A DNA stretch of 64,000 nt. It comes from Candidatus Poribacteria bacterium. Lineage in GTDB: Bacteria; Poribacteria; WGA-4E; WGA-3G. Position 1 is the first letter of the stretch. The number at the start of each line of letters is the position of its first letter. The translations under genes and the position numbers were made by a program. Under the pieces are notes generated by a model. The model did no database searches. It saw only the letters and a list, made by a program, of their open reading frames with translations, and was not told the DNA's origin. This document shows, one piece after another, positions 1 to 64,000 of this stretch. The stretch spans positions 1,024,001-1,088,000 of the forward strand of contig CAXXUA010000004.1 in the NCBI GenBank assembly GCA_963663765.2, in the 5' to 3' direction.

Positions 1-89
1 GGACTTTCAGAACTGATTCCTACTTTTATTTCGCGGACCCTCAGAAGCCCAAGTTTCAATTCCCTTCAAACGGGAAGGACTTTCAGAAC
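1..89 (-). CRISPR. End of CRISPR array 1 (continues beyond the window start)
   Basis: Partial repeat 1-13, 39-nt spacer 14-52, full repeat 53-89 GTTTCAATTCCCTTCAAACGGGAAGGACTTTCAGAAC. This is the reverse complement of the array 2 repeat with one substitution. Confidence 0.9.
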
Positions 90-123
90 TTATAACTTTT
101 TACTATCCTTTTTTACCTATTTA

Positions 124-211
124 TACCGAATTAACGTGAGTCGTCTTGCTAAGTGTGCGGTTAGGAAACCGCACCTACCGTTGGAAAAAGAAAAATTACG
201 TTAATTTGGTA
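124..211. mobile_element. 88-bp MITE with TTA target duplication, carrying a REP hairpin
   Basis: TIRs TACCGAATTAACGT/ACGTTAATTTGGTA; TTA at 121-123 and 212-214; near-identical copy at 39111-39198; internal GTGCGGTTAGGAAACCGCACCTAC. Confidence 0.85.
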
Positions 212-412
212 TTAGACTCTATACAGCTGTCCACTCAATTCTTTATGTTCTTAATAACCCAACACACACTTATGTTCTTCAATAGACACACAAACTCACA
301 TGTACACAGAAATGGAGGAAACTCATTGTTTAGCCACATTGAAACAACATCTCTAACGAACGAGTTATGTCAACTTAAAAAATATAATTGTTTATACATT
401 TAGGAGGAACAG

Positions 413-1405
413 ATGGCAATACTCTATATCACACAGCAAGGAGCAGTTCTCCATAAATCTGGAAATCGTATCGTCGTTAAAAAAGACCAGGATGTACTGC
501 AAGAAATACCAATCGTCAAGGTTGACGAAGTTGTCATTTTTGGCAATGGACACATGACGACACAAACAATAGGATTCTTACTTCATAAAAATATACCTGT
601 TTCATTTCTGTCTTCACAAGGAAAATACAAAGGCAAACTTCAACCGCCTTTTGCTAAAGACACGCTCCTTCGACAGCATCAATATGCAGTTGCACAAGAC
701 ACACCACAGTGCCTTGAATTAGCAAAATGTTTTGTTCAAGGCAAACTTACCAACGCAATCAGGTTTTCTCTACGACAACGTTCGCAAAATGCTGAAGTGA
801 AAGCAGCAACAAGCTCAATACGACAAACATTGGAGAAACTTGAGCAAGCCAAGAACCTGGATTCGCTGCTGGGTTACGAAGGAAGTGGCACATCCGCATA
901 TTATCGGGCATTTAGACAATTCCTCACACGCGATTGGGGGTTTACGACCCGACAATTTCGTCCATCACCAGATCCAATCAACGCCATGCTTTCACTCGGT
1001 TATACGCTCCTACACAATCACGTTTACGCATTCATTAACGTCGTTGGATTTGACCCGTATTGTGGATATTTCCATCAGCCTAAGCATGGACACGCTGCAT
1101 TGGCATCAGATCTGATGGAAGAATTCCGACAAATCATCGTAGATGGATATATTCTGACGCTTGTCAATAACAACAGGATAAAACCGACAGACTTCCAGAA
1201 GACAGAAAAAGGTATTCGCTTTACCAAGAAAGCATTGGATAGTTTCCTCAGTGGATATTATGAGCGAATGCAGCAGACGTTTCAACACCCAAAACAAAAT
1301 GAGAAAACAAGTTATCTTCGTTGTATTGAACTTCAAGTTAGACATTTAGCACGCGTGCTTAGAGGCAAAGAAGCAGTATACAAACCTTTTCTCATTCGTG
1401 CTTAG
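413..1405 (+). CDS. cas1: CRISPR-associated endonuclease Cas1
   Basis: 330 aa; LYITQQGA.L start, LLGYEG, DPINAMLSLGYTLL, GFDPY.GYFH and LASDLMEEFR motifs; AGGAGG RBS; lies between two arrays. Confidence 0.97.
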   Translation: MAILYITQQGAVLHKSGNRIVVKKDQDVLQEIPIVKVDEVVIFGNGHMTTQTIGFLLHKNIPVSFLSSQGKYKGKLQPPFAKDTLLRQHQYAVAQDTPQCLELAKCFVQGKLTNAIRFSLRQRSQNAEVKAATSSIRQTLEKLEQAKNLDSLLGYEGSGTSAYYRAFRQFLTRDWGFTTRQFRPSPDPINAMLSLGYTLLHNHVYAFINVVGFDPYCGYFHQPKHGHAALASDLMEEFRQIIVDGYILTLVNNNRIKPTDFQKTEKGIRFTKKALDSFLSGYYERMQQTFQHPKQNEKTSYLRCIELQVRHLARVLRGKEAVYKPFLIRA

Positions 1406-1769
1406 AAAATATATGCCGTCCCAACAGAAAACAGATGGGAGAAACCTCATCCTTCCATCTGTTTGCTTTCCTTTTTTTTGATTGTAATACGAAAATATTA
1501 CTTGACTATTATTCAGATTTAATGTATATTTTAAGCATAAACCCATACGCGATTTTCAAATCGCGTGTTGATACACTTAATATTTCCCATGAATACTGAT
1601 GGTGACTGAATTCTAAGCCTGTTTGTAGAATATTTCGCGTATGGTTCAGTGTTCATGCGGGTTTAGAGGCAATTTGACGAATTTTGGGTCATGAAAAAAT
1701 GACTAAAATTCGTCGCGTATGGAATCGGGCAATTTAGCCCGCACTGTGACTGGCTTCCGAGGGGGTGCT
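1406..1769 (+). promoter_or_regulatory. CRISPR leader of array 2 with sigma70-like promoter
   Basis: Non-coding region before the first repeat; TTGACT(1502-1507)-17 nt-TATATT(1525-1530); the degenerate repeat is at the far end of the array. Confidence 0.7.
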
Positions 1770-4700
1770 GTTCGGAAAGTCCTTCCCGTTTGAAGGGAAT
1801 TGAAACTCTAAACCTTGTTGTTACAGAGAACGCAGCCGTATCATGTTCGGAAAGTCCTTCCCGTTTGAAGGGAATTGAAACTTGGATCCATAGTATGGTT
1901 CGCCATCTGCTTTATTTTCGTTCGGAAAGTCCTTCCCGTTTGAAGGGAATTGAAACTTTTTGAATATAATCGCCATTGTGTTTCATACTTAAGTTCGGAA
2001 AGTCCTTCCCGTTTGAAGGGAATTGAAACACTTTTTCATTTTCACCGTCCTTTTTGTTCAGAATGTGCGTTCGGAAAGTCCTTCCCGTTTGAAGGGAATT
2101 GAAACTGCATCAATTAGTCCATTAGTCCAAGCTGCTTCAGTTTCCTTGTTCGGAAAGTCCTTCCCGTTTGAAGGGAATTGAAACCCATCGCCTTATTTTC
2201 TCGCGAGCAGACAATTGTGCTTCAGTTCGGAAAGTCCTTCCCGTTTGAAGGGAATTGAAACTATTCTAACAAGCAAGGACAGTGGATTTTCATTAGTTCG
2301 GAAAGTCCTTCCCGTTTGAAGGGAATTGAAACTTAATGAGTTGAAAGAAGGCAATGCGGAACTCATAGTTCGGAAAGTCCTTCCCGTTTGAAGGGAATTG
2401 AAACTTAGAATTAAGAATTGTATTTGTATGAGAATACGTTCGGAAAGTCCTTCCCGTTTGAAGGGAATTGAAACGATACCAAAATACTGAAGTAATTTAG
2501 TAATGCGATTGAGTTCGGAAAGTCCTTCCCGTTTGAAGGGAATTGAAACAGAAATTCCCGAGTAATCACAATAATTTTCTATCACTGTTCGGAAAGTCCT
2601 TCCCGTTTGAAGGGAATTGAAACTTTAATAACCTTATCCATACGATTTATTTCGACAGACTGAGTTCGGAAAGTCCTTCCCGTTTGAAGGGAATTGAAAC
2701 TATATTGCACATATCAGGCAAGTCTCTCTCGTCAGTTCGGAAAGTCCTTCCCGTTTGAAGGGAATTGAAACTTTGTAATACTTCTTCTTTGTATTCTTTA
2801 AAAGCAGTTCGGAAAGTCCTTCCCGTTTGAAGGGAATTGAAACTGCCATTTCTTTCATGAATGATTTGCGTTTTTCAGTTCGGAAAGTCCTTCCCGTTTG
2901 AAGGGAATTGAAACTCAGTATTTAAGTCTATAGTCAAGCCGTGTTCATTAAGTTCGGAAAGTCCTTCCCGTTTGAAGGGAATTGAAACAGTATCTAATTT
3001 CTCATCGAGTATTTCAGTAAGTATTAGGAGTTCGGAAAGTCCTTCCCGTTTGAAGGGAATTGAAACTTATATTCTATAACCCATGTTGTCCGTGTTCGTT
3101 CGGAAAGTCCTTCCCGTTTGAAGGGAATTGAAACTTCCAGTATACCTGCCCATGAATGGTATATCCAAAGTTCGGAAAGTCCTTCCCGTTTGAAGGGAAT
3201 TGAAACCTATTTGAATGTTCCACATCATTGAGTGTAAAGGATTGTGTTCGGAAAGTCCTTCCCGTTTGAAGGGAATTGAAACTGACCCAACATTCGTGGC
3301 TTTTGTCTTAAACCTAAGTTCGGAAAGTCCTTCCCGTTTGAAGGGAATTGAAACTTATCTAAAATGGCATCCTTGAACTTGCTGCGGTTTGTTCGGAAAG
3401 TCCTTCCCGTTTGAAGGGAATTGAAACTTAAATTCAACATCGTCAGGAATTTCAAATGACAAATCAAGTTCGGAAAGTCCTTCCCGTTTGAAGGGAATTG
3501 AAACAAATTGAGGTCGCGGGTTTCTCGGAATTGTTTTGTTCGGAAAGTCCTTCCCGTTTGAAGGGAATTGAAACTTTCACAGCAAGTCTTTGTGCAACTG
3601 ATGCAATTCTTTGGTTCGGAAAGTCCTTCCCGTTTGAAGGGAATTGAAACACAAACGTCCATTCCTACGCAAGAAACGTGAGTTCGGAAAGTCCTTCCCG
3701 TTTGAAGGGAATTGAAACCTAAATCTGTAATCGCATTAATTCTGTCATGCGTTTTGTTCGGAAAGTCCTTCCCGTTTGAAGGGAATTGAAACGACACTTG
3801 AATGCACACTAGCTATAACGGATGACGAGTTCGGAAAGTCCTTCCCGTTTGAAGGGAATTGAAACGAGGGAATTTTACCCATGATATACAGAAATCTTGA
3901 AATGTTCGGAAAGTCCTTCCCGTTTGAAGGGAATTGAAACTTACCGGAATTAATAACTAATCTGTTATTTGATTGTAGTTCGGAAAGTCCTTCCCGTTTG
4001 AAGGGAATTGAAACCGCCACTGACAGCTGGTAGACGGCCTTGAGAAGCTTCGCCGTTCGGAAAGTCCTTCCCGTTTGAAGGGAATTGAAACTAAAAGTTT
4101 TTTTCATCTGGTACCTCTGTTGTTTAGTTCGGAAAGTCCTTCCCGTTTGAAGGGAATTGAAACTTTAGAATTTCGCGTGGATGGAATACTGACGCGTTTA
4201 GTTCGGAAAGTCCTTCCCGTTTGAAGGGAATTGAAACATTATAAAGAAACCTTAGCGGCTGCTGTAGCGGTTTATTGTTCGGAAAGTCCTTCCCGTTTGA
4301 AGGGAATTGAAACCCATGTCAATAGGCATCTTATACTTGCCACTTTCCCAAAGTTCGGAAAGTCCTTCCCGTTTGAAGGGAATTGAAACCCAGCTAACTC
4401 TCCAACTTTATCCAAAACACGGGATAGTTCGGAAAGTCCTTCCCGTTTGAAGGGAATTGAAACTTTGCTTGCGATGTTACTGTTGTCATGTATCTCGGTT
4501 CGGAAAGTCCTTCCCGTTTGAAGGGAATTGAAACTTTGCCGTTCAGCCCTGCAGTCTCAAACGCATTTTTGGTTCGGAAAGTCCTTCCCGTTTGAAGGGA
4601 ATTGAAACTGCGCGTTCAATATTGATTTGATTCATGCGCTCTTGGTTTGCGTTCGGAAAGTCCTTCCCGTTTGAAGGGAATTGAAACAAGCAATTCGTCA

Positions 4701-5863
4701 TCGATGGTGTGTCCACCCGCGGCAGTTCGGAAAGTCCTTCCCGTTTGAAGGGAATTGAAACATGGACTTCGCACAACATTGAATCAAACCAATCGCAGTT
4801 CGGAAAGTCCTTCCCGTTTGAAGGGAATTGAAACCTTCTTCAGATACATTATCAATAGTAAAAACTTCTGAGTTCGGAAAGTCCTTCCCGTTTGAAGGGA
4901 ATTGAAACTTAAATACGTACGTGTACGGATTCACGATTTAAGTTCGGAAAGTCCTTCCCGTTTGAAGGGAATTGAAACGTCATGTTTCTCAATTCGTTCA
5001 TCGTGCTTTCTCCTTAGTTCGGAAAGTCCTTCCCGTTTGAAGGGAATTGAAACTGAAGCAGCCCAAGTCGTCGGTCAATTTACTCAGGCCAGTTCGGAAA
5101 GTCCTTCCCGTTTGAAGGGAATTGAAACTTGATTCCTTGTGATCCGTCTGTGATATTTGTGACAAGTTCGGAAAGTCCTTCCCGTTTGAAGGGAATTGAA
5201 ACTGTTGCTTTATTACAATGTGGTGGCACGGCAATAAGTTCGGAAAGTCCTTCCCGTTTGAAGGGAATTGAAACAGAATGGCACTGCGGCAGACGATTTG
5301 CCTGATAAAAAGTTCGGAAAGTCCTTCCCGTTTGAAGGGAATTGAAACTTGAACGTTAATGGCTGTGTCTGTAGTAAGTTTCGTTCGGAAAGTCCTTCCC
5401 GTTTGAAGGGAATTGAAACTTACACAGCGTGACGTGCAAAAGTTCTATGACTCTTTCCGTTCGGAAAGTCCTTCCCGTTTGAAGGGAATTGAAACTATGA
5501 ACCGCGTGGCAAAGCATCACAAGAAATAAAGTTCGGAAAGTCCTTCCCGTTTGAAGGGAATTGAAACCTACGCTTTTTTAGATTTTTTGCTATTTTTTTC
5601 CAAGTTCGGAAAGTCCTTCCCGTTTGAAGGGAATTGAAACTTGAAGAATATGAACAACTGATATTGAATGAACCGCAGTTCGGAAAGTCCTTCCCGTTTG
5701 AAGGGAATTGAAACTTAGAGGTCGGCGTAAGTTGTGCAATTCGTTCGCGCAACGTTCGGAAAGTCCTTCCCGTTTGAAGGGAATTGAAACAGTCCAACTG
5801 CGGTTCATCGGATCAACGATGATCTTGTTCGGAAAGTCCCTCCCGCTTGAAGGGAATTGAAAC
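1770..5863 (+). CRISPR. CRISPR array 2: 37-nt repeat, 56 repeats and 55 spacers (manual count)
   Basis: Repeat GTTCGGAAAGTCCTTCCCGTTTGAAGGGAATTGAAAC with unique spacers of about 31-42 nt; last repeat (5827-5863) has two substitutions; the ATTGAAAC end is typical of class 1 repeats. Confidence 0.99.
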
Positions 5864-5969
5864 TTTGCCTTCCGACACCTATGCCACCATGAACAAATAA
5901 CAATCCGTATAGAATCACTCCCATTGATTTTCCCTTTTTTGTGCTATAATATGTTTTGATAACTCCCTA

Positions 5970-5998
5970 TTGACATTGTTTATTTTTCCAAGTACAAT
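5970..5998 (+). promoter_or_regulatory. Sigma70-like promoter
   Basis: TTGACA-17 nt-TACAAT upstream of the gene starting at 6080. Confidence 0.55.
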
Positions 5999-6079
5999 AG
6001 CGTCATATTCCGTTTTATATGACGCTATTTCGTCTCATTGAAAGCAAACACAAAAAATAAACTGATCGGAGGATCAATA

Positions 6080-6790
6080 ATGAACTTCAAACAAAAGTTA
6101 GGATATATGTTTATCGGGTGTCTATTTACAATCGCAGGATACATCCTCGCATCACTGGGTGGAGATACGACACACGCACAACAAAAAGAACAGGTGATTG
6201 ATAAAATCGTTTGTAGAGAGTTGGAAGTTGTTAACGAAAAGGGAAAGGCCGTTGCCAGTATCGCTTCAAGTGTTAACGGTGGGATTATGACAGTCCAGAA
6301 CACTGCAGGAAAGATCGTTGCTGGCATCGCTGTAACTGAACATGACAGTGGGATTATGTCAGTCCAAAACACCGCAGGAAAGGTAGTTGCCTTTATTAGT
6401 GCAACGGATAAAGGTGGGGGTATGTCAATCCAAAACACCGCAGGAGAGGTAGTTGCCTATATTAGTGCAACGGATAAAGGTGGGGATATGTCAATCCAAA
6501 ACACCGCAGGAAAGAATGTTGTTTCTCTCAGGGCAACGGATAAAGGTGGGGGTATGTTAATCCAAAACACCGCAGGAAAGAATGTTGCTGGCATCGGTAC
6601 AACTAAATATGGTGGGATTATGACAGTCCATAACACCGCAGGAAAGATCGCTGTTGGCATCGCTGTAGATGTATATGGTGGGATTATGACAGTCCACAAT
6701 ACCACAGAAAAGGCAGTTGTCAATATCGGTACAACTAAAGATAGCGAAGGTTTTATACGAACCTACAAAGACGGGTGGCGCACTCACTAA
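6080..6790 (+). CDS. Secreted or membrane-anchored protein with 22-aa beta-strand repeats
   Basis: ATG at 6080 after GGAGG; hydrophobic N-terminus; about 7-8 repeats of QNTAGK.V..I.ATDKGGGMSI. Confidence 0.8.
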   Translation: MNFKQKLGYMFIGCLFTIAGYILASLGGDTTHAQQKEQVIDKIVCRELEVVNEKGKAVASIASSVNGGIMTVQNTAGKIVAGIAVTEHDSGIMSVQNTAGKVVAFISATDKGGGMSIQNTAGEVVAYISATDKGGDMSIQNTAGKNVVSLRATDKGGGMLIQNTAGKNVAGIGTTKYGGIMTVHNTAGKIAVGIAVDVYGGIMTVHNTTEKAVVNIGTTKDSEGFIRTYKDGWRTH

Positions 6791-6855
6791 ACTAAAAAAT
6801 GATCACCCAAGAATATCAGCATACATAGTCAAACATTATGATGATATTAAAACAC

Positions 6856-6885
6856 AAAAAAAAGCCGCCAACGCATGGCAGCTTT
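6856..6885. terminator. Possible intrinsic terminator hairpin
   Basis: AAAGCCGCCA-ACGCA-TGGCAGCTTT stem-loop preceded by an A-run. Confidence 0.4.
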
Positions 6886-7016
6886 GAATTCTGTTTACAC
6901 AACTATATTTTAGATACAGATATTTGATTACGGAAAGGTATTATGGGAAGATAAAGAGAGATGCATTCTGTAGAAGCACGGGCAAAATAGTGAGAGCCGA
7001 AAATCCACTATAAATT

Positions 7017-7346
7017 GTAGTAGATTTTACAATTACCTTGACAGGTTGTTTGCAGGAGGGAACTCCGATTCCCGACTTGACAGGTTGTTTGTAGGACGGA
7101 ACTCCGATTCCCGACTTGACAGGTTGTTTGTAGGACGGAACTCCGATTCCCGACTTGACAGGTTGTTTGTAGGAGGGAACTCCGATTCCCAACTTGACAG
7201 GTTGTTTGTAGGAGGGAACTCCGATTCCCGACTTGACAGGTTGTTTGTAGGAGGGAACTCCGATTCCCAACTATCAAGGCGTTCAGTCGCGATTCGGAGA
7301 TCGCTCCTACAGAAGAAGTGTAAACTTAATTGTATATTTCACTATA
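7017..7346. repeat. MITE-like element (..ATTTCACTATA end) with 6 x 39-bp tandem REP-containing units
   Basis: TTGACAGGTTGTTTGTAGGAGGGAACTCCGATTCCCGAC six times (7038-7271); same family as 58901-59524 and 62858-62994. Confidence 0.85.
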
Positions 7347-7464
7347 AAAGAAGTATCTAAAGTTTCTATCAAAGTTTGCTTGATGTTAGGGAACTAGGGA
7401 CATCGTAGGTACGAGGTTTCCTCGCCCGCGTAAAACTTCTGGTTCGGGCGTGGAGACCCCGCCC

Positions 7465-7606
7465 CATAGGCGTCAATTTAAGAAAATATTGTTGTCATTT
7501 TTCTTGTGGGAGGGTTTTTCAACCTTGATTTGAGAGGAAAAGCGCATAAATTCGGGGTTGAAAACCCCTCCCACAAGAGGTCAAAATCCTTAAATTGACG
7601 CTTATG
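7465..7606. mobile_element. IS4-family-like MITE inserted in a REP, with 19-bp duplication
   Basis: TIRs CATAGGCGTCAATTTAAG/CTTAAATTGACGCTTATG; GGGCGTGGAGACCCCGCCC at both 7446-7464 and 7607-7625; nested in a larger element ending ACTTTACACACCC (~7657). Confidence 0.8.
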
Positions 7607-7657
7607 GGGCGTGGAGACCCCGCCCCTACGTCCAGTAACCAACACTTTACACACCCC

Positions 7658-7686
7658 TTGACATTGATACCTGATTCTAATATACT
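7658..7686 (+). promoter_or_regulatory. Sigma70-like promoter
   Basis: TTGACA-17 nt-TATACT directly upstream of the 7722 gene. Confidence 0.6.
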
Positions 7687-7721
7687 TATCAAGATACTAA
7701 ATTACGACTGTTGAGTGTACT

Positions 7722-8564
7722 ATGATTGAAAAAGGGTTTTCTGGTCGTACAGTACAGAAATCTCGTATCTGTTTTATTGTTGTTTGCTTAATGTTTTTGT
7801 CATCACAGGTATTCTGTCAAGTTGAATATCCGTTTGAAAAAGCACGACCGCTATATGTTGGGGCGCGGGCATTAGGTGTGGGAAACGCTGTTACCGCTGT
7901 AGCTGATGATGCTACCGCTGGTTTTTGGAATCCTGCTGGGTTAATTCAGTGGCAAGGTGTTAAACTTTTTGGCATGATGAAGTTCCATGATAGAGACCAC
8001 TACCGGTTTGACCCAAAGGGAATCGGTTTTAGTTGGCGTGGGTATAGTCTATTCTGGGGGAACAAGATAGCTCTTGATGTTCCGAGTGGTATTTCAGATT
8101 TCAATTATTATGGTATTGCGCGTCAGCTTGGTTCGTATTTTTCTACTGGAATAAGTCTCAAATTCAAACGTCAGCATCCCGCTGATTATTATCAGTTTTT
8201 TGGTTATCACACATCCTATGACATCGGTTTGCTGTTTAAACCGCATACAAGACTCAAAGTTGGGTGTTTGTTACAGAACCTTGAGGATGTAGGTATTCAG
8301 TGGATAACGGTTGGTTCTGCTTACAGTTATTCATCCTATCAGTTTTCTGCGGACTTAGCTTACTCAACTGAGGGTGCAACCCCTGAGTTTTACTTTGGAG
8401 CAGAATGGTTTCCGACATCGTTTTTTTCAATGCGTATTGGCAATTCCAACGGTGCATTTACAGGTGGTGTAGGTCTACGGTTAATAGATGTATATGTTCA
8501 TTATGCGCGTATTTTTGAAGAACCATTCGCTTCGGATTTTATCTCTGTGGAATTGTGGTTTTGA
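7722..8564 (+). CDS. Outer-membrane beta-barrel protein, PorV/UPF0164-like
   Basis: Signal-like N-terminus; GARALG.GNA.TAVADDATA.FWNPAGL motif; amphipathic strands; terminal Phe. Confidence 0.75.
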   Translation: MIEKGFSGRTVQKSRICFIVVCLMFLSSQVFCQVEYPFEKARPLYVGARALGVGNAVTAVADDATAGFWNPAGLIQWQGVKLFGMMKFHDRDHYRFDPKGIGFSWRGYSLFWGNKIALDVPSGISDFNYYGIARQLGSYFSTGISLKFKRQHPADYYQFFGYHTSYDIGLLFKPHTRLKVGCLLQNLEDVGIQWITVGSAYSYSSYQFSADLAYSTEGATPEFYFGAEWFPTSFFSMRIGNSNGAFTGGVGLRLIDVYVHYARIFEEPFASDFISVELWF

Positions 8565-8721
8565 AGTTGTTTTGTGTAATATTGGAGTAGCTATTAGAAC
8601 CGATATTGTGACAAAAACATTAACGATATGAATGCCTTACAGCATACCTCGGGGCGCTCTTACCGAAGGGAGTACCTCCAAACATTTTTGACAGTGGAAT
8701 TCCTTATTGTGTCAGGATTAT

Positions 8722-9432
8722 TATACCAATTCTAATCAATTCTGTCTCATACCATTTCCATGTGATAATGTCTCATTAGCAGCGGAAATCTGGTAGGAGC
8801 GCCCTCACGGTCGCGACCGGGAGGTCGCTCCTACCGAAGAGAGTAACCTCTTGCCAGTAAACAGTAGAATTCCTTAATGAGACGAGATTTATTTGAATTG
8901 GTATCTTTAAGGAATTTTATTGTAATTGCTGGTTTGATGACTTCACTTCGGAAGGAGCGCCCTCACGGTCGCGACCGGGAGGTCGCTCCTACCGAAGAGA
9001 GTAACCTCTTGCCAGTAAACAGTAGAATTCCTTAATGAGACGAGATTTATTTGAATTGGTATCATTAAGGAATTTCATTGTAATTGCTGGTTTGATGACT
9101 TCACTTCGGAAGGAGCGCCCTCACGGTCGCGACCGGGAGGTCGCTCCTACCGAAGAGAGTAACCTCTTGCCAGTAAACAGTAGAATTCCTTAATGAGACG
9201 AGATTTATTTGAATTGGTATCATTAAGGAATTTCATTGTAATTGCTGGTTTGATGACTTCACTTCGGTAGGAGCGACCTCCCGGTCGCGACCAGCAAATC
9301 AAGAAATCAACGGTATGAATGCCTTTTGGCATTCCCCGGGTATGAATGCCTTTTGGCATTCCCCGGGTCGCTCCTACATGATCTCTGCAGCTAATGAGAC
9401 ATTATACAATAGAAATGGTATTAGAATTGGTT
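8722..9432. repeat. Nested MITE cluster with 3 x ~158-bp tandem units and REP hairpins
   Basis: Outer ends TACCAATTCTAAT/ATTAGAATTGGT, inner ends TACCATTTC/GAAATGGTA; GTAGGAGCGACCTCCCGGTCGCGA-type REPs. Confidence 0.8.
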
Positions 9433-12400
9433 TCACTCTATAGTGTCGTTTGTGTCATAGGCGTTGTTAAATATACCATCTGGTCTTGCTTCCTGTGTAT
9501 GGTTTTTCAGATCTGTTTTCCCTTCTAAACGCAATCCGTAAGTGCGACCGGGTAATTCAATTTTAATACTTTGAGTTAATTCCATAATTTCTGTTGGACT
9601 AAGTACTCTGTTATAGATGCGGATTTCATCAATTAGACCTTTCCATGATTTTCCTTGATCTTTGCTCCCGCGTCCGATTAATAATTCTTTGACACCTGTG
9701 ATAGTGCCGTGTGTTGCGGGACTATTAAATGTAGGTTGATCTAGTATTCCGTTAATGTATAGTGTCAATCCTCTGCCGTTACGCCATGTCAATGTAAGGT
9801 GTTGCCAATCTTTTGTCTGTAGATTGCTTGCGCTTTCGTAGGACTGCATACCATCTGTTGATGTAATACCTGCTTTAATAACATTATTACCGCCACCTAA
9901 TGAGCCTTTATCGTCATACCGTAGGCTAAATATCTCATCTTCGCCGTTAGGGTTTTTTGGGAAAATGAGACCTCTGTCGGTGTTGATTGAATCAGATTTT
10001 ATCCACAGGCTAAGAGTAAATGCGTCAAGACCGTTTATATCGTTTCTGGCTTTTGGGACATCAACCCCGTCGCTGTTACCATCAAATCGGACTGCGCCAC
10101 CAATGACTCCTTCATTTGGTTCGAAGCTTGCTCCGTTTTGAAGCGTGCCGTTGTTGTCTCCACGTGCATCGGCAGTGTTGTTGCCATCAGTTTCATTAAA
10201 TTTCCAATGACTTATCAACCCGTCGTTCAAATTTCTATCATCCTTAGAACCGGAAGAAATAAAAACTATAGTTGTGTGTTCTTTGGTTTTTGCGTTATCA
10301 CCTTGCGAAGTGGCATTGACTGTAATAGCATAATCACCGATTTCAGCAAACGCGTTGCTGGGGAAGGTCAAATTCACGACTGAAGACTCACGTGGAGCAA
10401 GTGTGATAGCAGTTTGACTAAATGTTCCTATTGCATCCCCGGATGTATTCAGAAGTATTGTATCGTTTGTGTTGCCGGTGTTAGTGATTTTTATGGGATA
10501 TTCTATTCCAGTATTTTCAAGCTGCCCTTCAATTGTTAATCCGTTCACACCATCCATGATGAAATCATAAGTAGGATTAACTGTTGTATTTATGCTGATT
10601 TTAACGGTTTTTGTGCGATCACCTTGAGATGTGGCATTGATATTGACAGCATATTCATCTGCAAGTGCAAGTGTCTCCTTTGGAACTGTTAATGTCGTGG
10701 TTTTTGACGTACCGGGAGCAAGCTTTACCGAAGTACTGTTTAACTTTGCATCGGGATGTCCTGATTTTGTTAAGTGTATCGTGTCCATTATGTTGCCTGT
10801 GTTTGTAACTGTAAGTGTATATACAAGATCCGCACCTGGGTCGACTAGTTCAGTGTTCACTTTGGTAGCAGCAGTTAATGTGACCCCGCGATTGTTAGTA
10901 GTATTTGGGTTTATATAAGGTAAATTTGTGATCTCTTTATCACTCAGAACCCTATTGTAAAGACGGACATCGTCAATCAATCCATCCCATGCACGGTTTC
11001 TATCTTTACCACCTCTGCCGATGAGTAGTCTGTCAACATTGGTGATAGTGCCTTTAACTGCGGGTTGAATAAATGAGGGTCTATTCAAATTACCATTGAT
11101 ATATAGTTTGATTGATTTGCCGCTCTTCCATGTAAACGCAAGATGTTGCCATTTTGTGGTTTGCACGTTTCCGGAACTCTCAATGATGTGTGAACCATCT
11201 GTCGTTGTAATTCCAGCCTTTATGACATTCCTTTTACTGCTATTGTAGGCATCTTTGTCATAGCGGAACCCAAAGAATTCATCTTTGCCGTTAGGTGTTC
11301 TGCCGTTTATAAAACCTCGATCTGTGTCAGTTTGATTAGATTTCACCCATAGGCATAGCGTAAAAGCACTCAATCCGTTGATGAGTTCAGCACTATTCTT
11401 GACAGTTGCAAATTGCTTACTACCATCAATCTGCATTGCTCCGCCAATTTTACCTATTTTAGATTCCAAGATCGCACCATCACTAAGACGTGCATAGCGG
11501 TTGGTGCCGCTTCCATCAAATACATATTTCCCAGTACCCTCATCAAATGTCCAATAACCGATTAACCCGTCATTTGCATCTGGTCTCTCCACAGAGATGT
11601 CCAATACCATAGAAGGTTCAATATCATTAAATGAAAACCAACCTGGGTATCTTGCGTTCCCATTTTTATCAACAGTTTGTACATTTACCCTGTTACGATC
11701 TACCGTTGACATGTCAAGATGAACTACTGCTCTCTCACCGGTTAGCGTCGCGCAGCTATGTTGATGCAAGGTTTGGTGCAGAAATCGGACGTGGTAGAGT
11801 CCATCCTGATCAATTATTTCAAAAAAAGCGTGGAGATTATCGGTAGGATATGCGATCGTTGAAAACACGTTTATCTTCACACCGTTTTCAATTTCACTGA
11901 TTTTACCACCGTTGAAATAGGGATTGAAATTCAACCATTCCGCTGCACATTGAGATAATCCGTTTGTTGGACCACCCATAATACCACCATCAGGCCGGTA
12001 ATCATGTTGTAGGACAAAATTGTGACCGAGTTCATGAGCAACCACCTGCCACCTATAACACTGTCCATTTGCGGGAACAAGTGAACGTCTACCTGTAAGT
12101 GCCAGTCCACATGCATTTCCTAATGTGCCACTACCATGATCCATGAAAACAAGTAAGACGGTATTACGTGTTTGAATTCTACGTACAAGTTGTTCATCAA
12201 AACAGCTGAGTGGCCACTTTCGGTAAACTTCAGCATTTTTCTTGCCAATGACGTGATGTATCAAGACATTACCATTTGCATCAGGTTCATATTTAAACGT
12301 CTTTCTTCCGAATCCATACTTTTCCATATAGTCAGCGTAGAACTTTTGTACTTTTTGGACGGTATCGCTGATGCTTGCGTCTATACCTTGGCGGACTTCA

Positions 12401-12525
12401 CGGTCTTTTGGCAAAAAATAGACTGTTCTGACTATATATTCTTCTGGAGCTGCTTCTTGTGCATTGCTGTCAAACGGTAAAGCTAAGAACATTGATATGA
12501 TGAGAAACAAACATAAAGATTTCAT
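9433..12525 (-). CDS. Secreted Zn-metallopeptidase-like protein with two LamG domains and Ig-like repeats; probably C-terminally truncated
   Basis: Signal peptide; HELGHNFVLQH; two LamG domains (W.FDE...GLIDDVRLYNRVLS); TNTGN..DTI Ig-like units; stop codon abuts the MITE cluster. Confidence 0.85.
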   Translation of the reverse strand: MKSLCLFLIISMFLALPFDSNAQEAAPEEYIVRTVYFLPKDREVRQGIDASISDTVQKVQKFYADYMEKYGFGRKTFKYEPDANGNVLIHHVIGKKNAEVYRKWPLSCFDEQLVRRIQTRNTVLLVFMDHGSGTLGNACGLALTGRRSLVPANGQCYRWQVVAHELGHNFVLQHDYRPDGGIMGGPTNGLSQCAAEWLNFNPYFNGGKISEIENGVKINVFSTIAYPTDNLHAFFEIIDQDGLYHVRFLHQTLHQHSCATLTGERAVVHLDMSTVDRNRVNVQTVDKNGNARYPGWFSFNDIEPSMVLDISVERPDANDGLIGYWTFDEGTGKYVFDGSGTNRYARLSDGAILESKIGKIGGAMQIDGSKQFATVKNSAELINGLSAFTLCLWVKSNQTDTDRGFINGRTPNGKDEFFGFRYDKDAYNSSKRNVIKAGITTTDGSHIIESSGNVQTTKWQHLAFTWKSGKSIKLYINGNLNRPSFIQPAVKGTITNVDRLLIGRGGKDRNRAWDGLIDDVRLYNRVLSDKEITNLPYINPNTTNNRGVTLTAATKVNTELVDPGADLVYTLTVTNTGNIMDTIHLTKSGHPDAKLNSTSVKLAPGTSKTTTLTVPKETLALADEYAVNINATSQGDRTKTVKISINTTVNPTYDFIMDGVNGLTIEGQLENTGIEYPIKITNTGNTNDTILLNTSGDAIGTFSQTAITLAPRESSVVNLTFPSNAFAEIGDYAITVNATSQGDNAKTKEHTTIVFISSGSKDDRNLNDGLISHWKFNETDGNNTADARGDNNGTLQNGASFEPNEGVIGGAVRFDGNSDGVDVPKARNDINGLDAFTLSLWIKSDSINTDRGLIFPKNPNGEDEIFSLRYDDKGSLGGGNNVIKAGITSTDGMQSYESASNLQTKDWQHLTLTWRNGRGLTLYINGILDQPTFNSPATHGTITGVKELLIGRGSKDQGKSWKGLIDEIRIYNRVLSPTEIMELTQSIKIELPGRTYGLRLEGKTDLKNHTQEARPDGIFNNAYDTNDTIE

Positions 12526-12564
12526 GGTTTATCTCCTTGTGATTTATGAGTTTTCAATGTGTAT

Positions 12565-13392
12565 TTAGGTTTTGTTCATATCTAATTCGGACATGGACCT
12601 TAGGTTTAGAAGCGGAGTCATGACACCACCGGATGCGGGAAGGACAACGCCAGTATCGTAAAGTTGCATTGCAGCGATGGTTGCATGTGCCACGTCTTCT
12701 GGTGTGCCGGGACGCACCATAAAGATATAGCCTTTGTCTGCTGCTTCTTCGTAGTCTGGGATGCGGACACGCGATAGATCTGTATTGATCACACCTGCAG
12801 CGATGCCATTGACTTTGATGTTGTGTGATGCTAACCTTCCCGCATAGGCTCGCATGCTCATTTCTAATCCAGCTTTTGAAATACAGTATGCAGTGCGGTT
12901 GTCGGATGCCATCGTGTCGGAGATTGAGAGAGTGTAAATAATGCATCCGGGTATTTCATTTTCTATCATGTAATTTGCGACGCGTTGGGTCAGAAAGTGT
13001 GGTGCCTTTAGGTTCGTGTTCAGTAGCAGGTCAAACTGTTCAGGTGTTTCCTGCAGAATGTCAGCGATGCGTGTGATTCCTGCGTTGTTTATTAGTATAT
13101 TTACTTTTCCGAATGCATTGTGTGCAGTTTCAAGTATTTTTGCATGTGTGTTTAAGTCGCTGATATCTGCTTGGATGATTACCGCTTGTCTATCAAACGA
13201 TTCTACTTCATGTTTGACTGCTTCGGCTGCTTCACGATTCTGATTGTAGTTGATGAGGACATTTGCGCCTTGTCGTGCTAATTCAATGGCGATTGCACGT
13301 CCGATACCTCTGCTGGCTCCAGTTACGATTGCAGCACTGTCTTCAAATGAAACATTTGTCGTGAAGAAACCGAGTTCAGTGTGTGTTGACAT
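12565..13392 (-). CDS. Short-chain dehydrogenase/reductase (SDR)
   Basis: TGASRGIG, NNAG and YCISK motifs; AGGAG RBS. Confidence 0.93.
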   Translation of the reverse strand: MSTHTELGFFTTNVSFEDSAAIVTGASRGIGRAIAIELARQGANVLINYNQNREAAEAVKHEVESFDRQAVIIQADISDLNTHAKILETAHNAFGKVNILINNAGITRIADILQETPEQFDLLLNTNLKAPHFLTQRVANYMIENEIPGCIIYTLSISDTMASDNRTAYCISKAGLEMSMRAYAGRLASHNIKVNGIAAGVINTDLSRVRIPDYEEAADKGYIFMVRPGTPEDVAHATIAAMQLYDTGVVLPASGGVMTPLLNLRSMSELDMNKT

Positions 13393-13410
13393 GATGTGTT
13401 ACTCCTATTT

Positions 13411-14088
13411 AACGAGTTGTGCTAAATAACTATATGTTAATCATTGTTTCACATAAGCATGACGTTTTGCAGGTGTCCTTCATAGTTTGAAACGATCTTC
13501 AGTCCCGACAAATGCCATACGGGGAATGCCTAAATGGCATTCATACCGTTGATTTGGCGTTGATTTGGTAGGGACGATATGTTTATAGAAAACGTCATAG
13601 TACATCCTCTTTAGTCCCGACAAATGCCATACGCGCATTTGGCGTTGATTTGGTAGGGACGATATGTTTATTGAAAACGTCATAGTACATCCTCTTTAGT
13701 CCCGACAAATGCCATACGCGCATTTGGCGTTGATTTGGTAGGGACGATATGTTTATTGAAAACGTCATAGTACATTCTCTTTAGTCCCGACAAATGCCAT
13801 ACGCGCATTTGGCGTTGATTTGGTAGGGACGATATGTTTATTGAAAACGTCATAGTACATCCTCTTTAGTCCCGTAGGGACGATATGTTTATTGAAAACG
13901 TCATAGTACATCCTCTTTAGTCCCGTAGGGACGATATGTTTATTGAAAACGTCATAGTACATCCTCTTTAGTCCCGACAAATGCCATACGCGCATTTGGC
14001 GTTGATTTGGTAGGGACGATATGTGTGCATTATAAACCTAATATATGTAAAAACTTTGAAAACAATGGGTTAACTGGCACAAGTCGTT
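13411..14088. repeat. MITE (AACGAGTTGTGC/GCACAAGTCGTT ends) containing tandem 51-bp and 85-bp AGTCCCGTAGGGACG units
   Basis: Units with and without a 34-nt insert occur together; related ends at 29413-29890 and ~63730-63895. Confidence 0.85.
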
Positions 14089-15058
14089 ATTTAGTATCTT
14101 CCTTACGTTGCTTGAGAGAAATGGTGAACAAATTGAGATCATCGGATACGATCTGAAAGAGTTTTTCTATATTTTTTGCATGTTCCTCCGTATTTTCATA
14201 GATCAACTCATCAGCATAAATGTTGTTGACCTTGTGTCGAAATTCCAATAGGGGTGTCAATAATCGGAGAGCATCCTGTGATATTACAGGTTGTCTTTCA
14301 AGTCGTTGATTTGCCATCTGTTCAAGTAGGTCTTTATGCCATCTGCTACCGCGAGGTAAATGTGCATCTACCTCGTTGGCGATTCGCTCAAAAATACGTT
14401 CAAAACCCATATATACATCTGTGAGTCGAGTTGTAATTGTTTCTTCTATATATTGCTTGTAGGTATCTGGAGCAATGTTAATATCTTCCAATGCTTTCAC
14501 AATAGAGGTTACGGTAGATTCAATTTTTACGCATTCATCGTCAATACGTTGTGTAAGTTTTTTTCGGTTTATTTCGTATATTTCTTCAGCGACGATAGGC
14601 GTATCTTGACTTTGTATGTGTTTATAGAGTGTCTTCCATATTGTTAGTGGTTTCCCTTTTTTTATATGAATTGTTTGTTGATTAACTCTTTCCCGGAATA
14701 GTCCTTTTGTTGTATCAAAGTTGATAAGGTCTATTTTGAACCCTGTTTTTAGGTCCATGACTTTGCTGTTTGCTTTTGAATGGATTTTTTCGGGTAGTCC
14801 GCTTACTGCGATATCAATATCGGAAGCATCTGTGAACCCCAAAGGTTCTGATAGGGAACCGAAGACAGCAACGTGCGATGCGTCAAATTCATCATATAGG
14901 AGTTGAGCGATTTCATAAGCAGTTTTCCATGCGCGTTGCAGTAGTTCCTCATCAGGTTTTCTGCTATACCATCGTTCCTTTAGTTGCTTTCGGCAGGCTT
15001 CGAGTTCTTCTGAGGACATCTCTATAGTTGATTGTGTAATGTTTTTTGTCTGATACAT
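14087..15058 (-). CDS. Fused minimal nucleotidyltransferase (MNT)-HEPN (HepT-like) protein, copy 3
   Basis: FGSL.....[10 protein letters not shown] (GS..DxD) followed by [11 protein letters not shown]...WHK.LL..M...FRHKVNNIY. Confidence 0.85.
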   Translation of the reverse strand: MYQTKNITQSTIEMSSEELEACRKQLKERWYSRKPDEELLQRAWKTAYEIAQLLYDEFDASHVAVFGSLSEPLGFTDASDIDIAVSGLPEKIHSKANSKVMDLKTGFKIDLINFDTTKGLFRERVNQQTIHIKKGKPLTIWKTLYKHIQSQDTPIVAEEIYEINRKKLTQRIDDECVKIESTVTSIVKALEDINIAPDTYKQYIEETITTRLTDVYMGFERIFERIANEVDAHLPRGSRWHKDLLEQMANQRLERQPVISQDALRLLTPLLEFRHKVNNIYADELIYENTEEHAKNIEKLFQIVSDDLNLFTISLKQRKEDTK

Positions 15059-15074
15059 TATTTTAGACCTTTTG

Positions 15075-16028
15075 TTATTGTGTTAGAGCGTTTGTGAAAG
15101 AGAATAGTTCCCTTGAAACTGTGTCAATAAGTGTTTGGATTTCTTGTGCATGTTGCAATGTATTCTCATACTTTAATTCTCTGCCGTATATGTTGTTTAC
15201 TTTGTGTCGGAATTCTAATAGTCTTTCTAATAGGAGACCTGTGTATTCAGATATTACAGGAGGTCTTTCTGGACGATCTTTTGTCATCTGTTCAAGTAGG
15301 TTTTTGTGCCATCTGCTACCGCGAGGCAAATGTGCGTCTACCTCGTTGGCGATTCGCTCAAAAATACGTTCAAATCCGCTATAAATATCGGCAAGGTCAG
15401 TTGCTATTGTATTTTCTATAAATTCAACGACATCCTGTGAAACAGTCTCTATTGTATCTAATCCTCTCTGGATTCTTGACATTGTATCGTCTATTTTTGC
15501 AAGTTCATCGTTGATACGTTGTGTAAGTTTTTTTCGGTTTATTTCGTATATTTCTTCAGCGACGATAGGCGTATCTTGATATTGTATGTGTTTATAGAGT
15601 GTCTTCCATATTGTTAGTGGTTTCCCTTTTTTTATATGAATTGTTTGTTGTTGAACTCTTTCCCGGAATAGTCCTTTTGTTGTATCAAAGTTAATTAGGT
15701 CTATTTTGAACCCGGTTTTTAGGTCCATGACTTTGTTGTTTGCTTTTGAATGGATTTTATCGGGTAGTCCGCTAACTGCGATATCAATATCGGAAGCATC
15801 TGTGAAACCCAAAGGTTCTGATAGGGAACCGAAGACAGCAACGTGCGATGCGTCAAATTCATCATATAGGAGTTGAGCGATTTCATAAGCAGTTTTCCAT
15901 GCGCGTTGTAGTAGTTCCTCATCAGGTTTTCTGCTATACCATCGTTCCTTTAGTTGCTTTCGGCAGGCTGCGAGTTCTTCTGAGGACATCTCTATAGTTG
16001 ATTGTGTAATGTTTTTTGTCTGATACAT
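15075..16028 (-). CDS. Fused MNT-HEPN protein, copy 2
   Basis: Same motifs; N-terminus matches copy 3 and C-terminus matches copy 1. Confidence 0.85.
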   Translation of the reverse strand: MYQTKNITQSTIEMSSEELAACRKQLKERWYSRKPDEELLQRAWKTAYEIAQLLYDEFDASHVAVFGSLSEPLGFTDASDIDIAVSGLPDKIHSKANNKVMDLKTGFKIDLINFDTTKGLFRERVQQQTIHIKKGKPLTIWKTLYKHIQYQDTPIVAEEIYEINRKKLTQRINDELAKIDDTMSRIQRGLDTIETVSQDVVEFIENTIATDLADIYSGFERIFERIANEVDAHLPRGSRWHKNLLEQMTKDRPERPPVISEYTGLLLERLLEFRHKVNNIYGRELKYENTLQHAQEIQTLIDTVSRELFSFTNALTQ

Positions 16029-16032
16029 TTTT

Positions 16033-16977
16033 TTAGACCTTTTGTTTTTGTGTTAGAGCGTTTGTGAAAGAGAATAGTTCCCTTGAAACTGTGTCAATAA
16101 GTGTTTGGATTTCTTGTGCATGTTGCAATGTATTCTCATACTTTAATTCTCTGCCGTAAATGTTGTTTACTTTGTGTCGGAATTCTAATAGTCTTTCTAA
16201 TAGGAGACCTGTGTTTTCAGATATTACAAGTGGTCTTTCTGGACGATCTTTTGTCATCTGTTCAAGTAGGTTTTTGTGCCATCTGCTACCGCGAGGCAAA
16301 TGTGCGTCTACCTCGTTGGCGATTCGCTCAAAAATACGTTCAAATCCGCTATAAATATCGGCAAGGTCTGTTGCTATTGTATTTTCTATAAATTCTCTTG
16401 CTTGAAAAGGTAAGAATTTTATGCTTTCAAACCCTCTTTGAATTCTTACATGCGTATCATCTATTTTATTTAGTTCATCTTCAATTCGTTGTGTAAGTTT
16501 TTTTCGGTTTATTTCGTATATTTCTTCAGCGACGATAGGGGTATCTTGACTTTGTATGTGTTTATAGAGAGTCTTCCATATTGTTAGTGGTTCCCCTTTT
16601 TTTATATGAACATTTTGTTGTTGAACTCTTTCCCGGAATAGTCCTTTTGTTGTATCAAAGTTGATAAGGTCTATTTTGAACCCGGTTTTTAGGTCCATGA
16701 CCTTGTTGTTTGCTATTGAATGCGTTTTTTCAGAAAGTCCGCTTACTGCGATATCAATATCGGAAGCATTTGTGAAACCCAAAGGTTCTGATAGGGAACC
16801 GAAGACAGCAACGTGCGATGCGTCAAATTCATCATATAGGAGTTGTGCGATTTCATAAGCAGTTTTCCAAGCGCGTTGCAGTAGTTCCTCATCAGGTTTT
16901 CTGCTACTCCATCGTTCTTTTAGTTGCTTTCGGCAAGCTGCAAGTTGCTTTGGTGTCATTGTATTTTCTTTCGTCAT
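16033..16977 (-). CDS. Fused MNT-HEPN protein, copy 1
   Basis: Same motifs; start overlaps the oppF stop codon (ATGA). Confidence 0.85.
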
Positions 16978-17978
16978 TGCGATACTCCCTTTAATTCTAA
17001 CGTATCACTCAAATGGCAAGCAACTTTAACATTTGGTGTTATTTCTTGAAGTTCGGGTGTCTCCTGTTTGCATATATCTGTTGCGTAGGGGCAGCGTGGA
17101 TGGAAATGGCAACCTGTTGGTGGATGGGCCGGATCTGGTACATCTCCTTCCAGTCGAATGAGTTGACGTTTGCGTTGCTGTTTTGGGTCTGGTAATGGAA
17201 CAGCAGAAATCAATGCCTCTGTGTAGGGATGTTTTGGTGTTTGATAAAGTGTTTGAGCATCACTTATTTCAACAATCTTACCGAGATACATGACTGCGAC
17301 GCGGTCGCTGATATGTCGGACGACACTGAGATCATGTGCGATAAAGATATAAGATAGTTGGAATTTTTCTCTGAGTTCCGTTAAAAGGTTGAGTATTTGT
17401 GCTTGCACGGACACATCAAGCGCGGAGACAGGTTCGTCTGCGACGATCAGTTCGGGTTGTAGAGCTAATGCGCGTGCGATACCGATACGTTGCCGTTGTC
17501 CTCCGCTGAATGCATGAGGGTAACGTTTCATGTCTTGTGATGTTAGACCAACAGATTCTAATAGTTGAACAATACTGTCTTTGAGTTCATTTCTCTTGAC
17601 AGTACGATTTATGCGTAAAGGTTCACTGACGATATCAGCGACTGTTTTTCTGGGGTTTAGAGAAGATTGCGGGTCTTGAAAAATCATCTGTATTCTCTGC
17701 CGATATTGACGCATCTGTTTTGTATTTAACTTCGCTAAATCAACTTGTTCATCTCCGAAAGTGAAGCTGCCTTCTGTAGGTGGGATTAGTCGTAGCAGAC
17801 ATCTGCTTGCGGTAGTTTTTCCGCATCCGCTTTCGCCGACGAGTCCAAGCGTTTCTCCACGTTGGACATCAAAACTAATACCGTCTACGGCTTTAACGTA
17901 TCCGATGGTACGGCGAAGAATCCCTTTTCGTATAGGGAAATACTTTCGTAGTTGATTGACTTCAAGCAGAGTCGGCAT
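16974..17978 (-). CDS. oppF: Oligopeptide/dipeptide ABC transporter ATP-binding protein (OppF-like)
   Basis: [24 protein letters not shown] and C-terminal GC.FHPRC; likely start MPTLL at 17978. Confidence 0.9.
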
Positions 17979-19038
17979 GGTTTTTTTCCTCGTAAAGCCA
18001 ACATCGGACAGCATGCTTTCCGTTTTTGGGTGAAGTTGTTTTTTGTATCTCAATATTCCTAAGTTCAGGCATCTTTTCACATATAGACATTTGTTCGGTG
18101 CAGCGTGGTTGGAAAGAACAGCCGGTTGGGAGTGCTAATGGGTGCGGGACAGTCCCCGGGATAGAGGACAGGGTCTTTTGCTGGTTTTCGCTGAGTGTTG
18201 GAATAGAGTTGAGTAAACCGCGCGTGTAAGGGTGTAAGGGGTTATAGAAGATTTCATCCACTGTGCCTTTTTCGACGACACGTCCAGCATACATCACAAC
18301 CACTTCGTCAGCCATATCAGCGATAATTCCTAAATCGTGTGTAATCAACATGATCGCCATACCTATTTCTGCTTGAAGTTCTTTCATGAGGGTGAGTACT
18401 TGTGCTTGTATGGTGACATCCAGTGCGGTAGTTGGTTCATCCGCGATGAGCAGTGCAGGTGCACAACAGAGTGCCATTGCGATCATCACGCGTTGTCGCA
18501 TTCCGCCGGAGAGTTGGTGTGGATATTCGTCAACGCGTTGTTCAGGAGCAGGAATACCGACGCGTGAAAGCATTTCAATTGCACGTTGCTTAGCCCATCT
18601 TGGTGGAGTTTTCAATCCTGTGCGTGTTAGAAATGGCACCTTTTCTCCTTGATGTAACACAATTGCTTCAGCGATCTGGTCTCCGACAGTATAAACGGGA
18701 TTTAGTGATGTCATTGGTTCTTGGAAGATGATAGCGATATCGTTTCCTCTGATTTCACGCATCAATTTGCTGCGTGGCGATACTTCTACTATATCCAATG
18801 GAGTATTATTTTCATCACGGTAAAACATGATATTGCCAGCTTCTATTCTGCCAGGATTTGGTACAAGTTGGAGCAGTGAAAGTCCTGTGACACTTTTTCC
18901 ACACCCACTTTCTCCGACAATGCCGACAGTTTTACCGCGTCCTATAGAGAAACTGACATCATGGACAGCATTCACGATTCCATCATCCGTTGGGAATACT
19001 GTTTTTAGGTTAGAAACTTCAAGTAGTGGTTGTTCCAA
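17962..19038 (-). CDS. oppD: Oligopeptide/dipeptide ABC transporter ATP-binding protein (OppD-like)
   Basis: [24 protein letters not shown] and HPYT motifs. Confidence 0.92.
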
Positions 19039-19087
19039 TTTCTTGTCCTACAGCGTACATTTATGTTTGAGAATGTATATATATATA

Positions 19088-19680
19088 TACAACTTACGCA
19101 CTAAACGGTAAGCGCGTTGGAAACCAAAAATATGCATAAAATTACATATTTTCGTCATAATCTTGATTAAAACATAAAAAATGCGTAAGTCTTGTATATA
19201 TTTTAACTGAAAAATGATCGATGGTCAACCTAATATCAGGGTTAGGGTGTGTAAAGTTTTGGTTACTGTGCCGTAGGGGCGGGGTCTCCCCGCCCCATAG
19301 GCGTCAATTTAAGAAAAAAGTGTTGGGTGTTTCTCTGGTGGGAGGGGTTTTCAACCCCGATTTGAGAGGAAAAGCGCATAAAATCGGGGTTGAAAACCCC
19401 TCCCACAAAAGGTCAAAATCCATAAATTGACGCTTATGAGGCGGGGAGACGCCGCCCCATAAGCGTCAATTTAAGAAAAAAGTGTTGGTGTTTCTCTGGT
19501 GGGAGGGGTTTTCAACCCCGATTTGAGAGGAAAAGCGCATAAAATCGGGGTTGAAAACCCCTCCCACAAAAGGTCAAAATCCATAAATTGACGCTTATGG
19601 GGCGGGGAGACGCCGCCCCTACGATGTCCATAGTTTCCTAACGTCAAGCAATACTTGATAAAAACTGGACGGTCTTCTTT
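19088..19680. repeat. MITE cluster: CTTACGCA/TGCGTAAG element, GGGTGTGTAAAGT element and two tandem IS4-like MITEs in a REP
   Basis: IS4-like copies at 19296-19438 and 19458-19599, separated and flanked by 19-bp REP stems. Confidence 0.8.
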
Positions 19681-19815
19681 AACAATACCTTCGCCATTTT
19701 TGAGTGCTTCAGTTGAATGAGTATATAGTGTTGATCTACCATTGCTCTGTGATATTGTTAGGATTATATAAATAAAAATAACTTCAGGTTTTCGTTGAAG
19801 TATTTTTTATCATAG

Positions 19816-20175
19816 CAGGGTTATTTAGTTTTAAGAGTTTTCTGTTATTGAGATTTACTGTAAGTTAATACCCAGGTTTGGTTTCCTAACCGAACTTTCT
19901 GCATCAGTTTTAGATTATTGAAAAATGAATATCGCTCTTTAGTCCCGTAGGGACGATATGTTTATAGAAAACGAATACCCTCCCCAGTTCTTTAGTCCCG
20001 TAGGGACGATATGTTTATTCTTCTATGTCGTTCCTACGGAACTCAAGAGGGATAGATAACATGTTTCTATAAACATATCGTCCCTACGGGACTAAAGAAC
20101 TGGACAAGATGGCAACACATAAAATTAACGACATAGCAAAATATTATCAAAAATATTGAAAACTGAATAACCCTG
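19816..20175. mobile_element. MITE with CAGGGTTATT ends (ISAs1-like termini) and 9-bp TSD
   Basis: TTATCATAG on both sides; internal AGTCCCGTAGGGAC palindromes; related copies at ~20360-20480, 39668 and 55977. Confidence 0.8.
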
Positions 20176-20546
20176 TTATCATAGCCTCTAATTTGACAAT
20201 AGAAATGACTATATCAGCAATCTGACAGAATAATTTATATGCACAATCTGGAAGAATGTGCTACAACTACCCGCATAATCTGGAAGAATGTCTATTATTG
20301 GCGAAGGTATTGCTTTAATAGTCAGGGTTTCTACAAAAACTTTACACATCCTTATATTACAGGTTTATTCAGTTTTATGCATATTAGCTGTTTCCTGAGA
20401 AAATCGCGACCGGGAGGTCGCTCCTACCGAGTGGTTTCTTTTTTGAAAAATCCAAGACTTTGGAAAACTGAATAAACCTGCGTACATTACGTACCCCTTG
20501 ATAGTCTATGTCAAATATGATATACTTCCATATAAGGAGTATTCTC

Positions 20547-20700
20547 ATGATTACACAACAAGATATACAAGCAACATGTGGTGATATTGTGCAGGAATTA
20601 GATCCATTGCAAATCATACTCTTTGGCACTAATGCTTATGGACACTCACAAAGAGGACAGATGTAGACCTACTTGTAGTTTTGCCAATACCCAAATCAGA
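20547..20700 (+). pseudogene. Remnant of a minimal nucleotidyltransferase (MNT) gene
   Basis: AAGGAG RBS; MITQQDIQ...IILFGTNAYG, then a frameshift to DVDLLVV; truncated by the MITE at 20701. Confidence 0.7.
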
Positions 20701-21023
20701 CAGGACTTACGCAGTTTTCATGATTTAATCAAGAATTATGTTGAAAATGATGTAATACCATTTTCATGTGATAATGTCTCATTAGCAGCGGAAATCTGGT
20801 AGGAGCGACCTCCCGGTCGCTCCTACCGAAGAGAGTAACCCCTGCCAGTAAACAGTAGAATTCCTTAATGAGACAAGATTTATTTGAATTGGTATAATTA
20901 TCAGCTTTTTTATAGGTTTCCAGCGCGCTTACAAAGCACGCCTACCGTATGAGAAATATTTATTACCCAATTAATAAATTAATCTTCATCAAAGCACGCC
21001 TACCGTTCGGTGCGTAAGTCCTG
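20701..21023. mobile_element. MITE with CAGGACTTACGCA TIRs and a nested TACC..GGTA element
   Basis: 13-bp TIRs at 20701 and 21011-21023; internal REPs. Confidence 0.8.
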
Positions 21024-21082
21024 CAAAGATATTATAGTTGTCATAGCAATCATTAGATTTCGCTTAAGAATATTTACTATAA

Positions 21083-21802
21083 ATGTTAGAAAATAGACGA
21101 TTCTTTCTGCTATTTATGTTATTGATTATTTCAGTTAACCTGTTGCATGCAGCACCGTTAAAAACGCTATCTTTAAATTTCACGCGTGAGTTAACCGAAA
21201 ACGGAAATACAGATGAAACTGAGGGGGTACTGCACTACGATGCAAAAAATGCAATAGTTGTCATTGAAGTTACCAAACCCCTCAGACAGATAATGATTGC
21301 GAAGGAAAACAAATTAGAAATCTATTATCCTGTTGAAAAACAAGCATTTCGTTTTATTTCAAAAGGTCCAATCCCGCTGCCACTCGTTGAATCTATCATA
21401 CAAACCACACAAGCCGAATTTGGATTAACTGCATTAGGATATACGTTTGATAAGCATGAAATTGTAGACAAGGTTCTGTATACTTATTGGAATCCACATG
21501 AAAAGGTGAAAGAACAACTTGGTGTTGCTATTTTAGGTATGCGTGACGATAAACTCATTTCTTCGGAGGTTAAGAATCCAAAGGGGCATCTAATCGCAAG
21601 GACACTCTATGAGAACCATTACAAGACTGGAACGAATTTTATTCCCATGAACGTTTCAGCTACTATATATGACGAAGAAGCCAAAGTGTTAAGATCTGAA
21701 AAAATCAATTATAGCGATCCAAAAGTGAATGTGAAGTCACAAAACCCAATGCTAAATTTCAACATTCCAAAATCTATAAAGGTAAAAGAGATTAAATGGT
21801 AA
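21083..21802 (+). CDS. Secreted protein, LolA-like fold suspected
   Basis: Signal peptide; beta-rich F.RE...G.L.Y...IEV.KP..Q pattern; C-terminal F.F.IPK..KV. Confidence 0.6.
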   Translation: MLENRRFFLLFMLLIISVNLLHAAPLKTLSLNFTRELTENGNTDETEGVLHYDAKNAIVVIEVTKPLRQIMIAKENKLEIYYPVEKQAFRFISKGPIPLPLVESIIQTTQAEFGLTALGYTFDKHEIVDKVLYTYWNPHEKVKEQLGVAILGMRDDKLISSEVKNPKGHLIARTLYENHYKTGTNFIPMNVSATIYDEEAKVLRSEKINYSDPKVNVKSQNPMLNFNIPKSIKVKEIKW

Positions 21803-22233
21803 ATAGTAATATTTTTTACTTTCTTGTTCTAACTTGTATATGCTGCTTGTTATTGGCTTTGCCTTTACGGTCGGTTGTAGCAGATGAAGTTGCGGATCTA
21901 TCGTTTATACTTGATGTCAATCCCATCTCAACCCCGAATTCAGAAGAAATAATTCGCTTTAATCCGAATGAGGCATCAGAGTTGAAGTTTGCAGCTACTG
22001 GTATGATACGATTGTATCAAAAATTCGTTTCCAGTCAGGATAACCCATCTTGTAATTTTACTCCATCCTGTTCACGATTTGGGATGGGTTGTATACAAGA
22101 ATACGGTGTTTTTCGGGGTATCCTTCTTGCCGCAGATAGATTACTTCGTTGTAACGGAACCCCTTCATCACACTATCATTTAGATCTAAGGACAAACAAG
22201 TACACTGATCCAATTACAGATTATGAAAACTAA
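21796..22233 (+). CDS. YidD-like (membrane protein insertion efficiency factor family) protein with signal peptide
   Basis: IRLYQKFVS...C.FTPSCS.F...I..YG...G..L..DRLLRCN motif. Confidence 0.8.
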   Translation: MVNSNIFYFLVLTCICCLLLALPLRSVVADEVADLSFILDVNPISTPNSEEIIRFNPNEASELKFAATGMIRLYQKFVSSQDNPSCNFTPSCSRFGMGCIQEYGVFRGILLAADRLLRCNGTPSSHYHLDLRTNKYTDPITDYEN

Positions 22234-23107
22234 CAAGTTCTTAGGTTTGTTTCTACTCATCCTTCTCAATGCAGTATTTCTGCGTGGTGTTTTTGCTGAG
22301 GAGTTGATTGATTACTACAGTCCTGAAAATGTCCTCAAATTTGCTGATGACCTATTTGCACAAGGAGATTACCTTCGTGCTGTCGGTGAATATCAGCGTT
22401 ATATGTTTATTCAACCAAAGGATAGTGATATGATTCGGTATAAAATTGCAGTTTGTTATCGTTTAGGTGGAAGAGTTGAAAATGCGATCCAATCATTCAA
22501 GCAGTTATTAAATGAATCATCGGACAACAAAACTAAAAGTGCTACTTATTATCAGATAGGTGTTTCTTATTTCTTAATGCAGCAGTATCGTGAATCAATC
22601 AACTTTCTGGATACATCTTTACCGCAAATATCTGACGAACCATTTCGGATAGAATCCCAACAACTCATTGGACTTTCATATCTGATGAATCATGAATGGA
22701 GTTCTGCAGAGAAGATATTTAACGAACTGAAAGAAACGGATATTTTAGGAGCAAGACAAAAAGCGAGTGTATTTAGCGAATATGCAAATAAGGGTTCAAA
22801 TCTTCCGAAACGCAGTCCGTTATTTGCAGGATTTCTTTCAACCATAGTGCCTGGAGCCGGAAGATTGTATACGGGACGTTTTGGTGATGCGTTGACTTCT
22901 CTTATCACAGTGGGAATAACGGGGTGGCAGGCTTATGACGGTTTCAGTAGTGACGGCCTTTCGTCTGTAAAAGGTTGGACTCTTGGAACTTTGTGTGGTA
23001 TATTCCATGCTGGAAACATTTACGGGTCTGTGATTTCAGCAAAGGTATACAATCGTCATGTTGCAGATGAGTTTTTGACCACACTGTCAATTGAATTTCC
23101 ATACTGA
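22223..23107 (+). CDS. Secreted TPR protein with hydrophobic C-terminal region
   Basis: Signal peptide; TPR-like helices; SP..AG.LS..VPGAG.LY.G motif. Confidence 0.75.
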   Translation: MKTNKFLGLFLLILLNAVFLRGVFAEELIDYYSPENVLKFADDLFAQGDYLRAVGEYQRYMFIQPKDSDMIRYKIAVCYRLGGRVENAIQSFKQLLNESSDNKTKSATYYQIGVSYFLMQQYRESINFLDTSLPQISDEPFRIESQQLIGLSYLMNHEWSSAEKIFNELKETDILGARQKASVFSEYANKGSNLPKRSPLFAGFLSTIVPGAGRLYTGRFGDALTSLITVGITGWQAYDGFSSDGLSSVKGWTLGTLCGIFHAGNIYGSVISAKVYNRHVADEFLTTLSIEFPY

Positions 23108-23129
23108 TTTTATCCCGAAGAGAATTCAA

Positions 23130-23843
23130 CAGGACTTACGCAGTTTTCATGATTTGATGAAGAATTATGACGAAAATTGTGTAAATTTCAGCAATTTTTC
23201 GGTTTCCAGCGCGCTTACATGAAGATTAAAAAATACTTTGGGTAATTCTACTAATCCGGCTACGGTAGGCGTGCTTTGTCCGCGCACCCCCAACTGCCAC
23301 CCAACTGCCCCCAACTGCAGGCGTGCTTTGTAAGCGCGCCAACCAACTGCCCCCCAACTGCCACCCAACTGCAGGCGTGCTTTGCAAGCGCGCCCCCCAA
23401 CTCCCTCCCAACTGCCACCTAACTGCAGGCGTGCTTTGTAAGCGCGCCAACCAACTGCCCCCCAACTGCCACCCAACTGCAGGCGTGCTTTGTAAGCGCA
23501 CCCCCCAACTGCCACCCAACTGCCCCCACCTGCAGGCGTGCTTTGTAAGCGCACCTGCCACCTGCCCCACCACCTGCAGGCGTGCTTTGTCCGCGCACCC
23601 CCGATGGTAGGCGTGCTTTGTAAGCGCACCCCCGATGGTAGGCGTGCTTTGTAAGCGCACCCCCGATGGTAGGTGTGCTTTGTAAGCGCACCCCCGATTG
23701 TAGGCGTGCTTTGTAAGCGCGCTGGCACATCAAGTCCCAAGAGCGCGCTTACAAAGCACGCCTACAATCTGAAAAATATTTATTACCCGATTAATAAATT
23801 AATCTTCATCAAAGCGCGCCTACCGTTGGGTGCGTAAGTCCTG
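23130..23843. mobile_element. CAGGACTTACGCA MITE, 5-bp TSD, with amplified REP array
   Basis: TTCAA flanks at 23125-23129 and 23844-23848; about 10 copies of G(T/C)AGGCGTGCTTTGTAAGCGC with CCAACTG microrepeats. Confidence 0.85.
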
Positions 23844-24109
23844 TTCAATTGAAGTATCATATTCAAGACTAATCTTTTGCCTTATTTTACAACCATAATA
23901 GATCGTAGAGAAAACACCTTAGGTATGACGTTATACCATTTCTAATAAATCCTGTCTCATTAAGGAATTCCAATGTTTTGCGGGTTGGAGGTTTTCTTAT
24001 CGGTAGGTGGGGAATGCCTAAATGGCATTTGTAGCATTGATTTGGGTGAATGCGCGTATAGTATGCTCCATGGTTCATATCGTTGATTTTTTGATTTGAC
24101 CTCCCGGTT

Positions 24110-24680
24110 GCAAGTGTTTTGATACATAGTCACCATACGGTCGCGACCAGGAGGTCGCTCCTACCAACGCAGGGAAGGTCGCGAGTGTTTGATACATAGT
24201 CCGCCATACGGTCGCGACCAGGAGGTCGATCCTACCAACACAGGGAAGGTGGCGAGTATTTTGATATATAGTCCGCCATACGGTCGCGACCAGGAGGTCG
24301 ATCCTACCAACACAGGGAAGGTCGTGAGTGTTTGATACATAGTCACCATACGGTCGCGACCAGGAGGTCGCTCCTACCAACGCAGGGAAGGTCGCGAGTG
24401 TTTTGATATATAGTCACCATACGGTCGCGACCAGGAGGTCGCTCCTACCAACGCAACGGTCGCGACCAGGAGGTCGCTCCTACCAAGGCGGGGAAGGTCG
24501 TGAGTGTTTTGATACATAGTCACCATACGGTCGCGACAAGGAGGTCGCTCCTACCAACGCAGGGAAGGTCGCGAGTGTTTTGATACATAGTCACCATACG
24601 GTCACGACAAGGAGGTCGCTCCTACCAACGCAACGGTCGCGACCAGGAGGTCGCTCCTACCAATGCGGGGAAGGTTGTGA
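24110..24680. repeat. Tandem REP array (~70-bp unit, BIME-like)
   Basis: About 9 copies of GGTCGCGACCAGGAGGTCGCTCCTAC with conserved linkers. Confidence 0.85.
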
Positions 24681-24739
24681 CTTGGAGGTGCTTCTTACCT
24701 GTCAAGTGTGTAATTAATTCAATAAATTACCATAAAATT

Positions 24740-25528
24740 CTATTTTGACAAACTCTTTTTTATTTTTCCCCATGTTGTTGATAGCTTTTCCTGTGGTGTA
24801 ACTGAGAGAACAGCATCTATCCCGTTGTTCATCAATTGTTGTATTTCTTGTTGAGAACGTGCAATATTGGATATGCGTACCTCGTCTAACCTACCGTCAA
24901 GGAATGGCGTCCCACCTCGTCCAATCCAAATTGCCTCATCATTTGTAATTATATCACCGTCAAAGTTATTCTCACCATCAACTTCACCGTTTATATATAG
25001 TATTGCGTTTCCAGATGCAGCGTCATAAGTTGCAGCAAGATGTATCCATTGGAGTAGTGATAAATCTGTTTCGGATGTTATATTAGCACTACCCCATGCA
25101 TTCGTGGTAGTCGCCATCCTCAGTTCAGCTTTGAAATTGCTTCGCGGACCAACCTTATATGTAGCAGCTTTTGTAACACCTACTCCACCAGATGTCGGTT
25201 CAGAGTTTAGATATAACCACATTTCTATGGTAAGACCGGTAGTTAAATCAAGACTATCATTAGCGGGTATTTCCAAGAAATCACCTTGTGCGTTTCCACC
25301 GAAAGTCAGTCCTTTCTGAAATCGTCCAGTACCTAATTCCGCACCGACATTTGTAGCATCATTACCATTCCCAGATATATCCTTGACGATATCATTACTA
25401 ACATCTTCAAATGAATATAGCAGCACAGTATTGTCATCTTGAGCAAAAGCATGTATATTAATACCACATGTAATCAGGATTAATAGTATTAACCAAGCTT
25501 TTATAGTTGTTAAATCATACATGGACAC
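24740..25528 (-). CDS. Secreted LamG (concanavalin A-like) domain protein
   Basis: Signal peptide; LYSFE..., W.HLAATYD, GRLDEVRISN; tail VTPQEKLSTTWGKIK. Confidence 0.9.
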   Translation of the reverse strand: MSMYDLTTIKAWLILLILITCGINIHAFAQDDNTVLLYSFEDVSNDIVKDISGNGNDATNVGAELGTGRFQKGLTFGGNAQGDFLEIPANDSLDLTTGLTIEMWLYLNSEPTSGGVGVTKAATYKVGPRSNFKAELRMATTTNAWGSANITSETDLSLLQWIHLAATYDAASGNAILYINGEVDGENNFDGDIITNDEAIWIGRGGTPFLDGRLDEVRISNIARSQQEIQQLMNNGIDAVLSVTPQEKLSTTWGKIKKSLSK

Positions 25529-25855
25529 GACTCCTTGATTAAAATTGTGTTGTAGAGATTCTTAGTGATCTTATTATATTTCTAAAAAAACATATCGCAT
25601 TACAGGTTTTTATGAATGTAAGTTAATAAGGCACAAACTAAAAGTTTGTGCTACAAAAAGAGACATTATATATTAGAAACGGTATTATTATATCAGAAAT
25701 AGAAAGAGTTATGACAAGAAAAATATATAAATCCGAATAAGTAAAATTAAAAAGTGTGTTTTCTATGAACAATTTTAGAACTAATTTGCCTAATCTAATA
25801 CAAATGGTTTATTAAATTTTTAGCACTTTCAGCAATACAAAACAAGGATAGATTA

Positions 25856-27994
25856 ATGAACAATAAATGCAAAATAATGATTATCTCTATCATAGTGATG
25901 TTCTCTATGGTGTTGGTTCATAATACTTGGACACAGGATACACTCTCAGACAATGAGAAAAGGTTTGACATAGATGGAAACGGAGAGCTTAATACCTCAG
26001 AAAAGAATCTGATGGAAAGAATTGAAAAAACAGAAAAAGAAAGAGGGATACAATTCAGTACTCGTCAGATTCGCGATATGAGCAATTTACAAAACAATGG
26101 CAATCGTGGTGGCAGATCGGGTAGGTCACGTGGATCCAGAACACCCACGGGACCGCGATTGAACCCAGAACAGATCCCATTCAAGGATGGTACTGCTACA
26201 ATTCCGGATCGTACGACCTTTAAGAAACTCTCTTATCAAGGTACTGAAGTGCGTATAGATACACAACTAATTGGTATTGAGTTTGTAAAGATTCAGATAG
26301 AAAATATGAACACGGATAACCCCCATCTTTATTTTATGAATACGAAGACGCATCGTTCCCATGGAAGTTTCATGCAGGCAGCGGGTTTAAGCAGAGGACA
26401 GGGCCAGATGCGGGGAGTCTTGAGTTTCCGTCCACTGTTCACATCCCCAAATGGCGAACCCGGTGTTTATACTTTTGAGTTTAATCCAAATGATGCGTTT
26501 CCGTTTACTGAAATCAAACGTGTTCATGATTTGCTTGTGTCAAAAATGCCTATATTAGAAGGTCGTCTCGGTTATTGTCCGCTTTGGGGTGCAATTGATC
26601 TCTATAGGCGCGAAAAGTCTTTGTATGATACAGCAGATTTCCCTGTATATTTTGAAGACGATCTTTATGCTAATGTTGGATACCTTCCTTTAAATACTGG
26701 GGAATCGTTTGGACGTTTGCATGTATTAGAAGCAAATGAACGTCCGAAGCCGCGCGACATCGTTATATGCAAGACATTACCTAACGAAATGCCTCGAGTT
26801 GCAGGTATTATTACAGGTGTTCGTCAGACGCCGCTATCTCATGTCAACCTGCGTGCAATACAGGACAAAGTGCCTAACGCATTCATTACAAGTGCGACTG
26901 AGAATAACTTGATCGCACCGCTGATAGGAAAATATGTCTACTACATGGTAAATGCAGATGGTTTTGATATTAGAGAAGCAACCCAACAAGAGGTAAATGC
27001 ACATTTTGCGGACTTACGTCCAGCAACTGACCAGAAACCTAAACGAAACCTATCTATTAAGAAAGTCTTAACATTAGATGAAATAACTTTCAGCAATTCT
27101 GATAGTTTTGGCGTGAAAACAGCAAACATTGCGACATTACGGACGTTTGATTTTCCAGAGGGTACCGTACCAGATGGGTTTGGAGTTCCATTCTACTTTT
27201 ATGACGAGTTTATGAAGCACAATGGTTTCTATGATACAGTAATAACTATGCTCAATGATTCAGAATTCCAGAATTCACACGACACAAAGGAAGAAGAACT
27301 TAAAAAGTTGCGGTCTGTGATCGAGAATGGAGAGATGCCGGTTTGGATGATGGCTGCTCTTTCAGAACTGCAGAATTCATTCCGAAAGGAAACATCACTC
27401 CGTTGCCGATCGAGTACAAACAACGAGGATTTACCGGGATTTAGCGGAGCGGGGTTGTATGATTCCTTTACACACAATCCAGATGAAGGTCATTTGTCAA
27501 AATCTATAAAGCAGGTGTATGCTAGTCTCTGGAATTTCCGTGCTTTTGATGCACGTGAGTTCTATCGCATAGATCATTTGACGACAGCGATGGGTGTGCT
27601 GCTTCATCCAAATTACGCTGATGAATTGTCAAACGGTGTTGCTGTAACGAATGATGTTGTATATCAGACAATTGGCAATTACTACCTTAATACGCAGGTG
27701 GGTGAAGACCTTGTAACTAACCCAAATGAACAGTCTCGACCAGAAGAAATTCTGTTGGATATGGGTGATGGTAATGTTTATAGAGTAGTTTCGAAGTCAA
27801 ATCAAATAAGTGATGGGAAACAGTTACTGACAAGTAGCCATTTGCGGGAGCTGCATCAATACCTTAGCACAATTCATAATAGATTCAGACGACTTTATGA
27901 TTCAAGTAGTGCGGATTTTGCGATGGAAATTGAATACAAAGTAACTAAAGAAGGTAATATAGCTATCAAACAAGCACGGCCCTGGGTACAATAA
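25856..27994 (+). CDS. Secreted PEP synthase/PPDK N-terminal (ATP-grasp) domain protein
   Basis: Signal peptide; EF-hand-like DIDGNGELNTSE; TPLSHVNLRA His motif; FGVKTAN, RSSTNNEDLPGFSGAGLYDS and EIEYK...IKQARP. Confidence 0.85.
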   Translation: MNNKCKIMIISIIVMFSMVLVHNTWTQDTLSDNEKRFDIDGNGELNTSEKNLMERIEKTEKERGIQFSTRQIRDMSNLQNNGNRGGRSGRSRGSRTPTGPRLNPEQIPFKDGTATIPDRTTFKKLSYQGTEVRIDTQLIGIEFVKIQIENMNTDNPHLYFMNTKTHRSHGSFMQAAGLSRGQGQMRGVLSFRPLFTSPNGEPGVYTFEFNPNDAFPFTEIKRVHDLLVSKMPILEGRLGYCPLWGAIDLYRREKSLYDTADFPVYFEDDLYANVGYLPLNTGESFGRLHVLEANERPKPRDIVICKTLPNEMPRVAGIITGVRQTPLSHVNLRAIQDKVPNAFITSATENNLIAPLIGKYVYYMVNADGFDIREATQQEVNAHFADLRPATDQKPKRNLSIKKVLTLDEITFSNSDSFGVKTANIATLRTFDFPEGTVPDGFGVPFYFYDEFMKHNGFYDTVITMLNDSEFQNSHDTKEEELKKLRSVIENGEMPVWMMAALSELQNSFRKETSLRCRSSTNNEDLPGFSGAGLYDSFTHNPDEGHLSKSIKQVYASLWNFRAFDAREFYRIDHLTTAMGVLLHPNYADELSNGVAVTNDVVYQTIGNYYLNTQVGEDLVTNPNEQSRPEEILLDMGDGNVYRVVSKSNQISDGKQLLTSSHLRELHQYLSTIHNRFRRLYDSSSADFAMEIEYKVTKEGNIAIKQARPWVQ

Positions 27995-28368
27995 CTAAGT
28001 CATACCGATATATTAGGTTATGTTTACATTTCCTTAGATTGTCATGAGTATTGATGTGAAATACACAAATCCGAGAGATCGGACTGGTAGTTTATCATTG
28101 CGCGTTGCTACACGACGGTCCTGTTTTAATCGCAGATTGGATAATCTGTTCTTGCATGGGATAGTTTCCTAAAAAGTAATATTATATAACGCTAAAATAG
28201 GCATCCCACCCCTTATTTTAGCGTTATATAAAGGAGAATACATGATAATCACATCATTAGACAGAAAGACCCCGCCAATGATTATATGTTAGCAGTGCTT
28301 TTGTTTTAATGAATTCAATGGACAACCGTTGGTATGTTACAGAACAGACACACGTCACCTTCGTCCTG

Positions 28369-28668
28369 TTATTTTAGGACAGAATGTGATCGCTCTGTCT
28401 TGCCATTTTTATGGCAGATTACAAACTCCGTTTTCTGATTTCGGCTGACTTCTCGTCCATATCGTACAGCTTCACTTTTGGTTTGAAAATACCTTGATAA
28501 TTTTCCACCACCACCACGTTTGACTTGCCATCCACCTTTATCATTTTGGATTACATAATGGGTATTCTTAGTCAACCCGTAAACGACAGATTCAGCTGCA
28601 TTTTTAATCTGATTTTTTGTAAGGTGCCCTCGTTTATACGAATCCTTGATGATCCTTCTCCTTGCCAC
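28369..28668 (-). CDS. DUF2188-like small protein
   Basis: GGWQVKR.G....SRYF.TK.EAV.YGRE.SRNQ.TE.VI..KNG; GTG start after GGAGG. Confidence 0.7.
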   Translation of the reverse strand: MARRRIIKDSYKRGHLTKNQIKNAAESVVYGLTKNTHYVIQNDKGGWQVKRGGGGKLSRYFQTKSEAVRYGREVSRNQKTEFVICHKNGKTERSHSVLK

Positions 28669-28669
28669 C

Positions 28670-29320
28670 TTAATCACCTCCTTCAATATGTTGTGGCAAC
28701 CGATTTTCTTTTGTTTGCAGCCATGCTACAACCATCCCTGTATAATCATTATAAATTAGTTTATTAGCGTTTAAATTATAGATCTTAGCCATTTTCGGCA
28801 AATCTTCCTGAAAAACTTTGTAACGTTCAAGAATGAATTCACCTCCTGGAATGTCCTTACGACCTGATGCGTTGCGTAGCCAATCTCTAATCTCTATTGT
28901 AAGTGTATAAGGGTCATTGTTGTGAGATCAAATATCTTGTCCCGATATATCTGAAATAAACATATCATAACGATTAGGGTCTTTATCCAACGCTAAGCAT
29001 TTTTTTCTTTTATTTTGTTCTTCCCCAAATCTCTTTGTTCCAAGGAAAATGCCTAATTCAAGCGGCATATTAATTCGAGGTAGACAGGTGTTTTCGTCTA
29101 ATTGCGCATAGGATATATCGTGAATACCATATCTACTGTTCGCTATAAGATTATATATCTTTTCTATCCAAACTTCACTCGTATCATCTGCTTCAAGTGC
29201 GCATTTGGCAATGAAACCACAATCATATATAGTGAACACCATAGCATTCAATAACGGGATATAATTGTCATCAAATGGGCAATTGATAAAGACATTATCG
29301 TTATAGTGATTTTCTTCCAT
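28670..29320 (-). pseudogene. Conserved NVFINCPFD protein (TIR/NDT-like fold suspected) with in-frame TGA
   Basis: The frame continues after TGA at 28928-28930 as SHNNDP...IRDWLRN... to TAA at 28670. Confidence 0.75.
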
Positions 29321-29412
29321 GACATTCTATATCTATCTCAGTTACATACCGTTTCTTAAACTACCATATTTTCAGGTATTTGAAAAACAAATTTTTACTT
29401 TTCTTTATATTT

Positions 29413-29890
29413 ACGACTTGTGCCAGTTAACTAAATGTTTATACTAAATTCACATATATTGGGTATGGTATATAACATTTCGTCCCTACGGGACTAAAGA
29501 TCATCCAAAGCAAAAGAAGGACGGTTAAATCCTCTTGTCTATGTGAAGTAATTTTTAATAAATAGTTATTTAGCACAAGTCGCTACTTTCAGGCAATTGG
29601 TAATTTTTTCTGTACACGAATCTTGTCTATGACTGGGTTTTTCCGAAGAAAAAATTACCAATTTTACCAATTAGTAATTTAACGTAAATTGAGCAATATC
29701 CTGATTTGTGCCAGTTAACTAAATGTTTATACTAAATTTACATATGTTGGGTATGATATATAAACATTTAGTCCCTATAGGACTGAAGATCGTTTCAACC
29801 TATTAGGGACACCTGCAATTAGGGACACCTGCAAAACGTTATGCTTATGTGAAACAATGGTTTACATAAAGTCATTTAGCACAACTCGTT
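29413..29890. repeat. Two MITE copies with ACTTGTGCCAGTTAAC/TTTAGCACAA ends
   Basis: Copies at ~29413-29582 and ~29702-29890; same family as 13411-14088. Confidence 0.7.
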
Positions 29891-30451
29891 ATATTTGTTA
29901 TCGTAAGCGTAACGCCTATCAAAAAATAGCGGATCTATCACGTTTCCTGTATTGAGCAAGAGGTGTGGCAAACATTTTGCTCACTGTCTGTGAGAATAAC
30001 ATCATATAAAGTGAGTTATCAAAACATAATATAGGATGTGAGATACTGAGTCTGTGAGTTGGATGAGCATGACTAATAATATCTATTTATAGTTTGTATC
30101 AAATGACCCCATGAGTTATACTTTATCTCGACCTTATTCCACAGCACCAACTTCAAGCGATGGATGCGAACCTTACCAATTCATCTTCAAACGATGAAAC
30201 AGGACACCAAGGGGAAACACAATGATACCCTAACTCCATGTTCAAAACGAACTTTATTCAGCAAGACCGGGGTAGTTGCCTTGAAATAGGGTTGATAATC
30301 ACTACCCGATTTGCTATACTTTAGACACGTTTAGCGCTAACCGCATCATTTCTCAAAGAGAATGGTAGCGATTCCAACTTAACCCACTCATCAACGATGG
30401 TTGCGAAGCTAATAAACATCAGCATTCCAGCTATCCTATGGTCATTTGATA

Positions 30452-32953
30452 CTATTTCAGTATCAACATCTTCCGTGTAGTTGAGACCTTGCCAGCAGTG
30501 AATGTATAGAAATACACGCCACTTACGACGGGTTCTCCTTGTGTGTTTTTGCCATCCCAATGGGCTGCAAGACTCTGATGGTGATAGGTGCCAATGGGTT
30601 GGTGTCCTAAGTCTAAGGTGCGTATCAACTTGCCATCTGCAGCATAGATTGAGATGCTGACATCTGAAGGCTGCGCCAACTGATACGGTATCCACGTTTC
30701 AGGGTTGAATGGGTTTGGATAGTTCGGTAAGAGTGCGGTTTCTTTGGGTGTCAGAGATGCAAGCAATTGCTCCAATACCAAAATACCCCGTTGGAAAGTA
30801 GGATCAGATAGGTTGAGTTGTCGCGCTGCCTGAAGCCACTGTTCCACTTGCGCTCTTGTAGGAGCGATCTCCGAATCACGACCCCATACCACAGGTGCAG
30901 ATGCTGTATTCCCAAACGCAGCTGCTACGAGTGTTAGATCAATAATATTGACACCCCCATCTCCATTGACATCAGCAACATTTTCGCCTGTTTTACCGAA
31001 GTTAGTGGCTACGAGTGTTAGATCAATAATATTGACGATACCGTCTTTATTGACATCTTCGGGGAGTCGCAGTGGTTTTGTAATTTCTGCGTTTGCTATA
31101 CTTGGTACCGCGGTATCACCAGTCTTATCTGTTAATAACACATCGAATAGTGTTACAGTAGAAGCTTTAAGTGCAACTACTTCAAATATGATTGTGGCAA
31201 GTGTGCCATCACCCATTGATTCTGTATTATATGCAGATGCTGCGAGTGTGACGCTATTACCTGAAACAACTGGTGTAATACGGTAAGATTCCGATGGTAG
31301 ATAATCTTCATTGGTACTATCAACATACTTCAGGGTTGTGTGATCAAAGAAGACAGTGGCTTGGTATCCGAAGACATTCTGTCCATCTGCAATGTTGAGA
31401 GAAAATGTGAGTTGTTCACCCACACTTGGAGATGCAACACTCGCAGGCGAGAGACTGACGGTGATGTTTGATGTTGGCGTAGGGTTGAGATCCCACAGCA
31501 GCACCGTACCGTCCCCACTCCCACTTGCAAGTAGGTTGCCTTTCGGACTGAACGCTACACTGTAGACCCAACCCGTATGTCCTTCGAGTTTTCTGATATG
31601 TGTACCTGTGTGTACATTCCACAACCGGACGGTGTGGTCATAACTGCTACTTGCGATGGTGTTACCATCCGGACTAAAAGACACGCTAAAGACCGTACCC
31701 GTATGTCCAATAAGCGTTCTGATATGCTCACCTGTACGTGCGTTCCATATATGAATATCATTAGAATTCCCACTGGCGATAGTGTTGCCATCCGGACTAA
31801 ACGCTACAGTACTGACACTTGACGCATTTCCTTCGAGCGTTTTGATATGTGCGCCAGTGTTTGCATTCCACAAACGGATAATGTTACCATCATACCCACT
31901 TGCGACAGAGTTGCCATCGGAACTGAACTTTACGCTTTTGACGCTATCCGTATGTCCTTCGATAGTTCTGATATGCTCGCCAGTATTTGCGTTCCATAGG
32001 CGAATGGTGTCGTCCTCGCTTCCACTTGCGATTGTGTTTCCATCCGAACTGAACGCAACACTATTGACATCCCCTGTATGTCCTTCAAATGTTCTGATAT
32101 ATTCTCCTGTATCTGTGTTCCACAACCGGATGGTATCGTCCCAACTTCCACTTGCGATTGTGTTTCCATCCGAACTGAACGCAACGCTATTGACATACCC
32201 TGTATGTTCTTCTATTGTCCTGATATGCTCGCCTGTATCTGTGTTCCACAACCGGATGGTTCTGTCATCACTCCCACTTGCGAGTGTGCTGCTATCCGAA
32301 CTGAACGCTACGCTATTGACATCCCCTGTATGTTCTTCGATTGTCCTGATATTCTCCCCTGTATCTGTGTTCCACAAGCGGATGGTTTTATCATCACTCC
32401 CACTTGCGAGTGTGCTGCTATCCGAACTGAACGCTACACTATTGACCCAATCCGTATGTCCTTCAAGTATTCTAATATGCTCCCCTGTGTTTACGTTCCA
32501 TAAACGGATGGTTTTATCATTACTCCCACTTGCGAGTGTGCTGCTATCCGAACTGAACGCTACACTATTGACATACCTTGTATGTCCTTCAAGTGTTCTG
32601 ATATACTCTCCTGTATTCGCGTTCCATAAGCGAATGGTTTTATCCTCACTCCCACTTGCGAGGGTGTTTCCATCTGGACTAAATGCTACACATAAGACAT
32701 TACTCGTATGTCCAGTTAATACGTTAAGTTCTTCACCTGTTTCTGCATCATAAATCCAAACACCTATGCTGCTTGCTACTGCCAACTTACTGCCATCTGG
32801 TGAGTACTTTACCTCTTCGACCATTCCTTTCCCGAGACGTGCTATTGCTCCTTCGGGTAGACCCCACTTTGTGTAGTCTTGGGCGGGGGTGTTGGTGGTA
32901 AAGGTTAATGTAATAAAAAGTGTTATCAAGATTGAATACAATATGTTTTTCAT
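30452..32953 (-). CDS. Secreted WD40-repeat protein with cohesin, dockerin and FlgD-Ig-like C-terminal domain
   Basis: About 10 GH...V..VAFS.DG..LASGS.D.TIRLW repeats; cohesin-like segment; DVNKDG.VNI.DL twice; LLPNYPNPFNPETWIP tail. Confidence 0.93.
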   Translation of the reverse strand: MKNILYSILITLFITLTFTTNTPAQDYTKWGLPEGAIARLGKGMVEEVKYSPDGSKLAVASSIGVWIYDAETGEELNVLTGHTSNVLCVAFSPDGNTLASGSEDKTIRLWNANTGEYIRTLEGHTRYVNSVAFSSDSSTLASGSNDKTIRLWNVNTGEHIRILEGHTDWVNSVAFSSDSSTLASGSDDKTIRLWNTDTGENIRTIEEHTGDVNSVAFSSDSSTLASGSDDRTIRLWNTDTGEHIRTIEEHTGYVNSVAFSSDGNTIASGSWDDTIRLWNTDTGEYIRTFEGHTGDVNSVAFSSDGNTIASGSEDDTIRLWNANTGEHIRTIEGHTDSVKSVKFSSDGNSVASGYDGNIIRLWNANTGAHIKTLEGNASSVSTVAFSPDGNTIASGNSNDIHIWNARTGEHIRTLIGHTGTVFSVSFSPDGNTIASSSYDHTVRLWNVHTGTHIRKLEGHTGWVYSVAFSPKGNLLASGSGDGTVLLWDLNPTPTSNITVSLSPASVASPSVGEQLTFSLNIADGQNVFGYQATVFFDHTTLKYVDSTNEDYLPSESYRITPVVSGNSVTLAASAYNTESMGDGTLATIIFEVVALKASTVTLFDVLLTDKTGDTAVPSIANAEITKPLRLPEDVNKDGIVNIIDLTLVATNFGKTGENVADVNGDGGVNIIDLTLVAAAFGNTASAPVVWGRDSEIAPTRAQVEQWLQAARQLNLSDPTFQRGILVLEQLLASLTPKETALLPNYPNPFNPETWIPYQLAQPSDVSISIYAADGKLIRTLDLGHQPIGTYHHQSLAAHWDGKNTQGEPVVSGVYFYTFTAGKVSTTRKMLILK

Positions 32954-32976
32954 TGTTATTTTCCTTATGTTGACTG

Positions 32977-35739
32977 CTACTTCAGTAGCATCATTTTCCG
33001 AGTAGCAGTAAATTCGCCTGCCGTGAGTGTGTAGAAATACACACCGTTTGCCACAGGTTCACCCTGTTGATTTTTGCCATCCCAATATGCAGCACGATTT
33101 TTGGCTTGGTACAGACCGGCTGGCTGCTGTCCCAAATCCAGTTTCCGAACAACTGTTCCATTAGCAGCATAAATCCTCAGCGTTACATCCGCATGCTTCG
33201 CCAGCTGAAAAGGTATCCATGTCTCTGGGTTAAATGGGTTTGGGTAGTTCGCGAGCAGTGCGTTTTTATCGGGTAAGGTAACCTGGACGGTGGGTGCTGA
33301 TTGTGTTTCGGTTACTTCAAAGCGAGTGATTTCAGTAAAATCATGGTAAACGGTGTTCCTTGCTTTGTCAGTAACACCTATTCCGATAACCCCCCAAACA
33401 CCAGGAAAACTGCCTTCCGGCAAGTAAATAGAACTCGTATATTTTTGATAGACATTTGGGGCATCTTGAAAATAGATTTCCTTTGTCCCGCTATAATTGT
33501 ATGGTCCCGAAATACTATATTCTCGTTCACCCCCCAACGGGTCTCTGATAACGATATGCCCTTTTTCAAACCCACTTATATCGTCTTTCACATAATACTC
33601 TACAGTGACAAACGTTTCACCATTTGGATTAATAGGATTTGTGGGTTCAGCATCAACGGTGATCCTGTTAACATCAAGTGTGGGCGGTGTCGTATCCGGG
33701 TTCTTCGTTTCTATTGTTACTTTATGTATCTGTTCATCAATATCAGGTAGCCAAGCATTCTCGTCATTTATAGCATCCGAAAAGTAGAGCCTTTTTAATT
33801 CATATACCCCTCCGGGCATATAATGTGGGATGAAAAAAGTTGATCTCAATGTCCAAATATCTCCCTCGTGCCTGAGTATATCAGCACGCACTGTCCAAAC
33901 TGAAGAACCACCAAGATCCCAACTCTTGCCGTATGCCAGTAGGTAGTTGTAGACCCCTGGACTAAAGTCCTCTTTTTCTGCTGGTTTTATATAAGTAGAC
34001 CCGCTGAGACGCTTATCCTCTTTTACTTGCCACGTTGCGGTTACGGCGTAGAAATGCTCGTTTTTAGCGGTGTATGCGTCTGATACTGTCAACTTTGCGG
34101 AATTCGGCACATATTCTGGTGGGTATAAGTCTTCGTATATGTTATCAATATATATTTTCAAGCCGAAGCCACCCGAATTATATCTTGTTAGCCTATTCAC
34201 ATCGTACGTTAACATCTGTGTTATTGTGTAGTCCCCTTTAGCATAAGACGAAGGCACATTCGTGCGTCCGCGCAATATATTGCTCTGACTCTGACGATAA
34301 GAAGTTTGCCCCTGGGCATCTACTGGACGTAATCGAACGACAAAGCGGAGAGGCCCCTCTCCACCTCCCTCTAAGTCGCCATCTAACAATTGAAATAGCA
34401 CACTCCCACCTGTTGAGTAATCCAATTCGTTTTCTGTATGGGTTTCTATTTCAATCTCAACGCGTTTAGTCCCTTCTGGTTCACCTGCCACTGTCACATC
34501 CACCCGGACGACTTCTCCGGGGTACACATAATCGGGATATAAGTTATAGACAACAAAGGTGAGGTCTTCACGTATTTGCGAAATATAGCGTGTGCCGTGC
34601 ATAATCCTGTTCTGTACAAACTCATACTTCGCAGGCGATCTTGACCTGAGTTTATCCGGTGTTACGATATAGTAAGCGATACTTTCTGCCATATCTTCAT
34701 TTGGATTTACGCCATGTGCGTAGTCGGACACGAATTCGGTCTGATTGGTTGTCATCCACCTTTCATCTTCATAATACCAACCACCAAGTTCTATCCAGTC
34801 TGCTTTGAGTTGCTCATCAAATAGATAAGTCCACAAGAAGTGTGCTTTTTCATGGAGAATTATCCGTTGTGTTTCGTGTGTGATCCCATCTATAAAAGCT
34901 TTGTCGGTAAACTCTATAAAGCCCTTCTCCGTATCTGCGCGTGCGGTGTATTTAACAAATGGATCGGGTGCCCGTCTGATAAGATATTTCAATCCATGTG
35001 TTACATGCATGCCTGAAGGATATTCTTCAAACATTACCATGATCCCCAGTATTTCTTCATAGGAAAATTTGCTAAACTTATCCGCAGGTTCATCTGTTAA
35101 TGCTTCGTAGTCTGGCACATGCACTGTAACACCATATCTTCTCTGTAGCATCTGATCTATCACAAGGTTTTGAATTCCCTTTCCTGGTATGTATGTAGAA
35201 AATCTGAGGACGGCTCGCCAAAGTCGCTTGGAAAATAATCGTCCTTGAATACCATCTATTTTTGCGACAAACGGATGAGCATAAGTGAATGCCTCTGATG
35301 CAATTGTTATCGTCCGAAGACTCCCACGTTCGACTGCCCCATCGGGCCCCAGGTCAATGTCTTGTACCACATGAGCATCACTTAACATCCAATAACTTGG
35401 GTTCTGCCTCCAAGGTGTAAACGAAACATTCTGTGTCACCTCTTGTAATGCCTGTAGTAGCAGATATGCTTTATCCTCATCCCATTCAGGCGATAAATAC
35501 ACTTCATACCAATCTGCTAATTTCAGACTCGCACTATCTGATATAGATGTTTTTATGTCAGTACCTTCTATTTCTACCTCTATCGGTTGGGGGACAAAAA
35601 CTGTTTCTTGCCCTGAAGGGACTTCATCTGTTGCCCAGTGATATGTTGTAGTTTCCCATTCAGCAATCGCCTGCCCTAATGCGGATACACCGATGAGGAT
35701 GATGAGAGTAACTACACCTCGTATTTTCTTCTTATTCAT
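32977..35739 (-). CDS. Secreted zinc metallopeptidase-like protein with FlgD-Ig-like tail
   Basis: Signal peptide; ILHEKAH...FVSDYA...NPNEDMAES; LLANYPNPFNPETWIP tail. Confidence 0.85.
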   Translation of the reverse strand: MNKKKIRGVVTLIILIGVSALGQAIAEWETTTYHWATDEVPSGQETVFVPQPIEVEIEGTDIKTSISDSASLKLADWYEVYLSPEWDEDKAYLLLQALQEVTQNVSFTPWRQNPSYWMLSDAHVVQDIDLGPDGAVERGSLRTITIASEAFTYAHPFVAKIDGIQGRLFSKRLWRAVLRFSTYIPGKGIQNLVIDQMLQRRYGVTVHVPDYEALTDEPADKFSKFSYEEILGIMVMFEEYPSGMHVTHGLKYLIRRAPDPFVKYTARADTEKGFIEFTDKAFIDGITHETQRIILHEKAHFLWTYLFDEQLKADWIELGGWYYEDERWMTTNQTEFVSDYAHGVNPNEDMAESIAYYIVTPDKLRSRSPAKYEFVQNRIMHGTRYISQIREDLTFVVYNLYPDYVYPGEVVRVDVTVAGEPEGTKRVEIEIETHTENELDYSTGGSVLFQLLDGDLEGGGEGPLRFVVRLRPVDAQGQTSYRQSQSNILRGRTNVPSSYAKGDYTITQMLTYDVNRLTRYNSGGFGLKIYIDNIYEDLYPPEYVPNSAKLTVSDAYTAKNEHFYAVTATWQVKEDKRLSGSTYIKPAEKEDFSPGVYNYLLAYGKSWDLGGSSVWTVRADILRHEGDIWTLRSTFFIPHYMPGGVYELKRLYFSDAINDENAWLPDIDEQIHKVTIETKNPDTTPPTLDVNRITVDAEPTNPINPNGETFVTVEYYVKDDISGFEKGHIVIRDPLGGEREYSISGPYNYSGTKEIYFQDAPNVYQKYTSSIYLPEGSFPGVWGVIGIGVTDKARNTVYHDFTEITRFEVTETQSAPTVQVTLPDKNALLANYPNPFNPETWIPFQLAKHADVTLRIYAANGTVVRKLDLGQQPAGLYQAKNRAAYWDGKNQQGEPVANGVYFYTLTAGEFTATRKMMLLK

Positions 35740-35749
35740 GAGTATTCTC

Positions 35750-37942
35750 CTAATCGAAGTTTTGTGCTACAATAATGAGATCTAATATATTGACAAACCC
35801 ATCGCCATTCAAGTCTGGTTCTGCTGCTTCAAAGGCATTTGCGACAATCACTAAGTCTTGTATGTTGACTACGCCATCCATATTGACATCTGGTGTGTTA
35901 TTGTTGGTTTCTATAGTGAGTTGTGGTAGTTTCCACAAAAGTACGGTGCCATCATTACTCCCACTTGCTAGTGTTTGCCCATCTGGACTGAACGATACAC
36001 TATTGACACTGCCAGTATGTCCCTCAAGTATGCCCATGCCCGTCTGCGTAGCTACATCCCACAAACGCACGGTGTTATCCTTACCCCCACTTGCGATTGT
36101 TTTGCCATCTGGATTGAACGATACACTATTAACAGCAGCGGTATGCCCCTCAAGTTTGCCTATTTCTGTCTGTGTATCCACATCCCATAGACGCAACGTA
36201 CGGTCGTTACTCCCACTTACAATAATTTTTTCATCTGGACTGAAAACAACACTATTGACCCATCCGGTATGTCCTCGAAGTATAGCTATTTCTGTCAGCA
36301 TATCCACATCCCACAAACGAACCGTGCCGTCAACACTTCCCGCAGTGGCGAGGGTGCGTCCATCTGGACTAAACGACCCACTTTGGACCTGCCCGATATG
36401 TCCCCAAAGTATACCTATTTCCGTATCCGTATCCACATCCCATAAACGCACATTTGGGCTTCCGTTATAAGGACTGTGATAACCGTGGCTGAGAATTGCA
36501 AGCGTGTGTCCATCCGGACTGAAAACAGCAATACTGACCCAGTGGTTCGGTATCTCTAGCCTGCGTATTTCTGTGTACGTAGCAGCATCTCGCAAACATA
36601 TCACCTGCTGCCCACACCTACTTAAGATTGTTTTTCCATCCGGACTGAACGATACATTTTCGATACCGAGCTCACTGCTGCCTATTTCTGTCATCGTCGC
36701 AACATCCCACATACGAAGGAAGCGAATGTAATTACCTCCATTCGCTGCGATTGTTTTTCCATCCGGACTGAACGATACACTTTGTACCGAATGCCCCCCA
36801 AGGAAGTTCCAGGTATGCTCATCATATATGGTTTCTATATTTTCTTTTTGTGCATCAACAAGTGCATCAACAACCCACAAGATGTCCCATAAATCTATGC
36901 CTGTACCTACTATCAGGTTGTTTGTTGTTACTTTCACATATTGAATATTTTCTTGCGTATTTACATTCAAGATACGGATGAGACTCGAACTATATGCAAA
37001 TGTTTTGCCATCCGGACTGAAAGATACACGCAAGATTGGCGAGAGGTTGCTCCTAAGTATATCTACTTCTGTCTGTCTAGCAACATCCCACAAACGCACC
37101 GTGCCGTCATTACTCGCGCTTACGATATTTTTTCCATCCGGACCAAACGCTACACTATTGACAGCACCAGTATGTCCTTCAAGTATAGCGATTTGTGTCT
37201 GTGTATCCACATCCCACAAACGCACCTTGCGATCAACACTTCCACTTGCGATTGTTTTCCCATCCAGGCTGAACGCGACACTCAAGACAGCATAGGTATG
37301 CCCTTCGAGAGTTCCTATTTCTGTTTGTGTTTCCACATCCCATAAACGCACAATATCGTCCTGACCACCCGTTGCAAGTGTTGTGCCATCCGGACTGAAC
37401 GATACACTCTCTAACGACCCGGTATATCCTTCAAGTGTGTGTATTTGCGTCTGTGTATCCACATCCCATAAACGTAGAGTGTTATCATTGTCCCGACTTG
37501 CAAGAGTGCGTCCATCCGGACTGAAAAATATACTATCTGGTCCCCCAGCATGCCCCTCAAGAGTTCCTATTTCTGTTTGTGTATCCACATCCCACAAACG
37601 CACGGTGTTGTCATTACCTCCACTTGCGAGGGTGCGTCCATCCGGACTGAACGCAACACGATCTACCGCCCCGGTATGCCCGGTCAGCAGGGAAAGTTCT
37701 TCACTTGTCTGTACATTATAAATCCATATACCGATCTGACTCGCCACAGCAAGCAACGTCCCATCTTGTGAACACGTTATATCATTTATCCCGCCTTTGC
37801 CGAGCCGCGCTTTTGCACCTTCGGGTAACACCCACTGTGTGTAGGGTTCATTTTCAGAAATCGTGTCGGATACATATATAAACATTGAAACGATCAAGAA
37901 TATCAGACTGAAAAATCCTGATAAACATCTTTGCATTTTCAC
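35750..37942 (-). CDS. Secreted WD40-repeat protein with dockerin-like C-terminus
   Basis: Many WD40 repeats; DVNMDGVVNIQDL and DLNGDGFVNILDL. Confidence 0.93.
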   Translation of the reverse strand: MKMQRCLSGFFSLIFLIVSMFIYVSDTISENEPYTQWVLPEGAKARLGKGGINDITCSQDGTLLAVASQIGIWIYNVQTSEELSLLTGHTGAVDRVAFSPDGRTLASGGNDNTVRLWDVDTQTEIGTLEGHAGGPDSIFFSPDGRTLASRDNDNTLRLWDVDTQTQIHTLEGYTGSLESVSFSPDGTTLATGGQDDIVRLWDVETQTEIGTLEGHTYAVLSVAFSLDGKTIASGSVDRKVRLWDVDTQTQIAILEGHTGAVNSVAFGPDGKNIVSASNDGTVRLWDVARQTEVDILRSNLSPILRVSFSPDGKTFAYSSSLIRILNVNTQENIQYVKVTTNNLIVGTGIDLWDILWVVDALVDAQKENIETIYDEHTWNFLGGHSVQSVSFSPDGKTIAANGGNYIRFLRMWDVATMTEIGSSELGIENVSFSPDGKTILSRCGQQVICLRDAATYTEIRRLEIPNHWVSIAVFSPDGHTLAILSHGYHSPYNGSPNVRLWDVDTDTEIGILWGHIGQVQSGSFSPDGRTLATAGSVDGTVRLWDVDMLTEIAILRGHTGWVNSVVFSPDEKIIVSGSNDRTLRLWDVDTQTEIGKLEGHTAAVNSVSFNPDGKTIASGGKDNTVRLWDVATQTGMGILEGHTGSVNSVSFSPDGQTLASGSNDGTVLLWKLPQLTIETNNNTPDVNMDGVVNIQDLVIVANAFEAAEPDLNGDGFVNILDLIIVAQNFD

Positions 37943-38220
37943 AAGTTACCTCAATTCAGGTTATCAAACATAAAGCTTAGACCGAGCCTGTGTCGGTGCT
38001 ACTTCCTATCACCAAATATAAAATACAACAACGACTCAAAGATATATCTATCAATATATCTTTTACCTTACTGAACATTAAACTCTGCGTCTTGCTTCTC
38101 CGCTTCACGAAACGGGTGTGTAAAGTTTTTGTCACAAGAATGTACTGAATACAGATCTTGCTTAGTATTAGGTAAAATGGTATCCTTCTAAAAAACCAAT
38201 TTTTATCTGAGAGGATACCA

Positions 38221-39628
38221 ATGTAAAGTATATCATTAGCAAGTTGTGAAGTCAAAGAGTTTAGAGAAGATGCAATCCATTTTGTAGAAAAGATCAATAA
38301 TGTTTTACACACCCTTAGTTCAGACAATCTTTATGTAGACGTTATGGAGATATTAGCCTTTGAGACGATGCGTTCGTTAGGTCAAATGATGTTAGAAATG
38401 GGTGTTCTCAAACATTCCGTTGAACAAGTTTTTGGATCTGTTGAATGTCCACAATGTCAACAAGCGTGTCGTCCGTATCGTAAAAGAGAACGCCATATTA
38501 CGACGCTATGTGGTGTTATTCGTGTTGACCGTTGGGTGTATCGTTGTGCTTCGGGTCATTATCATTTTCCGTGGGATACGAAAGAAAAGTTGAAAGGTCA
38601 GTACACACATCGTGTAGCTGAAGTGATGTGTCGTCTATCTGCGCGTCTTGACTTCAGGGAGGCATCAGAGGAGTTGTCTCGTCAAGGGATAGAAGTCAGT
38701 CGGACGACCCTCAATCAAAATGTGCGTGAATGGTCAAAAGCGTTGCGGGATTCACAACAAGTGGAAACACAAAAACTTGAGGCAAATCAGCGGTGGTATG
38801 TCAGTTGTGATGGCTGTTATACGAACTCACCGGATGGGTGGACTGAAGTGAAAGTAGGAAGTATTTATAGAGATTACCCGCACTATGGTTCTATTGCGAA
38901 AGCGAGTGTTAGAACGCCAAGTATTCGTTATGTTGCGACCCGTCATAATGCGGAAGACTTTGGTAAGGAGTTGTATGCGTTAGCCACCAACAGCGGTATC
39001 TATCAAGAAGATATAGATACACAAGAGGTTATCTTTATTAGCGATGGTGCTGCGTGGATTTGGAACTTAGCGGATGAATACTTCCCGAATGCCGTTGAGT
39101 TTGTGGATTATACCCAATTAACGTGAGTCGTCTTGCTAAGTGTGCGGTTAGGAAACCGCACCTACCGTTGAAAAAAGATAAATTACATTAATTTGGTATT
39201 ACATGCACGCCACATCTCATCTGTATAATGTTGCGAAACACGCCTTCGGTGAGATGGAAACAGAAGCGATAGAAGCCTGGATCAAAGCAACAGAACCGCT
39301 CCTTAACGATGGCAACATCACAGAAGTCGTTTCAAGCATCCGTGCCTTAGCCACACAGCACCCGGAAGTTTCAGATAGTTTAGAAAGAGAAGCAAGATAT
39401 TTTGAAAAACATGCAAAACGTATGCAATATAAAGTATTTAGAGAAAAAGGGTATCAGATCGGTAGTGGCGTAATTGAGAGTGCCTGTAAACATGTTGTTG
39501 GACAAAGATGTAAACAGGCTTCTATGAGATGGGAGAAACCGGGTATCAATGCTGTTCTAAGTTGGAGATGTCTGTTGAAAAATAATGCCTGGGACAGATA
39601 TTGGTATCCAGACACAAATGCCGCATAA
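38221..39628 (+). pseudogene. ISKra4-family transposase, disrupted
   Basis: CP.C zinc finger, DGA.WIW, DY|MHA..HL and IGSGVIESACK..V..R.K..MRW; TAA right after ATG 38221; split by the MITE at 39111-39198. Confidence 0.88.
39111..39198. mobile_element. 88-bp MITE inserted in the transposase, TTA TSD
   Basis: Removing it plus one TTA restores GTGGATTACATGCAC (VDYMH). Confidence 0.92.
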
Positions 39629-39667
39629 CGCTTAGTGACAAAAACTTTACACACCCAACATGACGGG

Positions 39668-40358
39668 CAGGGTTATTTTGTTTTAAGAGTTTTCTGTTAT
39701 TGAGATTTACTGAAAGTTAATACCCAGGTTTGATTTCCTAACGGAACTTTCAGCAGTTTTAGATTATTGAAACATGAACATCGCTCTTTAGTCCCGCCAA
39801 ATGCCATAAGGGGAATGCCTTAATGGCATTCATACCGTTGATTTGGCGCATTTGGCGTTGATTTGGTAGGGACGATATGTTTATAGAAACCGAATACCCT
39901 ACACAGCTCTTTAGTCCCGTAGGGACGATATGTTTATAGAAAACGAATACCCTCTACAGCTCTTTAGTCCCGTAGGGACGATATGTTTATAGAAAACGAA
40001 TACCCACCACAGCTCTTTAGTCCCGTAGGGACGATATGTTTATAGAAACCGAATACCCACAACAGCTCTTTAGTCCCGTAGGGACGATATGTTTATAGAA
40101 AAAGAATACCTTACACTGCTCTTTAGTCCCGTAGGGACGATATGTTTATAGAAACCGAATACCCACAACAGCTCTTTAGTCCCGCCAAATGCCATACGCG
40201 CATTTGGCGTTGATTTGGTAGGGACGATATGTTTATTCTTCTACGTCGTTCCTACGGAACTCAATTGGGGTGGAAAACATTTTCTATAAACATATCGTCC
40301 CTACGGGACTAAAGAAAACAAAAGTTTGTACCTCTGTGCAAAAACTTTACACACCCTG
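39668..40358. repeat. Composite MITE with ~50-bp tandem AGTCCCGTAGGGACG units
   Basis: CAGGGT/ACCCTG ends; 7 direct units plus one inverted unit; 34-nt and 36-nt inserts in the first and last units. Confidence 0.8.
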
Positions 40359-40379
40359 TATAGTGATTAAAGTAATTTC

Positions 40380-40408
40380 TTGACAAGCTTTAAGAAATAT
40401 ATTATCAT
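40380..40408 (+). promoter_or_regulatory. Sigma70-like promoter
   Basis: TTGACA-17 nt-TATCAT upstream of the BrnT gene. Confidence 0.55.
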
Positions 40409-40478
40409 AGATTTTACATCACAAAATAGAATATTGGAGATTGCATAAAGCAATTTCCTGCGGGACAGAGATGGGTAC

Positions 40479-40793
40479 GTGGAATTCGATAAGAACCTTA
40501 AATTTGAGTGGGACGAGAACAAGCAAACAAACAATGTAAAAAAACATAAAGTAACTTTCCATGAAGCAATGACAGTATTCTCATCTTCTCTATCATTAAC
40601 AGAAAACGATGATCTACACTCACAAGATAAAAAAAGATATAAAACTACTGGATATTCTGTTAAAAACAGATTGCTGGTTGTTATCCATACTGAAAGAGGA
40701 AATGTAATTCGCATAATCTCAGCTAGAAAAGCTAATAAATTAGAACAGAGAAATTACCATGAACACCTTAAAGAATACATACCGCCTAAATAA
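40479..40793 (+). CDS. brnT: BrnT-family (DUF497) ribonuclease toxin
   Basis: FEWDENK...N.KKH.V.F.EA..VF and RIISARKA.K.E...Y motifs. Confidence 0.9.
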   Translation: MEFDKNLKFEWDENKQTNNVKKHKVTFHEAMTVFSSSLSLTENDDLHSQDKKRYKTTGYSVKNRLLVVIHTERGNVIRIISARKANKLEQRNYHEHLKEYIPPK

Positions 40794-41733
40794 CTTAAAA
40801 TGGGACAGTAGATTAGTTAATGAACATAAAGGAAATCTTGTAGAAATCGCAGATTATATATCTGTTTTTAGGAAGCAGCCTTTCAAAGTAGGTGGATCAG
40901 AGAATAAACACCTTGATGTAGTCGTAAATACTTCAGATGGTGACACACCTGTCGCAACAGTATCTAAGTCATATTCTCTAGTTCAACATTCTGAGATACT
41001 TGAGATTATTACTAAAGCATTTGAAAATCTGGGATATAACATAGATGAAACCGAGTGCAACCTGTATTTAACAGAATACGGCGAGCGGATGTGGTTGAAA
41101 ATACAATTCTTGAAAGGATATATATTTGATCCAGGGGATGGCCATGTACTAATACCTCAGTTGCATGTTAGGAACTCTGTAGATGGAAATGCTCAATTAG
41201 CCTTTGAGTTATCTTGGTATAGACTTGTTTGTTTGAACGGGCTTATGTGTTTAGACACAGAAAGTAGATTTAGTAAGCGACACACAATGTCTTTAAATCC
41301 TGGATTACTTATTGAATATCTAAATGAAAACATCTCAAAAATTCAACGAGAAAAAGAAGTATATACAAAATGGAAACAGAAAGAACTAAATGCTGATATA
41401 GATGCAGAAATACTACAGAACTGGATTGACACTATAGTCTCTGATAGGTGGGGGCGCAGTAATGCTGAAAGAGTATATAGTATTATAGAAACAGGGCAAG
41501 ATGCAAAGATCACAAGATTCAAAGACAAAAAAACTGAAGAAAATAAAGATACTTATATGGTTAGAATTTCTTTGGAAGGTAATGTGCCTGGAGCACAACC
41601 TGCAGAAAATATCTATGATGTTGCTAATGCCCTTTCTTGGATTTCATCCCATCAGAATTCACTTCAGAAGCAATATAAAATGATGCTACAAGTTCCAAAG
41701 ATGTTAATGGATCTTGAGAAATCTCTTGAATAA
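40759..41733 (+). CDS. DUF932 domain protein
   Basis: VS..Y.LVQH.E, NS.DG and YRLVC.NGL motifs. Confidence 0.8.
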   Translation: MNTLKNTYRLNNLKWDSRLVNEHKGNLVEIADYISVFRKQPFKVGGSENKHLDVVVNTSDGDTPVATVSKSYSLVQHSEILEIITKAFENLGYNIDETECNLYLTEYGERMWLKIQFLKGYIFDPGDGHVLIPQLHVRNSVDGNAQLAFELSWYRLVCLNGLMCLDTESRFSKRHTMSLNPGLLIEYLNENISKIQREKEVYTKWKQKELNADIDAEILQNWIDTIVSDRWGRSNAERVYSIIETGQDAKITRFKDKKTEENKDTYMVRISLEGNVPGAQPAENIYDVANALSWISSHQNSLQKQYKMMLQVPKMLMDLEKSLE

Positions 41734-41786
41734 AGGACACCCTCCCAATTGTTGAGTCTCGTAGGTAGGGTATTGCACATCCTACC

Positions 41787-41929
41787 CATAAGTGTCAACT
41801 AAAAAGTTTTATACATTGTTGGCGGGGTTTCTAACCCCGATTTTACAGGTCTTGGATCAAAAAATCGGGGTTAAAAACCCCTCCCACAAGAGAATATGCA
41901 AACACTTTTTTCTTAAGTTGACACCTATG
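41787..41929. mobile_element. IS4-like MITE (CATAAGTGTCAACT/AGTTGACACCTATG ends)
   Basis: TIRs plus an internal REP doublet; same family as 7465-7606. Confidence 0.75.
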
Positions 41930-41944
41930 GGGTAGATTCTATAC

Positions 41945-42157
41945 TCACATATACAATACGTTCTGCTTGCCGTCTCCGTTTAATAACCCCAAGGTTCCTC
42001 TGGGTAAGATACCCATTATCCTTTCGATTTCCAATTCCAATGCGTCCAAAAAGGCAACCGTTTTGCTGTTCTTGCCAATTTCTTCATTTGTTATCTCCTT
42101 TGAAATAATAAAGTTCAGAATGTCCTGTAAATGTCGTATACATTCGCACTTGTTCAT
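41945..42157 (-). CDS. Small hypothetical protein
   Basis: ATG 3 nt after the DUF4268 stop; 70 aa; no recognised motif. Confidence 0.45.
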   Translation of the reverse strand: MNKCECIRHLQDILNFIISKEITNEEIGKNSKTVAFLDALELEIERIMGILPRGTLGLLNGDGKQNVLYM

Positions 42158-42160
42158 CTC

Positions 42161-43144
42161 TTATTCTAATTCGTGTAACCGCACCGCCTCTTTAATTATA
42201 GGAGCAAACACTTCTTTGAGTTTAAGTAAATTTTCAATGCACCATTTGTGGATTTCATTCAAGTCATCAGTATCCTCCCAATTAACGTCTCCTTCACGGG
42301 CAATAATAATTTTGGACTCTCGTTTTTCAGGGGATCGAAGCCATTCAAATGAACTTCCAAAAGCTTCTTCAATTGCTGCTTTGTCCTGTTCAAGTGCGTC
42401 AAAGAGGACAAGCCTGTTTCGATTGTCCCTTTCATATATAATTACGTATACAGTCACTTGGGTTCCTCCTCTAAACCAAACATAATAATATACGCCGCTA
42501 TGTCCTGATGAAAAGTAATACCAATTCTCTGGCAGTGCAGCTTTGAGATTGCCAAATTCACCGGTTTCTCGTATTTCATCTATTAGTTTTTGAAAAAAGT
42601 TTCTATAACGTTTCTGTTTCTCTGTCTGTCCAGTAGGTTTGACAGACTTTTTCCATTGATTCGGTGCAATAACAGGTTTAAATTCAAGAGCAACCGGTGC
42701 GTCTTCTAAACCCTCTATTTGTAATAGTTCCACTATGACGGCGAAGAAACCGATGTCTATAGGTGTTTGCTCATTAAGCCATTCTAATACTTGGCGATAT
42801 TCATCTCTAAACTCATCCGCAATCCAAATTATAATTTTCGCATCTAACCCCGCAGCATAGGCAAGAAGTTGTCCAAGATGACTATGATCCGCTCCCCCTA
42901 ACTGATTTTCAATAATGACTGTTTTTGAGCTGGTATCGTCTTTTGCTTTGGCAAGCAAATCAAGTGATAAATTACCAACAGGGTATTCTGTATCTGTTAC
43001 TTCAAGGTCAAGGTCAAGGGCTTCTGATAACCTATCAATATTTTCTGCTAACCACGGGGTGAAATTCCTTGGTTCATTCGGGAAGTGTTCACGTAATGGA
43101 ACTCTTTTTAGTCTACTAAACTTAGGAATGTTCGTATTCGACAT
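42161..43144 (-). CDS. DUF4268 protein with N-terminal PD-(D/E)xK (NucS-like) nuclease
   Basis: E..FTPWLAENID.L, DLLA and IIENQLG..DH.HLGQL..YAAG; DUF4268-like C-terminus. Confidence 0.85.
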   Translation of the reverse strand: MSNTNIPKFSRLKRVPLREHFPNEPRNFTPWLAENIDRLSEALDLDLEVTDTEYPVGNLSLDLLAKAKDDTSSKTVIIENQLGGADHSHLGQLLAYAAGLDAKIIIWIADEFRDEYRQVLEWLNEQTPIDIGFFAVIVELLQIEGLEDAPVALEFKPVIAPNQWKKSVKPTGQTEKQKRYRNFFQKLIDEIRETGEFGNLKAALPENWYYFSSGHSGVYYYVWFRGGTQVTVYVIIYERDNRNRLVLFDALEQDKAAIEEAFGSSFEWLRSPEKRESKIIIAREGDVNWEDTDDLNEIHKWCIENLLKLKEVFAPIIKEAVRLHELE

Positions 43145-43192
43145 TTGTGTCTCCTGTTCATTCTGATTTTGTAATTCTGATAGATGAACTGT

Positions 43193-43324
43193 CTAATCAT
43201 GGTTTATCTGTAAGGGTAGGTTATCAATGATGCGGGTGGATTCCACGCTGACATGGATGATGCGGGCGATTGCTGGGACGATATCGCGCGGATCTGAAAA
43301 CCAACCGTTTGGATCGTTGATTAC
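43193..43324 (-). pseudogene. Orphan 3' end of a type ISP RM gene (scar 3)
   Basis: INDPNGWFSDPRDIVPAIARIIHVSVESTRIIDNLP*, homologous to the C-terminus of the 51799-54900 protein. Confidence 0.8.
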
Positions 43325-43338
43325 GTGTGATAGAACAA

Positions 43339-44553
43339 CTATACTGTTTCTTGGAGGGATTCTGCGGCGAAGATTGTTAAGCACAATTCTTCGCCAAAAA
43401 GTTTATAAACAGGTGTTTTTCCACTCAATTGTTCGCTTTCGTTCAGGATGATACCGACACCTTCCCCACGCCGTTCTAAAAAGTGTCTCCGCTTCACTTG
43501 GTTTCCTACATCATCGTCTATAGCAATTTCTGATAGTAAGCGCGCTAAGAGTTCATTACGGGTGGCTTGGCTATAGGGTAAGTTTTCAATTGTTACAGTA
43601 TTTGCTAATGCACCGGGAGAATATAGTTCCAGTCGATCAGCAAACATGAACAGACGAATTTTTGACTCGCCTTTAGAATAATCTCGATGCACGACTGCAT
43701 TAACGATTGCCTCAAAAATCGCACGCATGCTGTATTGGGGTTGGTCTATCCTTCCAATTTCCTTACGCGCTGATATCTTGTTGTGTTTTTGAACAAACTT
43801 AAAGGCATCTATAATCTGTTGGTCAAGTGGTCCTCTAAAATCTATTGCGTCAATTTGGTAGTTAGCATCTTTTTGTTTACCGCTATAATAAACAGCCTGA
43901 ATAAAACTGTTATACAGGAATTCATCAGGTGTGTCGTAACACATCAAAACACCCGCTACAGAAGCACGGATCTCCCGACCTTCTTTAACGAGTAACCTTT
44001 TTTTAATGAGTAGGTCTTCTATCTCATCTTCAGCAGCATCTTCTGTTATGAAGCGTTGATATAGTGATTCCCTTAATGTTTTTCTATGTGTGTCTGGAAC
44101 TAACTGTTCATCGAATCTGATAATTCTTGCTTGTGATCGACTTTGCATTAACCTCCCTAACTGTTCCGTGGTCATTTCTCTCTTGCTGCTGCCCTGACGG
44201 ATGAAATAACCGTTAGGTGTTTTGTGGACAAAAAGTCCTTTTAGAATTTCTATTTTCAGTATATTTTTTTCGTCTATCGTTAATTTCTGTGTGTCAATGC
44301 GGACGGTGGGTTTGATACTGTCATTGCATATTTCAACAACATTTTTTTCTATATGATCCAATTTCTGCAGTTCAATTCCAATGATTTCTTTGTTGTCGTC
44401 AATACCGATAAGTATCATTCCTCCTTCAGCGTTCGCAAATGCGGCGATCTCGTCTGCCATGCTGTCTCTGTGAGGCATCTCTCTTTTGAATTCCATCGTT
44501 GAGTCTTCACCAAGTATAATTTTTTCAATGAGTTCTGTTGTACTGTAAAACAT
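43339..44553 (-). CDS. Schlafen/AlbA_2 domain protein with RecG-C-like (HATPase_c_4) region
   Basis: GEDST.EFK, AFANA.GG..LIGIDD, EAIVNAVVHRDY, I..F.DRLE..SPG and RN..LA motifs. Confidence 0.9.
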   Translation of the reverse strand: MFYSTTELIEKIILGEDSTMEFKREMPHRDSMADEIAAFANAEGGMILIGIDDNKEIIGIELQKLDHIEKNVVEICNDSIKPTVRIDTQKLTIDEKNILKIEILKGLFVHKTPNGYFIRQGSSKREMTTEQLGRLMQSRSQARIIRFDEQLVPDTHRKTLRESLYQRFITEDAAEDEIEDLLIKKRLLVKEGREIRASVAGVLMCYDTPDEFLYNSFIQAVYYSGKQKDANYQIDAIDFRGPLDQQIIDAFKFVQKHNKISARKEIGRIDQPQYSMRAIFEAIVNAVVHRDYSKGESKIRLFMFADRLELYSPGALANTVTIENLPYSQATRNELLARLLSEIAIDDDVGNQVKRRHFLERRGEGVGIILNESEQLSGKTPVYKLFGEELCLTIFAAESLQETV

Positions 44554-44555
44554 AA

Positions 44556-47207
44556 CTAATCTCCAAGATGAATACGTTTATAACGTTGTTCAAAAGCCTT
44601 TTCTCCACCTTCAAGAATGCTGCATATATATTTTCTAACATTTCTTTGTTGGATACTTGCAGGATGTTGCACATAGGTTTGACCTTTTATAACTTCAAGT
44701 GGTAAAACCAGTTCAGCATCGCCGTTGACCACGATATTGGCATTGTGTGTTACAACGATAACCTGGCGTTTGGTTTTTATTTCACGTAACTGTCGCACAA
44801 TGAGGTCAGAAATTAATTCGTTATCCAAATCATCTTCGGGTTGATCCAATAGGAGTGGCTCTTCTCCATAAGATAGGATGAACGTCAACAGTGCAGCTGC
44901 TCTTTCTCCTGGTGATCCTGATTCCAACGGTTTACTGGGTTTATTGTTAGTACTTAACAAGGTGATTTTCAATTTATCCTTGGGAAACCATAGTGAGAGA
45001 TCGATCATTAATTCTGGCGGCAACGATTGTATACGATCAGCAAATGATTTTTTAATTTCGTCAGGCTTTTCTCTCACACGAATTCCTTCAATCGTTTCTT
45101 TGAGTTTTTCAATCTTCTTGTTTCCACTGTTTTGATAGATCTTTTTTAAAACTTCAAAATCCGAGGCAAAATGATCAGGACATTGCAGTATACGTCGAAT
45201 TTCTTGCTCAATGGTGTCCCAACTCTCTCCAAAAGGCTGGACTTCAATGCTGACGAATTGATTGCCTTGTAAAACAGAGATCAAAAATTCCTGCCGTTTT
45301 TCTGAGAGTATTTTTCTCTTCTTTTTAATTTTGTCAAACTCCTCTTTTTTTTCAGTTTCTAATGTTTGCATTCGTGATTTGTGCTCGTGAATTTGATCTA
45401 AATCTTTCTGCATACTTTTCTGCTGGGTTAAAAGCAAATTGTATCTGTTTGGGTCTATATCTTGCTGTTCAAGGTCTAAACGTGATTGTTCGTACCGCTC
45501 AATATCTGACTTAAGTTCCTGCATCCAAGGTGCTGCATTTTTTTCAGTTTGCCATTCAGTGAGAATAGACTCTGCTTCTTGACTCAATTGATTTAATTTT
45601 TTGTGAATGGTCCACCATTTATCATTTGTTTTTTGCAGATCTGACAACATATCACTGTTTTCGCTAAAAATCCCTTTATTAAAATCTGATGGTGTTATCT
45701 TATCCAATGTTTCCAATAAGGAGTGTTGTGCTTCATTCCATTTATTTTCTATGGTATCAATTTCACTTAACTGTTGCTGGCGTTGCCGATATTTTTGCAT
45801 CACGTTCTTATGACCTGATTTTTCGATGTACTCAATTTGTCTCGTCAAATCGTTCAATTCTCCGATTAATCGGTTTTCTTGATCTATCTTTTCTTGCAGC
45901 TCTTGTTGATTGTTTTCAATTTGCTTATATCGGTTGTTACCTTCCTTAATCTTTGTTTTGATATTTTCTGCGTCAACTTCTGGTACCTCATCTATGATTT
46001 TAATCAGTTTACTTGGTTCTTTAGCCAATTCAAAAATCTCCTTTTGACTAAAAACGTGGGCAGGAAGCAACGTTTTAATTTCTCCTTGAAAAGGTTCCCA
46101 CGTGCCATCATCGTTTTTTTGTTCCAAAGAGGGTTTATCTGGATTAGGAGACCAGTTCAAACGGTAACATATATTATTTTTCCAATATAATAATGATATA
46201 TCGGTATTAGGATTCAATAGACTGTCTTTATCTTCTGAAGAATAATATTTATCACTATCTGCTTTGAGAGTTTTGTGAATATCTTTATCGCGTCTCAGAA
46301 CGAGTCTTATGAATTCTAATAAGGTTGACTTACCCGTTCCACGACCACCAATAATTGCATTGAGAAATGGACTGAAATTGCATTCCAATGCTGTTTGATG
46401 TCCGATATATTTTGCATCGCTAATTTCCAATTTTTCTATAAAATAGGGCGGTAGATTGTTCGGAGTGTCATTCATATTGCGATTTACCGAAACATCACCG
46501 TCTCGTAGCGCAATTTTTAAACCTGCTAAAGAAGGTTTATCCATTTTGATCCAAGTAAAATTTCCGAAATCATCGGCACTGAAATCGTGGGTATCGGATC
46601 CAGTGACTTGAGTCCATCCGACTTTTTCTTCAGTGTATACTTGCGGTTTCATTGAACAACTGTCATGCAGTTCCATCGCATAAATCTTTTTATTTTTTAG
46701 TACCTTCTTCAGTCTTTTAGGTTGAAGTTGAAATAGTCCCTTTGTTTTATTAACGTGTGCTGGAATGGGAATCCCATCGCGTTTTGCAATTTCATTAATG
46801 ACTTCTGCAATGTTTTTAGAGGTCACATCATCACTGTCTCCTTTTGTTCCTGGATAATCAATCGCACCAAGTAACTTATCAATATGGCTCTCATCCTTAT
46901 CGTACCCAAAGATCGCCAATACATGAACATCGTCATATGTTGAAATTTCTACACCCGGAAATAGATATATAGGTCTGAACCATGGAGGTTCGTTTTCTTG
47001 TAATTCCTTTAACGTATGCTTCAAACGATCGACCCACTCACCACTGTTATGGTCGGTAATTGCTACACAATCAATTTCCTTTTCCATGAATGCTTTTAAC
47101 CAATCTTCAGGTTCCAATTCTCTATCACTGAAGTCTACTGACGCAGGTGTATGTGTGTGAAAATCGAATTTCCACCACCCTGCACCCGCAAATTGAAACT
47201 CATTCAT
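44556..47207 (-). CDS. PHP phosphoesterase-ABC ATPase fusion (TrlF/Ppl-like defence protein)
   Basis: DFHTHTPAS, AITDHN, AH and GSDTH (PHP); GGRGTGKST, coiled coil, SPGE, DQPEDDLD and VTHN. Confidence 0.92.
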   Translation of the reverse strand: MNEFQFAGAGWWKFDFHTHTPASVDFSDRELEPEDWLKAFMEKEIDCVAITDHNSGEWVDRLKHTLKELQENEPPWFRPIYLFPGVEISTYDDVHVLAIFGYDKDESHIDKLLGAIDYPGTKGDSDDVTSKNIAEVINEIAKRDGIPIPAHVNKTKGLFQLQPKRLKKVLKNKKIYAMELHDSCSMKPQVYTEEKVGWTQVTGSDTHDFSADDFGNFTWIKMDKPSLAGLKIALRDGDVSVNRNMNDTPNNLPPYFIEKLEISDAKYIGHQTALECNFSPFLNAIIGGRGTGKSTLLEFIRLVLRRDKDIHKTLKADSDKYYSSEDKDSLLNPNTDISLLYWKNNICYRLNWSPNPDKPSLEQKNDDGTWEPFQGEIKTLLPAHVFSQKEIFELAKEPSKLIKIIDEVPEVDAENIKTKIKEGNNRYKQIENNQQELQEKIDQENRLIGELNDLTRQIEYIEKSGHKNVMQKYRQRQQQLSEIDTIENKWNEAQHSLLETLDKITPSDFNKGIFSENSDMLSDLQKTNDKWWTIHKKLNQLSQEAESILTEWQTEKNAAPWMQELKSDIERYEQSRLDLEQQDIDPNRYNLLLTQQKSMQKDLDQIHEHKSRMQTLETEKKEEFDKIKKKRKILSEKRQEFLISVLQGNQFVSIEVQPFGESWDTIEQEIRRILQCPDHFASDFEVLKKIYQNSGNKKIEKLKETIEGIRVREKPDEIKKSFADRIQSLPPELMIDLSLWFPKDKLKITLLSTNNKPSKPLESGSPGERAAALLTFILSYGEEPLLLDQPEDDLDNELISDLIVRQLREIKTKRQVIVVTHNANIVVNGDAELVLPLEVIKGQTYVQHPASIQQRNVRKYICSILEGGEKAFEQRYKRIHLGD

Positions 47208-47258
47208 AACAGATACCTCCTAATTTTGTGAATTTGTGTTATCCGAATCTTTTATACC

Positions 47259-47882
47259 TCAGGACCGAGGTGTTGGTTTCAAAAGTCGGCTATTCCTCTC
47301 ATAGATGTCTCGGATTCCGAGGTCGTCTTGGATGCGTTTTGCTTCATAGAGCGGGACACGTTGGTGTTTTTTCTGCAAGATGTCAGCAACACTATTTGTC
47401 CACTTCTCAACTTCTGCAGGAGTAGTAAGGGGTATCCCTAGTGAGACGAAAGCAGGAACCTTACGGATATCTACTTCATGGATCAGGTGCGCTATCAGTG
47501 GGTGTGGCTGATCTAATGGTGGAGCTTCTTTAAAGGGTTTCGCATATCGTTGTCGTCCTCGGGCACCACCAATTTCATAAGGGATCCATGGTGATGTAAA
47601 CGTTCCTGGTCCGATGATACCTAATAAAGCAGAAGATGCATCTAATCCCTGTTCAATACACAAGGCAGTTTTGATGTCATCATTTTGGGCTTGTGCGTCC
47701 TGCATACATTTATTGTCTTCATCTAACCAATAGTCAAGTCCAATTTGCTTTAATATCTCACTACACTTACGTGCCATGATCTTATCACAAACAGTGCGTC
47801 TGTAAGAGATGAACACAATTGATTCCATGTCGGGTTTAAAACTGCGAACTTGGCCAGTTTCAAAAAAGTTTTTGGCAGGCAT
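47259..47882 (-). CDS. TIR domain protein (TIR2)
   Basis: VFISYRR..D; G.DYWLD; SPWIPYEIG with the candidate catalytic Glu. Confidence 0.85.
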   Translation of the reverse strand: MPAKNFFETGQVRSFKPDMESIVFISYRRTVCDKIMARKCSEILKQIGLDYWLDEDNKCMQDAQAQNDDIKTALCIEQGLDASSALLGIIGPGTFTSPWIPYEIGGARGRQRYAKPFKEAPPLDQPHPLIAHLIHEVDIRKVPAFVSLGIPLTTPAEVEKWTNSVADILQKKHQRVPLYEAKRIQDDLGIRDIYERNSRLLKPTPRS

Positions 47883-47893
47883 TGCTTTTACTC

Positions 47894-48370
47894 CTATTCT
47901 ATATCTTCTAAATTGGTTAAATCTTCTACACCAGCAAGATCTGATAGAGCTCGTGAATATTTACACAATTCCACCTGAAGCAACTTAAGCTCTTCACGAA
48001 AAGCGTTGCATTCAGACTCTTTCTCAAAGTCACCGGCGATACTTTTTGGATGCCACCTGGCCGTAAATGGACGAACCACTTGGTTAAGAACTACGACTGC
48101 AATTTTCGTAAACTCAATGCAGTCCTGCCCTTGTTCTTTAAGGATTCTTCTCGTAGTTTTAAACAGCGAATAAATGCTTTCTAACGCTGTTTTTTCATCA
48201 CCAGATTCGGTGGGCAATGCCTGCGTGGTAATTCTTGTAAGTAACTCAATGTATAGTTTCCAAGCAGCTTCTCTGTCGCCTGCTTTGGGAGACCATTCTG
48301 CCTCCACAATGCTTGCGTTAATTTTCAGACTATCCAACCCCCATTGTTTCAACCATTTTCTCAAATTCAT
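47894..48370 (-). CDS. Helical hypothetical protein between the two TIR genes
   Basis: ATG at 48370 overlaps the TIR1 stop (ATGA); AAW.LYIELLTRITTQ, GDEKTAL.SIYSLF and LNQVVRPFTA.WH. Confidence 0.8.
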   Translation of the reverse strand: MNLRKWLKQWGLDSLKINASIVEAEWSPKAGDREAAWKLYIELLTRITTQALPTESGDEKTALESIYSLFKTTRRILKEQGQDCIEFTKIAVVVLNQVVRPFTARWHPKSIAGDFEKESECNAFREELKLLQVELCKYSRALSDLAGVEDLTNLEDIE

Positions 48371-48996
48371 TTCGACCACCTTTCGCCCGAACGGTTATTT
48401 TTGAACGAATCATGAGAATTGTCGGGCAGTATCTCTGCGCTTCGTCTTCGTTGGAAAGCGTCATGTATCCAAGACTGCACAGTACGTGGATTTTCGCTCC
48501 AATTGTAGATTTTAGCATATCCACGTTCAATATTATCGTGGAGTCTTGGAGGTATTGTCTTATAGTCATAATAAACGGATCTTCCATTGCAATAGATTGT
48601 TTTGATGTCGTTATAAGGTGTACCAAGAGGATTATTAAGTGCTCCAAAAAGCCCAGAAGGATTGGGGTACGTCGGCAACAAAATCCCTAAAAGACCGGAA
48701 CGAGAACTAGCTTTTGTCTGTCGTATACTGGATCCAATTTCCCAATCCACAAATTTTCGTTGCCACGTATGAGCACCGACGAGAACAACTGTCACTGTGG
48801 AATCTTGGAGATAGTTCTCCCGTATGATTTGAAAAATTCGATCTGTAGAGAGTCTGGTATCATCAATATCTCCAATTTCAACAGATTCTGACACCATGAT
48901 GTCATGGATGTCTGAAAACATGCGTTCAAACCAGTCCCGGTAATATTGGTCTTCATCATGGTAATAACTGACAAAAACTCGATGCTTGTCATTCAT
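48367..48996 (-). CDS. ThsB-like TIR domain protein (DUF1863)
   Basis: HRVFVSYYH; IRENYL.DSTVTVVLVG..TW.RK.VDWEI..S; GLLGI; IPPRL.DN; AGGAGG RBS. Confidence 0.9.
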   Translation of the reverse strand: MNDKHRVFVSYYHDEDQYYRDWFERMFSDIHDIMVSESVEIGDIDDTRLSTDRIFQIIRENYLQDSTVTVVLVGAHTWQRKFVDWEIGSSIRQTKASSRSGLLGILLPTYPNPSGLFGALNNPLGTPYNDIKTIYCNGRSVYYDYKTIPPRLHDNIERGYAKIYNWSENPRTVQSWIHDAFQRRRSAEILPDNSHDSFKNNRSGERWSK

Positions 48997-49054
48997 TAGA
49001 CTCCTCCTTTGTAGTTTATGTTAAAAATACTTTTGGTCTCTCAATATTTATTCA

Positions 49055-49324
49055 TTACCCATCTGTTATCTCAGCAGAGAGGTTGTCAATAATCCGCGCC
49101 GATTCCACACTCACATAAACAATACGCTTAATTGCTGGAACTAAATCACGCTGAATAGTCTCAAATTCAACATCGGTTGGATTGCGTTGCAGTGTTGCAA
49201 AATGGGACTGAATTGTCAGCATCTCGTTTAGATTTAGAGATAGAGTGCCTTCTTGGCTGATACTCATTAATTCGGCATCATCTGCATTTAGAACTTGAAA
49301 TTCATTGACCTGATAGGGCATCAC
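49055..49324 (-). pseudogene. Chimera of a PurL 5' fragment and a type ISP 3' end (scar 2)
   Basis: LSLNLNEM..IQ.HF..L.RNPTDVEFET (PurL linker, lacking the following WSEHC) fused in frame to RDLVPAIKRIVYVSVESARIIDNL. Confidence 0.75.
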
Positions 49325-49451
49325 TTTCTTCGCTATTGAATCTGAACCATGATTATGTAAAGTTTGGACAATTTGTGTCTATTTATTGTCCAAACTTTAC
49401 TAAAAGTTAAGCATTAAGTCCATTATAATCTTAACGTGATGATAAGTGTTA

Positions 49452-51029
49452 TCATTCTACTATGTCAAAACTAATTATTTTGACATACATGTATCTTGTT
49501 TGTTTTTGATTGACTATACCAAGGTCAATTGTGCCATTTACTTGCTTAGTCATTTTAGAGGGTATAGTACCCACAAAGTTTACAACATCTGAATCAATCG
49601 GTACGTGCTTATCATTAAAGAAGAAAACATGACAACAAATATTTTTCACGTCTCTATCAAGCTCGTTTCGTAGTGAAAATGTATAAACTGCATATTCTGA
49701 CCAACGTATATTTTCGTAGGTGATTCCTTCCTCCACGAGGTTTTGACCGCTCTCAGGATCCAGCAGTTTAATATCTTGCTTTAGATTTAGCTGTCTGATA
49801 TTAGGATCAATATCAAAATTTATTAATTTCGCCCTCCTAGCACATATTTGTCCTGAAGATACTCTATCCATGCGGATTTGTTTGTCGTTTTTATCTTTGA
49901 AAGTTATCTGACAATGAACGTTTTCAATGTCCTCACTGCATCGGTTCCGCAGGGAAAAGCCAAAAGCGGTGGCAGGTATCCATTTCCATTTCCCAAACCA
50001 TGTTATTCCCTCTAAATTTTGACTATTAGAATCATCTTGTTCAGAGTGTTTCACTCTATCGAAACTAACAATTTCTATCTCATGTCTTATAGATTTGCTG
50101 ACTCTTGCGTCAACATCAAAACTTATCAACTTTGCGGCTCCAGCTGGTAGCAAACCGGGAAATACCACATCATCCCGATAGATTTTATGGTCCGTCGCAT
50201 CAAAGAACGTCACGTAACAACGAATATTCTCTATATCTTCAAGACACTGATTTCGCAGGGAAAATCTATAAGAATACTCAAAGTCCCAAGGGGCATCTAC
50301 GGGGATATCGTTAGTTCGGATTGGAAATCTTTCCACCGAGGAAGATCCCTGGTTTGGACCAGTCCGCGATATCCAATGATAGGTTTCTGATTCCTCCCAC
50401 GTTAATTCCCCAATAGTTACGGCTTCCAACAAAGGATTTGTAGGTCTATCTTCAATGAGCAGCGTTTCAAGGCATTTTGAGGGGACGGCGAAATTGAGCA
50501 ATTGTCCTTCATCTAAACTTCCTACAGAAACACCTACAACTGTTCCTTCGTTATTTAGAACAGGACCGCCACTGCTGCCTCTGGAAATCGGAGCAGTCAT
50601 CTGTATGTGTTTATCACCGGAACTTCGTTCTCGGAAACCGCTAATTATACCTTGTGAAACTGTACCTTCCAAAAATCCTTGTGGATTGCCTACCACGTAA
50701 ACAGGATCGCTAACCTGAACGACTTCACTATCAGCCAGATTGAGCGGTGGTGCTTCAAAATCATCAGGTACATCAAGTAAAACCAGATCATTTTCGCGAT
50801 CAATTGCAATAATGCCTTTAATGTCGAATAACGTATCCTTGCCTACCAACTTTGCATAAACTTTTGCTGCATCTTCAACAACGTGGAAATTGCTAACAAT
50901 TTGCGTGCCCTGAACAACGAATCCACTTCCTCTTCCTATTGTTTTATTCTTAGCATCTTCTGCGACTAATAGAACAGTAGAAGCTAAGGCTTTTTGGGTA
51001 ATTTCTCGAACAGTTTTTTGATTATTCAC
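49452..51029 (-). CDS. Trypsin-like serine protease with three repeated C-terminal beta domains
   Basis: GSGF, SNFHVV, DLVLL and GSSGGP triad motifs; FSLRN..D.(E/K)N..C...F.D three times; no signal peptide. Confidence 0.88.
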   Translation of the reverse strand: MNNQKTVREITQKALASTVLLVAEDAKNKTIGRGSGFVVQGTQIVSNFHVVEDAAKVYAKLVGKDTLFDIKGIIAIDRENDLVLLDVPDDFEAPPLNLADSEVVQVSDPVYVVGNPQGFLEGTVSQGIISGFRERSSGDKHIQMTAPISRGSSGGPVLNNEGTVVGVSVGSLDEGQLLNFAVPSKCLETLLIEDRPTNPLLEAVTIGELTWEESETYHWISRTGPNQGSSSVERFPIRTNDIPVDAPWDFEYSYRFSLRNQCLEDIENIRCYVTFFDATDHKIYRDDVVFPGLLPAGAAKLISFDVDARVSKSIRHEIEIVSFDRVKHSEQDDSNSQNLEGITWFGKWKWIPATAFGFSLRNRCSEDIENVHCQITFKDKNDKQIRMDRVSSGQICARRAKLINFDIDPNIRQLNLKQDIKLLDPESGQNLVEEGITYENIRWSEYAVYTFSLRNELDRDVKNICCHVFFFNDKHVPIDSDVVNFVGTIPSKMTKQVNGTIDLGIVNQKQTRYMYVKIISFDIVE

Positions 51030-51321
51030 AGTTGGTCCTCATAAAAATAAAACTCTGTATTGTAAGCCAAATTTATTATAGTCATAATACTCCCATGGAA
51101 TGCGGCCACTTAAATACAACTTTCTATTCTTCATTAATACACCTTTCTATTCTTTATTGCAATGCAATATTACCTTATAAGGTAAGGAAAATGCTTGAAC
51201 AACGTCGTGGGAACGTCCAATATTGTCAATAACAACACGGATTATTTTAACACAGCATCTTATGCTTTGTCAAAAATGATGTATTTACCCACTCAATAAA
51301 CCATAAACGAAACGCAGCACA

Positions 51322-51522
51322 TTAGCCATCAATTATCTCCCCAGGCAACCCATCAACAATCCGAGCAGACTCCACACTTACATAAACAATCCGCCGAATA
51401 GCACCAACAATATCCCGCGGATCAGCAAACCAACCGTTTGGGTCGTTGACGATGCCGCTATCTGTGTCGGTCTTAATCTTGTAGCGGTCAATAAACCACT
51501 CCAGCGGCGATCTACCGTTGAC
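51322..51522 (-). pseudogene. Orphan 3' end of a type ISP RM gene (scar 1)
   Basis: Manual translation: VNGRSPLEWFIDRYKIKTDTDSGIVNDPNGWFADPRDIVGAIRRIVYVSVESARIVDGLPGEIIDG*. Confidence 0.85.
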
Positions 51523-51552
51523 GAACGAATCTAACGAGATTTCAATACATAA

Positions 51553-51747
51553 CTATTCAGTTGTTATAGCACGCCAAACCTGATCATATTTCTTATAAAT
51601 GTTTTCAAGTTTTGATTTTTGATCGCTAAGGGCTCCGATTTCAGTCTCAAGATTTTGGTTCTCTGCTTTAATAACCCCCAGCAAACTTACTGTCATCTGT
51701 TCAAGCGTGCCGGTTTTATCATCAAGATTCACGTCGTTGAGGTCCAC
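51553..51747 (-). CDS. Small coiled-coil hypothetical protein
   Basis: AAGGAG RBS before GTG; 64 aa. Confidence 0.55.
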   Translation of the reverse strand: MDLNDVNLDDKTGTLEQMTVSLLGVIKAENQNLETEIGALSDQKSKLENIYKKYDQVWRAITTE

Positions 51748-51798
51748 AGTTATACTCCTTATAGTTCATAGTATATTCAAGTGTCCGTGTTGTATTCA

Positions 51799-54700
51799 TT
51801 AGTTTTCTCCTTCAGGATATAATGCGGGAAAACTGTTGATAATTTTTACCGTCTCAAGACTGACTGTTATAACACGCGCTATTAAGTCCACAATATACTT
51901 GGGGTTTTCCTCACTATTTGGGTCTCTCACAATATAACTTCCTTTACGTTTTTTTGTATCTTTATCCACCTTGATTTCGTACTGATTAACTATCCACTTC
52001 AAGGCGGACCAACTACCTAACTTATAGTCGTGTACTTCAGGGGGGATGCCTTCAATAGTTAAGAAATCGTTGTATTTAATCTGTGTATTATTGTTCTCAA
52101 AGGTCATCTTCTCAACAGACCAATTTAGCTTTGTGTTTGATTTTTCCTTAAGCGTCAATCCTTCGTATTTTGGAACTGACTCATAGTTGACATGGAGAGG
52201 CGCCAACTGCTTACCAGCATCTGCAAATGTCCAAAAGTCTTCAGCAAAAGGGATATGAGGAAGACTATCTTTGAGGTCCTCCCGGTACTTATTACGATAC
52301 TCCTTGTGATGTAACAGTCCATAGATATAGTAGAATATGTCCCACTTGGATATATTATCATCGTCGTACTGGTTTTGGAACTCTGCTAATGCCCAGTCAG
52401 TTATATTTTCACGGCGATTCGTCCCATCTTCACCGTAGGTGTAGAAAGGAAAACATTGGACCTTTTCAAATGCCAAATCTATACTCGGAATCCTATTAGT
52501 AGCAAGACAACCAAAACCTTTTCTATCACCAATACCAGCGACACAAATCACTTGATTTTCCGTTTCTGCTTCAAAAGTCGGAAATATGGAAGGAAACTGT
52601 CCGGGGCTGTCAATCAGAATTTTGTCAAGAAGTAGATTTGTTTTCGTAAAGGGTCTGTAAAGGGATTCCCTTACTTTGTGATTTACATATTCAGTGCTTA
52701 TCCCCCGCCTTAACTTGCTTTTTAAGTCACGACTCCATTTTATTTTGGTAGCATCGTTTAAAACAAAATCATTAACTTTAGGTTTAGGAGGTGCTTGACG
52801 CATATAACGATCCACTTCTGCATTGTAAGTTTCTATCATACGTTCAACATTATCACGCAGTGAGTCTTGATTAAAATTGTAAACCCAGGGATCTCTATTA
52901 GTTGACACACCGAGACTAAAGTTTTTAAAAATTACATCTTCTGCGGTCTTTGCAGTGATTACTTTGTCTGTTTTCACCTCTTTAGTTCCCAATGGAATAA
53001 GGTTATCATAATCTTCTTGGAGTCCTTCAGTGAGCCATCTATGCTTTGCGTCAGGTTGAATCTCTTGCCATGTAACGTTGTCTACATGTTGGTGTTTGTT
53101 AAGAAAATCAAACGTCTGTACCTTGTTCTGTAATTTTGCTTCATCGTTGTAAAAGATACATGGCGAGTCAACTGGTTCACCTGTTTTCACGAGCAGCGCG
53201 ATACTTACACCGACCGTAATGCCGAACACATTGGAGTCAGTTTGTCCTTCTCGCATACCTCCCCCTAAATTCAGTAGATATAGTGCGTTGAATCCTTCTG
53301 CCAAATGTTTGCGCATTCCATCAAACGTCCGTTTCATGATAAAACTGTTGTTCGTAACAAACGCAACGATACCGGTGTCTCCAATTCGTTCTGATGCCCA
53401 GAAAAACGCTCTCACATAAGGGTCATAAAGATATTTACTATATTGTGCATTGGAATCTTTTGAATATGTATCTTTAATCTGTTTGTCAAGGGGTGGATAT
53501 TCACGTTTTTTATTATTTTGGTTTTCATCGTCCTGACCTGCATAATATGGAGGGTTGCCGATAACGACAAACATATCTTTTTCTTCTTGCTGTTTAACCC
53601 GTTTCGTGTTTTCTTCAGAAAGGAGTGTCATCTGTACTTGATCGAACAATTCAAATGTATCTGCAAATGCGATACCATCAAAACGGAGATATTCCCCTAT
53701 AATATCTTTGTATTCTTGCTCAATGTTCAGGTTGGCGATATAGTAGGGTAATAACTCGTTTTCGTTGCAATGCAATTCGTTTTGATATTTTTTCTCTAAT
53801 GCAATTTTAGGGATGTCCTGCATCAGTCGGACGATGAAATTACCCGTGCCGACAAATGGATCTATGATATGAACACCTGTGTCGGAAAGCGAACGCTTAA
53901 ACTCTCTTTGTAGGAGATACTCAACGCTGTTGACCATAAAATCTACTATCGGTTGCGGCGTATAGTAAGTACCTTGTGTAGCTGCTTTTTTTTCACAGTA
54001 CTCTCTAAAAAATGTCTCATAGACGGTGTTGAGAAAGTGTTGTTTTTCTGAGAAGTCTTTACATTGGGTTGCAGCGTTTTCAATGGCAACATAGAACGGG
54101 TCAAGAGGTTTGAGAAAATCGTCACGACTCATCGCTTGTTGCATAAGTGCTGCGCTCACCTTTTCAATCTCAACGGCAATGATATTTCGGTTTGCAAAAT
54201 CCGATAGATTAAAAACTTTTCTGAAAATACGTTCAGTGAGAATATGCTGGATGAGCATCTCTTCAACGGTATCTTGTAAAAGTTTCGGGTCAATTGAGTT
54301 AAGACAGACTTGGTAGAAAGCAGCGAATGCTGCCTTATAGGAGGCATTTGTTTTATGTTGTTCGGTAATAAGTTCTTTCAATTTGTCTGCAAGTGCTGGA
54401 ATCCGATCACTGAATTTTTCAACTGCCTCATACCAATCGCTGAAAGTGGTATCTGAATATGAGAAAAGTCGTTGAAGTGCCTCCACAAGATTTTTGGAGT
54501 CGGTGATGTCTGTGTTTAGCACTTCCTGTTCGTCCTGAAACAATATAGCGCGCTCAGGAGTTTGAAACAGGATATTGTCAAATGGATAACCGTTTTGACG
54601 TTTCTCCTGAATCGCTATCGGGAGATCGTCATCTATGTCTTTCGCTTCCCAGTAAACGATAGGGAGTCCGTATTCATCTATAACCGCTCCGTCAATGAAG

Positions 54701-54900
54701 ATATTGTTTCCTGCTGTGGTGCGCATCGGATATTGTGGGACAAAGGTTGCTTTTACCTTTTTTGCACAAATATCAAGTAAGATAGCAAAAGGGTTACTCA
54801 CTGTGCCTTCGTGTGTAAGGTTATGCTGCTCGTATTGCTCCAATGCTTTGTAATAGTCTTTTATAGACTTGTGTGTGTGTTTAAGATTCAGTTTTTCCAT
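51799..54900 (-). CDS. Single-chain restriction-modification enzyme (nuclease, N6-adenine MTase, type ISP-like specificity domain; no helicase)
   Basis: DG...WEAKD nuclease motif; YTPQPIVDFMV, IIDPFVGTGNF and GNPPY; ISP-type C-terminus DPN...P.YIVDLIARVITVSLET. Confidence 0.92.
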   Translation of the reverse strand: MEKLNLKHTHKSIKDYYKALEQYEQHNLTHEGTVSNPFAILLDICAKKVKATFVPQYPMRTTAGNNIFIDGAVIDEYGLPIVYWEAKDIDDDLPIAIQEKRQNGYPFDNILFQTPERAILFQDEQEVLNTDITDSKNLVEALQRLFSYSDTTFSDWYEAVEKFSDRIPALADKLKELITEQHKTNASYKAAFAAFYQVCLNSIDPKLLQDTVEEMLIQHILTERIFRKVFNLSDFANRNIIAVEIEKVSAALMQQAMSRDDFLKPLDPFYVAIENAATQCKDFSEKQHFLNTVYETFFREYCEKKAATQGTYYTPQPIVDFMVNSVEYLLQREFKRSLSDTGVHIIDPFVGTGNFIVRLMQDIPKIALEKKYQNELHCNENELLPYYIANLNIEQEYKDIIGEYLRFDGIAFADTFELFDQVQMTLLSEENTKRVKQQEEKDMFVVIGNPPYYAGQDDENQNNKKREYPPLDKQIKDTYSKDSNAQYSKYLYDPYVRAFFWASERIGDTGIVAFVTNNSFIMKRTFDGMRKHLAEGFNALYLLNLGGGMREGQTDSNVFGITVGVSIALLVKTGEPVDSPCIFYNDEAKLQNKVQTFDFLNKHQHVDNVTWQEIQPDAKHRWLTEGLQEDYDNLIPLGTKEVKTDKVITAKTAEDVIFKNFSLGVSTNRDPWVYNFNQDSLRDNVERMIETYNAEVDRYMRQAPPKPKVNDFVLNDATKIKWSRDLKSKLRRGISTEYVNHKVRESLYRPFTKTNLLLDKILIDSPGQFPSIFPTFEAETENQVICVAGIGDRKGFGCLATNRIPSIDLAFEKVQCFPFYTYGEDGTNRRENITDWALAEFQNQYDDDNISKWDIFYYIYGLLHHKEYRNKYREDLKDSLPHIPFAEDFWTFADAGKQLAPLHVNYESVPKYEGLTLKEKSNTKLNWSVEKMTFENNNTQIKYNDFLTIEGIPPEVHDYKLGSWSALKWIVNQYEIKVDKDTKKRKGSYIVRDPNSEENPKYIVDLIARVITVSLETVKIINSFPALYPEGEN

Positions 54901-54916
54901 AAGGTTACCATTGGTG

Positions 54917-55720
54917 TTAAGTTAATTCTGATTGATTACAAGAGTCAACGATGCGAAGTAGATGACTCGCGAAGATTATCACTTCAGCTGCTTCTTCACC
55001 GGAAATTTCAACTTCTCGGTGGCTACCGGGATTTTTATAGGACCCAATCGCACCAGCAAACAGATCTGAGCGCGCTTGCTTTTCAGCTTGCTGTTGATTT
55101 TGGTCAGTCAGATTACCATTGTCAACATTAAACGCCTTACGCATTAAAGCAACTCCTATATCTGTATCGTTATAGTTTCCTGCTTTACGGACAGCGATTT
55201 CAACTTGTTTGAATGCTTCCAACACGGCTGTATCATAAGACCCTTGTAAGAAAAGAGACCAAACTTTTTGTACGATTATAGGATGAAGTCGCCCTTTAGG
55301 TAGGAGTTCTACCTTGCGATAAGTTTCTAAATCTTCAGATGTCCCGACCCTTTGTCCGCGTCTAGTAACAAAGTATGTAGTACTTGTACCCGCAGAACTA
55401 ATGTTTGACAAGCTTGTTGGACTTGGTGCGACAAAACCTTCTCGCTGCAACCACTGCCAAGCTTCCATGAGTGCATAGAGGACCTTGTCATGACATTCTG
55501 GTGGATAATTTAGGTTCAGTTCTTTTTTCTTGGAATCTGACATGCGATTCAAATCACTTGACATAGCTTGATATGAGATAATGCCTTCCGGTCTGATAGA
55601 TTGGGTGCCCTTTAGAGATAGTAAAGACAATAGAAGCGGTCCGGCGAGTTCTTCTGGTTCAAGGCTTAATAAATGCTCTGCATTTGGAAGTAGTTCAAAT
55701 AGTTTATAGAAGATTGGCAT
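54917..55720 (-). CDS. TIGR02391 family protein
   Basis: LHP.I...F..G.YD.AV.EAFK.VE..VR; G..LM.KAF; LFAGAIG..KNP.SH. Confidence 0.85.
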   Translation of the reverse strand: MPIFYKLFELLPNAEHLLSLEPEELAGPLLLSLLSLKGTQSIRPEGIISYQAMSSDLNRMSDSKKKELNLNYPPECHDKVLYALMEAWQWLQREGFVAPSPTSLSNISSAGTSTTYFVTRRGQRVGTSEDLETYRKVELLPKGRLHPIIVQKVWSLFLQGSYDTAVLEAFKQVEIAVRKAGNYNDTDIGVALMRKAFNVDNGNLTDQNQQQAEKQARSDLFAGAIGSYKNPGSHREVEISGEEAAEVIIFASHLLRIVDSCNQSELT

Positions 55721-55976
55721 GAATTGTTATCCTGTTTAGAAATATAGTGTCTTTGTGGGTTTCCTGTGCTGCACACGATAAACATTTGCTGCAGACAGAA
55801 TCTTTATATGACTCTTCGTTTCCAAATGGTAAAGGCATTTGTGTTGCTTGTGACAAATCTATTTATCGCTTTCTTGCATAGGCAATGTAACATAATTTGT
55901 TTAAAATGAATGCTTCGTATTTATACGGGATTATACTACAACATTTCTATGAAGTCAATCAGATACTTTCTGGATT

Positions 55977-56097
55977 CAGGGTTATTCAGTTTTCCTAATT
56001 CTTGGATTTTTCCAAAAAGAACCCCGCGGTAGGAGCGACCTCCCGGTCGCGATTATCTCACAAAAATGTGAAAAATGGTTAAAACTGAATAACCCTA
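55977..56097. mobile_element. MITE with CAGGGTTATTCAGTTTT TIRs, 9-bp TSD and REP cargo
   Basis: TTCTGGATT on both flanks; internal GTAGGAGCGACCTCCCGGTCGCGA. Confidence 0.85.
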
Positions 56098-56243
56098 TTC
56101 TGGATTCAATTATTCAATTCAATTACTAATTTCACCATTCAAACAAAAATGTACATCTAATTTGACTGAAATAATGATATAATAATCTTTAGAAATTATA
56201 TTTGAGAAATTTTTAACCGCACCCAACAAGGAGAAAATCAACT

Positions 56244-57341
56244 ATGGCTCAAGAAAACAATCAAGATTATTATATATACATCGGCACTTATACACGCGGA
56301 GATAGTGAAGGCATCTATGTCTATCGTTTAGATAATGACACTGGCGCATTAGAATATTCCAGTAAGATAACAGGTGTTGAAAACCCTTCGTTTCTGGACA
56401 TTCACCCAACGGGACGTTATCTATTCGCTGTCAATGAAATCGGGCAATATGAAGGCAAAGCAAGCGGTGCTGTCACAGCATTTTTCATTCATCAAAGCAC
56501 TGGTGAGATTAGTTACCTAAACCAACGTGCGACCGGGGGTGGCGCACCATGCCATGTTAGCGTTGACGCAACAAGGAAGTATCTTCTTGTCGCAAATTAC
56601 GGAGGCGGAAACGTAGCAGCATTTCCAATCGGAAAAGATGGAAGACTGGGTGAAGCATCTGATTTCGTTCAGCACCAAGGGTCCAGTGTCAACCCAAGAA
56701 GGCAATCAGAACCCCATGCACATGCAATCATGATAGATCCAGACAACCGTTTTGCATTCTCACCTGACCTCGGACTTGACAAAATACTCATCTACCAACT
56801 GGACTTAGAAAATGGAAAACTCGTCCCTAACACACAACCATGGGTAAGAGTTCACCCAGGTGCAGGTCCACGACATCTTGATTTCCATCCAAACAGGAAA
56901 TTCGCCTATGTCATAAACGAATTGGATTCTACTTTCACAGCATTTCAGTATGACGCAAGTGCGGGAACCCTTACTGAAATACAAACAATTTCCACTCTTC
57001 CAGAAGACTTTGATGGAACAAGTCACTGTGCTGATGTTCACGTCCATCCTTCAGGCAAGTTCCTTTACGGATCCAACCGCGGACATGACAGCATCGTTAT
57101 CTGTGCAATTGACCAACAAACTGGCATGCTCAGCTACATCGATTGCGAATCAACGCAGGGACAATCACCACGCAACTTCGGACTAAATCCTGATGGCACA
57201 CTCCTCTTAGCAGCAAATCAGCAAACGAACAACATCGTTACATTCTCTGTTGATACAGACACAGGTAAATTAACACCAACTGGAAGCGTTACGGAAGTAC
57301 CAACACCAGTCTGTTTAAAAATGCTTGCCTGCAGTGTATAA
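56244..57341 (+). CDS. pgl: 6-phosphogluconolactonase-family beta-propeller lactonase
   Basis: YIGTYT, NPSFL, VANY.GG, RQ..PHAH, GAGPRH, LYGSNRGHDSI and PRNF motifs. Confidence 0.9.
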   Translation: MAQENNQDYYIYIGTYTRGDSEGIYVYRLDNDTGALEYSSKITGVENPSFLDIHPTGRYLFAVNEIGQYEGKASGAVTAFFIHQSTGEISYLNQRATGGGAPCHVSVDATRKYLLVANYGGGNVAAFPIGKDGRLGEASDFVQHQGSSVNPRRQSEPHAHAIMIDPDNRFAFSPDLGLDKILIYQLDLENGKLVPNTQPWVRVHPGAGPRHLDFHPNRKFAYVINELDSTFTAFQYDASAGTLTEIQTISTLPEDFDGTSHCADVHVHPSGKFLYGSNRGHDSIVICAIDQQTGMLSYIDCESTQGQSPRNFGLNPDGTLLLAANQQTNNIVTFSVDTDTGKLTPTGSVTEVPTPVCLKMLACSV

Positions 57342-57394
57342 CTGAAAATATATGTAGATTTTAGTATAGTTTGGTCACTTCCCATCTCGTAATC

Positions 57395-58195
57395 GTAGGG
57401 AAGAGGTCACCTCGTCCCATAGGCGTCAATTTAAGGGTTTTGACCTCTTGTGGGAGGGGTTTTCAACCCCGACAGAAGCCAAACGCGCTTCTGACGTTGA
57501 TTTGGATTTTATGTGCATTTGCTCTCAAATCGGGGTTGAAAACCCGCCAAATGCCATACGCACATTTGGCGTTGTTTCACTCCAACAAGAGAAATGCCAA
57601 CACTTTTTTCTTAAATTGACGCTTATGGGAAGAGGTCACCTCGTCACTATTATAGTGAAATCCATAAATATGTTGACACTCCCTGGTAGGTGCGGTTTCT
57701 AACCGCACGATTTATACAGGTTCGGTTAGGAAACCGAACTACCGTCGTGTATAAGTAATTATGGATTTTACTATAATTGGGTAATAAAACATTTCCCCAA
57801 CGGTAGGCGCGCTTTGTAAGCGCGCTGTTGCGACTTGATGTGCCAGCGCGCTTACAAAGCGCGCCTACCAGGGAGGTAGATAAAATTACCTGATTTATTT
57901 ATTAATCTTCATAACCCAATCCCTACGCGTTCAACTACCGATTTTGATTGTCAAAGTTCATTAGGTGTCAACTTAAGGAATTTATTCTCTTGTGGGAGGG
58001 GTTTTCAACCCCGACAGAAGCCAAACGCGCTTCTGACGTTGATTTGGATTTTATGTTCATTTCCACTCAAATCGGGGTTGCAAACCCGCCAAATGCCATA
58101 CGCGCATTTGGCGTTGATTCACTCCCACAAGAGAATATGCCAACACTTTTTTCTTAAGTTGACACCTATGGGGCGGGGAGACCCCGCCCCTACGA
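57395..58195. repeat. Cluster of IS4-like MITEs, a TATAGT..ACTATA MITE and REPs
   Basis: IS4-like copies at 57418-57627 and ~57960-58170, each with two 34-nt inserts; TATAGTGAAATCC element at ~57651-57775. Confidence 0.8.
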
Positions 58196-58212
58196 TTTAG
58201 GTTAATTTGGTA

Positions 58213-58713
58213 TTACTCCTTTGACGCATCCGCTAACACTTTCTGTATCTGTTCAATCTCCATACCAAGTTCCGCGTGAAGTGCTTTCACCCGTTGAAAC
58301 CGGTCCATAAGTCCAGATATCCCCGATGCATAAACTGCTTGTTCTACACCAATATTACGTTGAGGAGCAGCTTTTTTTCTGGTATCAGATTTTGATTGAG
58401 TCTTATCCGCTTCGGTTTCTTTCACCCATCCTGAAACACACTTTTTCATACTGAAAGTGTCCTCAATACCATCAGCACGCACAATACAGAACGCACGTGC
58501 ACCCACTTGTGGATGAAGTCCAACCTTAAAATGTTTAACTTCCTGTCCATCCAATTTCTCATCAGCCTCTGGATGGTATAAAAAGAGTTCATGCATTATT
58601 TCACCATCTGTTCCCGATATTGGTTCATCCAAAGGGGTATCAGTTAACAAGTGGTGAACATGCTGTCGTACATCCGCAATTGAAGCGAATGTTTGACCAC
58701 CTATTTCAAACAT
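58213..58713 (-). CDS. DUF3223 (DCL-like) domain protein
   Basis: L..YHPE..EK...V..F.VG.HP...R.F..VR.DG..D.FS..KC pattern; AGGAG RBS. Confidence 0.7.
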   Translation of the reverse strand: MFEIGGQTFASIADVRQHVHHLLTDTPLDEPISGTDGEIMHELFLYHPEADEKLDGQEVKHFKVGLHPQVGARAFCIVRADGIEDTFSMKKCVSGWVKETEADKTQSKSDTRKKAAPQRNIGVEQAVYASGISGLMDRFQRVKALHAELGMEIEQIQKVLADASKE

Positions 58714-58900
58714 CGTTTCTCTCCTATTTCATTTTATGATCTTACAATCCTTTTTGGCTTACATACTCTGTGTTACTATAAGTGTTAATCTGAACATAGA
58801 CATTCTTGTAGGAGGGTTTTCAGTTCCAATATAACAACTTTACACTAAAAAAATTGGTTTACAATATGACCCTCCCACAAGAGAATACTCAAAATTCAAT

Positions 58901-59524
58901 TATAGTGGATTTTAAAATAAATTTACACTTTCAGGTGTAGGAGGGAACTCCGATTCCCGACTATCAAGACCGTCAGTCGCGATTCGGAGATCGCTCCTAC
59001 AGAAAACTTGTAAAAATAATTGTATATTTCACTATATAATAAATTTACACTTTCAGGTGTAGGAGGGAACTCCAATTCCCGACTATCAAGGTGTTCAGTC
59101 GCGATTCGGAGATCGCTCCTACAGAAAACGTGTAAAAATAATTGTATATTTCACTAAAAAATAAATTTACTCTTTCAGGTGTAGGAGGGAACTCCGATTC
59201 CCGACTATCAAGGTGTTCAGTCGCGATTCGGAGATCGCTCCTACAGAAAACGTGTAAAAATAATTGTATATTTCACTAAAAAATAAATTTACTCTTTCAG
59301 GTGTAGGAGGGAACTCCGATTCCCGACTATCAAGGTGTTCAGTCGCGATTCGGAGATCGCTCCTACAGAAAACGTGTAAAAATAATTGTATATTTCACTA
59401 AAAAATAAATTTACTCTTTCAGGTGTAGGAGGGAACTCCGATTCCCGACTATCAAGGTGTTCAGTCGCGATTCGGAGATCGCTCCTACAGAAAACGTGTA
59501 AAAATAATTGTATATTTCACTATA
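58901..59524. repeat. Five tandem ~121-bp MITE/REP-doublet units
   Basis: GTAGGAGGGAACTCCGATTCCCGA...TCGCGATTCGGAGATCGCTCCTAC five times. Confidence 0.9.
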
Positions 59525-59539
59525 TAAACCATAACCTGC

Positions 59540-61144
59540 TCACCTTCGTTGGCGACGTTTACGTCGATGTTCTCTAAGTTTGTCCCACGGATAGATGAAA
59601 CAGCGATTAGCCCAATCTTGATACAGTTCATCCAACGCCTTCACCTTTTGCGGATGTTTGTCAGCGATATTGTCTATCTCTGACCGCTCTGCTTCCAGAT
59701 CGTAGAGTTCCCAATCACCAGGAAATCTACAGACAAGTTTCATATCCCCTTGACGCACAGCACAGTTCCCTTCGTGTTCCCAATACAGGATCTCTTTACC
59801 GTTATCCTTATCATCAAAAATCGGAACTAAGCTTGTTCCTTCTAACGGCAAAATCGGTTTGCCATCATGTTCTTCGGGATAGGACGCACCAGAAATCTCT
59901 AAACATGTCGGCATAATATCCGTAAGTTGTCCGGGTTGATGCCGTAATTCACCGGTGGATTTTATTCCTTCAGGCCAATGTGCAATCAGCGGTGTAGAAA
60001 TGCCACCCTCATGCACCCAGTGTTTGTAAAGACGGAACGGCGTATTAGATAGATTTGCCCACGGAACACCATAACTCTGATATGTCGTCTCAGGTCCGGG
60101 CATAATACTCGGATCGTTACCACGATACACAGGTTTGCCATCAGATGTTGTTTGCGTACTAATGTGTGTGTCTCTATCGCGTTTCGCTCGCTGACCACCG
60201 AGTTCTTCTGCACAGCCACCATTGTCGGCTAAAAATAGAATGAGTGTGTTTTCGTATTCTCCTGTCTCTTTCAACGTATCAATGATACGTCCGATTCCAG
60301 CATCCATACGTGTAATTTGTGCAGCATAAACCTCCATCCGACGTTGGTTCCACTCCTTATATTGCGCTTCAGTCCACGGACGTTGTGATCTATCCCGATC
60401 TGTCAATCGCCACGCTTCATCCAACAATTTCATCTCACGCATCCGCGACAACCGCTCTTCTCGAAGTTCATCCCATCCCGCTGCGAAACGTCCGTTGTAC
60501 TTCGCAATGTCCTCTTCGTGCGCATGAAGTGGCCAGTGTGGCGCAGTATACGCAACATAAGTAAAGAACGGACTCTCAGTTTTTCTAAAATGATGATCAT
60601 GGATGTACTTCACCGCTTCATCGCTGACAGCATCGGTGAAGAAATAACCTTCAGGAAGGTCGTCACTATCAAGCCGTGTGTTATTCCGTGTAAGCGTCTT
60701 CGGTTTCCAGAAATGAGCTGCCCCAGAGATAATGCCATAGTATTCGTCAAAACCACGTTGACATGGCCAACTGTGCTTAGGACCATCTGCACCAATGTGA
60801 CGCGATATATGCCATTTACCACTCATATATGTGCTATATCCTTCTGAACGTACCGCATCTGCGATCGTAATACAGCGGTCATGCAGGTCACCACGATAGC
60901 CTTCCAATCCATCGTCATTCATCATGTGTCCCACACCTGTTTGGTGCGCATGAAGTCCCGTAAGCATAGAAGCACGTGATGGACAACACCGCGCAGTGTT
61001 ATAAAACTGCGTGAACCGAAGACCATCAGAAGCAAGTCCATCAAGATTTGGGGTCTGAACTTCTCCACCATAACACCCCAAATCTGAAAAACCCATATCA
61101 TCATTTAGGATAAGAACTATATTTGGTTTTTTGTTCTCTGACAT
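59540..61144 (-). CDS. Arylsulfatase (Cys-type), copy 2
   Basis: PNIVLIL.DD.G; CCPSRASMLTG; GKWH; DNG. Confidence 0.95.
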   Translation of the reverse strand: MSENKKPNIVLILNDDMGFSDLGCYGGEVQTPNLDGLASDGLRFTQFYNTARCCPSRASMLTGLHAHQTGVGHMMNDDGLEGYRGDLHDRCITIADAVRSEGYSTYMSGKWHISRHIGADGPKHSWPCQRGFDEYYGIISGAAHFWKPKTLTRNNTRLDSDDLPEGYFFTDAVSDEAVKYIHDHHFRKTESPFFTYVAYTAPHWPLHAHEEDIAKYNGRFAAGWDELREERLSRMREMKLLDEAWRLTDRDRSQRPWTEAQYKEWNQRRMEVYAAQITRMDAGIGRIIDTLKETGEYENTLILFLADNGGCAEELGGQRAKRDRDTHISTQTTSDGKPVYRGNDPSIMPGPETTYQSYGVPWANLSNTPFRLYKHWVHEGGISTPLIAHWPEGIKSTGELRHQPGQLTDIMPTCLEISGASYPEEHDGKPILPLEGTSLVPIFDDKDNGKEILYWEHEGNCAVRQGDMKLVCRFPGDWELYDLEAERSEIDNIADKHPQKVKALDELYQDWANRCFIYPWDKLREHRRKRRQRR

Positions 61145-61198
61145 AATATACTCCTTTTGTGGTTTATTTCACACGAAATAATATTGTTTTTCCGACAA

Positions 61199-62803
61199 TT
61201 AACGTTTCTGATGACTTAATCTACGATGCTCTCTAAGTTTGTCCCACGGATAGATGAAACAGCGGTTAGCCCAATCTTGATACAGATCATCCAACGCCTT
61301 CACCTTTTGTGGATGTTTGTCAGCGATATTGTCTATCTCTGACCGTTCTGCTTCCAGATCGTAGAGTTCCCAATCACCTGGAAATCTACAGACAAGTTTC
61401 ATATCCCCTTGCCGAATAGCACAGTTCCCTTCGTGTTCCCAATACAGGATCTCTTTACCGTTATCCTTATCATCAAAAATCGGAACTAAGCTTGTACCTT
61501 CAAACGGCAAAATCGGTTTGCCATCATGTTCTTCGGGATAGGATGCACCAGAAATCTCCAAACATGTCGGCATAATATCCGTAAGTTGTCCGGGTTGATG
61601 CCGTAATTCACCGGTGGATTTTATTCCTTCAGGCCAATGTGCAATCAGGGGTGTAGAAATGCCACCTTCATGCACCCAGTGTTTGTAAAGACGGAACGGC
61701 GTATTAGATAGATTTGCCCACGGAACACCATAACTCTGATAGGTCGTCTCAGGTCCGGGCATAATACTCGGATCGTTACCACGATACACAGGTTTACCAT
61801 CAGATGTTGTTTGCGTACTAATGTGTGTGTCTCTATCGCGTTTCGCTGGCGGACCACCGAGTTCTTCTGCACAACCACCATTGTCTGCTAAAAACAGAAT
61901 GAGTGTGTTTTCGTATTCTTCTGTCTCTTTCAACGCATCAATGATACGTCCGATTCCAGCATCCATACGTGTAATTTGTGCAGCATAAACCTCCATCCGA
62001 CGTTGGTTCCACTCCTTATATTGTGCTTCAGTCCACGGACGTTGTGATCCATCCCGATCTGTCAATCGCCACGCTTCATCCAACAATTTCATCTCACGCA
62101 TCCGCGACAACCGCTCTTCTCGAAGTTCATCCCATCCCGAAGCGAAACGTCCGTTGTACTTCGCAATGTCCTCTTCGTGCGCATGAAGTGGCCAGTGTGG
62201 CGCAGTATACGCAACATAAGTAAAGAACGGACTCTCAGATTTTCTAAAATGATGATCATGAATGTACTTCACCGCTTCATCGCTGACAGCATCGGTGAAG
62301 AAATAACCTTCAGGAAGATCGTCACTATCAAGCCGTGTGTTATTCCGTGTAAGCGTATTCGGTTTCCAGAAATTAGCTGCCCCAGTGATAATGCCATAGT
62401 ATTCGTCAAAACCACGTTGACAAGGCCAACTGTGCTTAGGACCATCTGCACCAATGTGACGCGATATATGCCATTTGCCACTCATATATGTGCTATATCC
62501 TTCTGAACGTACCGCATCTGCGATCGTAATACAGCGGTCATTCAGGTCACCACGATAGCCTTCCAACCCATCGTCACCCATCATGTGTCCCACACCTGTT
62601 TGGTGCGGATGAAGTCCCGTAAGCATAGAAGCACGTGATGGACAACACCGAGCCGTGTTATAAAACTGTGTGAACCGAAGCCCACCAGAAGCAAGTCCAT
62701 CAAGATTTGGGGTCTGAACTTCTCCACCATAACACCCCAAATCTGAAAAACCCATATCATCATTAAGGATAAGAACTATATTTGGTTTTTTGTTCTCTGA
62801 CAT
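61199..62803 (-). CDS. Arylsulfatase (Cys-type), copy 1
   Basis: Same motifs; near-identical tandem paralog. Confidence 0.95.
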   Translation of the reverse strand: MSENKKPNIVLILNDDMGFSDLGCYGGEVQTPNLDGLASGGLRFTQFYNTARCCPSRASMLTGLHPHQTGVGHMMGDDGLEGYRGDLNDRCITIADAVRSEGYSTYMSGKWHISRHIGADGPKHSWPCQRGFDEYYGIITGAANFWKPNTLTRNNTRLDSDDLPEGYFFTDAVSDEAVKYIHDHHFRKSESPFFTYVAYTAPHWPLHAHEEDIAKYNGRFASGWDELREERLSRMREMKLLDEAWRLTDRDGSQRPWTEAQYKEWNQRRMEVYAAQITRMDAGIGRIIDALKETEEYENTLILFLADNGGCAEELGGPPAKRDRDTHISTQTTSDGKPVYRGNDPSIMPGPETTYQSYGVPWANLSNTPFRLYKHWVHEGGISTPLIAHWPEGIKSTGELRHQPGQLTDIMPTCLEISGASYPEEHDGKPILPFEGTSLVPIFDDKDNGKEILYWEHEGNCAIRQGDMKLVCRFPGDWELYDLEAERSEIDNIADKHPQKVKALDDLYQDWANRCFIYPWDKLREHRRLSHQKR

Positions 62804-62842
62804 AATATATACTCCTTTTGTGGTTTTATACCATTTCTAATT

Positions 62843-64000
62843 ACAGGACTTAAGCATTATAGTAGATTTTAGAATTATTTTTACACTTTCAGGTGTAGGA
62901 GGGAACTCCGATTCCCGACTATCAAGACGTTCAGTCGCGATTCGGAGATCGTTCCTACAGAACAAGTGTAAACCTAATTGTATATTTCACTATAAATGGT
63001 ATACGTGCTTTGTAAGCGCGCCGGAAGCCAAAAAATACTGAAATTACATCATTCTTGCCATAATTCTTGATTGGATCATGAAAACTGCGTAAGTCCTGCT
63101 TAATTGTATATTTCACTATAAATCGTAGACGTGCTTTGTAAGCGCGCCGGAAACCTAAAAAATACTGAAATTACATCATTCTTGCCATAATTCTTGATTA
63201 TTTATGAAAATTGCGTAAGTCCTGCTTAATTGTATATTTCACTATAAATCGTAGACGTGCTTTGTAAGCGCGCTGGAAGCCGAAAAAATACTGAAATTAC
63301 ATCATTCTTGCCATAATTCTTGATTATTTATGAAAACTGCGTAAGTCCTGCTTAATTGTATATTCACTATAAATGGTAGGCGTGCTTTGTAAGCGCGCCG
63401 GAAACTGAAAAAATACTGAAATTACATCATTCTTGCAATAATTCTTGATTGGATCATGAAAACTGCGTAAGTCCTGCTTAATTGTATATTTAACTATAAA
63501 TGGTAGGCGTGCTTTGTAAGCGCGCTGGAAGCCAAAAAAATACTGAAATTACATCATTCTTGCAATAATTCTTAATTATTTATGAAAACTGCGTAAGTCC
63601 TGCTTAATTGTATATTCACTATAAATGGTAGGCGTGCTTTGTAAGCGCGCTGGAAGCCAAAAAAATACTAAAATTACATCATTCTTGCAATAATTCTTGA
63701 TTATTTATGAAAATTGCGTAAGTCCTGCTTATAATAAATACTTAGCAAGAAAACCATTTAGTCCCGTAGGGACGATATGTTTATAGAAAAACGCCATAGG
63801 ACATACTCTTTAGTCCCGTAGGGACGATATGTGTGCATTATAAACCTAATATATGTAAAAACTTTGAAAACAATGGGTTAACTGGCACAAGTAGTTAATT
63901 GTATATTTCACTATAAAAGAAGTATCTAAAGTATCTATCAAAGCTTGCTTGACGTTAGTGAACTGTGGACATCGTAGGGGCGCGGTTTCCTCGCCTGTGT
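62843..64000. repeat. Tandem MITE/REP array (6 x ~120 bp) plus other MITE ends
   Basis: GTAGGCGTGCTTTGTAAGCGCGC...TGCGTAAGTCCTG units at ~62995-63727; AGTCCCGTAGGGAC element follows. Confidence 0.85.

Follow-up and report, generated by a model that had tools for sequence, protein, structure and literature searches.

Rhs and CDI loci contain arrays of orphan C-terminal tips. Arrays of T6SS effector-immunity genes in Vibrio cholerae are attributed to homology-facilitated illegitimate recombination anchored upstream, together with ordinary homologous recombination, in a paper that also cites the orphan-tip arrays of Rhs and CDI (Kirchberger 2017, PMC5361080). Restriction-modification (RM) gene complexes are reported to insert with long target duplication, bringing no mobile-element genes and generating direct repeats of more than 30 bp of a sequence that is single in the empty site (Furuta et al. 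2010, PMC2853133). In Prochlorococcus, repeated integration of tycheposons is described as leaving arrays of partial tRNA genes (bioRxiv 10.1101/2020.12.28.424599).

The locus described here belongs to a Candidatus Poribacteria sponge symbiont and was analysed within a stretch of 64,000 nucleotides (the window). In this genome and in its relatives, 3' relics of Type ISP restriction genes part blocks of anti-phage genes. We consider it likely that the relics are scars of C-terminal displacement that were subsequently reused as homology arms, and the evidence suggests that ordinary recombination, not an integrase, has driven the growth and reshuffling of the island.

Orphan ISP 3' ends in the window

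A hidden Markov model (HMM) of the ISP C-terminal end, run against the six-frame translation of the window, recovered the three fragments named in the original prediction, each on the minus strand and terminated by a stop codon: relic A (model positions 1-66, E=2e-42), relic B (positions 36-66, E=6e-13) and relic C (positions 23-67, E=2e-23). The count of three was incomplete, a fourth fragment (relic D) having been missed. A degenerate DNA pattern for R-I-(V/I)-(Y/H)-V-S-(V/I)-E-S matched four times in the window, always on the minus strand, against 0.01 matches expected from 100 shuffles; relic D contains an exact match at 41935-41960, whereas the HMM alone detects it weakly (E=0.6). The features of the region are:

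54917..55720, minus strand: Hypoth_Ymh (TIGR02391) protein, first gene of the head unit (PF09509 E=3.2e-25, TIGR02391 E=2.2e-17)
51799..54900, minus strand: intact single-chain RM enzyme of 1033 aa, DrdV-like type IIL/IIG architecture
51553..51747, minus strand: 64-aa ORF between the head gene and relic A
51322..51527, minus strand: relic A (3' side exact, far end at about 51527), final ~64-66 ISP codons, FVNGRSPLEWFIDRYKIKTDTDSGIVNDPNGWFADPRDIVGAIRRIVYVSVESARIVDGLPGEIIDG, and stop
49452..51029, minus strand: cargo 1, Trypsin_2 serine protease of 525 aa (PF13365 E=6.9e-27)
49151..49324, minus strand: purL', first ~57 codons of the gene for FGAM synthase PurL (FGAR-AT_linker E=1.5e-8)
49055..49150, minus strand: relic B, last 31 ISP codons, RDLVPAIKRIVYVSVESARIIDNLSAEITDG, and stop, fused in frame to purL'
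43339..48996, minus strand: cargo 2, block of the five genes that follow (Pfam, NCBIfam, PADLOC)
48367..48996, minus strand: cargo 2, ThsB-TIR
47894..48379, minus strand: cargo 2, 161-aa ORF
47259..47882, minus strand: cargo 2, TIR_2
44556..47207, minus strand: cargo 2, Ppl/TrlF PHP-ATPase
43339..44553, minus strand: cargo 2, Schlafen AlbA_2/HATPase_c_4
43193..43330, minus strand: relic C, final ~45 ISP codons, VINDPNGWFSDPRDIVPAIARIIHVSVESTRIIDNLPLQINHD, and stop
42161..43144, minus strand: cargo 3, DUF4268 protein, the PADLOC candidate defence gene PDC-S11 (PF14088 E=1e-24, PDC-S11 E=2e-97)
41931..41972, minus strand: relic D, AERIVYVSIEST, 3' side cut by a REP-like repeat
41785..41935, no strand assigned: REP/MITE-like intergenic repeat that truncates relic D

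As originally noted, each of the three larger fragments has different cargo behind it: the Trypsin_2 protease and purL'; the ThsB-TIR, TIR_2, Ppl/TrlF and Schlafen genes; the DUF4268 gene. Homology of the island to that of a related locus, L002, has already ended at the REP/MITE-like repeat, although L002 has a relic in the same relative place as relic D, between DUF4268 and purL. The window has further copies of the repeat at 7.4-7.6, 13.6-14.0, 19.3-19.6, 20.9, 23.7, 40.2 and 57.4-58.2 kb, and other Poribacteria loci have copies as well.

The relics do resemble one another more than they resemble the neighbouring gene at 51799-54900: their mutual DNA identity is 64-73% over 102 nt (family D3), against 31-44% amino-acid identity to that gene's product. 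Differences among them fall mostly at third codon positions, as read by eye, uncounted, from the alignment. They span only 12-70 residues of a 342-position domain, namely its conserved tail, and the idea that the array might also swap RM specificity is not borne out. It is highly improbable that the relics are silent cassettes for programmed specificity switching of an ISP or type IIL enzyme in the style of shufflons or hsdS. PF18135-only ORFs of 350-600 aa do exist elsewhere in Poribacteria, in some cases on a contig that also has a complete ISP gene, and complete genes are mosaic in their target-recognition-domain part (L006, for instance, shows 88% and then 68% identity). However, the relics lack the variable recognition domain, are all direct and none inverted, are unrelated in DNA sequence to the adjacent intact gene, and have no recombinase among the ORFs scanned (see below).

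The present head gene

The gene at 51799-54900 had been taken for the intact ISP gene of the locus. Pfam divides its product into an N-terminal region, ISP_coupler, N6_Mtase/Eco57I and Type_ISP_C, and finds neither an Mrr nor a helicase domain. The alignment to 7LO5/7LVV (a 1029-aa chain) runs over residues 13-1026 against 6-1026 (E=1e-186), whereas LlaGI and LlaBIII align from residue 190 onward only. We take PDB 7LO5 to be DrdV. PADLOC assigns the protein to REase_MTase_IIG (E=1e-219), and by eye alone a putative PD-(D/E)xK motif can be made out in the N-terminus. On these matches the product is a predicted type IIL/IIG single-chain RM enzyme of the DrdV/MmeI-like class, in which a chain of about 1000 aa combines a nuclease region at the N-terminus with a methyltransferase and a recognition domain; it is colinear with 7LO5, a solved member. 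Given the missing Mrr and helicase domains and the full-length match to 7LO5, we rejected it both as a Type ISP enzyme and, at the low identity to the relics given above, as their parent; its identity to the proteins of ISP genes is only about 33-36%. The 64-aa ORF that follows has no match in Pfam, NCBIfam or PADLOC and no tblastn match in 78 related loci.

Parent genes and related loci

Type ISP enzymes are described as single polypeptides that combine a nuclease of the Mrr family with an SF2 helicase-like ATPase, a coupler, a methyltransferase for N6-adenine and a recognition domain at the C-terminus (PMC4666363). The proteins closest to relic A (98-75% identity) are 1596-1614 aa long and contain PF13156, PF04851, PF00271, PF22240, PF02384 and PF18135. 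One of them, P0004 (1607 aa), is 98% identical to relic A and has Mrr_cat, helicase, coupler, MTase and Type_ISP_C domains; relic A is also 97% identical to residues 1539-1602 of P0005 (1604 aa). Judged by their domains, the parent genes are of the Type ISP class (LlaGI/LlaBIII type). The window relics match full-length Poribacterial ISP proteins at 67-97% identity and, on this evidence, are the 3' ends of different ISP genes of about 1600 aa in Candidatus Poribacteria. The original view of them as displaced ends of different ISP genes is thus upheld, and the parent family, which it left to be found, is identified.

The 78 related loci were fetched by the single peptide pattern RIV[YH]VSVES; each species was represented by one genome, in many cases a metagenome-assembled genome (MAG). 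A full-length ISP gene is present in 55 loci, and many PF18135-only proteins of 128-600 aa lie on Mb-size contigs. Across the 78 loci, extra ISP ends are on the strand of the index gene in 15/15 cases (13/13 at E<=1e-5) and downstream of it in 14/15; 5' or middle fragments were seen in three loci only (L064, L007, L009). Within the fetched flank, 9 of the 55 loci with a full-length gene have downstream orphan ends (L002, L003, L006, L007, L009, L060, L061, L063, L067), which makes stacking a minority state. In these nine, orphans lie downstream of a full-length homologue and in the same orientation, as C-terminal displacement predicts; the full ISP gene of the window having been replaced, this arrangement is seen through the relatives only.

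The 5' breakpoints of the relics range from ISP codon ~1444 to ~1585, a spread of about 140 codons, and the native ISP stop is nearly always retained. The canonical site reads PhyH-sulfatase-PEP_hydrolase-ISP-[cargo]-purL-purQ, its flanks being seen in L001, L002, L058, L066, L075, L076 and L077. In L058, L066, L074, L075, L076 and L077 replacement of the ISP gene came from its 5' side and spared the 3' end; what stands in its place is a WD40 gene, a type IIG gene or nothing.

One could envision that each cassette brought a complete ISP gene, creating tandem ISP-plus-cargo units whose ISP copies were later deleted; 3' stumps would survive, while harmful promoter-bearing 5' stumps (nuclease-helicase without target-recognition domain) would be purged. 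Such a history would fit the graded decay among relics, the succession in L060 of a full ISP gene, an 874-aa 5'-truncated copy and a short relic, the 885-895-aa 5'-truncated copies in L058 and L065, and the state of L007 and of protein P0046, in both of which an internal deletion has brought the Mrr N-terminus and the C-end together. It overlaps with displacement, since both require illegitimate deletion or join events. We nevertheless hold it to be doubtful, for it leaves unexplained the purL' piece fused to relic B, the occurrence of one junction with four different neighbours and the chimeric relic of L067, all described below. The excess of 3' over 5' remnants could itself reflect selection against expressed N-terminal nuclease-helicase stumps instead of the mechanism of entry.

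Turnover of the cargo

Modules start about 50-65 bp past the ISP end, a distance that is constant across genomes: the gap from ISP end to ThsB is 59-65 bp, and that from ISP relic to DUF4268 is 49-57 bp (window, L002 and L067). The cargo that recurs across related loci consists of ThsB-TIR-Ppl-Schlafen, DUF4268/PDC-S11 and proteases. Proximal modules differ among relatives, in agreement with the expectation of variable cargo after ISP ends. The five-gene block of cargo 2 is found behind an ISP relic in L007 and L009 as well, and Ppl-Schlafen without the remaining block in L002, L060 and L064; of the 6 loci that have Ppl-Schlafen, 5 have it distal to the head gene, and L002 has it directly after the ISP gene. 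DUF4268 is distal in L002 and preceded only by a cyclase in L067. Protease-like genes follow ISP ends in L003, L074 and L060 too, at 34-49% identity only. A 198- plus 538-aa module sits behind a relic in L003 and behind a full ISP end in L061. Orphan ends keep their own downstream cargo, as in C-terminal displacement, and the Schlafen-relic-DUF4268 arrangement, with the junction at relic C, is found again in L002.

A widespread purL'::ISP junction

Full purL genes lie downstream of ISP in related loci, and the purL' fragment shares 70-81% identity with their beginnings; the presence of this fragment indicates that the window array derives from the canonical PEP-hydrolase-ISP-[cargo]-purL site; L061 and L067, which also carry the purL' relic, share another context of their own. 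The junction connects purL codon ~57 with ISP codon -32. Microhomology between the parental sequences does not exceed 1-2 nt at this point, and they have no common core, so that the join is demonstrably illegitimate. It is nucleotide-identical in the window and L003, the match spans it in L061 and L067 too, and it occurs in 10 further protein clusters at 90% identity. Divider B, its junction being common to other genomes, was thus not made in the window lineage, a point on which the original prediction needs changing. In the four loci (window, L003, L061, L067) the junction has four different downstream neighbours, and the cargo between ISP end and purL' also differs in all four.

This recurrence bears on the trivial explanation by collapsed repeats or chimeric joins in a metagenome-assembled genome. 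The window probably stems from a metagenomic assembly of an uncultured symbiont and the relatives are MAGs; yet relics only 64-73% identical are too divergent to mislead an assembler, and the purL'::relic and Schlafen-relic-DUF4268 junctions are found again in independent assemblies, some of which are records with chromosome titles. Mis-assembly, which the original prediction named as a refuting outcome, is thereby excluded, its probability being negligible.

The same junction invites a different reading, in which integrase-free cassettes circulate. A loop-out circle (ISP end, cargo and purL', closed at purL'::ISP) would integrate via a single RecA-mediated crossover in any ISP 3' end, duplicating the end on both sides of the cargo, and would be excised by recombination between the ends. 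L003 is the exact product expected (full ISP end, cargo, purL'::relic), with 99-nt direct repeats, 95/99 identical, flanking cargo and purL', while the window repeats reach only 64-73%. The wide distribution of the junction and the presence of two purL' relic ORFs on one 57,490-nt contig agree with this, as does the likeness to the "insertion with long target duplication" described for RM genes (PMC2853133). Against it, neither a circle junction nor an empty/filled pair was observed among the loci compared, four loci with four cargos between ISP end and purL' call for extra exchanges regardless, most other relics are without such a portable junction, and gene conversion accounts equally well for the near-identity in L003. 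We regard circular cassettes as unlikely.

Recombination within relics

In the L067 relic, identity to relic B is 81% in the 5' part and 47% in the 3' part, and identity to relic C is 62% and 69%, respectively; the DNA downstream of it is 93% identical to that after C. By these identities the relic is a chimera and shows crossing-over inside relics. Since such crossovers swap downstream modules, the order of the array is no clean chronology, and the strict temporal order proposed for the cassettes is not borne out. Between the window and L002, most of a stretch of about 1.9 kb is 97-100% identical, against 53-95% for the rest of the block, as would be left by recent exchange. In L003 the relic differs from the full ISP end of the same genome at 4 of 99 nt, which we read as homogenisation.

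Absence of an integrase

Displaced-3'-end arrays in a single orientation are the classic signature of 3'-end-targeting integrative elements. The relics might accordingly reflect tandem site-specific integrations at the ISP 3' end by elements carrying a replacement end, like tRNA- or gene-3'-end-targeting islands, with an integrase lost or encoded elsewhere; tRNA-targeting integrations are among the cases discussed for RM genes (PMC2853133). However, no integrase family was found among 17 regional ORFs and 27 ORFs of at least 100 aa from the remaining window, and no tyrosine or serine recombinase in 264 ORFs (117+147) of 24 related loci; the only transposases present are of the DDE type, sporadic and unrelated. 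The initial observation that no integrase or fixed att site is visible thus extends to the relatives. With breakpoints spread over ~140 codons and no shared core at purL'::ISP, we rejected a site-specific island at a gene 3' end and consider this origin improbable. An integron or CALIN array (IntI, attI, folded attC) was likewise rejected: no integrase family occurs in the window or the 24 loci, and the dividers all come from the coding sequence of one gene, of which they are remnants that differ in their 5' ends.

Growth of the island

We favor a scheme in which an ISP gene heads an integrase-free defence hotspot in Candidatus Poribacteria. New DNA would have replaced the ISP gene from the 5' side, leaving the old 3' terminus. 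Homology within the ISP gene or upstream of it may have anchored the incoming DNA, whose far end would have joined illegitimately somewhere in the final 20-160 codons of the resident gene, through homology-facilitated illegitimate recombination or an equivalent route. The old ISP 3' end would thereby have been pushed downstream together with its cargo. From then on the relics and purL/purL' would serve as short homology arms, between which RecA-type recombination might swap, duplicate or delete modules. The relics themselves would be non-functional remnants at varying stages of decay. In the window, the head unit (Ymh, DrdV-like enzyme, 64-aa ORF) would have taken the place of a full ISP gene and left relic A.

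Homology-anchored entry is inferred from end states. The original prediction had incoming DNA recombine in the ISP gene and join illegitimately at its far end. The illegitimate join is borne out at purL'::ISP; the anchor does not hold for the latest replacement, which cannot have been anchored inside an ISP gene, the window having no full ISP gene and the head gene being so distant from one. Several junctions lie within ~0-25 nt of the upstream stop (64-aa ORF and relic A, Schlafen and relic C, type IIG gene and relic in L074), tidier than random illegitimate ends would be, which suggests later deletional trimming or selection.

It is tempting to speculate further that the ISP 3' end and the widespread purL'::ISP scar constitute a phylum-wide docking site without an integrase. 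Units of ISP end plus cargo might circulate among Poribacteria and enter any ISP end by host homologous recombination, possibly via circular loop-out intermediates, relics being kept because each would supply the module that follows it with a homology arm and perhaps also with a promoter. We offer this tentatively, as one possibility; if true, it would amount to an integron-like cassette economy run wholly on RecA.

Comparison with known systems

The tRNA arrays of Prochlorococcus tycheposons reportedly depend on element-encoded integrases and fixed att sites, neither of which was found in the window or in the relatives scanned. Going by the tycheposon report, the two have in common that successive acquisitions in a genomic island are marked by one displaced 3' fragment of the target after another (bioRxiv 10.1101/2020.12.28.424599). 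Nearer to the present locus are the polymorphic-toxin arrays formed by C-terminal displacement, described as a long gene with a conserved body followed by co-oriented orphaned 3' ends, each with its own downstream gene, free of integrases and recording past replacements (PMC5361080). Here, in contrast, the displaced gene is a Type ISP restriction enzyme and can be replaced at the head by an unrelated RM enzyme; the right border is a housekeeping gene, purL, whose relic is now part of a divider; and the cargo consists of unrelated anti-phage genes (Thoeris-like TIR, Ppl, Schlafen, PDC-S11, protease, cyclase) instead of a cognate immunity gene. No toxin-immunity style coupling of displaced tip and cargo emerged, Ppl, ThsB-TIR, Schlafen, PDC-S11 and the cyclase being self-contained defence genes without known link to the ISP tail, and the finding of different cargo behind the same relic junction also counts against it.

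The insertions reported by Furuta et al. resemble the present array in lacking mobile-element genes, in having flanking direct repeats that comprise tens to hundreds of bp of the target, and in the possible overlap of such a repeat with a gene's 3' end (PMC2853133). In that report RM genes are the insert, whereas here the RM gene 3' end is the duplicated target and other defence genes are the inserts (PMC2853133); the repeats are, moreover, stacked several deep and common to several species. Integrase-free transfer hotspots and core defence hotspots are described as having variable defence cargo between conserved flanks, with turnover without visible mobile-element genes (Oliveira 2017, PMC5635113; Johnson 2023, PMC10250203). 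The abstracts of these papers report no internal dividers made of displaced gene ends (PMC5635113, PMC10250203). In the Poribacterial island, unlike the core defence hotspots, a defence gene makes up the left flank, and this gene is being eroded and copied into the island.

Results

Orphan ISP ends in the window

Four orphan 3' ends of Type ISP restriction-modification genes, here called relics, lie in the window:

51322-~51527, minus strand: relic A, stop-terminated (ISP tail profile, E=2e-42)
49055-49150, minus strand: relic B, stop-terminated (ISP tail profile, E=6e-13)
43193-43330, minus strand: relic C, stop-terminated (ISP tail profile, E=2e-23)
41935-41960, minus strand: pattern match in relic D, 'AERIVYVSIEST' (degenerate DNA pattern)

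The profile was run against the six-frame translation of the window. Relics A, B and C encode one and the same protein tail; the original prediction had read these three fragments in this way, which the profile and the stop codons confirm, and had overlooked D. Identification of the latter is based on motif statistics and position. The degenerate DNA pattern for R-I-(V/I)-(Y/H)-V-S-(V/I)-E-S has four matches in the window, all on the minus strand, where 0.01 are expected; D lies about 190 bp after the DUF4268 gene and its 3' side is cut by a REP-like repeat. When D is compared with the relic of the related locus L002, DNA homology ends about 45 nt after the DUF4268 stop. DNA identity among the relic copies is 64-73%, with differences largely at third codon positions as read by eye from the alignment, without a count. 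The copies thus seem to have diverged inside working genes rather than to be recent duplicates of each other. Because some relics show signs of decay (substitutions of conserved residues in L061 and L067; truncated open reading frames), we regard them as remnants and not as genes.

Parent genes

The adjacent intact gene at 51799-54900 was considered as the parent of the fragments and rejected: its tail is only 31-44% identical to them and it is devoid of Mrr and helicase domains. It is colinear over its full length with the 1029-aa chain of PDB 7LO5/7LVV, which we take to be the type IIL enzyme DrdV. The fragments derive instead from Type ISP enzymes of ~1600 aa encoded by Candidatus Poribacteria. 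Relic A shares 98% identity with the C-terminus of a 1607-aa protein carrying the full domain set and, on a 1604-aa member, corresponds to residues 1539-1602 (97% identity); C and B correspond to residues 1560-1601 (67%) and 1574-1601 (71%) of the same protein. The search that produced the 1607-aa match also returned many proteins of 128-600 aa with Type_ISP_C as sole domain, eight of them on contigs of 1-6.4 Mb and one on the same contig as a full ISP gene. No 5' or middle ISP piece was detected in the 64 kb by tblastn with two full ISP proteins as queries.

We also considered whether the C-terminal end is an exceptional island of conservation. Its conservation is 0.75 over the last 67 aa, beside patches at 0.46, a figure inflated by the peptide with which the loci were selected; conservation is just as high in other stretches of the gene, and the idea was rejected. 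Nor does a hidden nucleotide constraint emerge from 56 ISP ends over their final 62 codons, leaving an embedded element unsupported: third-position identity averages 0.62 over the final 31 codons and 0.67 over the 31 before them, and only codons 48, 56, 57 and 60 are outlying.

Survey of related loci

A single scan of species-representative genomes with the peptide pattern RIV[YH]VSVES yielded 78 loci, nearly all from Poribacteria. Each species is represented by a single genome, in many cases a MAG, with flanks of at most 10 kb, and fetching by one conserved peptide under-counts decayed relics.

Table. The 93 ISP ends (E<=0.05) of the 78 loci
Closing a full-length gene: 55
Running into a contig edge: 10
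Ending a long 5'-truncated copy: 4 (L015, near a contig edge; L058; L060; L065)
Short orphan ends: 24 (including L065 7428-7526, classed by the script as a long truncation)

Secondary ends, that is, further ISP ends at a locus, are on the strand of the index end in 15/15 cases and downstream of it in 14/15. One or two downstream orphans accompany the full ISP gene in 9/55 loci. The relics are co-oriented, nearly always retain the stop codon and vary in their 5' ends. Pieces from the 5' side or the middle of the gene occur in 3 of the 78 loci only; selection against expressed nuclease-helicase stumps may account in part for this excess of 3' remnants. Among the 117+147 ORFs of 24 loci that were searched with Pfam, neither tyrosine nor serine recombinases turned up, and transposases were limited to scattered DDE ones; no such recombinase is present in the window either.

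Three loci carry a helicase-less ISP form of 874-895 aa that begins at the coupler domain, around ISP codon 674-716 (L058 7523-10210, L060 8081-10705, L065 7544-10201); in L060 and L065 it stands 18-64 bp directly behind another ISP end. Instead of a random stump, it may be an orphan methyltransferase that has persisted. In other ISP genes (L007 8077-10201, protein P0046), large internal deletions have brought the N-terminus with the Mrr nuclease directly next to the final 100-530 residues.

Replacement of the head gene

Seven loci (L001, L002, L058, L066, L075, L076, L077) share the order PhyH, 464-aa sulfatase, PEP_hydrolase, ISP gene or remnant. On the 3' side of ISP come variable cargo and then purL and purQ, except in L075, which has transposases. 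Several loci have lost the ISP gene from its 5' side and kept the tail alone or, in L058, a longer remainder. What lies upstream differs:

L066: a 953-aa WD40 gene
L074: a type IIG Eco57I/TaqI_C gene, with its stop codon 3 nt ahead of the relic
L076: a split type IIG gene
L075: PEP_hydrolase, immediately adjacent
L058: a WD40 gene, then an 895-aa ISP remainder from codon ~705

The head unit of the window, composed of a Ymh gene, the DrdV-like enzyme and a 64-aa ORF ahead of relic A, is another such 5'-side loss. No syntenic counterpart of the window's own site exists among the 78 loci, and full purL is absent from the window. The lactonase and DUF3223 genes of the left flank have no match in these loci, Ymh has a single distant one (L031) and the two sulfatases have only weak ones (~22-34% identity, 10 loci), so that the site is not directly comparable with those of relatives. 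The sulfatases are tandem paralogues of 534 aa (59540-62803).

Cargo modules behind ISP ends

Each module is linked to the ISP end ahead of it. The window's five-gene block ThsB-161 aa-TIR-Ppl-Schlafen is also found behind a relic in L007 and L009, and its Ppl-Schlafen part in L002, L060 and L064; DUF4268, which corresponds to PADLOC PDC-S11, follows a relic in L002 and L067, and in L003, L074 and L060 a Trypsin_2 protease gene stands behind an ISP end. Modules start at a constant distance from the ISP stop (59-65 bp for ThsB, 49-57 bp for DUF4268) and the 5' end of the relic varies by genome (profile positions 36, 47 and 18 for ThsB; 23, 33 and 36 for DUF4268); hence each module appears to have stood once directly behind an intact ISP gene. 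The order in L002 is ISP-Ppl-Schlafen-relic-DUF4268-relic-purL, and this locus has the Schlafen/relic junction and the whole block in common with the window.

By position, the following ORFs of unassigned family are candidate defence genes as well:

L003 11770-13948 and L061 6650-8828: 198+538/541-aa pair, directly behind an ISP end
L001 10689-12413 and L066 10692-12425: 574/577-aa ORF, directly behind an ISP end
L009 12631-13581: 316-aa ORF, directly behind an ISP end
window 47894-48379: 161-aa ORF, conserved inside the TIR block

Pfam and PADLOC gave no match for their representatives in L003, L001, L009 and the window; for the counterparts in L061 and L066 the scan covered Pfam.

Junctions and recombination

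Relic B is fused in frame with the first ~57 codons of purL (purL'). The window and L003 are identical to the nucleotide at this purL'::ISP junction, which also spans in L061 and L067 and recurs in 10 more protein clusters (90% identity), of which two share a contig (P0129, P0132). Comparison with 7 full purL genes and 6 full ISP ends leaves at most 1-2 shared nt at the join, which marks it, on sequence grounds, as an illegitimate junction that arose a single time and was passed on or spread afterwards. Straight after the relic stop come four different neighbours (the ThsB block, the 198+538-aa pair, a reversed 789-aa gene and DUF4268), and the cargo upstream of purL' is unlike in all four loci.

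Crossovers have also occurred within relics. That of L067 is a chimera: its 5' part is 81% identical to B and 62% to C, its 3' part 47% to B and 69% to C, and the DNA downstream matches the B side at 47% (7/15 aligned nt) and the DNA after C at 93%. The L003 relic differs from the full ISP end of its own genome at 4/99 nt, and the DNA on both sides is unrelated. Over most of ~1.9 kb in Ppl-Schlafen, window and L002 are 97-100% identical, against 53-95% elsewhere in the block, a pattern that shows recent exchange between species. Tidy junctions beside stop codons suggest later trimming.

Promoter and terminator matches in the relics do not exceed the shuffled level (23 vs 25.0 and 7 vs 7.1). 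Individual 11/12 sigma-70-type promoter matches lie at 51273-51244 (minus strand), between relic A and the protease gene, and at 49468-49439 (minus strand), just upstream of purL' where a purL promoter would be; the total is not above chance.

Other features of the window

REP/MITE-like intergenic repeats occur at 7.4-7.6, 13.6-14.0, 19.3-19.6, 20.9, 23.7, 40.2, 41.8 and 57.4-58.2 kb, with hairpin cores such as GGGGTT(A/G)AAAACCCC and CCCGCCAAATGCCATACGC, and are common to other Poribacteria (L001, L063, L044 and others). The copies at 41.8 and 57.4-58.0 kb were rejected as island borders, copies being scattered across the window and in other loci. A cas1 gene (413-1405; Pfam E=4e-93) precedes a CRISPR array (1765-~5900) in which a ~37-nt repeat (GTTCGGAAAGTCCTTCCCGTTTGAAGGGAATTGAAAC) occurs 56 times at a spacing of 68-79 nt. 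At 14087-16977 stand three tandem paralogues of 314-323 aa that combine Polbeta nucleotidyltransferase and HepT-like domains (MNT-HEPN type toxin-antitoxin fusion). Perfect 22-nt inverted repeats (38114-38135 and 39635-39656) enclose an ISKra4-family transposase split between two ORFs (38344-39126 and 39203-39628), so that 38114-39656 is probably a degraded IS. Between it and an uncharacterised ORF, at 39813-40315, a 53-nt unit containing a 36-nt core (TCTTTAGTCCCGTAGGGACG...) is repeated six times in tandem and is accompanied by one perfect inverted copy at 40280-40315.

Discussion

Defence islands cluster at hotspots, and the growth of integrase-free islands is poorly documented. The dividers described here are visible scars from which individual events can be read: one illegitimate join common to many species, crossovers in relics of 100 nt, and the takeover of the head position by RM enzymes unrelated to the original restriction gene. 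Incoming DNA was probably anchored by recombination in or upstream of the ISP gene, and its far end joined illegitimately within the last 20-160 codons of the resident gene. Afterwards, relics and purL/purL' would have provided homology arms for module swapping. The core of the capture model originally proposed stands; its strict chronological order of cassettes fails, since the dividers are old, recur across genomes and have been used again. For new defence genes in uncultured symbionts, a simple search key is offered by orphan ISP ends and by the ISP-to-purL interval.

In the literature outside subscription journals, we found no description of ISP 3' remnants as dividers of defence islands, or of this Poribacteria hotspot. 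The arrays are akin to the "insertion with long target duplication" described for RM genes (PMC2853133). They also fit the C-terminal, or sequential, displacement model put forward to explain effector-immunity arrays of T6SS as well as Rhs and CDI loci (PMC5361080); the present findings extend that model from toxin loci to restriction enzymes and anti-phage cargo.
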